Source: Pocillopora damicornis
Lineage: Eukaryota
Assembly: GCF_003704095.1 (NCBI RefSeq)
Contig: NW_020844201.1
Coordinates: 124,001-188,000 of the forward strand
Direction of reading: 5' to 3'
DNA length: 64,000 nucleotides
In this document: positions 1 through 64,000 of the stretch, in pieces
Layout of the letters: the number at the start of each line of letters is the position of its first letter
Position numbering within the stretch: position 1 is the first letter of the stretch
Notes under the pieces: generated by a model
The model's database searches: none
Seen by the model: the letters and a program-made list of their open reading frames with translations, nothing else
What the model was told of the DNA's origin: nothing
Translations under genes and position numbers: made by a program

Positions 1-2329
1 AAGTTGATTTCATCCCACACTGTACCTCTGATTGTTTAAAAGGGTTAAACACATCGATTGTGCTTCCCTCAGCCTCTTGCTGGACAAACTCTATACAAAG
101 ATGAAACAAATAATGAAATCTTTGATTCTTGAATGAGAAAAATAAGAAAATATGAAAGTTAAGTGCGTTCCACACCTTACTGCTCAGAGGTTATATATTA
201 CACCAGAGCTCAAACTACTGTATAAGCAGATGTTCATGGAATTGACAGTAGGGGCCTTTCCACACTAGCGACAAAGTTGTTTATTTAGACAAAGTTTCTG
301 TCATCATCAACATTTTACAAGTGCAGATGGTTTGTTGTAGCTTGACAAATTTTGGTAAATGCACCTTCAAATGCACCTTCTACAAAATTTTTCATGCATA
401 AAAACCTGGACAAAAGCGACTTAATAAACATAACCATGATAAACTTGTTGATCATTTGTCCTAAAAGCTATGACAAGCATGTAATTGCACTGAAATCAGT
501 TAACTAGAAAGGCAAAAATTGTCCCTTGTTGCAAAACTTGAGGTTAACAGAAGTTAATTTTCCATCACAATAACACACTCTTCCTAACAAGCTTCTAACT
601 GAATAATGTCCTGAATTTACAGGGAGAAGTTACAAGTTACCCAATTTGAGGATTTTAAAAGTTAATAGATCACTTCAGAACAGAGCACAGCAGAGTAAAA
701 CCAGAATAAAAGGAATAGCTGTTGTGACTGACAACCACTTACCATTCTGGGGCAAATCAGGCATGTCTTCATCCAGTATGTCCTAAACAAATCATAGCAA
801 ACACACAAAAGTCATTAGCTAGGTAAGATAAGCACAGAGGTATAAGGGTCTACACTGCTGTTTATGTCAATAAAGAAAAAAAAAAAAAACATCTGGCATG
901 TTATGATCAAAAATGCTCACTGCTAAAGAGGATGTATTGGCTAGCAGCTTCTCATATGCCTTCTGTGCCTTTTCAAATGCCTCCTTTCGTTCAGGATGTA
1001 ATTCACCTTTTGTCTGTGGGAAAATTTGAAACATTTGATAAATATATTTTACAACACTGTGTTTCACAGGTAGACTACTTCAGTCTACTTTTAGCTATTA
1101 TAAAGAAGTGCACTTTTCATCTTCCCAATTCATATCTCTGGTGAGGTGAGGTACTGAATGAGAGTAATTTTCTTGCCTTTGCAAAAACACAATAAGTAAC
1201 AGCCCTGTATAGCTACAGTACAAGTGTGATCACCATTGCCAATATATTTTGTTGTAAAGAAATCTGCACTGAACACTGCTGAAGCTTAAATCAGAATTTT
1301 TTAAAAAATTCGCATTAGACCATGGGATATTCTAGGGTGTCAAGGTCTAAACATTTGCTTGAATGTGAAAAGCTGAGATTGAGGTGCTTTACATTTACTG
1401 GTAATTGTATTTAAGTAATCAATGATAACCCCAAAAGTAAAGCAATAATGGAAAACAGAACTACATTTTAGCTCAAAAGCAATAAACAAAGTATAACACC
1501 AACCATTAAAGTTTGGCGATTCTGCCTCTCCCTGTTTTGAAGATCCTTATGAGCTCTAAGTAGATGGATGGAAAGTGACTTGTAATAAGATAGAAAGTGT
1601 TGATGAATAACTGCTTGATCCTCATCAGGCACTATACCACACTTTGGAAATGTTACTTTGTGTTTCTCAGACATCAACCTTTGTTTCCTGGATGTGAAGC
1701 CTGCAAAGTCTTCCCCACAATGACGAGCAAAGCTGCTTATCACCTGTACATACACATGGCTTTCTTTATCACAGTTTACCATGTTACTAAGGATTGCACT
1801 GAGTGTCTTAATGCCTTCAGACAATTTTGGAAAAACTCCACCAATAATCAACTCCCCCAACAGTCTCATGGTGACACGATACTTGCTTACATTTGCAAGC
1901 TGTGGAAACAATATGGACAAAATTATCAAATAAATACAGAGACCTTATTAATAACACACTGTTTGTTTTGTTGTGTTGATGTCCTATAACAGATAAAGTC
2001 ATTGCACTCAGAATTATTTTCTCTTGAAATTTGATCACACCTATGCCTGTCTGCCTACACTGTAGTTACTTTCCATAAAGGAGAAGCACCATATCTTGAA
2101 AGGATCTAATAAGATCCAAAATGCTAACACTTTTGCTGCTGTTGATATTGCTTTTTATTGGTGTTTTCGAGCCTAAAGCCAAAGGGTTAGTCTCTGTAAT
2201 CTTAATATTGCTGTTATGTAAACTTGGTTCATAAGTGTCTGGTAATAAAAGAACAATTCCTTTGATCCATCTGCTTTGGAAGTCAAGAAAGTGCAACAAC
2301 ATTTTGGTGAAACAAAGTCAAGAACAGAC

Positions 2330-2377
<48 letters not shown>

Positions 2378-5300
2378 TTAATGGTACATTTAATATCCAC
2401 ATTCTTGCATACACATGAATTACAATGTTCTTACATTAAATTTTAAAACCAGAAATAATTTCACAAATCAAATATAGAAATATGCTCTATAATTAAACAA
2501 TGTAATATATTTTTGATTATTAAAAGATAAAATTGCACTTGAGAAAAAAACTATGACAATCTTTTAATTCTATGCTTTGGTATTGTTTAGTGCTTTGAGT
2601 TTCTTGTTTGGTAATGGTGTGCAGATGCCCTCATTATAGGAAGACGTTTGAAGAGTGGGCCCCCTCTTGGTATCTTCCATTTCATTTGGGTAGTTTAAGA
2701 TATTGGAGAGCTTCTCTGTATGAAAGTGCAGGTACAATGGTCTTCAAGGTGCATTTCTATGTACAGTCTTCAGAGTCGTAAGAGGGAAGGGTGCAGTGCC
2801 ATACCACACAACAATATTCAAGTGCAGATCGCAACAAAATACTGAATATTAGTAAGTGACGGCTGAAACAACTATTATTTAGGTCACGTTGCCCTATTTT
2901 TGAGTAAATTCTGGCATCTTTTGCCAATGCTTATTTTGCACAGTTTCTACATACACTGTTTGCTTCCATAGACAGCTTTTGAGGTCTTCCCAATCGAGGT
3001 AAATTTACCTCGAAACGGGTGAGACGCAACTTTCAAATGATGCGCGTAGTAAAACCTAGTAACCCGTCGCGTTTCAACGCTTTTGGTATTTCAGCTGGGT
3101 GGAGGCCTTGCTTGTGGAGGGGCTTTTTTGTTTTTTTGTAGAATAATTTGAAACTTTGGCCACGATGACTACCAAAAGAAGAGTACGTAAATGATCCCAA
3201 ATGCATCGACACAATTGATACACTGAATGTTGCCATGGTTGCAAACAACATAGGTCACACGGAGGACTCAAATCTTTGCGGGAAATTCCATGGGAGTTTT
3301 ACATAGAGCAGTACCGAACCACAAATTCAGCCAAATCTTTTGAAAAGAATGAACAATTGCAATGAATTATTGCCCTGAATATTCGCCACATAGAACGAAG
3401 TTCCGCTCTTAATTTTGAGTCGCATTAACGCCATCAAGGAATATGTTGCCAAAAGTTCGAGCCGTTCAAAACAATACATGCCTCGAAAATTCACAGAAAT
3501 GTTGTTGAAGTTTCGTTTCGGTCAAGAATTCGTTGAAAAGCTAGGAATTTCGCCGAATTTCGTCGACAGGTGTTTGCATTACTTTTGCACAATACTGTAC
3601 TTTTTTAATATCTGCAATTTTTATTTACTTTTAACAATTTAATATTATTTTGGATTAGGACCTCTCTGTAGATCACCAACAGGTGAGAGAGCTTCCTGTT
3701 TAAATATCACCATCAAATTGTTGACCATCACTAGTGACAATACTAGACCAAGTTTTGATCCTTGAGGAACACCTACTTTACACCTTTTTCTGTTCATTTA
3801 TACAAAATGTACATTTATTTACGTCAACAGCTGAAGCTATATGGCAAATATATGTTCATTAGCATTTTCATGCATAGTATGACAATCAATGGCATATTAG
3901 AGAGATACAATAATACAATTTGCATGGAGACGCACAATCAATTGCACCTTTGTACAAACATTTATTCAAAATGGTCAATTGTTAACATGAACTGACAAAC
4001 ACTGGTGTTTTTCAAATAAACAATTGAAAGAAAAAATATTCATTAGTGTCATTCATCATAGTTACATGTATTTTAAAATACTGAACAAAAATACAAGAGT
4101 ATGTACATTATCATTTAAATTTTTTTTTTTTTTTTTCACAACATTTTGCTGAAGCAGATATTAAATGAAGAACATTTTACATGTGCAGTTCACTGTAAGA
4201 AACAGAGTACCCTGTATGAACAAGTAGATGCATTGGAGACAGAAATAACCGAAGAAAATCATGCCATCAAGAAACAGAATCCAACTTGAACAGCGACAAA
4301 GAATTATTCAAGCCTTCAAAGATGGTACTGAAGATTACTTGATGGTTTCTGCTACTATCAGAGTGAACCAATCAATGGCAAGAAGTATCATTGCACAATA
4401 CTTGTGAGAGGGAAGAATTGTGGAGAGACCATGAGGAGGAGCAAATCATGTTCGAGTAGATGATGAAATGAGGAATTGCCTGAATAACATTTTAGATGAA
4501 AATTGACTGCTAACACTAGCACAGATTAATCAAGAATTGAGACAGCATCTTCCAAGAAAACCAACAATCTATGACTGTACATTGTAGCAAGAACACTTGA
4601 AGGTATGTTGTATCGTGTAAAATTGGCAAGGCCACTCCCAGTTGAACGAAACCACCCTGATGTCCTGCAAAAAGAGTTGACTATGCCAACTGGTTCATGC
4701 ACCATTCTGTAGTGAATCATAGAATATTTGTAGACGAGTGCGGGCACAATACTTGGACAGCAAGAAGTCATGGATGAGCAAGGATGGGAGAGAGGGCATT
4801 TTGACCAATATGTGGTCAGCAAGGGAGAAAAGTTAATGTAGCACTGGCAATTTCACCCACTATTGGACTCCTTTTTCACTCAGCATTTCTCGGTGGAATG
4901 AATGGACAAAGATTTAATGATTTTCTGTCACAGGCAAGGCTAACTCTCAACCCAAATGAACATGTGATTTTCATTTATGACGGTCCTAATTCTGAGCTTA
5001 AAAAGCCACCACCATACAGCCCCTTTCTAAACATTGTAGAGCAAGCAACAAGTGTCTTAAAGCAGCCATAAAAGTGGACATAAGTTATCCAGAGCAGCAA
5101 GAACAGATGAATGACAGAGCAGAGGCAAGACGACAAGGAATTGCATTAGGCAATTACAGCACTCAATTGCTACATCAGGTCTTGCAGAGAAACATAGGCA
5201 CCAACACAGCTGCTAAACGTGGGCAGTGGTACAGATTTATGCAAATGTATATTCCAATGAAGAAATTGAAGGAAAATTACAAAACATTACATTACAGTAC

Positions 5301-8300
5301 ACTGTGATAGAACAATTTTGAAATTTCTTTTTCCCTAGTTGATTGTTATTACAGTCTGTCACTTCACATTAATGATGACCATTTTGAATAAATGATTGTA
5401 TGAAGGTGCAATTGATTGTGTGTCTCTAAGCAAATTGTATTATTGTATGTCTCTAATACACAATTGATTGTCATACTATGCAATTGATTTCCTGTGAGTG
5501 TTAATGATCAACCATTGCACAAGATTGAAAGTATATTTGTTATGTTTGATTGTCCAAAGGTGCAATTGTTCATCTGTTGATGCTATTGAATGTTAATACA
5601 TAATGCAAATTGCATTATTGAAAGTTTGTTCACATTAATGAAGTTCATGAAAGTGCTAATGAATGTATATTTGCCATATAGTTTCAACTGTTGACGTAAA
5701 TAAATGTACATTTTACGTAAATGAACAGCAAAAGGTGTAATTGGAAGCCAGTCAGAGATCAAGTTAGGTACCTTAACTCTTTTTCACCCATTAGTCAAGA
5801 AACTTATGTGTGAACTCCTAGGTCCAGAATTTTTTTCAATTGGCACATTATTGAGTCCAATATGGTGGACTGCTTTGGAATATCAAAAAAGCAAAGGCAA
5901 GGATGGTACCCAGATGAGTCAAGGTGCAAGAGCCAAATATGAATCGTGTCAAATAGACAATATGCTGTGGAAGTTCCCTTCAAGAAACCAAACTGTTTTG
6001 GATCAGTTTCATCTTTGATTTCCTTCAACAACCATGTCACTACCTTCTGGTATTGCCCTTATGAGAGGAAACCTGAGCTTCAAAACATACCCTTCAAAAA
6101 AGACCCTCGTAATTGGGCTGCACACTTTGACTCCATGCTGAAGAAAGCTAATTTCTTATTCTGCATCCTATGATTCTGTAATTACTATTAATGGGTATTT
6201 TTTCAGAGCTTAAAGGTCTATTAGAAAGTCTAACAATGCCTGCATCCTTACACCGTATCCAAGAGTGAAGCCTTTAAATCATGTTCCACCACAGTCTACA
6301 CTCCCCTTGCAGAAGTGATAAAAAAGCAGGATGTGCAACTATGGCATAAAATCACCCTACTGACAGAGAACATGGCTCACACAAGCTGCTTCCAATACAA
6401 AGGAGTCATGAATTATGCAGTCATGGATACGGGTATATTATTCTAGGAGTAATAACTGAATACATAAACATGAACCATTGATGGATGTTATTTTGAGTTT
6501 CAGCAATTTTGAAATATATGTAATTGGGGTTATGTAGTTTTTATTACTTTTCACCTCTTAATCATTGTTAACTTACACATTTTGTTGATGTATTTTATCT
6601 TTTTTTCGGTCGTTTACCCACACCTGCCGATTATTGCATACGGCAAAAAAAAAAGTCAACAGATTACCCGCACTGGTGGATAACCCGAATGTTGTGTTAT
6701 CCAACTTTTTGGTGGCGAAAACGTGACATTAGGGTGATACATTTCAGTCTTTTAAAAGTTGTCTGATCCAACTTTTGAAAACTTGAAAGTATCTTTGTCA
6801 AGTTTAAAGGTCAAAGAAATTCAGACACGTGCACAGTTGTGTCAATATTAGCATGTACTTTATTGATAAAATTATACAGTAAAAACACTAGTGGCCCATG
6901 CCCAAATCTCAACGTTTCATACTTGACAGAATGCGAATTTGTAGCCACATTTTGTGCGAGTGATCGTTCAGCGCCATGTTGATTTGTTGAAAAAAAGCTG
7001 GGTGAGTGTTAAAACTTGAATTAAAAAGTACTGTTGGCCATTTCTGAAAAAAATCGATATCTCCGGTTCTATTGGGCCTAACAAGTTCCTTAAAAAGGGA
7101 AAATTCTCTTTAGCTCAAGCTATTGTTAAATGGAAATTTGTTACTGATGCACCAGATATCTTTGGATTATTTTTGTCAGCATCAAAGGTTTGGTTTTCAC
7201 ACGTGCCGATAGCAATTTGTTCATCGTGCAACTATTTATGCGTGAAATAAACTCGAGTCAGCATCATGTTTTCATGCCACTTTGCGGCACTCTCAATACA
7301 ATAAAATTCATTTGAGAGGTGGAAATGCATGTTGGCGATAATTTTTTTCAATTCAACTACCAGTAGATTTTAAAATTGTCACATAACCTGCAGCTCCCTA
7401 TTACCGGCAGTGGGGCATGTTTAATGCAAAATCAACAGATTACCCGTGGGCAAATGGCCAGTAATTACGGTATCTTCATCATCATCAAATGTACTGAAGT
7501 ACCAGTTTAATACGTACTCATTATCTGAGTGAGAGGGCAGTGGGAAAATATTTGTCTCCAGGTTAAGACACAGTGTATGGATGAAGCACAACCAATGACC
7601 AAGGGCCAAATATTTTCCTGTACAGCCTGACCAAACTCAGTCAATAAGTAGTTTATGATATGACCACCCCAATTTACCAATTGGCTGTTGAGGAAACACA
7701 ACGTTAAGACACTATAAATTTGAAGTACGAAAGGTTAGTGTCACAGTACTAAGTAACTAATATAAAACAGTTGTAATTGCTCTAGGAAATACCTTTTCCT
7801 CATCTTTGCCACCATATCCATCAAATATCTTAACAAGTCCCTTTTTCAGTGGTTCACTGAAGTCACCATACACTTGATGAATTAAGCCACAGACATGACC
7901 CGCACATCTCACATCAGCTAGCTTTAAGAAAATAGAGAAATACATTTTATTTGTCTGTTAACAAAAATCACACTTCTGAATTAATTTATGAATTAATTCA
8001 AGTTTTGGAAGGAAGTCTAATCCTTCCACATTATTTGTGTATACCAGAGATTTTCAAATTAAACCAATTTCCTTTACACCACTAATCAGATGGATAATTA
8101 TCAACAAAACTCATAATTATCAACAGACCAGTGTTCTGTCCATTTGTTGCTTGTTGCTTGTTCCTTTATTATATTTTTTCTTGAACACCAATTATCAAAA
8201 TAGAATTTTTTTCATTTTAATTCACCATCATGTAAATTTGGATCAAAGCAGTTCTATTCAAAGATAAAATTGTTGGTAAGATACTGGTACCTTCAATTTG

Positions 8301-11300
8301 GGTACACCATCGATAACTGCAGCAACCTGTTGAAAGAAACAGTAAAGACCTTTCAGTCTTTCAGACCAAAGAAAGCTGCACAGGAACAATAAACCTCACT
8401 GAGGGATAGGATTAATATTACTGTGTTGATTTATAACGAAAAGTGGAATGCTTACCGCTTCCTGAACATATCTTGAGAGGTTCAAACCAGCAAATTCCTG
8501 CTCCAGAGACTCACGCTGGGCTTCTGTGATTGTCCTCTATAATCAAAACACCCCTAACTATTATTCAAAGTAGGATAAGATTCACACTTTGAGCTCCTGC
8601 AAATGATTTCAGTTGGATTTTGAAAAGCTAGTAACCAGCTAATATGAAATTTGTTCAGGCTCTATACCTTTTTTTATTCTTTTCATAAGAAAAAAAGGAA
8701 CAAAATAACTGTTTAAAGTTAACAATGTTGGATTACTAGTCTATATAAAATGAAAGACCATACCAATTTCTTGATGAATGCAGAATTTTTCTTCACAGAA
8801 GAATCTTTTCCTTTAAAATAAGACTCTTCAGGTCGTTGGACTGACAGAAAAATGATGTTGCAAAATTTAAATAATTAATACCCATAGTTCAACAAATAAA
8901 CTATTTTACATAAGCTAGAATAGCTTGTGCATATAAACAATTAAAACCAATTATATGCTGGCAACTTTTATAACAATTAAATTAGCTACACCTTATAAGT
9001 AATTGAGAGATGTGTCTATGAAAGATTTGAAATTAATTAGTGTGCACTTTTCAGATCATTTCAGTGCAGCCTTCACACCATAATTACATTCACTGGTATA
9101 GTACATGTAATACAGTGTACTAAGCAAGAGCAAATATTGGTTAATCTAACTGATGTACATCACAAGTTTGCTTAGCCATTATTACCTTGCTCTGATATCT
9201 TATAATTCATTGTTAAACATTTCATATATCTGTGATGCACTGAAAAATAAAACTAATGCAAACTCTAATTTATTCCCCAGAGCCTTCAATGTGCAGAGGT
9301 CTTTTGTTTAACACTAGATTCTAAAAAGAAGAGCTATAATTCAAGATGCAGCACTAACCAATGGCAGAAAGATTCTTCTCTCGCAGAGCAAGTTTCTGAT
9401 CAACCAGTTCTTTTGCTTCTTTCATAGCTTGTTGCTTGTTTGGTAAACAATAAAAATAGTCCACTATATTTTGTTAAAATAAACTTCAAATAAACAAAGA
9501 CTTAAATCAAGATCAGTAAGAGTATCATAAAACAAACCACTTCTTCCTCTTCCTTTCTTAATTCTTCTTCATTCTCATCCTCCTTTACTTTATTACTATC
9601 CACTTTATTTTCATCCTTGAAAAATAATCATAAAAGTAATACCAATTTTATAATAATACACTGTAATACTTTTGTTTAAGGGAGTCCTGGGTGAAAAACA
9701 GGTTTAATACTAAACCAACACTGTACTCTCCACATCTCGATAATATTACAGAAAGACTATAGATTGCCAACTTACTGGTCTCTATTTCAATGTTGTTGAC
9801 CAATTGACAGATGTTCAATTCAAAGTATTATTTGTCAGGATATAGATAAAAACCAATGCAAACTTTAAATATTCATGTTGTTCTTTTTTCTTCGCCAATT
9901 CAAAACATGATATGAAGTAATTATCAAAAGTGCATTGATTGTTAAGAATTTTACTTCTATTAACAGTGCACTTAAATAGCAAGGGTAGAGGACGGGGCCT
10001 GGCATTAATATTGTAAAATGTAATCCTGAAATTTCAGTCAATGATATTGTAATCAATAATCATTTAAAAACAATTAAGATTGGATGATTAATCTATGGTA
10101 CTCAAAACAGCAAGTTCTATTGTACCTTGACATCTTCCTGTTTCAGCTGATCTCTGCTGAAAAATAACAAATAGAAAACTAATTACATCAATAAAATTTA
10201 AAGTCAATACATATAACTTCAAGATACTAAAAAGAGGTATGAATTACCTGACACAACACTTACTGTGTTATAAAGCAATGTCACAGTAAATAATTACCAT
10301 TTACAAATAAACAAGTATCTTAGTAATTAAGAAATATAGTGCTATTAGGGACTAGAATAAAGCATATTAAAAATATTGCCAGGGATCAATTCCCAGGATA
10401 TCAAAATTAAAAAAAACATTCTCTGACATGATTGGTTACAGGCTGCCTGATTAGCTCACTGACAGGACAGTGTACCAGAAATGCTTGAAAAGGAAAGTAG
10501 GGCAGTTTAAGTATCAGCCCTGTGTAGTAAGACTGCATAGCTCATTTCCATGCTACCCGATTACATCATAAGCTAGTCACGCAATAATTGATCCCAACAC
10601 AAATGAATATTTACCCTGTATGAAGATTTTTGTTTATGTTGAATTAACAATATTTGCATGTCACTTTTGTGGCCACTAATCATTGTTTCAGTAGCAGCAT
10701 AGCAGTTAAAAGTGGGTTGTTAGGTGCTGACAGGGTGGGTATTGACCAATTCCCAATCGAGACCTTACCTCTCTCGGGATGCATAATTTTGCACAAGGTG
10801 GTAGTATGAATTTTCTAGACATCATGTGTACTATCTGTGGTACACACTTGTCAATTTCCCAATCGGTTTTTGGAATCAACTTAACCCTACTTTTACCACG
10901 GCCATACACTTTAGGCACTCTACAACTACTAATAGAACCCCAACTCCACCCAACACTGGTAACAAGATTTGATCTATGAGTGGGGCAGATTGTAAAATCA
11001 TCCATATCTTTTGACATCTTGAAGATGCAGGCTCGCAACAAAGTAAGATCAACTTCAGTTTCTGGATCTCCCCAAGTGACTTGAAATGTATTTTTTACAA
11101 CTACACAAGGGAACGGCCTGAGATATGCAACATAGGTCTTCACAATAACTATACCCAACAGTCCCACCAGTGAACGATTTAAATGAACAGCAAATCTCCA
11201 TGTTGGCGTGTAAGATGACACGCTTGTACAACGGATCAATCAGCTAAATCAGTATGTAGCTTTTCAATCGAATTGACTTTTGTGGACATTCTTTGACTTC

Positions 11301-14059
11301 TGCTGGCAAAGGAATCATTGATGGATCTGGACAGTTTAGTTTTCTGAATACAGTAATTCTTGGAAGGTTTTTATAGATATGCAAAGAGGGAAAAAACCCA
11401 TCTCTTGGTAATTTCAGAGGTTGATTCATCTCTGAATTTACATGTCACGCTTGTCATGCAAGTGATATAATAATGTGGAGAAGATTTATAATCTGGCTAA
11501 AATGTGGTAAGGCATAACTTGGTCATCAAAACAGCTAATAAAATCATTAATAAATAAGGTAAGAGTGCTGTGTTAGATATTTTTAACAAAGTGTAGTGAT
11601 TTATTCTAGTAAACAGTGGTGACAAGTAGGCACAATGTATATTTCATAGTCACTTGCCATTAAATTTTGCCAGACTTTGAGTTTGTCTCACAATAGAACA
11701 ACACAAATACACAAGGAAATTTTTACAGTAACTTTGTAACCATCCTTTTGTCTTTTAAACGCTAGAAGCTCAGTAGATTCTGTCATATTGGTCATTGTTA
11801 AAACTGTCTTTGTTTTGGTGCTAATTTTTGACATAGAAAAAGTATGTTGGACAAAATATTCACCCAAAAATAAATATTTCTTTGCCAGCTACAATAATGA
11901 CAGGGGATTAAGTTTGGATGATGAAACAAAGGAAAGGTTGACAGAAATACCAGAGGTCAAGTAAATTCGTTACAGGAGGTCACACCACTTGGGTAATATT
12001 CACAGTGAAAATTTGCATATTTGAGCGGTTGAACAAAAAAAATAATTTCTTGAAAACTAAAATATATTTAATCACAAAAAAACTACACCACAATTATTAG
12101 GACGTATTGGGCAACAAAATATGAAAGTAGGAGAGAAAACCAATTTTGGGCAACTTGTCACAATATTTCAAATTTGTTAGATGGATGCTGACATCCTCTC
12201 TTATATTATTTGTACATATGATCATGAATAGAAGGAAACTTAAAAGAAACAGTTCTCTAGAGAACAGTGGAGCCTCAATTTAACAAAGTGCCAAGTGACT
12301 GGGGATATTGGATCATTGTCCTGAGGGTTCATTATAATGAAAACCTTAATTTAATGAATTTGTAGAAAAACAACCAAATTGTTCATTACATTGAGGGCTG
12401 ATTGATAACTACCTTTTTAATTTTTATTATTTATTTCATTTTTTTGTTTGTTTGGTGGTTTGATGTCCCCCTTCCCAGCATTTTGGGATCAGAGCAATTT
12501 CTGTAAATAACATTTGTGCTTTAATGTCTAGTTGAAGCTAGAGTAACCTATACAGGTTGGTACATAGCCACAGCACCTTATTTTTAAAGCAAAGGGGAAA
12601 AATTTCAGTGGAAGTCACTGGCAAACAGTGATGGATTTTGATTCTTGGTGGTCTGCTCACATTTATCTCATGTCACATAATGACCTTTTCTTGTCATATT
12701 GTAGTAAATTATTTGTTTGGGCTTCTAGATTGTGTTCATTAAAATGAGGATTTTGTTATATTAAGGTTCTTTTCCATACATTTTACTGTAACTTTGGTCG
12801 GACTGAAGAGTATCGTTCGTTATACTGAGGACTTTGTTATGTAGAGGTTTGTTAAATCAAGGTTCTACTGTATTATTACATGACCTAAAATTGGTAAACA
12901 AAAAAGCTAAAGAGGTCTACTGGGAGCAGGACTTTACGCTGTCCACTTTGTCAGCAATCACGCCAATGATTAACAAATTGGACTTTTGCTTAGTAGCCAT
13001 GTAATTTTGATTAATTTTTCATTCATTTCATAACAGATCAAACTGAAATCCACTTGGTCCCATTACCTTTAGAAATGTGTCTGGTTGAAAATGATTTCAG
13101 ATGAATCGAGACTAGCTTTTAAATTTAAAAGAATTAACCTCCTCTGATGAATCATATCACAAAAAATTTCAGTTTATTACCTAAAAACATTTATTTTCAT
13201 TGGTTACATTTTGGAAAAAAAGCATTTGTAACTATCTGCACCGTGACCCTGCACCATTTAACTCATGTTACACTTGATTGACAATCACTCAAAAGTGATG
13301 AAAATAATTTTAGACTGAGCTCACAAATTCTCGTCATGCCAACAGCAACAACAACCAGTTTCGCTGTACTTTAGTGAATGCAAACCTTTATATTTTCTAT
13401 AGAAAAAGAAACAACCCATCCACCAAACACCCAGTTTGATATTTCATTTCTAGAAAATTTTAAAGGAAGGATGAAAATCAACAAACGGAAAAAATAACCC
13501 AAACAGAAAGGTGTTTATTTTTTAATTTTTTTTTGGAAAGCAATCATCATTTGGAAAAAGCCATATTTTCGTAAGCCATACCGAATTTGCATTGTTGTTT
13601 GACTTCTAATAATACCTGCAAGATTACCTTTGAAAAGAAATTGTTTCTCAGTGAAACATCTTCGTCATATCAGCACACACTGGTTCGTGAAGGAAACGAA
13701 ATGCGACTTACAAGCTGGAATATAATAATTTCAATTTCAAAATCCAGCCGCCACATTGTGGCAGCTAACGACGACGAGAAGTTTGTAAGGACATGACCTT
13801 ACTTTGAATTACATGCATTACAGGAAAGGCTCATTTTTGGTTAGAACCTTACTCTCATTAATCAATACCTTTCATTTTTCTCCATATGTGCACCACGTTG
13901 ATTTTCTGGAGCTGAAAGGCCCTCTTGATTTTGAGCTTTCTCTTCTTTTACTTTCCCACTGTTTTCCATCGCCTGGCGGCAGTTTCCCAGTGCACAAGCT
14001 TTGCCCCCAGAAAGTTGCTCCACTTCCCCGCATTCTTCCTTCTTTTTTTCCTCATTCAT
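1..14059 (-). CDS. UPF2: Regulator of nonsense transcripts 2 (NMD factor, MIF4G domains); 5' part, spliced, continues beyond window start
   Basis: GT-AG exon chain (phases checked for the first five exons): ~14059-13869 (MNEEKKKEE..., first exon less certain), 10156-10126, 9615-9541, ~9434-9359, ~8840-8764 (VQRPEESYFKGKDSSVKKNSAFIKKL), ~8536-8456 (EFAGLNLSRYVQEA), ~8326-8291, ~7920-7792 (GHVCGLIHQVYGDF), ~1900-1504 (KYRVTMRLLGELII...SFARHCGEDFAG), ~1013-921 (KGELHPERKEAFEK), ~782-743, ~92-1. Matches the UPF2 MIF4G-1 region motifs. Confidence 0.93.
2080..2790 (-). mobile_element. Degenerate non-LTR (CR1/L2-like) retrotransposon fragments
   Basis: Minus-strand remnants read CCTFL(D)F (RT 'FLDFxKAFD' region) and LKTIVPALSYREALQYLKLP (LINE ORF2 C-terminus). 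Frameshifted. Confidence 0.4.
2331..2376. repeat. (TAA)n microsatellite
   Basis: About 15 perfect trinucleotide units. Confidence 0.95.
3781..5737 (+). mobile_element. Tc1/mariner-IS630-like DNA transposon, full length, with decayed DDE transposase
   Basis: Left end TA|CACCTTTTTCTGTTCATTTA... is the inverse of right end ...TAAATGAACAGCAAAAGGTG|TA, and the inverted similarity extends over 200 bp. TA flanks at 3779-3780 and 5738-5739. Internal remnants IFVDECG, VIFIYD and PPPYSPFLNIVEQA contain frameshifts and stops. Confidence 0.88.
5780..6050 (-). mobile_element. LINE reverse transcriptase fragment (CR1/L2 group)
   Basis: ORF 5804-6040 DPKQFGFLKGTSTAYCL...LCFFD matches the RT QxGF and DFxKAFD region. 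Confidence 0.8.
10780..11201 (-). pseudogene. Remnant of the N-terminal part of a transposase related to the element at 60091-64000
   Basis: MEICCSFKSFTGG...FTICPTHRSNL...GWSWGSISSCRVP aligns with MEGCCLCKSLIGG...[26 protein letters not shown] at 61343. Confidence 0.75.
12265..12870. mobile_element. pogo/Tigger-like MITE
   Basis: TIRs CAGTGGAGCCTCAATTTAACAAA and TTTGTTAAATCAAGGTTCTACTG, followed by TA on the right; no coding capacity. Confidence 0.75.
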
Positions 14060-14254
14060 GGAAAATGCCTAACGCTTTCTTTTCTTTCCACATCGAGGGA
14101 GAATTGGGTCAGTGCGCTAGTAATGACACTAGTGAAGGAAAAAATTTTCCGCCATTTTCACGCCTCCGCACTGAAGATTTCCGTGAGTTCAAAGCAGTTT
14201 TCGTGACCTGGTGCCGCATTGAGTACCAGTCCATTTTCAACATTTTCACAAGTA
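14060..14254. promoter_or_regulatory. Bidirectional promoter/5'UTRs shared by UPF2 and TAF1C
   Basis: About 195 bp between divergent ATGs; locally CpG-rich. Confidence 0.65.
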
Positions 14255-17200
14255 ATGGCAGCGGGTAAACGAGAATTCCAAGGTTACAATTTTCCCTTCT
14301 CTGGACAAGAGAATGTTTCTCAGTGGTTTGTTGACTATGGTAGTCCTTCAATGCTAAACTTACACTTAGAAGAACATGGCAAAGAGTTAGTCATATATTC
14401 TAACCGATCACACGACTCACAAATACAACAGCTGGTTGCAACCCAAACAAGCTTGCCATTTCTTGATCCTAACCAACATTCTCCGGCAATAAAAGGGGAA
14501 AGTTTTACTGATTATGAACTAAGTGTACGCTCACTCGAAAATTGGGTCAGTTTAGAAAAGGCTAATATACATGTGGAGAACTTCGCGGCAGATCATCCCG
14601 GCGTTATGTACTCGACTTTGACGAACCTTGCCCAAAATGAATTGAAGCGTTCTCCGTGGGGAACTTGTGGTGCGCTCAAGTCAAATTTCTTTTTGCCGTG
14701 GAAGGTTAAAGAGGCTTGGTGTAGATGTGAACTGTGCTGTTATTTTCGGCAAGGTTTTGCTAACCGAAAGAGTAATGCTGCTCGGGTTATGAAGGATTTG
14801 GAAAGTGCATTGCCAGATATCTCACCTTTTTTGTTGTATGATCTTTTCCAAGAAAGTAATGCGTTAGAGACGACACGATTTCAGTACGATACTTTCCTAG
14901 GAAACTGTCTTTCCTGTCATCCTTTGGAGACCAACAATCAGGGCCTTCTTATGTATCCAAGTGGTCGTGGCTTAGATGTTTTGAATTTACTACATATCTC
15001 AATGGATCCTACTCACCTGATGTTTGAAAGAAAGGAGAGTGGTTCAGCGTCTCTTACATCAGTACTTTCAAAGCAACAGTTTGCAATTCATGGTCAAATA
15101 AGGCAGACCGATTTCTCTGCCTACAATCAAAGTGACATCATAGTGGGAGTTCGCTCACAATATAATTGCTCATTCTTCCAGAGTAATCTAAGCACGTATA
15201 GAGAAGGGGTGAGTAAACCATTGCGGGTACAAATTTTATGTGATCTCTGAAAAATACTTGTGCCAAGTTGGTGGGAGTTTATTTAAGAGGGAGAGTGAAA
15301 ACTAAACGACTGACTGGTGGGTTTATTCCAGATTATTCCAGATTAGTATAATGGTTCAATTTTATTCATAGTTTTAAATTTATTTTCCTTTTTCACTCTT
15401 ATTCATCATCAATTACAACACCAAGAGACAAAAGAAATTGTAATATTTAAATTAAGGAAAAAACTAAACCAAAAAATATACATGAACAAGAATGAATAGA
15501 AAATGTGCTATAAACTGTTAAAGTGAGAGAGACAGCATAACTGATATTCAAAGTATGCTTCTAGCTTGTTGAGTCACAGAAGGAGTTCATTCACAGGATG
15601 GGTAGGGAAAGAGTAGCAAGTCCTATCCAACCAGTGGGTCAGCTACTGCATTATTTGACACATCACCATGCTCCCTGATACATTGGTTAAGGCTGGTTTT
15701 TCTTAATTCCATTCTGTATGAGTTATTGGGAAGGCTTAAACCAGGAACTACCAGATTATAACTTCAATAGGTTATTAATAATGGTAATAGGATGGAGTGG
15801 AGTCCAGTTCAGTTTGTAATCATACAAGTGATTAATGAAATTGAACAACTGCAAAGTGGGAGTCTGATTTGTTGATCACAAGTATGATTACAGACAGAAT
15901 TGGACAACAAGAAGTCTTGTTACCAATTAATCATGACCATTTCAATTTCCCAAAACAAATACACCTGGAACAAATATCTCCAGTGAAACCAATGTCTTCA
16001 GTTAAAAATTCCTTCATTTTGGAAATTCCCCAGTTTTTCTGAGAATAAGTGGTTGTTGTTAGGGTTATTTTGATCGTTTCTGTGATTGATGGATTAGCTG
16101 AGTGGACTTAGTATGATTGGCTGCTTCAACTGTTCAATTACAGGTATTCTATTACAGCCAACTGTTTGATTACACTGTCCGATCACAACTGTACAGAATA
16201 ATTGGTGAAAACGAAGCTGGGAATGCACCAGTAATATTTGAGGAATTTGTTATGGTTATGATTAAAGCCATAATCAAAATTATCACAAAATTCTTGAATG
16301 TGATTGGTTATCACCAGCCTGATTTAAGCACTAATGAGAAAGTATACGCATCATGCTCGCAATTGGACAGTGACACATAGTGGTGACATGAAGTGGACAG
16401 TACTTGTATCATTTGCATGTTGTCATGCATTTTGCCAAGTCAATTGTAGTTTATCTATGAAAATGTAGAACCAATGCCTGGTTTTTTTCTCAAATTTTGT
16501 CATAGTTTTTATTAAGTGGTAAGAAGACTTCATACCATCTTCATGCCAAATTGTTTTAATCATTCATATGATTACTGACTGAATTAGAATCCACCCAGTC
16601 CTATTATGGTAACCATTAATTATGATGCAGTAACCATAAGGGTACTAACAAGAAGGAGAAATAGGTGCTCTCCCAACATAGTTGATAAATTCACCTTTCC
16701 AGGTTGGTTTGAGTCATTTGGCTGATATGAGAATTATAAACTACCTCAAGCTTGGGTATGCATGAATGACAAACTCAAAACTGGTCAACAACGTGGAGTG
16801 AGAATTTAAGACCAGTTTTGGTGCACAAAAGCAAAATGAATTCACTCCCAGATTGCCTACAGCCCTTATTAGCTATCATGCATGTTTAAATTGCATTGGA
16901 CTGGTGAATTTTAACTATGAATTATTCCCCAAACACTGATACCAAAGAAATTCCTACATGAATAATGCAAGAAAGTGGAAGACATTCATAACAATGAAGT
17001 GGCAGCAAGGCTTAGGGGTGATTTTTTTCATAAAATGACATAATCAAGTGTTTGAAACTTGCTCTGGATGAAAAGTTTAAAACTTAATGTTTGTGTTTTG
17101 TCCTCAGCTATCTATAAGGCCTTTAGAGACATTAGCTCTCAGTAAACAAGCCATGTGTATTGCTGTTAACCCCTACATTCCTGGAGAAGCCATCATTGTG

Positions 17201-19722
17201 ACAGAAACTGGTGGAGTGTACTTGTGGTCATGTGACCACTCTCTACAGACTGTTCATCAACCTAACTCTCCCAACAGTCAAGAGTTGTCATGGTACCAGT
17301 GTGTCTTTGCTGCAAACCCTCGGTGCATAGCATTGGCAGATGCAAAAGAGATGAACTTGATGGATTTCAGGGTAGGATGTAGTAAATTTTTCATGTGTTT
17401 AGCATGATTATGATAAGTGATAATTACATGGCAGGCCTATGGCAGATGCATCAAAAACGTGCCAAAGTGTGGTCATAGTCAGATTTGGACATTAGTCACA
17501 TGCTTGTTGAAGTGAAGCCCTGTTGACCAAACATAGTATCCCTTGTTGCTGACATTTTTTTCATTTTTGAAGGAGGCAATGCAATAAATTTGTTGTTTTC
17601 AGCATATAACCAAGGACTGTAGGTAACAATCAAGGCATCCCACATTAATGCCTCCAGGCATAATGTTGTTTTATCATTGAAATACACAGTACAGACTTAC
17701 AATTTTTCATCTTACTTTTTGTGACAAATGATACCTAAACAACATTTTTGTTTCTTTTCATAGGCTGGAAAACTGTTCCAAAAGTTTTTTTTCTCCATCC
17801 CATCACCCGAAGTTGACTCCTTTGAATGTGTGTCTGCAATTCAGCGTCACCCACAGAATACCCACCACTATGTATTGGCCACTGATCAGTCACTTTTGCT
17901 TCTAGATGATCGATTTCTTCAACACCCAGTCTTAAAGTGGAGACATCACAATGAAGACCCAGTTCAGTTCATTAATGTTAATTGTGATACAATTCAAGGG
18001 TGCAATGACACACGGTTGGTGATTTCTGGATCAAATCATCAACAGACTCACTGCTTTCAGTATTTTGAAGGCGAGTCCCAAGCAGGAGATGTCATCCCTT
18101 TAAACAAAGAAGAGTGTTATTTGCCACCTCAATCAACAACTCTTCCATGGAAGGTAAGTCAAACCTCTTTTTTAAGAGCTGCATCCATGAATGGGGTAAT
18201 TCTGAGCAAAGGTTTGTCTCTTTAATGGTGTAGCACAAAGACATTATTGGGCTTTTTTTTTCTCATTTGAGACAAAGTTGTGTCCCCTGAATAGAGAAGC
18301 CTAATGAAGTGGCTTTCTGTCTGCACCAGGGCCTAGTTTTCCAAAGGAAGGATAACCCTATCAAATGGATGAATTATTCTTCAGAGGATAACTGTTAACA
18401 AGATGCACTGCACTGTCAACCAAATAGAGATTTGTCCAGTGGAATATTGTTATCCACCCCTCAAACAACCAGACTACAGTCCTTAGTAGGGTTGAGGGTA
18501 AATAATTATGCACAGGTTACATTTGTGGTACTAGCATTCTCTTAATGCCAGTTGTGGCTGGATAGGTTTGATGCATCAAAATAATCTTGTAAATGACAAG
18601 TGGTTTTTTTGTGAATAGGGCAGCAAGAGGTTTTGTTATAGACAAGGTTAGGGTTTTAGGGCCTTGGTAGTACACCCCAAAATATCCCATAACTGAACCC
18701 TTGGAAGGTAGACCCACAGCTATTTCAGGATTTACTGAGCCTTAAATAGCTTCTTCTTGTTGAAGGTATCATCCTATAGTGAGTGGTATTACAAAGGGCT
18801 CAGGAGTGGCCTCACCTCCTCACCAGCAAGTGCTTTTCGCTTGTCAAAACCTCTCATTGGCATCTGCACCCTGTTACACACCTCCCATCCTCAAAAGGGT
18901 TTCACTGTCTTTCAAATGTCATCTGTTGGTGATTTATTCTACCAGCCATTTGTTGTACGAGATGGCAAAAATTCAACAGGAAACTTTTCCTCTAATAATG
19001 AAAGTGCTGCAATTGCTATTGATGACCTTGGTCCTAGAGCTAAGATTCTGTGTCAAGGATGGATTGATCTTGCTAATTTTCAAAATGAAAACTTTGTAAA
19101 ATCTGCTCAAAATCAAGAAGAATGCATTGAGGTTGACATTGAAGCTCTTTGTGATGAAGTAGCACTTTTGCCAGAGTCTCATCCCTGTTGTGTATTGTGT
19201 AATAACAAGCAAGTTCCTAACACCATGCTGCTGGAGCTGACAGATTCTGGATCAAATATTTGTGAAAGATGTGGACTGGGGTTGAGTCACAGTTTAAATC
19301 TGGTAAAGAATCAAAAGAACGAAGGGGTTCTTACAAGAGAGACTCTATGTATGCAATTTGAACCAAAAGAGCTGGGAATTTTTCCAGATAAAGCTACAGC
19401 TACAGACCCTCTCAGTAAAAGTCTCTGGTTAAATTGGGCAAGTTTTGAACCAATACCGGTTTTCTCATCAGAGGAAAAAGGATCAGAAAATAATGAAACT
19501 GAGAAGAAAAATGAAAAAGGAAACATGGTGCCATCACAGGCTGCAAGGGTCTCAAAATCAAAAGATCTGTTATGTTCTGCTAGACAGAGCAGTGAATTTG
19601 ATGGTACTCTTCCTACCAATTCAGTTCAAAATCAGGGCACACCATCTTCACCCCAACCAAAACAAGTGAAGAAACAATCAAAAGTGAAGAGAAAACAAAC
19701 TCACCATGTCATGGGCTTCTAG
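14255..19722 (+). CDS. TAF1C: TATA box-binding protein-associated factor RNA polymerase I subunit C-like (SL1/TIF-IB)
   Basis: Four phase-0 exons 14255-15208, 17108-17371, 17764-18153 and 18766-19722 join in frame. WD/beta-propeller-like segments (VNPYIPGEAIIVTETGGVYLW, LLLLDDRFLQHPVLKWRH, FQMSSVGDLFYQ) and a basic C-terminus ending in MGF, as in TAF1C/Rrn6. Confidence 0.82.
15776..16620. repeat. Interspersed non-autonomous element(s) with inverted ends in TAF1C intron 1
   Basis: 15776-15850 (ATGGTAATAGGATGGAGTGGAGTCCAGTTCAGTTTGTAATCATACAAGTGATTAA) is inversely similar to 16550-16620. There is an internal inverted junction near 16262, and 16290-16350 resembles 10420-10480. Confidence 0.5.
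18328..18475. mobile_element. Short palindromic MITE
   Basis: Imperfect TIRs GGCCTAGTTTTCCAAAGGAAGGATAAC and GTTATCCACCCCTCAAACAACCAGAC. Confidence 0.5.
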
Positions 19723-19916
19723 ACTTAGTTTGAGCACTAATTTTGAGTTATGCTAAGACATTTTGAAGGTTGGTCATTTGAAATCATCAACAATGATGTG
19801 CAAAGTGTATCATTTTGAAGACAGTAATCTTCAAACTTCTCTTGTAGAATTGTTTTCATAAAAAGATCCAAGCATTATTTGATAAAATAATGTTAGATAA
19901 ATTTATCTTTGAATAT

Positions 19917-20345
19917 GAGAGTGATGTTTGCAGTTATGAACACTACTTAAGCAGTAGTGAAAATAAAGCATGAAAGCAAAATTCATTCCTGCATAGGAGT
20001 TAAACCCATGACCTTTGTGATAACAATGCTCTACCAACTGAGCTAGCAAGCCAACTGGGAGCTAGTAAGTTCTCTGGTTCATCATGAACCCATGAAGTTA
20101 TGAATAAATGACTGTGAATTTGTGAAAATCATATAACAGTATGTGAACCACAAATTGATAAATAAATATGGGAGTAATCTTTGCAGTAATGAATGCTATT
20201 GTACTTAAGCAGTAGCGAAAATACAGCCTGAAAAAATTCAGGTGTGTACAGGAATTGAACAGGAATTGTACCCATGAACTCTGTATTACTGGTGCTTTAC
20301 TCTTACCACCAACTGAGCTAGCAAGCAAACTGGGAGCTGGTCACT
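19917..20345 (-). repeat. Two tandem copies of a tRNA-derived (SINE-like) repeat
   Basis: Minus strand carries TAGCTCAGTTGGTAGAGC (A-box/D-arm-like) and a degenerate B-box. Copies at ~19917-20070 and ~20170-20345 share TACTTAAGCAGTAG and ACCAACTGAGCTAGCAAGC. Confidence 0.7.
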
Positions 20346-21400
20346 TTGTTGTTGGTTCTTAAACCTGTGAAATGATGAATTACTATATCACTTCACTGGT
20401 TTATTATCATGACCAAATCAAACATAAAACTCATAAGATTAGAGAAAATGATGGTCGACTGTAGCTCTTTACTGTTTAACAAATTCTCCTGGTCAATAAC
20501 ACCAGAATAGTAAAGAGAAGAGTGACAAGAATGTGCAGGTGTGGCCTCAGGGTAGGAGAAGATGGTACACCACAAGTCATACTACATAGAGCTTGGCAAG
20601 AATGATGTGCAACTCAAATCAAAAACAGCCCTTTTAGTTGATTTTGTCAGGTCCTAAGGGGTATGAATTCTTCATCAGTGTATGGTTTTGGGGGTTAAAT
20701 ATTTGATTCAATGTGAGAGTGGTGATGATTTTTACAACCTTGCCCGTTTTCAATCTATACCTATACAAGGTAGCATAATGTGTTTTTTTCACTTGCAGTT
20801 TTGGTCATCTTTGTCATCAGTTTCTGCACTTGCAAGTATGTTTTCCAATTTTGGTATCAATTGTGGTGTTAGAGCCATGGACTCATCACTCTATCTTGGT
20901 TCAGATCATAACTTTCAATGGTTCCTCTTTTTATAAAATTAATGTTAATTTTTGGTTTATATAAAAACACTCTTCCCTTCACTGACATCATTTTAGAGAT
21001 CAAACAACAGAAGAATACTACTGTTGAGGGACACACTGGTGCACCATTGTTTGAAAAGAAATTTGTGTGGGCATGCTTAATTGTCACTGCATGGGGCATC
21101 ATGCTTGTGGACAACTCCCTGAGACAGTCTTGGTGGGAAAGCATATGCACCAGGCTTATCTAAAGCAATCTGATTTTGTATGCACCAGTTTCACAGCACT
21201 ACATGCAACAGTCAGCACCACAACCATGCATGGTGAGTTCCAAAAAAATCAATTAAATGCTAGGTGGTGCATAAGGCTGTGGACACACAATATTCTGTTG
21301 AGTAAGCTATTCACTGCAGATCCCTCAATGTGTAGGAAATATTTATAGTGCAATCTGACCCTAAGCCAAGGTATCGTCACCCAACCATTTGCTTTTCCCC

Positions 21401-21540
21401 TAGGGCTAATGCTTGAAGTGTCAGCTTTAGAAACTCTTTACTATGGCCAGTTTGCATTACCAACTCCACTGATAAAATCAAATTATCTTGTTACAACCCC
21501 TTGGATGCCACACCACAGTTTCTTTAGAATCTTATCCCCT
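21401..21540 (+). mobile_element. Penelope-like element terminal relic with decayed minimal hammerhead ribozyme
   Basis: AGGGCTAATGCTTGAAGTGTCAGCTTT...GGCCAGTTTGCATTACCAACTCCACTGATAAAA is similar to the minus-strand copy at 41721-41802. Confidence 0.5.
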
Positions 21541-21777
21541 TTGATCATCTTTCCACGTAGTCTTAGATAGGGGATGGGGACTGCTAACATGGAAAAAGGC
21601 GTTAGAGATTGTAACTTCTTGGTACCTAAATAAATAATAAACTTACAAATGAACACACATGTGACAACACTATTTTGATGGCATCAAAGGAGTGTGAAAT
21701 TCAAAAACATTGTTACAACAACTTCCTCCCACCAATGTGGAATACAAACTATTAAAACAGCCATTAGAAAAAAATGG

Positions 21778-22314
21778 TCAGCTTGAAGTTGAGTTTGCAT
21801 CGGAACTATCAACAGAAACCAGCGCTGAGTAATTTTCTTCGGACAACATGGTATTTTCTTGTCCATTAATAGTCTTTTCAGTTTCTAATTTCATGTTTAT
21901 CGAGTCATCTTCTTCATCAAATTCATCATCTTTTCCATAAATTTGAGGAAACTTCACAAAACACTCCTGCATGTCACGAAACTGTGGAATACAGTCAGAA
22001 CCCTTTGGATCCGCTTCGCTGTAATGAAAGCATGAGAATGCTGCTTTGAATTGTTCTCCACAAGGCCCGTATGCCATTCCCTGCAAACAAGGGCAATCCC
22101 AGTTTATTTCGCCGCTTTCTGTGATCAGACCTTCTAATTCTTCTTCGTCATCTTCGCCCAATGTCACAGAGCTTGGGGTCGCATGGTCTTCCTCAGTCAC
22201 GAAAATCACTTTATCTTTACCTACGATTGGAAATACGAGTTACTAGATATTTATTAAATAATTATTTTAAATTCATGACAACACTTTCTTACCCTCTTCT
22301 CTGCAGTAAGACAT
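21778..22314 (-). CDS. CHCHD4: Mitochondrial intermembrane space import and assembly protein 40 (MIA40)
   Basis: Exon 1 22314-22293 (MSYCREE) and exon 2 22220-21778 join in phase 1. GEINWDCPC redox motif and twin CX9C ([22 protein letters not shown]). Confidence 0.97.
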
Positions 22315-22449
22315 AATTTTGGAGGATGGAGTCGGCTACGAAGTTACGCCAGGAAATATGGAAATATGCCATGTGCGATTCGATTCCAGTACACCTCCGT
22401 TATAAAATGAGTAGGCAAATATGAAGGTTAATGTAAGAATGCAAGGAAC
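22315..22449. promoter_or_regulatory. Bidirectional promoter/5'UTRs shared by CHCHD4 and GPKOW
   Basis: Only 135 bp between divergent ATGs (22314 and 22450). Confidence 0.75.
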
Positions 22450-25400
22450 ATGGCGGATAGTCGAAAGAAAGGTGTATCGTTTTCTTTTTCCAAGAAGGTT
22501 TCTACAAAAAACAAGTCCGAAAAAAATGCCTTAAATTCAGATGATGCTAAGGCTAAAAAGGAAGAAACTGATTACATTAATGCTGCTGAGGGGAAAGAAC
22601 TGAAAAGGTAAACTCAACATTTGACAATTACAACATCTTCATCTGTCTTCATGTAATCAATTATTCTGAAATATTCAATCATGAACAGAGTTGACGATAA
22701 TTTGAATATGCAGTTTAAAAAAAAACAACAATTAAAACAATTGATTAGTCGTTTTGCTATTTTTAAGTATCAAACCTGAGGAGAAACCAAAAGAGAAAGT
22801 TATTCCTTGCAAAACCAAAAATCGATGGATTCTTCCAGAAGATGCCAAGTTTGTGGACAGTTTGGATAGACAGGCTGCTGAGGAACTTTTAAAAGGTGAA
22901 ACAAACGGTGTAGAACTTTAAGATTACTTCCCACCTTCAGAGGCCGAAAAAAAAGAATTTTTCTTTTATCTGACAAAACTGAATTCAAGCATTCAACCTA
23001 ACGTTCCCATTAAAAAAAAAATTCTGAAATCTTTAAGAGCAGCCGAGTTATTTAGAAAAACGTATTTTTAAATAAAATCTAATAAATCTCAGGCCTGGGC
23101 GAATTCCCTGGGGGAATTTTCGCGGCAACCGCTCATGTTTGGGCTCGATTTTCATGTTACTTCTATATTTTGTTTAGATCATGCACTTTACAAAATTCAC
23201 TAGTGGAAAAATCTTTGCTCATGAAGCAATCTAAAATCTTACATTTGATTTAGGAAGGAATACAACCACTTAGAGCGAATTTATAGGGTACATTGATTTG
23301 ACCAATTTTCATGAAACTTCAACAAATCATCCTAGGAATAATGACAAAGGAAAGTGTGTCAGGAAATTTTGATATTTGAAATATTTGTCCCATGGCATCC
23401 ATTTATGCAACACAACTCATGTATTTCTAGCTTTTCCAACTCTAGATGCCAATATCTAGACAACCAATCAGAATATTAGAAAAGCCTGATATACTTTTGT
23501 TGTTTGATGCCTTGTGAATGAGACCGTGCGGCCATTTTGCTCGTGCTGTGGTGTCCAATACCCAATAAATAAGAACCTTCAGTTGTTTCACGTCTTACCA
23601 GCTCCTGACACTCCCTTAAAGAAAAGTCCCTTAAATTATATTTTTATTGCAAATTGCAGTTATTAAGCTTTCTTCCAAAGTATAGTTTGCAAGGATTTAG
23701 TGAAACTACTGTGTATACAAGTTTTTTCGTTAAGGACACCCAAGAAGGTGGGGAGTAACCTTAACAAAACTACTGTCAATTGTATTCTGGTATGAGAAAA
23801 TTTTATTTGCTCTGTTTTATATTTTCAAAGAAGAATAGCCATAAAATAGCCATTAAATCATGTTTTGGCCAAGTTCCTGGGGATTGAAAGCTTTGTTTTC
23901 AGATTTTTACCCTCACAGAGTAGACATGTAACAAGTGTAGACGTGCAAAAAGAAACAAACACCATCTAAAGGATGTTAAATACCTGTCCCTTCATACAGC
24001 TCTGTTATTTTTTAAACAAGCACAAATGATTGTCCATAAGATTTTCAGGCAATCAAAACATGTTATGCATGTGTATCAGTTATTTGACCAGATTTTTTAT
24101 ACTCTTTCAAATGCAGCTGTTTCTGGAGATGATACTGAAGGTAATGAAAATGAAAATGTAAGCATTCCACTGTTGATGAGAAATCCTTTACCTGACGTTG
24201 AGGGATATGAAAAGAATGAGAAACTGGACATTGCATTACGGCCTGAACAAGTTAGTATTGATAGGTTTCCTAAAGGGTATATGAAGACTGACAAATTATT
24301 TTTCTATCCTTTGTCAAGAAGCATAATTATGTGTTGTAACTTGATCAGTAGCCTTCTCCTAGCACACAATGATTATATAGAACAATTTTCAATATTAACC
24401 TGTACAGCAGTTTTAAAAGTGTGCAGCATGTATTCTTTAGTACTAGGTGCAAGCCTATGAAACATGCAGGGAATATGAGAAAAACAATATCTTCTCACAA
24501 ATGTTTTGGTGTTAAGTGTTGCCAAATATAAGCGCCATGTAGGGGGACGTTGTCTGGACATTGCATTTACATATAAATCATAAAATGTTTTAGAGGTCTA
24601 GGGGTGCATGATCCATCCACTTGTTTGAGGGAAAGTCAGGGCTCCAAGTTTGACTTCTTTCAAAGGACCATTTGGCCAGCAATAACACCTTAGAAACAGA
24701 AAAGCCAAATGTGAAGTTAAGAGTCCTTTCAGTTGAGCCGTTGAAATCTTACTTGAAACCAAAGGCATTGTGTGAGGCCTTTTGAAAAGGTGTACAAGCA
24801 AGTAGAAAATACTGAGAACCAAGGTGCTCCAAACTTAGGGGTCTAGCATGGGGTTAGGGGCATGCTCCCCCTGAATTTTTTTAAATTTAGAGTTTTGGAA
24901 ATGCCATTTCCTACATTTTATGCAGGGCATTTTCAGTAAAATGATACAAAGGAAAATGTATTAGTAAGTGTGCCTTGGTTTTTTCCCCATCTCCAGTGTT
25001 ATTGGTACAGTTTTAGTCAATAAAACCTCAGCCAGAAACAAAGTCTTCTAAGGACTAATTTTTCATTCCCACACTGAAAAATACAGAGGCTGATCAATAC
25101 AGCCTCTGATGACATTTGACGAGGCTTGCTTTTTTCGCTGAAGAATTTTGACTGTTGCAGTTGGCAAGGTACTGAAAAATTCATTCATGACCTATCGTGT
25201 AACCAACTTTCATAGGTATCAAATTCCACCAGTATTATGCTGTTTTTTTCAGCCTGAGAAAAAATTGTTTACTTGCTTGTGAAATTTTATTTTGGGTACT
25301 GGCTTTAGGCTGGATGACAAGCATTAGCCCTCTCCCACCCCCTGTTCCCCTCCAATTAATAGATACAGCTTGCTGCACTGACAGCTAGTGTCAACTACCT

Positions 25401-25629
25401 GGTACATAGCATCAATTAGTTAATTTTTTTTTCTCATCACAGAGCTCAATGCGAGACTATGAGGATATGCCTGTGTCTTCATTTGGAGCAGCCATGCTAC
25501 GTGGAATGGGGTGGAATAAGGGGGAAGCTATTGGAGGCACAAACAAAGGGTAATGATACACTACATACCTATTGACATTTGAAATGTTCAGATGTGAGTG
25601 ATTTCAAAGTATATGTAGCTTATTATTAC

Positions 25630-25665
<36 letters not shown>

Positions 25666-28600
25666 TATTATTATTATTATTATTATTATTTCTAAGGATG
25701 ATTTAAAATGCTGTATCTGCACTTGGGGATAAAACCTTTTGAAAGAAATTGCTCTCATGCAATATGAAAGTTAAAAAACATCCCCCCTGTCTTGTCAATG
25801 TTCCTGTATCTTTGTTTTAAAAAGCATTTAGTCACTGATGTACAGAAGTACTATAAGATGTGGCCAATACGGATACATACAGCTGCATATCCAAATGATG
25901 TCAAACTTTGCAAGAAACTTATGTCCAGATTTCAAAAATACCCCGTTCCTCAGAACTTTTGGCAAATCTGGAACACAATTAAGTCAATTTGACAGTAATC
26001 CCCCTTAGGTTTGTAATTATACTTATTCTTCGATGACATGTTTCACTTACTATTTATTTTAGGTTTACAGAACCTATAGAATATATTCCAAGATCTAAGG
26101 GTTTAGGGCTGGGGGCTGAAAGAAGAGTCATGGATGACATGATACTTGGGAAGAAGCGGAAACCAGGAGACTCAATCACAGAAAAGGTATGGTTCTACTT
26201 ATATACTATGTTTAGATAGAATTTCAGCCTCTTTGGCTTCTCTAATACACATTTAGTGCTCTGAAAGTCCTTCCAACTTTTTGCTTATAATTTTCTCGTG
26301 GTCTTTCTTCACTGAATCTGTCATACTAACTGTCGTAAACAGTTCAGGAAACAATCAGAGGAGAAATTATAATCTAGGCATAGAATTCTTTTATGAAATT
26401 TATATGATGTTGTGCTTAAATAGAGTTCTGGTGCTATTAAAGAAAAGGATGGTCGTGTCAGACACTTTAAAGGAGTAGGAGAGGCACTCCCTCAGGAATC
26501 ATCTTTAGGTAATTATTTTGAAAGAGATGAAACTTGCATGTAATCAGTGCATATTCACAAATTAATGGCCTGCTGGCCACTACTAGCACAACCAAATCCA
26601 GATTGAGTTTTGAACAATGGTGATTGGAATCATGATTAGAGTAGTTGTATTGTGTTCACAGAAATTGACACCAATGCTCAAAGTGACTTTTACCTCCCAA
26701 AATCACAGTGGTACATGCAAAAAATGAAGAAGAGTAGCAATGATTGTTGCCACTTGAAGCTATCAAAATAAGAATATTAAGCTTTTGTAGTGTAGGCCAT
26801 CTGGCTGGTTTAAAAGACGTCACCTTTGACTGTTAAGCAGCCATCACAATGTTTCTCCTTACTTTAATATTTCATTAAATTTCCATTAAATTTTCATGAA
26901 TATTTTTCTAAAGCTGACTTCTGTAACATATCAGGTAATATATTATATCAGGTAATATATTACAAGCTAGCCATGGTTTTTGGGTTCTAATGTGTGGAGT
27001 TTGACAGTTTATATTTTCTGATCTTAGATTACAGACCTGGTGTAGGAGTTATAATAGAGAAAGGTCCTCATCAAGATATGTGTGGAAAGGTGAATAAAAT
27101 GTCCTATTCACTGCAACATCATCACATCTTGATAAAACTGACCAATAGTCTTTTTAATCAGAATTGAAGTATTTTACTGACATAAAACTCTTGACTTGTC
27201 TCTGATAATGAAGATTTCTTACAGATATATGCACAGGTTGTTATAAGGTGCTGGAGTGTCACCAAAAACTGACATTTTTAGGATGACACTCTCCTAAAAA
27301 ATTTTATTGAAGGAACAGTTTCTTCATGTACAGTGTACACTGTTTGACTAGAGATCAGCATGCTTTTTTTTTTCGGTTTTGTAGATTGTGGCTGTAGATG
27401 TTGATACCTCAAGAATTACAATCCAATTTCATTTAAGTGAAGAGGTTAGTCTTTGTCTTATGTTTCATAATCTTCTCCAGTGGTTTACCTTTACACTCCC
27501 AACATCAGATTTACATTCAAGTCACTTTCAGCAGCTTAAAATTTTCTTTTTTTTCGGTAAAAGTGAACAATAGCTCCCATGTTCAGCTGTTGGTAACCTG
27601 TCAGCCAACTGTCGGCCGACATGATACTGCCACATTATCGACAGCCGGCCAATAGTGTTAACCAGACGGTATGCACCAATTTTGTATTTACCTTCTTCCT
27701 AACTTGTATTTTTACAAAAATAGGCCTGTTTGGTCTATAGCAAAAAGGAAGTTTTTCAATTGCCCCATAATGCATTGCAAAACCATAGTTAACAATACTT
27801 CATGTAGGTCTGATTAATCTTTCTTTTCTTGTGACAGGTCACAATCATCACCCTTTTTGGCGTATTGTGACAATTAAAATATTAAAGTATACCTTTTTTT
27901 GGCATTTTATTAGACTTCATTCAGGAGTGTTTGCCTTTCTTTTAAAACCATCTGCATGCTTCAAGCACATTCCTGCCAGGATGCTAGCAAGCCGCGATCA
28001 GCCAAGAACGCGAAAATGCTTTGAAAACTCTGGATAAGAGCAAGTAACTGAAAATGATTCATGAAATTGAACCAATATGGGCATGTTTCACTAGCCAATG
28101 CAAGCAAGTTAGGCAATAGCCATACTCACTATCTCTCTGCGGTTAATTTTTCCCGTTTCGACATTGAAGTGATAAATAAGTAACTGTTTGTGATCATTTC
28201 AGCACACAACTTACCGACACATTACCAACAGGTCACCGACAGGTTACCAACAGATGGCCAACTGTTGGCTGATGGTTGGCTGATGCTTTAGTCTGCAACA
28301 TTATGAAAACTGTCGGCCGACTATCAGCCAATGGTTGACCAACAGTTGGCTGATGGTTGGCCAACAGTCAGTAGACAGATGGCCAACAGTTGGCCGACAG
28401 TCAGCTGACAGATGGCCAACAGTTGGCTGACTGTTGGTCGACAGACAGCTGACAGTATCTTTTGGGAACTGTTCTTCGCTTTTACCCTTTTTTCAAGAAA
28501 ATTTGGTACACATTAATAAGTTATAGTCAAATAATAATGCTTGTTCATTTGCATAATCTATTTGCTGGATTGGATAATGTAATGATTTTAAAAGGAGAAC

Positions 28601-31600
28601 TTACTTGTTAATCACATCTGAGGGTGAAGTGAGGTAGAATATGAGAGAAACTCATAAGATGAGTTGTGGGATCTCCCACCATATAGGATGATGTAGCTAC
28701 CTTTAAAAATGTGAAATACTTTTTTCTTTCAGAATATCACATTACACCAGTGTAATGCTAGACTATTAGATGATATTGAATATAGGGCCCTATCAAGACA
28801 AGGTGAGAATTTTGATAGCACTACTTGCTGGAGCTAGATTAAAAAATGTTGGTCACTTTTCATTCATCAGCTCTAACTACATCAGCAACATTGCTTCTTT
28901 TCAGTGTTATTTGGGTATTAAGGGCTATTTTTTTTACAAAGAAAAGCAGTGTAGAGAGTGGTTTCAATGTCATGATTCACTTTTAAGACAGACATTTAGG
29001 TTCAGTTCCTACTTTGTCCTTCTTAAAGAGTGCTGACTGAGCATGCATGTATCATAAGCAAGCCAGTAAATCAATGAAGACAGTAGTTCGTTTGTTTGTC
29101 TCTTTTAACATGCTGTGGCTAGAAATCCAACAAACTGAAGGCAAATTAGACCTTGCATTTAAGACCATGAAAGACCTACATGTGTAATTTATATGGAGAT
29201 CTCTTAGAGCAATACACAAACTAACAGGCAACACTATTTTAATTGAGTAACTGATAAAAACTGCCTGCCCTCTGTTTCTCAATTGAAATGTGGGCAAACT
29301 AAATTCTTTCCCTATGTGTGTTATTCTTATTCAGAATATCTGAAAGAATTCTCAAATGAAATAATACTAGTTAAGTAATACTAACCATCAGGTATTTTTT
29401 ATAATCATTTGTTTATGTGACTTAAGTCTTTATGTTCCTATTAGACAAACTAAAACAAAATGGACACAAAATAAGAAGTAACAAGAGAACAAGAAATGAT
29501 GAACAGGAAAGGTTAGAACATCCTAATAATTGTTTATTGTCTTGTATTCAGTTCTCCCTTAACTTGTAAGATATAACCCTTAAATAGCTTAGAAAGTGAT
29601 TTTAGGTAATATAACCTCTTCAGATGTACATAACAATCAGAAGTGGCTACAATCAGAAACAAACCATGAGATGCTCCATTCAGCCTTCACCACCATAACT
29701 CACACCTCAACCTTCCGCAAGGCAGACTGATTTCAAACATCCCCCAATAATTGAGAAGTGCCGCCTCCTTATCCTCTCCTGCCTAATATAATGCAAATGA
29801 TTATACAAGCATACCAGCCATCAATGAGGAGAGGCTTCCCCCTCTCGGTAACACCACCCCCTCCTCCTACATCTGGAGTTATCAGTAGTTATTGAGATCA
29901 TATATTAGAGCAACTTAAAGAAGAACAGATATTGTATTATGAGACAGAGATTGAGGTTAAGCATTTAGACTGAAATGTATTTTTCCTTGGTTAACTGCAG
30001 TCAAAAGTGCAAAGATAGCAAATATTCCAAGAAGAGCAAAGAAGGTAAAAGTAATTCCAGTTCACAAAAGGGAAGCAACACTCAAACCAAATGTTGGCTG
30101 TATCCACAAATAAAAGTGAGGATCATCAGCAAGAATTACAAGAAGGGCAAATATTACAACAAAAAGGTTTATTGTCTTTCTTTAACCATAGAATTTTTTA
30201 ATGTCCAAACTAGTAGTAAAGTTGCTTTTTTAAAAACCAATCAGGAATAATAAATAGATACTGTTACCCATTCCACCTACTGTGTGATATTTTTGTCCAT
30301 CATCACACATGTTGCCTGGCAAGCAAGTGATTACCTCTTTGTACAGTCTCCTGCATGTAGATTCTTCAACATTCAGATGAGAAGTAACAGAGTGGGGACC
30401 ATTTAGAATATGGAAGTACTGTGAAACTAATTGAATTTTATGTTTTGGTGGAAATAAATAATTGTAATCTTATGCAAAGTTTTGCTTTTATTCTGTAGGT
30501 AAAAGTTGTTGATGTAGTCAGTAGGGACAAATGTGTTTGCCAGACAGAGGAGGGAAGACTTATTGAAGGTACATGTGCAGACTGAGTCAGAATTTACAAA
30601 GGTGGTCTAAAAAGTTGTCACTGTGGACCCTCATACTAAACATAACATTGATAAAATTAGAGGCTGTCCAGCAAAGAGCCACCCAAGGGATTACTAAGTC
30701 TGATGATGATTATGATACTAGATTATCTAAGTTAAAATTATTGTCATTATCTAATAAGAAGCTCATGAGAGATGTTACCTTTTTGTTCAATATACCGGTA
30801 ATTAATCTTCATTATGATAAAGATATTTCAAACAAGCTCCTACTTTGTAGGACAGGAATATAAATTACATCTTGAGAAAAAGTGACTTTGCTCTAAATTA
30901 AAAAAATCAAGACTGAATTATTAATAAATGGAATAGTTTTACCCAATCATGTTAGAGAATCAAATAGTGTCACAGCCTTAAAAAGGAATTTTTTTTTTTA
31001 GGATAATTAGAACTTTTATTTTTTATATTTGTATATACTTTTCTTACACTTTGATTAGTGGGACATCCCTAGCATGGTGCATCAGCACTTTAAGTTGTCT
31101 CCTTCTCCACAATGTTTCTTTACTGTCGTGATGAATTCAGTTTATTGTCCATTATTTTGTAATCTACAGGAGTGAATCCATAATAATTAACTTATGTTTA
31201 TGTTTGTTTGTTCAGATGTACCACAATCAGCATTGGAGACAGTTGTGCCTAAGACTCTTGATTCTCATGTCCGAGTTGTTGGAGGTGATTCCAAGGGACA
31301 GGTTAGTTCCTAACCCAATCCAACCCTATGTTAACTAAAGTAAACAAAAAAATTACTTCTTTTTGAGTCTTTCAAGCCTTAAAAAAGCCTTCATGTGTCA
31401 TTATTGGACAGAAGCAAATGATATCATGAGTTTATTGTATGCAGGACATGAGAGTGATTATGCCTTTGGTTGTCAGTGATTATATGGTGTTGTATATAGG
31501 TTTTAGGTTTGGTGAGGTTTAGCTCTGTTAAGTAGCGCATTGATGTTAGTGTTGCCACAAACATGACGTATACACCAACTCTTATCACCCAGTCATCAAA

Positions 31601-33649
31601 GTGTCTGTAACAGTGAAAGTAGTTGACTTTACTTTATGTTAATTTAGTGGGGCTGAAGTTTGGTGTCCATTGTCTGTATAGCAGGGGTAGATGTTCCAGA
31701 GGTGTGGTGCAGCGGTAACCGGTCAAGTCGCCCGAGAGTCATCTCGCCTGAAGTCATGTCGCCCGAAACCTGAGTCATGTTGCCCGAAATTTTAGTCATG
31801 TTGCCCGAAAAAAAAAGTCAAGTCGCCCGAAGAAACAAATACTAAAAAGATCAGAATTTCAGACTGTAAATAGGCAATAACGTTGAGAAATTTTTTATCA
31901 CTAAAGCGCTCTTTGTTGCCGACAATACCATGAAGATTCTTAAAGCGCTGTTCGTTCCTAAGAACAATGGGAAACGTTGTTTGTTTCCAACAACAACATG
32001 AAGCGTTGTTCGTTTGGTATGTACTCGTTTCTTACTCACAGACATTTCGTAAGCTTGTAAAACTCTTTCTTATTTCTTAAAATGCAATGAAGACTTTGAC
32101 TACACAGAAATCGATTGTATGGTCAGAATTGAAATATGTTTGAGTAACGACTCTTAAAGTGTTGTTCGTTTCTAACAACAGAGGGTAGCGTTGTTCGTTT
32201 CTATAACAACAAATGCATGGATGCGGCGTAACATACAAGTAAAGTTCTGTTGTGTCTATTTGTGACTTTCCTAACGATAACAGATGAAAACACCTGGTAA
32301 ACGCGTTCGACAAGTCGGTAAAAGGTAAAGCGAGTAACATACAAATGAAATTAACTTGTTGCCTTGCGTAAGGTAAGTGTGATATTTTTAAGATAACTGG
32401 CTATTGTTTATGCTCGTGACTTTTTTCGCAGCAGTAGTCTGATAGCATCATTTCCCTTAGGATCATAATAGGAAAAAAATTATGCAGTTGTGCTCTGTTT
32501 CCTCTGGCGGTCGCATGTATATTTGATCCGATCAAAGTCTATGTGAAAGGGGTAGAGCTAGCTACAATACGAATACAAACTGATCAAAATGAGCATTCAT
32601 CCTTGCATTGAGTGTGATGATGAAGTTAGAGCACGTCAAGGTTAGAGCGATGATTACGGTCGCTCATATGGCCTTTCTGACCATATGATCGATTTCTGTG
32701 TAGTCAAAGTNNNNNNNNNNNNNNNNNNNNNNNNNNNNNNNNNNNNNNNNNNNNNNNNNNNNNNNNNNNNNNNNNNNNNNNNNNNNNNNNNNNNNNNNNN
32801 NNNNNNNNNNNNNNNNNNNNNNNNNNNNNNNNNNNNNNNNNNNNNNNNNNNNNNNNNNNNNNNNNNNNNNNNNNNNNNNNNNNNNNNNNNNNNNNNNNNN
32901 NNNNNNNNNNNNNNNNNNNNNNNNNNNNNNNNNNNNNNNNNNNNNNNNNNNNNNNNNNNNNNNNNNNNNNNNNNNNNNNNNNNNNNNNNNNNNNNNNNNN
33001 NNNNNNNNNNNNNNNNNNNNNNNNNNNNNNNNNNNNNNNNNNNNNNNNNNNNNNNNNNNNNNNNNNNNNNNNNNNNNNNNNNNNNNNNNNNNNNNNNNNN
33101 NNNNNNNNNNNNNNNNNNNNNNNNNNNNNNNNNNNNNNNNNNNNNNNNNNNNNNNNNNNNNNNNNNNNNNNNNNNNNNNNNNNNNGTAAACCGGTTCAGC
33201 TTGTCATACCAATGTGTTTTTAATTCCTTATGGGGATGAATGCTTAGTTTGGTCATATGACTTCTAACTTTTAACTCTTGAACTTTGCAGTTTCCTCATT
33301 TCCACTATCCTCTGTCTAACTTAATTCATAGGTATGAATTGTTTGTTCCCTGATTGGTTTAAGTTAGCATTTATGCCATCATCAGATCAAAGTCCGTAGG
33401 TTACTAAATTCTAGAAATCTCTCCAGCATCTATTTGGTGCATTATTAAAAGTACATGTTGTAAGAAATGGCACATTTATAATTGTTGTCAATTTTGCGTA
33501 CTGCGTTGTTCTTCATTCAGCTTGCATTGTTACTGGAGCGGAATACAACAAAGTACAGCGCTGTCATTCAACTTTTGATGGACAAGTCAATTATTACAGC
33601 GGATTACGATGACATTTGTGAACATGTTGGTGATAGTAATGAGTTTTGA
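22450..33649 (+). CDS. GPKOW: G-patch domain and KOW motifs-containing protein (Spp2/MOS2 family splicing factor)
   Basis: About 14 exons: 22450-22607, 22768-22895, ~24117-24250, ~25444-25549 (DYEDMPVSSFGAAMLRGMGWNKGEAIG, G-patch), ~26063-26186 (PRSKGLGLGA), ~26424-26508, ~27028-27089 (VIIEKGPHQDMCGK, KOW), ~27385-27444, ~28732-28802, ~29444-29511, ~30001-30166 (WLYPQIKVRIISKNYKKGKYYNKK), ~30499-30568, ~31216-31301, 33521-33649 (ADYDDICEHVGDSNEF*). Confidence 0.93.
22896..23615. mobile_element. Non-autonomous DNA element with TTAA-flanked right end (Kolobok/piggyBac-like), left end apparently truncated
   Basis: Right end ...CTCCTGACACTCCC|TTAA; GTGAAACAA at 22896 is the inverse of 23583-23591. 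Confidence 0.35.
25632..25690. repeat. Inverted microsatellite (TAA)n-(TTA)n
   Basis: AAT tract immediately followed by ATT tract, forming a palindrome centred near 25664. Confidence 0.9.
27556..28486. mobile_element. MITE with TIRs and subterminal tandem repeats
   Basis: Left GGTAAAAGTGAACAATAGCTCCCA vs right TGGGAACTGTTCTTCGCTTTTACC; flanks C(T)8C and C(T)6C are TSD-like; repeated GTTGGCCAACA/CCGACAG units at 28200-28455. Confidence 0.75.
30610..31000 (+). mobile_element. CR1-like LINE 3' fragment
   Basis: LEAVQQRATQGITKSDDDYDTRLSKLKLLSL matches the CR1 ORF2 C-terminal 'LExVQRRAT...Y..RL..L.L.SL' motif. Confidence 0.75.
31714..33192. mobile_element. Non-autonomous DNA transposon with long TIRs (partly in gap) and 8-bp TSD-like flanks
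   Basis: Flanks GGTGCAGC (31706-31713) and GGTTCAGC (33193-33200); subterminal GTCATGT[CT]GCCCGAA repeats; 32093-32127 is inverted at 32676-32710. Confidence 0.7.
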
Positions 33650-35411
33650 TGTTGAAGGAATGTCAGAGACAGCCTGCTCGGCAGAGCATTTGTTTATTTT
33701 ACTGTCAGCAGGCGTCAATCCTGTTGAGCTGGCCTGTCTTGCAGGTTTGCGAGAGCTACAACCAGAAGATCCCAGAAGACATGATTTTCACAAATTCCCA
33801 CTGGCCCACTGTATGCACGAATGCAAATGAGAACATGGAGCGAGAGCAGTACTTTTGACACGACACAACAGTTTATCAAGTAGGTGCCTTCACTGGCGTG
33901 GTTTGCCTGCACCATCACGTGTCTGTGATATACATCGCCATGATGGCTGTTAAGCCAAGGATGGTAGTGCAGTGAGGAATATTGAATGATAACGACAGAA
34001 GTTAAAATGAAAATTATGAGCAAAACCGTTGGAGAAGATCAAGTGATATAATATGACGTTTTAGTCCAAAAAAGTTTACTTGGGTGCAGCTATTCCAAAG
34101 AATGACTTCGTGAGACTGAGCTTTTATGACTACTGTCTTATATAGGAGGCAAAGCCACAGATGTCGTAGAGATGAGTGAATGAGTGAGTGTAACGATAGA
34201 TTCCGATCTTGACCAAATATTTTAACCTGATGTTTTGCGGTGCTACTCATTGTTTGTTCCGGAGAATCTATGCAAAACTTACTGTTACTGTTTTCTGCGT
34301 AGGGTGTTTTCTTTTTAGTGTTCTCTGGTTGGACTTTATGAACAAACAAATATTTCCCTTCTTCCGTAACAAGCAAGGAAACGCGCTCTCATCTTGAATT
34401 AAATTTTAAACAAAAACTTATCGTAAGGTTTGAGAAATTGGGGAGTATCACTTGGGTGATATCTTCGGATATCTCCCAGTTTTAGCAAATATTTGTTAAC
34501 ATGATGCGTTTAAACCGGTTGTGTACAAGAAAAATATTTGATGGATCCTTATCGAGGAGGTTATTCCAAGTGATATTCCCTAATTTTCAAGCTCCACGTC
34601 CATTTGAGCATTTTTTGTATTTTTAAAAAGAAGGACATGTTTTTTGTATTCATCGTATTAGACAAGAATGAAAAGTGAACATCCCTTGCAGTGAATGATT
34701 AGCTGTTGGTAAATTTTGTTCCCCGTAATTTGCAATAATATTTGAAGGAAATATGCTCGTTGTTTCGCACTTTATGGACAAGATTACTCATGTTTGCGGA
34801 AAACCTTTGAAACTTCAGGAGTTGGCTGCATACTCACCACCTATTCTCATGCAAAAGTACCACTTGAAACCTGATAGATTCATTTTCTGCTAGGCGCGTC
34901 TTATGGTCGTGAAAGTAGAATTATTCTTTCATGTGATTTTTCAGTTTCGCTGCAGTCACTAGCTTGAAAAGTGAAGCAAGTGCTTTGGCAGATCGAAATT
35001 TCTCTACTAAACAAACTCTATCACTTGAAAAATATAACGAAACCTCTTCAAATGGATATTCAACTGTTCGTTTGTTGTTCGGAGTTGAGTAGTGACTCGG
35101 ACTCTGAAAAATTCGAGCACTCAACAGCTAACTTCTTTGAAACTTCCAATTTCTTAGTTTTAAAGTTAACATTGAAATAGCCCCCTTATCAATCATAAGA
35201 CATTTAGTTTAACCTATCACTCGTTTCGGAAATGAAAAAAATTTGGTTTTTTAACATTCTGTAGGTGTCAGGTACCTTTTTTTCTTTATCATCAGTTTAT
35301 TCCGTTCCGTAAATTTTCCCTCTGAACGTTTTTAAAAGAAAGCGTAAATATCGATAATCTCCGCTGAAAAAATGTTATTCCACATGATGAAAATTAAACT
35401 TTAAAAAAATG

Positions 35412-35570
35412 TATTTCCCATTTTCAAATTCCCATTTTATTTTCCCATTCATCATTCCTTATCTTCCATTTCCTATTTCCCATTCATCATTCCTTATCGT
35501 CCATTTCCTATTTCACATTCATCATTCCTTATCGTCCATTTCCTATTTCCCATTCCCTATTCCTGTTCTT
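35412..35570. repeat. Pyrimidine-rich minisatellite (TTCCCATT/CATCATTCCTTATC units)
   Basis: Repeated ~34-bp units CCATTCATCATTCCTTATCGTCCATTTCCTATTT. Confidence 0.85.
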
Positions 35571-38097
35571 TGCAACATCCTGCGAGATACGATATGAGTT
35601 ATTCAATAGATTGATGGAACGGTGGAACGAAGGAATGACGGAATATATTAAGAAGCTGAATGAATGAATGAATGAATGTTCTAAAACGCAGAATGTCGTT
35701 TTGTTTGAAACAAAATCTTCAAAAAATGGAATTGCAATAAAAGAAGAAAATTATTTATGATTTACAGGAGAAATTAAAAGAAGCATACAATTAGGTGATC
35801 TTTGTTGGAGCCCAGAGGTAGGGGCACCATTAGGTTTCCAAGCTAGCCCCTTTGAATTATTATTATCATTATTATTATTATACAACTATTGTTATCATCA
35901 TCATTAGTGCTTATATTGTTATTTGTTGCCATTTAATTATTGGTTGAATGTCAATTGGTTTATTCTTGAATCAACTTCCTCATAGGAACAGGGTACTCAC
36001 AACTATGAAGGATGCGCAAGGTTTTCTGTTGCACGAGACAAATATTCTGCAACACCACCTTTTAGCGTCATTATACAACCTCTTGTTCTTTACAATGCTC
36101 TAAAAATTGTGCTATATCAGTAGCCATCTGTAGTCTTTGACTGTCTATTTTATTAAGTTGTGAACTTTTAATGAATGACGTTATATGTAAACTGTATAGC
36201 ATAGCCTAGAGTGTCGAAGTAGTTTTCAAAAGATAGCTTATTCTGCACATAAAAAGTGTAAAGTATACAGAATCTGAGACCAAAACAATTAGTGACGAAT
36301 TGCCATTTTAAAATGGCTCAGTTTTGCTAGGTTAAGTTGTATCGCTTATAGAGCGTGGAATGTGTGTCCTCGTGATGAGAGCTTATTCCCCATTCACGCC
36401 AGTTAAACATGTTCAGTCAAACCATGTTTTATAGGGTTTCTAGTCACTGACATGTATTTTAGTGAGCTAAATTTGAAGTCGACAGACGTTGAATTAAGCA
36501 TTGGGGTATTACTAAGCAAAGTATACTTTACTTTCTTTATGATAGACCTGCCCCAAAACGTGCATGCCAAAATCAAAACGTCACAACTGTCAATCTTTAA
36601 TCTGAGTGTTTATTTACAACTAAAATGTGGACCCTATAAGATGAGCATACAGGCAGGGTCAGTTAAGAAAAAGAGACAAAGGCAGGTTTCCTATTGGTCA
36701 GAATAGAAGTTTGTGGCTTCTGTTTTTATTTCATTAAATTTAGGAAATGCAAGTATGGTGACTGAAATCCGAAGTTTAGTAATTGAAAACTGTCATTTGG
36801 TAACTCTTGAAAAGGGATTATTTCATAACTCCAATGAACTAATATGAAGAAAAGAAGAAAAGTGGTTTTCCCTCCTTTGCTCTTTGAAAATAAACCTTGG
36901 AAGACCTCACAGACTATAATGAAAGGTATGTGACGGAATACTGGTATGGAAAAAAAAGGGCTTCAAAGTCGAAAAGGGACAATGAAAACGATACCTGTTG
37001 GATCTCGAACGATGAGAAATATAGATGGTTAAATGCTAGGCGAGAAAGTAAGAGTTCGGGAACGTATTCTCTGTGGAGAAAGTGGATAGCTTTAGTCTGC
37101 GTAAATTGCACAAGAAACTGGTACAAATTACCTTGGAGCATTGTGGTCGTTTGTACGCAGCATGCCATATTGGTCAGTCAATTGCTTGCAGCAGACAGAA
37201 AGAATATGATCGTGGAAAATCTAGGCAGTAATCCGAATACTGAGTACATTAAACAGAGATTATTACAACCGACCGAATAAATGCATTCTTTTAAAGTTAC
37301 ATGGCTTGCGAGCAGGCCCTCATCATAAGGATGCGCGTTCCCCACCCTACTGATGTGTTTGAAACAAGTCGAGGAGAGTTTTGCTGGGGATCTGGCACTA
37401 ATAATGATTCGGAAGCAAGAGCTCTAGGCGACCTCCTCGAGATGTTAATTGGGGTTGCATTATTATAAAAATTTAGAGTTTAACCGACCTTACATCAGCA
37501 TGGCTCCAAGGAGCCTACGATTTGTTGCAGATATCGGAAAACGACAATTACCGATGTAGTTGTCGGGTTTTGCTTGGAGAGAAATAAGACAAAACTCATT
37601 AAAATGTCATAAAGTAAAGTTTAGGGCGACCCTCCTGTCTCCTTCCCAAAAGTCTGTCATTCTCACTTTTAGAGGTACTGATTTCAATCTTAACGGGCAG
37701 CTTTTAGGAAATATCTATTTTAATCATTTTAGTCAATCAGCAGATAGAAGTTCCCATAACTGCTAACAAAAAACAACAACAACAAAAGCAACAACAACAA
37801 TAAATGCGAATAATGGTAGACCTGAAGATAAACCAAATAGTATCCTAGATCTTGCGAAGGAAAGGAACCAACTCACATCAAACAGTGATTAATTTTAAGT
37901 AATTTTCACGTCATTGTCTAATATTTGCATATCGCGTTTCTAGAAGTGAAAATTTCAATTTGTAACTATCAATTCGATTATCTTCCAGTAAAAGAAAGAA
38001 GTCCGTATTGCTCCGTCCGCGTTAGGGTTCATGCCGTGGCACGATTGACCCTTAGATATTTAATCAGTCACTTTTCCTCGTCTTCGAGCAGACGACG

Positions 38098-41000
38098 TCA
38101 GAGAGTACCATCCGGATGTGAAGATTGAGAAGGGGCTCTTCGGTCGTTTGACTGTACATTAATAGTCGATTCAGCTGTCTCATAAGGCCTGAATGGAGCT
38201 CTTAGCGCGGATAAAACTCTTTGCAGAAGTGTCAGTTCAGAAGCTCCTGTCGACCTGGATGAGTGTTCACCGATTTCGGTACGGTTTGAGATTCGAGAAC
38301 GAGTGGAAAGGTTTCCTAGAAATACTGACACAGAAGACATAGAGTTCAATGAAACGTTACGCGAGCTGGGTGGATAGTTAATTGCTACATCACTCAATGA
38401 ATCAGAGAGTAAATCAGCAACATTGGACGTAACTGTCGAAGGTGAAGTAGGATACTCAACTTGAGAAACTTTAAACAGACTTGAGGATGACTCTCTTGTT
38501 GAGTCCCTTATTGATGTTGCTTGGGGCTTGTTTTCATACGACAAGCCCCTCCATAGGTTTCTTAGGGATTCTGGTGTAAGCGAAGACACAGATTCTATCT
38601 CCGTCTCACTAGAGGTTTTATCTAAATCGTTAGAATACTTTGATGTTGGATCTATCACTTTCACAACGGGTAATTCTGCATCACCGAATCTTGAAGCAGG
38701 TGCTGAGGGAGAAGACGCCTCCATTTCAAACATTTTCGTCGAACATTGTACATTTGATGGTGAATCAGCTTGCATATAACATTGATCCCTGCTAATTCGA
38801 GCAACCTTAACGGAACTTGGGGGAGTCTCCTTTGTTATATCCCTTGTTGGAACAGCCGAGGGCTCATTTTCACACGACAAGCCCCGCCAAAGGTTCTTCA
38901 GAGATCCTGGGGTGAACGAAGACACAGATTTGAACTCCGTCTCATCCAAGCTAGTGTCTGAAGCGTTGCTGTAGTTAAGTTTTACATCTGTCACTGACCC
39001 AACGGGTGAATCTAGATCACTGATTCGTGATGCAGGTGGTGATAACGTAGGGGATGGCTCACTTTCATACAACGGCGCTGAACATTGTGCAGTTGATGGT
39101 GGTAGATCGGGTNNNNNNNNNNNNNNNNNNNNNNNNNNNNNNNNNNNNNNNNNNNNNNNNNNNNNNNNNNNNNNNNNNNNNNNNNNNNNNNNNNNNNNNN
39201 NNNNNNNNNNNNNNNNNNNNNNNNNNNNNNNNNNNNNNNNNNNNNNNNNNNNNNNNNNNNNNNNNNNNNNNNNNNNNNNNNNNNNNNNNNNNNNNNNNNN
39301 NNNNNNNNNNNNNNNNNNNNNNNNNNNNNNNNNNNNNNNNNNNNNNNNNNNNNNNNNNNNNNNNNNNNNNNNNNNNNNNNNNNNNNNNNNNNNNNNNNNN
39401 NNNNNNNNNNNNNNNNNNNNNNNNNNNNNNNNNNNNNNNNNNNNNNNNNNNNNNNNNNNNNNNNNNNNNNNNNNNNNNACGAAGATACAGATTTGAACTC
39501 CGTCTCATCCAAGCTAGTGTCTGAAGCGTTGCCGTAATTCAGTGTAACATCTGTCACTGAGCCAAAAAGTGAATCAGGATCACTGAATCCTGATGCAGGT
39601 GTTGAAAGCGGAGACGATGGCTCCATTTCATAAAACTGAGGTGGCCAATTTACAGTTGACGATGAATCGTGTTCTCTGTAACTATGATCCATGCTAACTT
39701 GAGGATCTTCACTGTGGCTAGACAAAGGCTCGTTTGCTAGTTTCCTTATTGATACAGCTGAGGGCTCACTTTCATAGCCCAGCCAAAGGTTTCTCAGTGA
39801 TCGTGGCGTAAGTGATGACACAGATTTCCCCCATGTGTCACTAAGACTAGTGTCTAAATCGTTACAGCGGTTAAAAGTAACATCCGTTGCCGAGCCGATG
39901 GGTGAATATACATCACTGAATCTTAATGATGGATCGGGATCCATGTGACAGAGGTCCACGCCAACTGGTGTAGATATGAAAGCTCGAGGCTCTATTTCGG
40001 AAACCTGCTCTGTAGGTTGCAGACTTGACAATAACTTTGGTTCCATGTGACAAAGTTCTACAACTACTTGACAACCCTCTACAAGACGGACCTGTGAGTC
40101 CATTTTACGTAGTTTTGTCGATATGGTCGGTGACTGACTTTCAGACGAAAAAGTACCAGATAGCTCCATTGGAGATCTTGGTGTGCAACTTGTCACAACA
40201 GCACTGTTCATTCCAGAGCAGGTGCGTTTTACATCTTCCATCTGGAGGTGATCGCTAGTACCTCTTAAATACCGTTTCTTTCGCCTTTTCCTAACGGAAA
40301 AAACATAACAAAACAAAAAGCAAAACAAAAAATAAAATGAAGAGAAATTAGTAGCTTTCTTGACGTAATTATTTCCTAGCCCTATCATAAGATCCACGTT
40401 TCACACAGTAAAACTAGACACTGTATTCCATTAAGAGAGCAGCCATAAATTATACCCATCCAAGCTCTTTCATGAACTTTATTTTCATGATAAGGTGAGA
40501 GTAGTAGGCTGATAATCAACGCAATTGTATTCACAAAAGTGCAGACACCCAGTCATCCTTTCCGAAAATTGTCATTCGAAAAATTAATGTCAAAAATAAA
40601 GGATTTTATTTCTAATTACCATAACAGAAGAGCAACGACAGCTAAAACGATGATAAAGACAACGGTACCCACACTTGAACCCACCGCCGTAAGTGCCGAG
40701 CTTCTTTTAGCATCTCCTTTGAGAAAGATACAGAAAACTAGTAATGTGAAGGATAAGCATACTGATGTTTACTTTATCCAAGCGTACATTTTCGGTTAAA
40801 AGTAGAAAGCTTTCGTCTGAATCTTAAATCGATGAACAGGTACAAGGCAATTTTCAGCAACCGCGCCAACAACACTGCCTAAGAAGACTTTTTCATGTGT
40901 GTTCCACCTCAAATATATATATATATATATATATATTGAGAGAGAAACAGCTACTTGCAGCTGACAGATGCTATGGCTGTGAAGTAGATAGACTTTCTCA

Positions 41001-44000
41001 CGCCAGTTATCAAACTCGTCACGAGTCAATCTAGTCGTGACAAATTGGACGAATGGAACAATAAATTTTCAATCGATCTCAGTCCCTGAACTTTCTTTGA
41101 ATTATTCATTAACGAATAATAAAAAAACCACCACAAAATATAGTGTTCGATTTTGTAGCTCTTGATTGTTATTTTAAGACCTAATTATTAGCCTTATAAC
41201 GTTTCATGATGCCCCACAGCATTCTAATGCGTCACAAGTGTAATACAAATATCGTGATGGGATGATTCACTGCACAGATAACCTGTTTCAGTCAGGTGAG
41301 GTTGACAATGTATGAAAGTTACGTAGGAAGAGGAAATCTTAAGTCTAACTTGTTCCCCTACCGTAGAATGACACCCTCACAATCGTTGTGTCTCGTAAAG
41401 CATTTGTGGTAGATGCGTCACGAGCCTCTACGACAAGGACAACAACGTCGCCTGCGGTAAAGGTTATTGGTGCCACGAGAAACAAATCCCCGCTTGAAGA
41501 ATTGATCCAAAATAGCTGCTTTTTATTTCCATCTGTTATTTCAAAGGCCACCTCTGCATTTTCACCAATATCCTTATCACTTGCCTGAAAGAAAAAATAA
41601 CAGCACACTGACTACGACATGAGATTGGGACAAGTTTAATTCTCAGCTCACTTAGTATCTACTTCGATTCATCGGCTTTCTCTTGTTTGTCTGCGTGACT
41701 TTGCGTCAAGATATTTTTTGTTTTATCAACTCAGTTGATAATACAAATTGGCCAACGTTAATTCCAAAGCTGACGTTTTGAGCGTTAGCCCTTTGTCAGA
41801 GGCCTAATATCGAAGACATAGGCCTGCCAGTCTCTTTTAAAAATTTGCCGCCACATAATGAGACTATTTGCCTTGGGTATTTTTGTCGCTCTGCCAGCTT
41901 ACATATCTACACATTCTCACCTAGGAGAAGGTAGTATAGCCTCCATAGTTTTGTTCTCAACATATTTGAACCGTTACCCTTGAGGTTTCACAACAACTTC
42001 GCAGCGTTGTGTAAAAATACGGAGGGGTAGTTGCCAGGATGGCCATGCTCAATAAGAGACGATCTCCAAACAGTGAGTTTGGAACAAAAGGATTCTGACA
42101 GACTTTTACTGGAAAGAATGCCTCATCGCCCAGATAGCAGGCAAGAGCCGCTTAAATTCGCGTTAGAGCAAACAATTCAAAACATTCCGCAATGGGATTG
42201 TACCTTCGTCAATTGGAAAGAATTGCAAAAGATTTTCATAGCAGACTTAGACTTGCAGCTATAGGAAAGATTTAAGATCGACCGATACCATTAAACCCTG
42301 CACAGATGCTACTTCAGTTGTTACACGTCCTAGGTTAATACTCACATTTAAGTTTAACAGTAGACCAGGCTTGGCATGCAGGCTCAGTGAGATGGTGTAC
42401 TCCTCTTTAGCTAGCACTGGCGGATTATCATTGATATCTTCAACAGTAACCAATACTTCTGCATGGCTGTTGTAGGACCCGTTAAGGAAATGAAGACTTG
42501 CCACCACAGTAAACTGGTGAAAGTCAGCAGTCTCACGATCAAGGGCTCTCGCAGTCTTAATCTCACCAGAAATCTGATTCAAATCGAACCTGGAATTTAA
42601 AGCAACACAAAGTTAATTTGTTATATTAGCTCTCAAATCAAGTTCACGATCATGATTGAGAGAGAAAGAAATTTCACGTGTCTGCTTGTCTAAGACGAGA
42701 TACTTGTTGCTCAGAAGAGTATATCTCACAAAGAAACCGTTAGACCGGACAAATAAGAGGTTGTGTGGTTGAAAATTTCTCTCTAAACTTTCAAGACAAA
42801 ATGATATCTTTAAGACGTGCTTACCCACTAAGATGATTGTTGTCAGCGCTAAAACAAGTCATTCACCCCGTTTAACTACTTTATTTGCCACATATCTCCA
42901 GATTAACTTAGAAATGTGGAAACTATTCTCTGATTTGAATTGGAATCAAATCAGACACCAGATGAATCCAAACAAGTTTCCCGAATCTTCAACAAACTAA
43001 TCAATAAACGAGGCAAAGAAATAAAAACAATCCTGATTTACGTTGGGCGTTCAGTTTTAATAACGTTGGTTTGCATTAGCACAGTTGCTGTGATTTCATA
43101 TTCCGGCACAAAAGAAGATTCTTCGAGGCTAAAGGCAACAAAAGGCAAGATTCTTGAAGAGTTGATTCTACTTTGGCTGTAAGACGATACGAAACTGTAC
43201 AGGTTATAGAAAGTTATACAGAGAAGGATGACTAAAAACTTACAAATACTTGGAGTGTTCATTCTTAAAAGAGTACGAGATACTTTCACTCAAACCAGTA
43301 TGGCGATTAACTGCCTAGAGAAAAAAATACCAGAGGATTAAAAAGTAACTTTTGGTTAATGTAAATTGATTGGTTAACAACGTAATTAGCTATTCACCGA
43401 AGTTGAGGTGGCGTAGTGGTGAATATTTACCGAGCCGCGACACGGATATTTGCCCGCAGACATAATCTATTTCAAGATCCGATCAGTTTTCCGAGAGCGG
43501 AGCTCTAGGGAAACTGTGAGCTTCGAGGAACAAATGATGTCCAAGGACGAATACAAGCACGTTTTTGCGCAAAATAGAGGTTAATGTGTTTATTATCCGT
43601 CAAATATTTTTTAACACGCTTGATAAATTGTTTACGAACAGCTTAAGGGAACGGAAACTCGTCACAATTTCCTGGTACACGGGAACTGCTTCGGCGGACT
43701 TACTTCGGACGTCAAGGATCAAATTCAATTTGGTTCCGACAAAAGTTTATTCGTTCATGCCGACAACTTTAATGACCTCTAGCGTACTCAATGATTTAAT
43801 CGCCTCACAGACATCAATGTAATCCCCACACAGTCACCAATGTTATCCCCACACAGTCAGCAATGTAATCGCCACACAGTCACATCTGTAATCACCTCAC
43901 AGTCACTCATGTAGTCCCCCAAAGTCACCAATGTAATCTCCACACAGTCGCCGATGTAATTCCCACAGTAACCGATGTAATCCTTGGTGTAATCCCAACA

Positions 44001-47000
44001 GAGAGAGAGTGATGCAGTCACCACATAGTCACCAATATAATCCCCACACAGTCACCAATACAACCCCACACAGTCACCGATGTAATCCCCACACAGTCAC
44101 CAATGCACTGGCAGACCATACTATGTGTTAGTGGTTAATAATTGTTGACATAAAACGAACAAAATCTATGAGGGTTATGAATAAAGCTCTGAAAATTGCA
44201 CAACTAAATTACATCTCGCTTTGAATATCTCAAGAAAGTTAAATGAAAGTTAAATCGACGCATTTGTGGTATTTTTCAGCCTTCATCGGCCGTTTGAAGC
44301 GTCTTTTATAAAGTTACTTTTGGCTGGAGTCAACGTAATCGAAAAAGCAAAAGCTTCACAACGGGTTGTAGCGAAAACGAGGACTCCCGAAAACAAAGAC
44401 CTAAGACCCGAAAACGAAGACCCCTCATTATCTTTATCAATATTGATAAAGGATGTGATAAAACGCGAACTAAGTGCCAATAAGAACAGTGTTCATTTAT
44501 TAGATTCTTCTTAATACTCACTATACCTTTCTAGTAAACACAAGTTAGATCAAAATGCTAAGTTGACGGCCTTTCAGTTGAATCCACTGACGTCGAAGCC
44601 CGCTATAATTAGTTTTTTCTTTTGCCGGCTCCTTTTCTGTAATTCAAAATTCCGTAAGAAAACCTCTCCAAAGCTTCCTCGGCCTATTTGCTTTTTCACA
44701 TGCAGCCGTTATTGCATGTCCCGCACTGCAGAGGCCACCATGTGCTTTTTGCCTAGAAGCGTTGGCAACCGAAGTGGTGCAGACATTGCGAAAGCCGTTT
44801 TGCCAAAATCAAATAAAGAAGCAGGAAGGAAACCTGCCTTCACGCAATACTGAAAATACTAAACTGTATGACATTTTTCCTGCTAGACCGGCATGTGTGA
44901 AAGAAGAGCAGCGCCGAAGGAAATAAAGCGATCTGCGGTTTAGCGTTTAATGTAAACGTCCGGGATTTCGCTTTTTTTGATTCATGATTTTGAATGATCA
45001 CGTTGCGAGCAAAGAAGTTGCCAAGCTTTTAGCTGTTTTTCATCGGTGAACCCATAAAGCTTGACGCACTTTCCTATATCAATATGGTGAAGGGGTCCTC
45101 GTTTCTGCAACAATCCTTTACAACGTACTTCCTTAAGTGCCATTGCGCTCGTGGTTCTATTGTTTCCTAAATTAACAATATTTGAATAGCATCACAATAG
45201 AAGCGAAAATGGCTCTTTGAAGTTGTCGATTCTACTAAAATACTCCATCTGTTCGGAAGCACTAACTAAGAGGACGGAGATTAAACTCACAGCTTCAAAA
45301 ATAAAAATACATAATTTAGCAACGTAGGATGTAATAGTAATAAGTCAATTAAAATGTCTTCTTATCAATGCGATGTTGGTGTTAAGTTTGAACAAGTGAA
45401 AACAAGGAAAATCATCGTATGAAGAGAGCTAGAAATCATTTAATTTTCCCGTAACATTTGATACCCCACAGTATTAGCTAGGGGATATTCAGTCGTGTGA
45501 TGCGTTTAGACCAATCGCACGCGAGTAAATATATTTGATGGAACATATTATCATATATCGGCAAGTTTGTGATGCGTGATGCGTGTAGACCAATCGCGCG
45601 CGAGCAAATATATTTGATAGAACATAATAACATATAACGGCAAGTTTGTATGTGCCATTGAGTTATTATTGCCATTAATTTATTTACTCGTACTGGCGAA
45701 AGCCTTAAAGAAGATTATACACATCCAGGAGGTTCCTTCTCTAAACTGTAGCACTAAGTGTTTCATCTTTGAGTTTTTTCCTGCATTCCTAACAAGCCAT
45801 CCTTAGTAACTATAAATATACTAACTTGAAGGTAAAATACTGCACAGCAAAACAAATTGCCTGCCTAAACTCCTATTTGTGAGCAGTACCCTTAAGCCGT
45901 GAAACAAGACAAACACTGTAAAAAAACTCTCTCAACTTTTTCTGATTCATTTTCTCAGGATGAGACCCATTAAGCGTAAACTTGATGTGTTTGACCCAGT
46001 TTCCATTGCTCTTTTCTAGGCGGAACTACATAAAACAGTAATGCTTAGAGTATCGTGATTGAAAATACTCCGTAATTCTCAATCGGGCTCAGGAATACAG
46101 CAAAAAAACCATTGTAACGGCATACCTTAATAAATCCAACAGTAAGCCCGCTTTCGCCTTCCCTCACGCTAAATTTGAATGAAGGATCTTCAAATAATGG
46201 AGGGTCAAGGCATCCTGAAAGATCCACAGTCACGGATGCAAGCTCTACCAACTGTGACCTACCGGAATCTTTAGCTGTGACTGAAATCTTATAGAATAAA
46301 TTGTCTTTTAGATACCGCCGCTATCAAAAATAAATAACCCAGGAAAAAACGTCAGCGGATGCAAACAAATACAAATTGGAATATTCCCCTGTGAAATTTC
46401 CAGCTTTTCCATCACCCACTTGCCTGACTTTTAATTTCAATTAAAGGATTAAAAAAAATCCAAAAATTCCTTTCTTTTCCCTCTCCTGAAGGGTAATTAA
46501 AGGATTTTTAAAAATCCAATTTCCTTTCTTTTCACTCTCCTGAAGGGCAATTTGAAGGAGGAGATTGAACATAGTCTAGATATAGCCATTTTAAGTACGC
46601 TTGTTCTGCAGCTAAGTTAAGATCTTAGCTACATGTACCTTGTTTACCAAGGCTGTATTTTTGTTCTGCCCTAGCTTTCAGTAAGAAGCAAAGGATTTGC
46701 AATGGATTCCCTGATTGATTACCATTCTGTCAACCAGTGGTGTGACAGAAACAGTGTATTTCTGCTTTTACAATCAGTTACCTTATGATGGTTTCCTATT
46801 CCTCAAATACACGCTGCTTACTGCAGCAAATCTGGTTAAGCAAACTGTAATGGTAGGTAACAGCTAGAGGAAAATTCAACTACCTCTACAAAATGATATG
46901 TAGCTTCATCTGCCACCAAATTCCTTCTGGTCCGTAGGGTACCAAGATGGTCAACAAAGAATAGCCCCAAGGAATTACATGTTAACACAGCAAAGGACAC

Positions 47001-49674
47001 ATTGGACTGAAACAGACAGAATATTAATCCACTGTTATCTCCAAGAGCTATTAAGAATCACATGAATAAGATTTCAACCACAAATGAAATCACAAGGTCA
47101 CAAAGTGACAATTAAAACTAGACACAAACATTTTAAAAAGTTATTTAGTGAAAAAAGAACTGCCACTTGCCAGCACTCCACTGGAAGTCTGCTATTTGTG
47201 CAAAATTCAACTTCAACCAATTTTCAGTATTATAGTTAATAAAAAAGTGAAATTTAAGTAAACAGTCATTTCCTTAACTATGGCTATTGATGCTTACTAT
47301 ATTGTGCACGCTTGATGTCTGCAAGGCCAACTGCAATACAGCATAGCCTGGTGGAATATTGTGAGTTACATTTGCTTGATAAGAGTGTTGAGATAACAGC
47401 AATTTAGAATCACGACAGGCTTCATTTGCATTACCCACACAGTATGTCACACAGTACTATGAAAAAATAAACATATAAAACCAGTTTAACATTGTGCACA
47501 TTAAAAGTGTGATTTTAGCATTGATGATGAAAAACACTGTATACTTAAAACAATCCACACATGTATGCACTTTGGCTTACTGAAATAAAAAAAAAAAAAA
47601 CAAAGGAATAGAGCATAAGGCATGAGCGTGAAAGGTAAAAGACACAAAGATAGGAAAAATGGTTGGGACAAACTTGAGAGAAGCATTTAGATGACATATT
47701 TATTTTTTTCCATTATTAAAGGGTTTTCAGTTTTTCACCAATGCTCAAATAAAATTTTCATTAAAATGCATGATCTTTACCAAGGTGTCCACAGAAGATT
47801 GATTTGAATCTTTGCTGACTGCCATCAGAAATGTGCCCACATAAGATGCATTTGACTGTATGAAAGAATTATCAAAAACACATTTTTATCATATTTCAGT
47901 CAAAAGTAGTGCTAATTGGTCAGTACTGTACTGGGGAACTCAATAATGTTATATACCAACTAATAATGCTACATACTAATAATGTTATAGACTAACAGTT
48001 TCAAGACATACTACATCTTTAATACACTCTACTTATGAGCTTGGACAGGCGCTTCCTTTAATGGAGGACCCTCTACCATATGTTTGTATATTGTCAAAGA
48101 TAAAGCAATTTTTTGGTGTTCATGAATGTGGCAGATATCAACTGGGTTTCTTCATAAATATCCATTGCCATTCATACCCATTTCAGTGAATTACATATTG
48201 CCATCTATTGTTAACTCCAGTCTATTCTTACCTGTGATATGTTAACAGTTTCTTTGCTGTAAAGATTTCCTGTTTTGTTGCTAAGACCAAAAAACCGATT
48301 ATAGGCAGGATCCTGTTGTACATACCAAATGGTATCTACACTGAAGCTTAAGTTTATGAGTGAACCTTGAGGGAAAGAAAAAATATCAATAAGGTTTTTA
48401 CAATTAATTGCTAATATCTTTAGCAGCAGTTTTTTAGGAGATTGTTTTTCAAGAGTTACTTCTAACCTCAAGGTAAAAAAGAACTTTTAAAATAGTAAGG
48501 CTGTAACAGTGAGGAAAGAAAAATACTGTAATTATAAGGAAGTGAGACAATGTGGTGAAGAAGTTGCATAATGCTGACAGGATCTAATCCAACATTCCTG
48601 TGCTTGCCACTCAAATGTACACAGAAAGCTGTGATAGAGCAAAGATTTTGCACAAGAATCAAACTTGTACTCAAACTCGACCCAGTATATACTTACAGTA
48701 AGTATAAAGTTGTTTCAAACAAACAAGTAAAAAATGATAGCCCTTTCAAAAAATCTACGGCTGTGAATTTGACTTTTTTCTATGGAGATATTTAACCTAG
48801 TATCTGATCAAGATTACCCGCCCCCCTGGATCTTTTTCTCAAGGGATTACTTGCTTCCCTATTCATTTGCAATTCCATGCATCCATGTTAGAGTAGTTAC
48901 ACATGCTGGTTATTCAATACAAGCCAATATAACTGATGGCAACTATAACTATAGTTAATCTCAAAAGGTGTATGTCTCCAAAACTAAAAGGTCCATCAAA
49001 TCGCCCAGTTTCGGGGTAAGTGGCCACCAAAGCATTGTCTCACAGATTACCTTCTGAAAGTCCTCCAGATATAACCAATGTTTCATTCTCAATTGGTATA
49101 TTAGGTTGCAAGTTGCCACCTAGAAAAAATATCACGCTACAAATGAGGTCTTTTTTCGTAAAATGAAAAAAGAGATGGTTTAAAACATACCACAGTTGCA
49201 TAGTTATATACAAAGTAAGAAGCTATTACTGACAGATAAACTTGATTCACCCTAAATAAAAGTATTTCATTACCTTACATGAGAGGCTTTTAATATGTTT
49301 TCAGGCTTATAAAACTAACCAATTCGCCGCTATAAGATTCAGTGAAAATCCTACACGATAGAGACATTTTAGGGAAAGGATCCCCTTTATTTCTAACTCG
49401 TGTAGGTCTCTCATTTGAATACTATTTGACTTGCTCTATTTTAAGTGCAATCTTGGCCATAAAAAATTTCACTTTGCGTAGGTAAGGCTAAATTGGATTA
49501 CAAAGATAACGAAATCCTGATAGCTGGACAATTTACCCGCCTAAAACAAAGTCATTAAGGTGAAGTTCTACGTAAATTAATGCGTTCTAATATCCCGGAC
49601 TTACCTGACTTAAGTGTGGAGTTTAGCTCCAAAATAAAAAGGGACACAACTGCTAACGGGCAGCTCAAACCCAT
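38098..49674 (-). CDS. Cadherin-repeat type I membrane protein (protocadherin-like) with long repetitive Ser-rich cytoplasmic tail
   Basis: Largely phase-consistent exons: 49674-49606 (MGLSCPLAVVSLFIL, signal-like), ~49119-49051, ~48365-48232, ~47856-47782, ~47456-47298, ~47006-46883, ~46321-46126 (YKISVTAKDSG...PPLFE), ~43314-43244, ~43177-43041, ~42589-42347 (GEIKTARALDRE...VEDINDNPP), ~41585-41374 (ASDKDIGENAEV), ~41337-41283, ~40716-40620 (TM helix), ~40290-38098 (WKRRKKR plus tail spanning a gap). Confidence 0.85.
40913..40936. repeat. (AT)n microsatellite
   Basis: About 12 AT units. Confidence 0.9.
41721..41802 (-). mobile_element. Penelope-like element terminal relic with degenerate minimal hammerhead ribozyme
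   Basis: Minus strand CTGACAAAGGGCTAACGCTCAAAACGTCAGC resembles the HHR core CUGAnGA...GAAA...GUC with G>A changes. Confidence 0.6.
43815..44105. repeat. ~23-bp minisatellite
   Basis: About 12 imperfect copies of CACAGTCACCAATGTAATCCCCA. Confidence 0.92.
44363..45116. mobile_element. MITE with 8-bp TSD (hAT-like)
   Basis: TIRs GGGTTGTAGCGAAAACGAGGACTCC and GGGGTCCTCGTTTCTGCAACAATCC; flanks TTCACAAC and TTTACAAC. Confidence 0.75.
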
Positions 49675-52600
49675 TATGAACAATTGAATCACCTTTGCCT
49701 TGATAACGTCAGACTACGCAAACAGAAAGGAACAACCAGTAAAAACGTAGAAGCCTCGTTCCCAGGAAAAAAAAGACGACCCTGCGAGAGAGGTTAGGTA
49801 TAATTTCCATCATGGCGAAGTAAATAATAACCATTAATGATCGAGAAAAACTATTTAGAACTTTTCTCTGAGCCTAGGGTGAATAATTTCACAAGTATGA
49901 TTTTTCAGGTGCAAATTCCCAGAGGCAAGGACTGTATCTAGATTCAATCCTGCGAATATCAAGAAGTTTTCCTCTTAATTTATCAACAGCAATCTTTGAC
50001 TACTTGAGGAGTGCATGGGAGAAACTGTAGGTGTAAATTTTGATGGACGTGAAAGAGATGTTTTGGAACTCTCTTTGCCGTTGATGAGAGGGGCGAGGAC
50101 TTATGATATTTTGGTGCAAATCTATTATTTTTGCGCTCCGTGATGGCATTCATTTTGCGCGTTTCGATGTTATTCGCGGAAACGACTGAGACTGTTGTCG
50201 CTGTCAAGACATGGTTTGTCAGATGAGGAACGAGTCGTGCTCAACTGTTTGAACGAGGTGAAAGATAGACTTCTTCCGTAAATGTTGATATTGGTAACGA
50301 GATGGATGCGAAGAACCAGACAGTATGAAGCAAAAACTCGTGAATCACGAGGGTCGAAATCAGTTAACTCATCTTCGTTATACAATTACTTGATGGCTTC
50401 ACAAGTTAGTGGATTTTTATGAAATGTGCCGGCCATTTTATCCCTCTGAGGCAGGTTGCTTCAGGTAGGAATTGTGTGTTTACTGAATAGGTGGTAACCC
50501 CAAATGAAAAATTTTGGTATGTTGCTAAACGATAAAAAAGGGGAATATATCTAATCTAAAAATATTGTAAGGGTTTCCTATATTGGTGTTGGGAGAATGA
50601 ATGGAAATAATATATTATAGCATAAGCCATTCCGTAAACATTGTAATAAGCCAGTTGATCATTTCTTATTCCTTTTGGCGGTCTTACCTTAAAGATAGAG
50701 TTTGGTCACCTTTTCCTTATTATGATCGTGAATTTGACATGGAGACAGATGTTTTTGCGTAAACTGCAGTTTGCTGCTAGTTACCGTTACCTTTTCATGA
50801 TGTTGCTCAAAGAAATTGATCCGGCACAGGAGTTTCCTGGAAATATCCCCTCTTTATACTTTCATCCATTTCATACTCTCGTTTTTAGGCTAAATCCATA
50901 TCGAATTCCCCATCAGGAAAATAGTTTTCAGTTTTTAATTTAACACGTTCGACACTCTTTTTCTTAGAGGTGATTTAAGGTGTAAACGTGAAATACTTTC
51001 ATCTACCGTACTGAATTTGTAATTAGATAACTTATACGAATAGCACGTAGCTCTCTTGGGGGCGGTACCTCAGGTACGCCCTTTCTTCTCCGAATTTTGT
51101 GTTTACTCTGCTGTTATGCGGCAACCTTCAAGGACAATTTTCTTCTAGGATACCTTTCTAAGTATGATTTTAATTCTGTTAATAATTTTATTATAATTTT
51201 CGTATTGTCAATCTTGGTTATGTTTTGCCTAAACTTGATTGTAAGACCAAGAAATTTAAGTTACAAAGACATTTCGTAAGGCGTAAACATCGCGAAGGTA
51301 ACTACTTAGTATGCGAACTCCGTTCTACGTAGCCCAACGTGATTTGCTATTTAAGTGTAAAAGTATGGCGAAGGTTAGAGATTGATAGCTCTGTAAGTGT
51401 CACCTTTATAAACAGTGACCCTCACTTTCCTCGAGAGGTCAGAGCTAGTCCCCGTTGTGACAACTAGTGTAAAAGGGTAGAGTAAAGAAAAAGTCAACAG
51501 AACGAGTGTGAAAGTAAATTTTACTCTTAACAATGTCGAGAGCCATGAAAAAGCCATGATGGATGATGGTTTCTGAAATGGACTGAATAATAACAATAAG
51601 ATCACTCCAAGTAATGTGCAAAGTCACTGGTGATAATATGAGTTAGATGATAAACATTAAGCTTGTCTTCACAAACAATGGTCAGCTGAAAGGCTTTTGT
51701 CTTTTTCCCGCGAAAATTGGATTTTCGCGCGGTAGGAAAGAAGCAACTCGAGGAGTTTTTTCGGTCATGGCAAATAAATAAGAAAATACTCTCAAAATCT
51801 CTGTGAGTGTTTTTAGAATGTTTCTGTCTTCGAAACAAGATTTTTAGGCTAAAATAGAGAGAAGACTGATAATTTATGTCTCCAACATATTTTTTTTTCA
51901 CCCGGAGTGGTGCGCGACCGCAGGCATTGAATTTTGACGGCGAAAAAAAAAGAACCTTTTGATGAGAACTGTACTCTTGTATTTTAATTTAGTTTATCTC
52001 TCAGGGATATATCAATAGAATGAAAAAAGTTTCGGAAAACATGAAATCCATTTTACTTAATATGCTTTGATCTAAATAGTTCGTATCAAAATATTCGCAT
52101 CGATGAGAAGAGGCGACAGTCACGCATTGTTGTCAGATTTTTTTTCAGTTTTCATATGTTTTGAACAAAAGAGTGTAGTGGCTCACAAAAATACGCTAGT
52201 TATTTCACATGACAAGAAGAAAACAAACTGTTCAAGCCGAGTGTTTTATGAATGAACGACAGCCGAATTCACTAGGACATGAAGATCACTCGGAATGACA
52301 GCGCCGTAAAACTCGGCTGCAGTGACTGACGTGGCCTTCCACTCAACGCATAGGAAAAGTTATCAGAGCAAGCTCTTATTTTTCCATTCGAAGGGTAGTC
52401 GATTTAGTTCCTGGGGTTAGCTCCACTGTGATGACCGAAGATCGCCATGATGAGCTAGCCGCGATAGACCTCAGCATGATCGTAGTCGCTCTGACACCGT
52501 CATGATTAGTATGAATTTCAACAGTTATGCCAAGTTATATTTTTCATCACTCCTTTTTTTTTATGTTTTGTTTTTGAACACGAAACTTTATATACTACAC

Positions 52601-53217
52601 AAGTGCTAGTTGTGTTTGATTTTTATTACCGTACGTAAACTTGCAATCTAACTGGGCGTGAAAACCTTTAAAACTCGGATTGTCCATTTTGTTTCGTCTC
52701 TGCTCACGCCACAGTAACGTAAATTACTGCACCTGGCATTTTTGCAGATCTTTGCTCGCTTGTTCCGAAATTTCACTTTCAATTTACGAAAGAAAAGCTA
52801 GAAAGAAGTGTCGGAAAAGGTCGGACACAGTACAATTTGGCAGATGGCGTGACAGCTTCAGCTCAGTTCTATGCTCTATACACTCATAGAGCACGCTCTT
52901 TTAACCAATGACAGCACGCGTTACATTCGAACTTTATTATAAAGTGCGTTAAATGAGCACATAGCTGTTGATCAATATGAATATGAACATGCAAAAAAGG
53001 TGTGAAATATGTTTAATATGAGATCAATTGGAGGATATCATGATTTATATATTGGATCTGATGTTTTCCTGTTATCAGATGTGTTTGAAAACTTTAGAAA
53101 TACATGTTTGCATTATTACAAGCTAGATCCGTGTCATTATTTTACATCTCCTGGACTGTCAGGGATGCTATGTTGAAGATAACTGACACTGAAATTAATG
53201 ACAGTTATCGATATAAA

Positions 53218-53882
53218 AGCTAAGTTTTTCGTCTCACGATATAGTCACGTGTGATGGGGAGTTCGGTTTCCACTGTTACTGCTAACCTCTACATGGAGAG
53301 TTTCGAAGAACAGCCGATAACTGCATCATCCTACGAGACTAGGATCTGGAAACGCTACGTGGACGATACCTTTACTATCCTGGATCGTGGAAAGGTAGAT
53401 GACCTCTTACAGCATTTAAACAACCAGTAGCCTTCCATCCGCTTCACCATCGAGACAGAAAAAGACAACAAACTCGCTTTCCTAGACACCGTAGTTTTAA
53501 GAGAACCTGACAGCCGCCTCACCACCAGGGTATATACAGAAAGCCCACGCACACCGATCAATACTTACAGTATGATTCACACCACCCTCGATCAGTAAAA
53601 CGCGGTATTGTTAAGTGCCTTTACGAGCGCGCCAAACGTCTCGTTACAAAACCCTCCGTCATCTCCGAGGAGAAAACACATCTGTCATCTGTTCTGGTTT
53701 CTAATGGTTATCCTTTTTCTTTCTTGTAGAAAGTTACAAGACCGGAAAACCAAACAACAGTGCCGAGCCCGCCAACGAGTTTAAAGCTACTGCGGTTTTA
53801 CCTTATGTCAAAGGTCTGTCCGAACAGCTTCGCCGTTGCCTACAACAACAAGGCGTACGCACTGTTTTCAAGTCGGACACTA
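53218..53882 (+). mobile_element. Penelope-like retroelement RT fragment
   Basis: ANLYMESFEE...IWKRYVDDTFTIL...FTIETEKDNKLAFLD...HTDQYLQYDSHHPRSVKRGIVKCL; disrupted by stops and frameshifts. Confidence 0.88.
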
Positions 53883-55150
53883 CAATAAATAATAATAATA
53901 ACCTTTATTTATTACCTTTGGCGATAAGAATTACGGTAATATTACAATAAAAATTCAAAACACTACATATTATATAATAATATACATATCAAATCAAGTT
54001 AAGTTTAGCACCTCTAGGAACAAATGATTGTTTNNNNNNNNNNNNNNNNNNNNNNNNNNNNNNNNNNNNNNNNNNNNNNNNNNNNNNNNNNNNNNNNNNN
54101 NNNNNNNNNNNNNNNNNNNNNNNNNNNNNNNNNNNNNNNNNNNNNNNNNNNNNNNNNNNNNNNNNNNNNNNNNNNNNNNNNNNNNNNNNNNNNNNNNNNN
54201 NNNNNNNNNNNNNNNNNNNNNNNNNNNNNNNNNNNNNNNNNNNNNNNNNNNNNNNNNNNNNNNNNNNNNNNNNNNNNNNNNNNNNNNNNNNNNNNNNNNN
54301 NNNNNNNNNNNNNNNNNNNNNNNNNNNNNNNNNNNNNNNNNNNNNNNNNNNNNNNNNNNNNNNNNNNNNNNNNNNNNNNNNNNNNNNNNNNNNNNNNNNN
54401 NNNNNNNNNNNNNNNNNNNNNNNNNNNNNNNNNNNNNNNNNNNNNNNNNNNNNNNNNNNNNNNNNNNNNNNNNNNNNNNNNNNNNNNNNNNNNNNNNNNN
54501 NNNNNNNNNNNNNNNNNNNNNNNNNNNNNNNNNNNNNNNNNNNNNNNNNNNNNNNNNNNNNNNNNNNNNNNNNNNNNNNNNNNNNNNNNNNNNNNNNNNN
54601 NNNNNNNNNNNNNNNNNNNNNNNNNNNNNNNNNNNNNNNNNNNNNNNNNNCGGTAGGCCCGATATTAATAGGAGCAGGAATTGGACAGGACTTTTTGGAA
54701 GGTGATCCATATATCTTTGGTCTTTTTAGCATTCAGCTCCATTTTATTCTGCACAGCCCATCTTTCCGAGTGAGTCACAGCATCCTGCATTTGACTGAGA
54801 GATTCCTTAAAAACAAGTTCGTATAGGGTGCAGTCATCAGCGTACTTGCAAGTGGATACAGGTATTCCCCTGGGGATGCAGTCCTCAATATCGTTGACAT
54901 GCACATTAAAAAGTGTAGGAGAAATGACATCGCCCTGGGGTACACCAGCAATCACCTCACCATGTCTGGAGAGGACTCACGGGAGCTTAACCTGCTGTGT
55001 TCTGCCTGATAGGTAGCTCTGTGTCCATTTCCAAAAGCTCATGGTGATGCCCATGCCAGCGAGTTTAGTCAACAGAACGCCATGAGCCACCAGATCGAAA
55101 GCTTTTCGGAAGTCTACAAAGACCACATGCACGCCATTATATAGACTTCC
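53883..55150 (-). mobile_element. Non-LTR LINE (CR1/L2-like) with gap and (TTA)n-like 3' tail
   Basis: VHVVFVDFRKAFDLV...AGVPQGDVISPTLFNVHVNDI...KYADDCTLY; AATAAATAATAATAATAA tail at ~53885-53901. Confidence 0.88.
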
Positions 55151-56249
55151 AGAANNNNNNNNNNNNNNNNNNNNNNNNNNNNNNNNNNNNNNNNNNNNNN
55201 NNNNNNNNNNNNNNNNNNNNNNNNNNNNNNNNNNNNNNNNNNNNNNNNNNNNNNGACATGACAGGCATTAGTTATTAAGAACTTAGGTACCTCGGAGGTA
55301 ATCCTAGTCCCTGTAGGGATGTTTATTCATTTCGTCGCTAAATGCCCAGCTCCATATTTGGCTGATTGTACGCGCTGATGGGTAGTGATGAACGTGTTAA
55401 TACGTTGCGAAGATAACATGGCAGCTCTTTGTTTTACTCTGGCCCCGGCTCGAACTCCTCTCGTAGCCCTAAGGATATTGATGGAAGTCAAAGTGTTGTA
55501 TAGAGTCGATTCAATACGAGGGCGCCCATTGGGTCTTAGCGACATGAGGAAAACAGACGAATAAATTCGCTTTAATTTTTTTCTTAAATACAAGAAAGTT
55601 AGTGAGAAGAGTTTGATTCTCGTAGTTGATCTTGAATACCCCAAAGAATTACATAATTTGCATAATGATTACCGATTAGCTGCTGAAAAGATTACTGTCA
55701 GTAATGAAATGCTATTAAAATATTGTCAAGAAATTAAAGAAAATGAAGTGTAATATCAGCATTGAACAGGTTAAAAACTTATTCCAACATTATCTGAAAA
55801 ACAAAAATATGAGCTTTACCATAGCAACCTGCAACTGAATCTAAATCTTGGTCATAAAATAAAGATCCATAAAGTGTTGAAATTTAATCAATCTCCATTG
55901 TTAAAGCAACATATTGACTTTAATACAAAAAAGAGAACACTAGCTAGAAACTCATTTGAAGAGTATTTTTTTAAATTTATGAATAATAGTGTATTTGGCT
56001 ACACCATGAAGAATACCAGAAAGTGTGTAGATATTGAATTGATAACAGATGCTAACAATCTTGTGAAATATACAACAAAACCAACTTTTGTAGGCAGTAA
56101 AATATTCAACAACAATCTGGTTGCAGTTAGTAAGATTAAAGAAACACTAACTCTCAAAAGGTCAGCATATGGTAAGATGTGTATTCCGGATCTTAGCAAG
56201 ACATTGATGTGTGATTCTCACTGCAACTATGGCAAGGATAAGTGAAACC

Positions 56250-58300
56250 TAGCCTATCCTCCATTTCATGTGAGAGGAATGAAAATTCCTCCACAGGCAA
56301 GCAGAGTCCCTCAAAATCTACAAGAACTGTTGAGAATCTTCTATCCATGAATATTTGGGCACAATTTTATTATCCTCCAGTTGTTGCTCTGTTGTAAGAG
56401 AAGCTACAACAGCTACTGTGAACTCCACATATCTCATCATTTTAGAACTCGGATCAGAAGTCACTGACTCTTTGATCACCTTCTTTATGATCCATCCATA
56501 TCCAGCTGTGATTCAGTTTTACTTGTGGCATCGGTTACTGTTTTCATGAGTTTCTTATCAGACATTTATTAGTTAAGACGGTAATTTTCGATCCATTGGT
56601 CTTACTCCTGTTGTCGGTCTTCGACTGACGGGAACATTGGGAAGCTCTTCAGCGCTTCCAGTGCGCCAAAGATGCACCCGATCAGTCTCAGAGTTACTAC
56701 AAAGCGTTTTGGTGTTTATTGGAGGTTTTTTTTAAAGAGAGCCATCAGCTCTCTTCTTCCGAGATATAGTCCAACCTTGAGTGAATATGAACGATGTCTC
56801 GATTTCTTCTCAGTGAGCCACTCACGTTGATCAGACACTAAACTGTCACCTGAGTTTACATCTGAGCTCTACTTCTCTTCCTCTCCCACTCTTTTGTTAT
56901 ATCCTTCACGTTTTTGCCAGCTTGAACCCTTCCGGGGTCTTTCTTTGGTTTTGCTCCATTCCTATCTGCTGAGGTCACCTGTTGAGCACCAGAGGCATTG
57001 ATGCTTATTCGGTCGTGAGCTCTTCATTATTCATTTTAAACTTTGATGGATAATTTTTAAGTTTTGAAAAAAGTTTTTACACAAGTTTTTAGTAAAGTTA
57101 TGATTCAAGTTCTTATCAAGTTCTTATTCAAGGACTTGTCAAACTCTCATCAAGTTCTCCTTTCTCTTCAGGAGGAGGATGTGTCTGATCATATCTAACA
57201 TTCTTGAAAGTGTGAAGAGCAGCATAAATTAAAAGATTAATTTATTTCCTCAGCTAATGCTTTTCTTGGAAACGTATCGCTCTAAGAATCTTTTTTGACC
57301 CTTAGACCAAGATCGAGATCTCGTTTGAGGTTTTTGTGGTGAACTACCTAAATGTCCTTGTGATCCTTCAAGGATCTTTATCAACCATTCTAAGTACTCT
57401 TGTGATGCAACACTTGACTCGCTCATCATCATCTTTATTTCTCAGGTACATTATCGCCCTCTTAGTTTATACTCTGTGAAACATGTATAAAGTGACATTA
57501 CTCTCTAGAAACCACCAATTACTTCTATTTTTGTTGAAGTCCTGAATCAGCTCTCTAAGCGTCTCCTAGAGGATGTTAAGGACTCCTCTTTCATCATTCG
57601 CCTAAATTTTATCAAATAATTTGATGTGGACATGTGAAAACTAAACTTGACTGATGCATCCTCGTTTTTTCTCACCATCTTACAAGAGAGAAACATCTTA
57701 GCCTTAGTCTGACGATTTTTTTCTCAGGAGTCGCGAGAATTCACGTTTAGCTTTTTCCATGGACTCTTAGAGACCTTATCTTTAAAACTACTTCGCACCC
57801 TAAGCGCCAGCTGATTCGAGAGCCATAATTTGAGGACGTTTTCACATAAAAACCTCTCACTTCATTTATTCCGTTTACAAGTGAATCTTTTTGTTACATT
57901 TACAGAGTACTGCGTTTCTTCTTCTTGTTATTTTTCAGGTTTTGGTTAAACACCTTAAGCTTCTTAATGAATCATTCAATCTTTCCCTTTCTCTCTTCAA
58001 GAAAGTGTTGGTTTCGTTCTCAGCAATGGGATTGGTTTTTCCAAAAGATCAATCAATTAAGCCTTTCATTGTTTTGAGTAAATTCTCTGTCCACGACATT
58101 TTGCTCCCGCTATCAATTGAACTATTGTCACCCTCTCCATTTTATTTAACGAAAAAGATAAACTTTTCTCAAGTGAGGAAAGCTTCATCATCTTTCAAAT
58201 TTATAATCATTTTCATTGAAAGTGTTTTATAATCATTTTCATCGACAGTGTTTTTGCCATCTTTAATCGTCTTGGCAAGTTTGCTACCATTAACACGCAC
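56250..58300 (-). pseudogene. Further degenerate Polinton-like ORF remnants (small membrane-type ORF and pPolB N-terminal region)
   Basis: GYGWIIKKVIKESVTSDPSSKMMRYVEFT...LEDNKIVP (~56355-56505); LLRKNRQTKAKMFLSC and RSNWWF...YKLRG (~57460-57730) resemble the pPolB N-terminal GSxWxF...YxPLRG region. Confidence 0.5.
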
Positions 58301-59039
58301 AAAATGGATAACTTATTCACGTGCCTTGAACTCAAGTCTTAGCACCACTGATTAATGTGTATGGCTTTGGTTTGGATTTTTCATCCACGTTCTCCAGCTG
58401 AAGTGCTTCACTCGATTTTCATAGTAGAGCTGAACGAGGAGGATATTCCTGGAGCAAAATAATCAAAATCGGCCGAAAGCTAAGGGTTGTTCCTACCTTT
58501 GAAATAACTACAGACCTAACAGATTGATTTGTGCGTAAAGAATGCTAAAGGTTTGTAAAGGACAGTGAGCAAAGATGCCTAAAGAATATTAAAGACGGGT
58601 AAAGCGTTAAAAGCGAAACTGGTAAAAATACCTCGGTAATTTTACTGAAGATGGATGAACCATAATTTTTTCACTTCTTTGAGTATTTCTCTAAATAGAA
58701 AGTGGTTAATTATGTCCATCTTGATCCTTATCTTTTACGAACATTCTATATCCTTTAAGTAGTCTTTACACTTTTTCTGCATTTACGCATCTTTACGGAA
58801 AGTAGAAATTGTCTGTAAAGAGGCTTTTTTGCTTTTTTGTTGCTAAATGACGCTACTTTATCGCTGTAAAAAATGGTCTTTCGCCTGTCTGCAGCTGATC
58901 GCATTTATCTATCCCACCAGAAGCAACGTGTTTTGCGCTTTTGAAGCGTTGTCGCACTGAAAAAAGGTTTTCTGTTTGTTTGTCTCTAAATCTTGTAAAG
59001 ATTCTACAATGAAACCATTTAAGCTTGTTATGCACTGTG

Positions 59040-60086
59040 TCCTGTTGAACCATTTAAGCTAGTTTGACCATTTGAACGACTTCAACCAATTAAGATAAAA
59101 CGTGAAATTTGTGCATTTAACTGTCTCCGCTGGTTTGACTATCAAACTGGTTGAACTTATTAAACTGTTTTGATCGTTTAAAGTGCTAGAACCAATTCAG
59201 CTGGATTGTGTAGTTTGTGCAGTTAACAATTGAAGGTAATTTGACCATTTGGACTACTTCACACAATTAAGAAATTGTGCTGTTTGTTCCGTTCAACGAT
59301 TTTTCGGACAAAATGCCTAACTACCCTTAATATAGCGCAACTGCACAATGTGCGCAATGTGGTTTAATTGATTCAGGTAGTTAACATAATCAAACTAGTT
59401 TAATTGGTTCAACTGGTAAAAGTGGTCAAACTAGGGAAAACGGTTAACCATCAAGAATTGCAAAATCTATCTTAGTTGGTTAAATTAGTTCAAATGGTCA
59501 AACTAGATAAAATAGATAAAATGGTTCGACTGCACAAAATACGTACCTAGCATAAATACCTCAACTACGAAAACTTCGCAATCTAGTTTAATTACTGCAA
59601 GCAATTAAAATGGTCCAAACAAGCATCAATTAATCAACTGCACAAATAGTCAAACTGGTCAAATAGTCAAACTAAGGAAAACAGTTAAATCTAACTTAAT
59701 TGGGTTAAGTTCTTCAAATGACCAAACTAGCTTTCATGCTTCATCCGCACAAAGTCCATGACCAGCTTAATCAGTTTAACTGGTAAAACAATTAATCAAG
59801 GAAAAACTTTTTAACTGCACAAACTGCACGATCTATCTTAATTGGTTGAAGTAGTTAAAATGGTTAACTTGGCTTGAATAGTTCAACTGCAAAAAATGCA
59901 CAAGTAGCTTAAAAGGCTCAACAGCACAAACCGCACAATCCAGCTTAACAGGTTGACGTGGTCAAGATTGTCAAACCGGTTTAGTTGGTTCAAATGGTTG
60001 AATAGACAAACTAGGGAAAATCTTAACCTGCAGCAATTGCATAATCCATCTTTATTGGTTGGAGTAGTTGAAATGGTCAAGCTATC
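59040..60086. repeat. Degenerate satellite-like array arranged as an inverted block
   Basis: Unit ATCTTAATTGGTTGAAGTAGTTCAAATGGTCAAACTAG on + at ~59467, 59690, 59833 and 60047, and on - at ~59055-59100 and 59240-59272. Confidence 0.8.
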
Positions 60087-60090
60087 TTAA

Positions 60091-63000
60091 GAGCGCTTGT
60101 CTGTAAAAATCAGACATATTATAAATTTCGCGGCTAGGGTGAAAAATTCGAGTTCTTTCTTATTTTGATATTAGATAGGCTAGACTATAAATAAAATCAC
60201 TGGATACTTTTTTGGGCCTAATATCTCTTATTTCAGAGAAAAGTACAAATAAAATTCCGTTAAAACTCCCACTTTTAGCACCAAATTATTGCACAAGTTT
60301 GAGGGCTTCGTATTTAAAAACGAATCACTATCTCGTTTTTTTAACACTTAAATCTTCTTTTTAACCTCATAAGACCTCACAAAACGATTTTTGTAAACAC
60401 TGCGTTCCTTTTTGCGTGTAAAATAATTTAATTTCGAAAGCATACATTTCTCTTCAGTAAAATTACTTTGTGAGTAAAGTTAATTTTCAGCATGTGCTGA
60501 ACCTTCAAATGGATTAAGCTTTTGGCGGTAGAATTAAGAAAAGATGTTCTCAATATTACTGTAAAAATTTCTTTGTGCAAATGATTGAGAGCGATACAAA
60601 AGCTTTTCAAAGTCCGTTAAAACGTAGTTATTTAACCTTTCGCAGTCAACATTCCAGTCGCGAGTCACACTTATATTTTAATATGTTTCAACCCATATGA
60701 GGCCGGAAAATGTACATGGGTACATATTTCCGAATGGTCTAACCTTATTTGCCGTAGAAGAAAGATCCAAAGACTATTTTACTGTGGTTGTCTTGTCGCT
60801 CATCATATTTATAACGTCCGATGAAACTGCCTGTCAATCTGCGAACGGTCACCAACCTTCGTTGTAAAACGTTTGACATCCTTCTGCACTGTGGCATCTT
60901 ATCCAGCGGTTCAGTTGACTGTGAGTGTTGTTCGGTTTCTGGTGCTGTAGATCTGATCGATGCTTTTAAAAGTGGCACTACACATATGTTACAGTCAACG
61001 TAGTGTTGTATACGGAGAGTCGTCAGGCAGTGCAAATCATACAATGGAAAGTTATTTTTTAGGGGGTAGGGGAAGGGGAAAGCAAAAAGACGTCACTCTG
61101 CTACTCAGCTTTGTTGTTGTTGTGAACATCGAAATCTCTTACATGTAAGTCGCGGAGACGGGGCCTTTGGCTAGTACTCATTAAAAAGCTAAATTTAGTG
61201 CCTGCTAAAAATAGCAGGCCTAAGTAAATAAAACCTGGTTTATGGTAATTACACGATGCCTATTGTCTGCTTAGAGGCGGGGCTTCGAACTTTGTTTTTC
61301 ACAAATACACCAACTTACACTGCCAATTTTGTTACATAAAAAATGGAAGGTTGTTGTTTGTGCAAGTCGCTTATTGGCGGAGTTTGTGGTTACAACACTA
61401 GAGATCGAAAGCGTGAAACGGAAGTTGTTCCTTTACTTTCATGCTCTAAGAATATCGCAAGTCATAGGTCGGCTTTCAAATTTACTGGTCCTAAAGATGA
61501 GATCGACCCTATTTTGTGCGTAGCGTCAATGTTTACTAAAAACACACGCTCGAGTACAATGACGATATGTCCCAACCATCGCGCAAAACTTGGATTGGGG
61601 TGGACCAGAGGATCCAGCACAAGGTGCAGGGTTCCGGAAAGAATTTCCAACCATAATAAAGGGAAAGGAGTGTGGCCAAAAGGTGAAAGAGGACTGGGTA
61701 AAAGGGGATCTGAGGCGATCTTACGCAAGACTGGTTCGTTTGTACAAGTTGGATCCGGGTTAGGGTTAGGAAGTATTGTTTTATTTATTTATTCATTTAT
61801 TATTTTTTTTTTTTATTATTTATTACTGTCAAAAGATTGATCCCTAATCTGTCCAGATATGGATACAACATTGCGTGGCACCATGTGTTACTACATGGTA
61901 GAGGCTCAACTGTTCCTTTAAGTAACAACACAAGAATGAAAGTCTCACCACTGAAGCTTGACCACTTCTCAACATTTATTACCAGTGCGTATGTAACGCA
62001 AGATTTGCCATTCGGCGAGAAAAGCTTGAAGTTATCCTCAAACACCGAGACAAAGATCCCAGGACCATGATCCCAGAGCAGATTGTCCAACAGTACCAGA
62101 GTTACTGTTATGAGACTAGGTTTGTTTCAATGAGCCACAATACACTGTGTGGGATTCTTAAAGTTTGTTCGGCCTCTGTGCGCGTCTTTGCCAGGACTCA
62201 ATTACGCGTCAGCAGAGGGAGCAAAGGCCTTTGACGAGTTGGCAGATGTCATCGACAAACTGGGGGACAACCACAGCAAAGGGCTCTCCTGGGCAAAAGA
62301 CCAAAATGAGAAACTGAAGCTGGCAAAACGCTATTTTGAGCGTGACTTTAAGCTAGGTGTACGTAAGTTTAAAACAGAATAAAAGTTCTTTTGTCAGCTT
62401 ATTATTAGATTTCGATGAAATCAGATATAACTGAATTGAAAAAATGACTTATTGCGCTGTTATGTATCAAAAGTACGTGTGCATAAATCCTAGCTGGAAA
62501 ATTTCTTAGAATAAATTGTGCTATTACTTTTCAGTTGCAGGTGCATGTATTACCAAGTTGCAGACCATTGTCGGGCCTTCGCCCTTAGCTATCAGGGAGA
62601 CACGGATTATGTTAGCGCCTGTAGTCATGATCACGACCTTACATGTGATCGATGCGACTTATTAACAAATGTTGTCTGCGCAATTGAGTTAGCTCTGGAA
62701 AATGTTGAAATTTCAAGTGACGAGAAAGGTGAGATGAAATGTTTTATATTCTCTGGCTAAGAAAAGAATTGAACCATGGAAAGCTCACTTGCTCCGATCG
62801 ATCAATCAAGATGAGGCGAGACTGGATGCCATCAACAATTTGGACGCTCATTCTGTACTTTAAGTCATGGATTGGGCTATGAAATACCTCCGAAGTAAAT
62901 ATCGCGAGAGTCAAGCTGATTGGTTTGGAAAGAGAGGAATTTCGTGGCATATAGCCACTGCTATGAGAAAGTCCGAAGGTCAACTATAAATGATGACGTT

Positions 63001-64000
63001 TGTGCATATTTTTCAAAGCTGTAGTCAAGACAGTGTCACAGTTTTGGCTATTGTAGATGACGTCCTGAAACAGCTCAAAGCAACAATGCCTGAATTACAT
63101 CGCGTGCACTTCAGACAGGATAATGCTGGATGCTACCACAGTGCGTCCACATTACTGGTAATTGAGCAAGTAGCAAAGAAGTATGACATCAGCATCACAG
63201 TGGACTTTTCAGATCCACAAGGGGGCAAAGGTTCGTGTGACCGCAAAGCAACCACCATCAAGAGCCATATGAAGAGATTCCTAAACTCTGGTCATGATAT
63301 CGAGACTGCCGAGCAAATGAAGAGTGCCATGGAGTCCTCTGGTTGTGTACCTGGAGTAAGAGTCAAGCTATGCAGTTCACAAGATATTCCCAAGCCCGTG
63401 GCTGTAAAGTGGGAAGGTGTGAGCTTTGTCAATAATATTGAATATGGCAGCGACGGAATGAGAGTCTGGAGATCATATGCAGTTGGCCCTGGTAAAGTTC
63501 TACCATGGAATCACTTCAATCGCCCAGAACGCTACTCCGCATCAGTGCTTAACCTACTTGGGGATGCTACTTCTCCAAAAGCTATGTTTACTGCACTCAC
63601 ACCAACGCAAAAATTGGCAAAAACGCAGCAAGAGCAATTCGCATTGGGTCAGGCGGAAGCTGTAGATCAATCGGATGACGAAGAAACAGAGTGCCACGAT
63701 AAACTTTTTTCATGTCCTGAAGAGGGACGTGTAAAATCCTTTCAAAGATTTTCGTCTCTCCAATACCATCTTGATGCTGGATGACACTGCTACGCTTTAG
63801 AGCATGAAACGTATGCCGAAAAGCTAGAACAGGGTGTTGCCACAGTTTAAGCCCCTATTGATGATACTGGAACACCTCAGTCATTGGTTTTCCTTCGCCA
63901 TTGCAGATGGGCTGGGCGTTGAAATCATCCAGAACACAAAGGACTCGGCGGAGGGAAAGCCAGAAACAACATCTCACTGCTGTCTTTCAAACCGGCTAAC
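60091..64000 (+). mobile_element. Sola3-like DNA transposon (5' part) with disrupted, intron-containing transposase
   Basis: Left junction TTAA|GAG matches the Sola3 TTAA TSD and GAG terminus. Transposase from 61343 with DWAMKYL...ESQADWFGKRGISWH, RQDNAGCYH and DFSDPQGGKGSCDRK catalytic segments and a C2H2-like FSCPEE...LQYHLDAG. Contains stops and frameshifts. Confidence 0.75.

Follow-up and report, generated by a model that had tools for sequence, protein, structure and literature searches.

Analysis of a 64,000-nucleotide stretch of the Pocillopora damicornis genome (contig NW_020844201.1, positions 124,001 to 188,000; hereafter the window, whose own numbering is used throughout) identified a gene whose predicted product is best read as a non-classical cadherin with a single membrane pass, found in pocilloporid corals and about 1130-1250 aa long. 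Its last exon encodes a tail of 656-770 aa built of tandem units of ~113 aa (111-114 aa). Among the paralogous units of the window, a core of 12-20 aa is under purifying selection and the linker is neutral, and the number of units appears to vary, at least between lineages.

Gene model and ectodomain

The gene comprises 12 exons that start at 49674 on the minus strand, remain in frame and are joined at GT-AG sites throughout. In order, they encode a probable signal peptide, an N-terminal domain of ~110 aa, three cadherin (EC) repeats, a transmembrane (TM) helix, the basic cluster KRRKKR and the repeat tail. The coding part of exon 1 (49605-49674) holds the ATG and the probable signal peptide, recognised by eye, and ends in an in-frame GT donor. 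Exons 2-4 (49119-49051, 48365-48232 and 47855-47781) encode the N-terminal domain, possibly a degenerate cadherin repeat; an EC profile HMM does not separate it from shuffled sequence (6.5 vs 7.4 bits), and its EC identity is unproven. Exons 5-7 (47456-47298, 47006-46884 and 46287-46126) cover a divergent EC2 and the start of EC3, exons 8-10 (43314-43250 or 43244, 42589-42346 and 41584-41362) EC3 and EC4, and exon 11 (40716-40620) the TM helix, placed by its Kyte-Doolittle maximum and donor score. Exon 12 encodes the entire predicted cytoplasmic tail, the KRRKKR stop-transfer cluster first, and runs from an AG acceptor at 40290 to a TGA stop at 38098, which reproduces the single ~2.2-kb tail exon of an earlier note on this DNA. 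Exon 8 (43314-43244) offers two in-phase donors 6 nt apart. A 23-bp minisatellite occupies 43797-44105 in intron 7.

Sixteen proteins matched the window ORF in a protein search: 13 unnamed ORFs from ENA (P0001 to P0013), P. damicornis pdam_00017732 (P0014), a P. meandrina protein (P0015) and a Stylophora protein (P0016). The ORF downstream of an assembly gap in exon 12 is 100% identical to P0014 over 95% of its length and 94% identical to P0015. P0014 includes an extra exon of ~29 codons in intron 8 (about 43130-43040, minus strand) that P0015 lacks, and P0015 uses the farther of the two exon 8 donors, GTAAGT.

Together with Pfam matches, these Pocillopora proteins bear out the earlier assignment of the locus to a cnidarian cadherin-domain gene. 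Pfam Cadherin (PF00028) matches two stretches of P0014 and three of P0015, with E values of 4e-17 and 8e-28 on EC3/EC4, and our EC HMM scores EC2, EC3 and EC4 at 20, 61 and 41 bits. Only the EC3-EC4 linker carries the full set of calcium motifs (LDRE, DINDNPP and DxD); the EC2-EC3 linker is without them, EC2 has no DxNDN linker, and the TM exon follows directly after EC4.

Outside Pocillopora, the ectodomain matches generic cadherins at 24-35% identity, with no orthologue among the best 120 of the 170 matches listed. The best of these matches are protocadherins and Fat/Dachsous-like proteins, which have in common with the coral protein a large last exon and no classical cytoplasmic domain. However, protocadherins have 6-7 ECs, whereas three were detected here plus one unproven, and the coral protein has no match to a Pfam protocadherin tail family. 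With the type III classical cadherins of cnidarians (Nematostella Cad-1/-2, Acropora skeletal cadherin) it shares EC repeats and a single TM helix, but those proteins have 14-31 EC repeats together with LamG and EGF domains, and their tail is short and bears p120 and beta-catenin sites (PMC4948710, PMC4890752), whereas the coral protein has three to four ECs, no LamG or EGF Pfam match (in P0014 or P0015), no catenin motifs and the long repeat tail. As the earlier note had surmised, the strict motifs of classical tails are absent: the p120 groove-binding motif [ED]GGGE has 0 matches in 4/4 proteins, the beta-catenin motif D-x4-aromatic-xx-E-G likewise has 0 matches, and no Pfam cytoplasmic domain falls on the tail. 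The product holds at least two EC repeats, the criterion for the cadherin superfamily given in the accessible text of PMC13245172, and we classify it as a member of that superfamily that is neither a classical cadherin nor a desmoglein.

Repeat units, copy number and selection in the tail exon

A repeat finder recovered four 153-nt copies in the window, 67-71% identical to the reference copy and spaced 336, 563 and 333 nt apart; TRF did not report the array. The units start at 39926, 39593, 39030 and 38694, within 3 nt of where the earlier note had placed them, and the near-identical ~50-bp block that it saw in two copies matches at 50 of 51 nt. Its period of ~111 aa needs widening to 111-114 aa, the youngest duplicate measuring exactly 114 aa, and of its core, TP-x-S-L-basic-NLW, the NLW part holds in Pocillopora and the S-L does not, since the copies hidden by the assembly gap read FTPGFIRNLW. 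The lysine of SLKNLW is restricted to the window and P0014, with arginine in 13/13 ENA ORFs and in P0015. The repeat lies far beyond chance: a unit HMM scores 82-187 bits on the window units (partly its building set) and 163 bits on P0148, a distant homologue outside the building set, whereas the highest score among 500 shuffles of P0148 residues 1-450 is -1.2. A six-frame search with this HMM found no paralogue of the unit elsewhere in the window.

The array opens right after KRRKKR with a degenerate unit 0 (40241-39957; HMM 20-22 bits), which carries TPxSP, has no NLW and groups with the P0148 units as a putative ancestral type. Unit 1 follows at 39956-39639 (core 39824-39777), then the first half of unit 2 at 39638-39479, the assembly gap of 366 N at 39478-39113, the unit after the gap at 39075-38734 (core 38928-38881) and the last full unit at 38733-38428 (core 38592-38545). 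A D-x-x-I-x-Y motif left from one more degenerate unit (38391-38374), below unit-HMM detection, precedes a unique C-terminal segment. Between units 0 and 1, segments 39937-39966 and 40039-40068 form a short internal duplication (LCHM-x-P) with a spacing of 102 nt.

The gap sits at the young exact 114-aa duplication and hides one or two FTPGFIRNLW cores, in line with the earlier suspicion that copies were missing there. The reading frame across it is intact, 13/13 ENA ORFs crossing the region without a stop. Nine of these (P0004-P0012) have the marker residues of the window, five NLW units and the exact 114-aa duplication; P0013 has P. meandrina-like markers and four units; P0001 carries six units, P0002 and P0003 seven each, the extra ones coming from exact duplications with periods of 342 and 337 aa. 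Four units would require 145 nt in place of the 366 N of the assembly, and five units 487 nt; since the haplotype type of the window carries five, 487 nt is implied. Copy number thus ranges from 4 to 7 (n=13), as the earlier note had thought possible. Four versus five units tracks two haplotype groups and may reflect a difference between species. Loops in an assembly can also produce exact duplicates; yet the units joined to make the seven-unit form have only 12 exact nt in common in the window, fewer than usual assembly k-mers, which favours a real junction. The last exon most likely grew by repeated in-frame tandem duplication, probably through unequal crossing-over, and seems to be duplicating even now.

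Both P0014 and P0015 place an intron inside exon 12 (39499-39061, minus strand) that cuts out the FTPGFIRNLW core(s). Its donor scores -6.8 and its acceptor has no pyrimidine tract, and it is probably an artefact of bridging the gap that was carried over by homology; if it were a real exitron, it would alter valency.

The pN/pS ratio among the paralogous units of the window was 0.66 (95% CI 0.54-0.80) for the whole unit, 0.37 (0.16-0.67) for a 20-codon core, 0.26 (0.07-0.66) for a 12-codon core and 0.94 (0.62-1.50) for the linker, crude values from simple counting over non-independent pairs drawn from three complete units and a partial one, with the core chosen after looking. Synonymous divergence was similar in core and linker (pS 0.45-0.51 vs 0.44), nonsynonymous divergence was not (pN 0.14-0.17 vs 0.42), and conservation was concentrated on a 16-aa core (column permutation, p=0.0024). 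Selection thus constrains the protein that the exon encodes in this frame, the core more strongly than the linker. Between the two haplotype groups, 0/16 differences fall within the 64 core residues of 656, too few for significance.

Homologues and candidate functions of the tail

The earlier expectation that the core would outlast the linkers, which holds among the Pocillopora units, does not extend to the NLW heptamer in homologues. Stylophora P0016 has about five segments, with NLW in 1/5 and the whole core deleted in two, and P0148 has four units with NLW in 0/4. Compared with P0148, the Pocillopora units have an identity of 0.52 in SVSS-x-TP-x-S, 0.50 in ExEP, 0.41 in D-x-x-L-x-Y, 0.34 in the linker and 0.21 in the NLW heptamer; compared with Stylophora, they have 0.35 in the heptamer and 0.30 in the linker. 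The heptamer is no better conserved than the linker in these comparisons, which marks NLW as a derived pocilloporid feature and not the family core; the deeper family signature comprises D-x-x-L-x-Y, SVSS-x-T[PR]-x-S and E-x-E-P. The locus is a small clean case of a short motif born in a neutral-looking repeat, amplified and then placed under purifying selection in one coral family, and its natural 4-7-copy forms offer material for valency tests.

P0148 was the sole new repeat match (E 2.8e-23; blastp 6e-25) among the best 150 of the 641 profile-search matches listed; the alignment behind that search kept the helix-turn-helix (HTH)-bearing N-terminus of P0016, and 147 of the 150 match that region, so weaker repeat homologues may be hidden. 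This N-terminus (P0016 residues 1-175) has hundreds of relatives and is probably a transposon ORF that a misprediction joined to the tail exon; no Stylophora ectodomain was found. In a unit tree of 12 rows, with three short segments left out and a midpoint root for drawing only, unit 0 and three P0148 units separate from the eight other pocilloporid units with 99/99 support, the one split that was resolved. In the simplest history, an ancestral unit would have been amplified separately in the pocilloporid and P0148 lineages, and the NLW helix would have arisen before the Pocillopora-Stylophora split. Gene and repeat are best read as lineage-restricted, a range drawn from the 150 matches listed. 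P0148 residues 433-893 form a C-terminal extension without Pocillopora counterpart or Pfam match, in which two basic-hydrophobic R-F-x-L-F-G-x-K-K segments, then R-P-S, could be membrane-binding or kinase sites.

The tail gave no credible match in Pfam, NCBIfam or PDB sequences, where only matches below curated cutoffs appeared, or in the ESM Atlas (query P0014 residues 330-700), so the repeat matches no described domain in what was searched, as the earlier note had supposed. The open literature searched (with subscription papers and bioRxiv supplements outside reach) held no description of gene or repeat: the locus tag pdam_00017732 was absent, SLRNLW gave only unrelated text, and the accessible content of 10 supplements of the P. 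damicornis receptome paper (PMC9897584) did not include the tag.

How the tail might work is less clear, and we give no more than even credence to our preferred proposal, in which the tail docks multivalently: motif cassettes carried on flexible spacers would attach to a cytoplasmic partner, to another tail or to the membrane, with serine clusters as tuning elements. Each ~113-aa unit would combine a Ser/Pro/Glu-rich flexible spacer with a short cassette ordered as D-x-x-L-x-Y, a serine cluster ending in T-P-x-S, the pocilloporid N-capped amphipathic helix (L/I-R-N-L-W-R-G-L) and E-x-E-P. The T-P before the NLW core could cap the helix, which would fold once it contacts a hydrophobic groove in a cytoplasmic protein, a second tail or the inner leaflet of the membrane. 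Phosphorylation of the neighbouring serine cluster would adjust this binding, copy number would set avidity, and the ectodomain would use its one canonical calcium-linked EC pair to engage a partner at the cell surface. In this proposal, disorder, binding, phosphorylation and avidity are each tentative.

Disorder, part of the earlier note's picture of a phospho-regulated array, is suggested by a Ser/Pro-rich composition (Ser 18.7%, Pro 8.8%), borderline FoldIndex values (0.025-0.035, with 22-40% of windows disordered) and an AlphaFold model of one unit without a fold (pTM 0.13, pLDDT 56, from a shallow five-sequence alignment). The same model has one short four-residue helix from the TP proline, and 12 of the top 14 hydrophobic moments among 268 proline-free 11-mers fall on NLW cores. 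Phospho-regulation found nothing in its favour beyond composition: S/T-P sites in the four-unit form number 17, with 14.4 expected (p=0.23), and CK1-type relays show little or no enrichment. WIRS, PPxY, dileucine, YxxPhi and MDM2-type patterns are not enriched in the tail. Docking helices of the p53-MDM2 type are amphipathic with a Phi-x-x-L-W-x-x-Phi spacing, which 3-4 units per Pocillopora tail and one Stylophora unit share, but the anchoring Phe is missing in the coral tails and the F-xxx-W pattern has 0 matches in 4/4.

Tail units of ~29 aa are found in desmogleins, which are vertebrate proteins and likewise combine a short cadherin ectodomain, a TM helix and a tail of tandem repeat units with a terminal domain. 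They may be the closest functional analogue of the coral protein, although unrelated to it: no sequence likeness was found (Pfam and PDB blank for the coral tail), the coral protein is without an intracellular cadherin-like segment, and the likeness is one of analogy only. In the accessible text of PMC3494854, desmoglein-2 repeats mediate tail-tail binding and inhibit internalisation, possibly additively.

We assign a lower, still appreciable probability to the tail being mainly a length-variable spacer, in which duplications are tolerated as frame-keeping and the core is conserved through gene conversion or a constraint that is weak or transient. The near-neutral linker, the frequent changes in copy number, the loss or deletion of the core in most Stylophora and all P0148 units, and a 46-nt exact tract common to two units, which suggests conversion or recent duplication, all favour such a spacer. 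But conversion alone would lower both pS and pN in the core, whereas only pN is low, and SVSSxT[PR]xS and ExEP are ~50% identical to P0148 compared with 34% for the linker.

The 15- and 20-residue repeats of APC carry a D-x-x-hydrophobic-x-aromatic element near a serine cluster, which the coral tail units may resemble. An unlikely alternative is an APC-like array of beta-catenin (armadillo-groove) sites, each a D-x-x-L-x-Y with a phosphorylated serine cluster downstream, without a classical cytoplasmic domain. D..[LIVF].Y has 3-4 occurrences in Pocillopora, three in Stylophora and two in P0148, against 0.03-0.21 expected (repeats not being independent), the Tyr column is kept in 11/15 segments and the Asp column in 10/15, and D-x-x-L-x-Y matches the first half of the beta-catenin motif D-x4-aromatic-xx-E-G as given in PMC13245172 and PMC5968619. 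Yet the strict DxPhiPhixOmega-x2-7-E consensus, taken from the accessible text of PMC8228192, has 0 matches in 4/4 tails (a relaxed form has 1-2 per tail), and both an EG ending and the p120 GGG motif are absent. Moreover, the coral tail is membrane-anchored in our model, and no sequence homology to APC, whose repeat counts appear in the accessible text of PMC3529405, was found. An equally speculative extension is that such a phospho-switchable armadillo-groove array replaced the classical catenin-binding domain, each site with a newly evolved pocilloporid amphipathic helix, and that copy number (4-7) is a heritable dial on adhesion strength or beta-catenin sequestration between and within Pocillopora lineages. 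Should the tail prove to bind catenins, a cadherin would be linked with the junction machinery by a new route; lacking a partner, the protein is an interesting orphan, not a new system.

Membrane topology and neighbouring features

The position of the tail depends on exon 11. In the frame that is in phase with both neighbouring exons, it reaches a 19-residue Kyte-Doolittle maximum of 2.79, whereas the public models P0014 and P0015 read it in another frame and leave it early, and so are without a TM helix. Donor scores are 4.8 and 8.1 for the in-phase model vs 3.8 and 2.8 for the public models (from a position weight matrix of only nine donors). P0148 has an exon boundary and basic cluster as at the start of the Pocillopora tail, and the Stylophora model enters the tail exon in a frame that hides the cluster. 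The earlier placement of the tail exon after a TM helix is thus consistent with phase and splice sites, and the junction itself stands on the sequence model, a search with exon 10 having yielded no transcript-derived protein that spans it (three matches among 114 candidates). We infer that the TM exon is spliced to the last exon and that its omission from the public models is probably wrong. Given a TM helix in phase and a basic cluster after it, the tail lies most likely, and in our view with strong reason, inside the cell. A gene probably mis-modelled without its TM helix in both public Pocillopora annotations would be overlooked by membrane-receptor surveys.

It is very unlikely that the public models are right and that the Ser/Thr/Pro-rich repeats are extracellular and mucin-like, on a secreted CDHR5-like cadherin fragment. 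Both models do agree on the alternative exon 11 frame, but this choice has the lower donor scores and skips a frame that encodes a strong helix, the basic cluster behind which is kept in P0148; N-glycan sequons show no enrichment (7 against 7.4 expected, and 0 in the P0148 repeats), and the same models insert the implausible intron across the gap. Least probable of all is a polymorphic self/non-self (allorecognition) receptor, close to the recognition role the earlier note had raised, for although a lineage-restricted single-pass receptor with allelic tail variation would suit it, the ectodomain is identical at 309/319 positions between P. damicornis and P. meandrina and the variation is intracellular, with neither YxxPhi enrichment nor a paralogue in the window (six-frame unit-HMM search).

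Elsewhere in the window, a TAF1C-like gene lies at 14207-19722 on the plus strand (PF20642, E 9e-9), and a CHCH-domain exon with a CPC motif, which we take to be MIA40/CHCHD4-like, at 21778-22239 on the minus strand (PF06747, E 2e-8). An exon at 1468-1944 (minus strand), without a Pfam match, presumably resembles UPF2, judged by eye. Mobile-element remains upstream of the cadherin gene (54665-54976, minus; 55775-56245 and 62990-63784, plus) include a reverse-transcriptase fragment (RVT_1, E 3e-13); the ORFs of the two others have a Polinton-type and transposon look by eye and no significant Pfam match. Finally, ORFs at 10706-11239 (minus) and 61340-61840 (plus) both contain the pattern T-I-C-P-x-H-R ... 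C-R-V-P, which suggests a dispersed repeat family.
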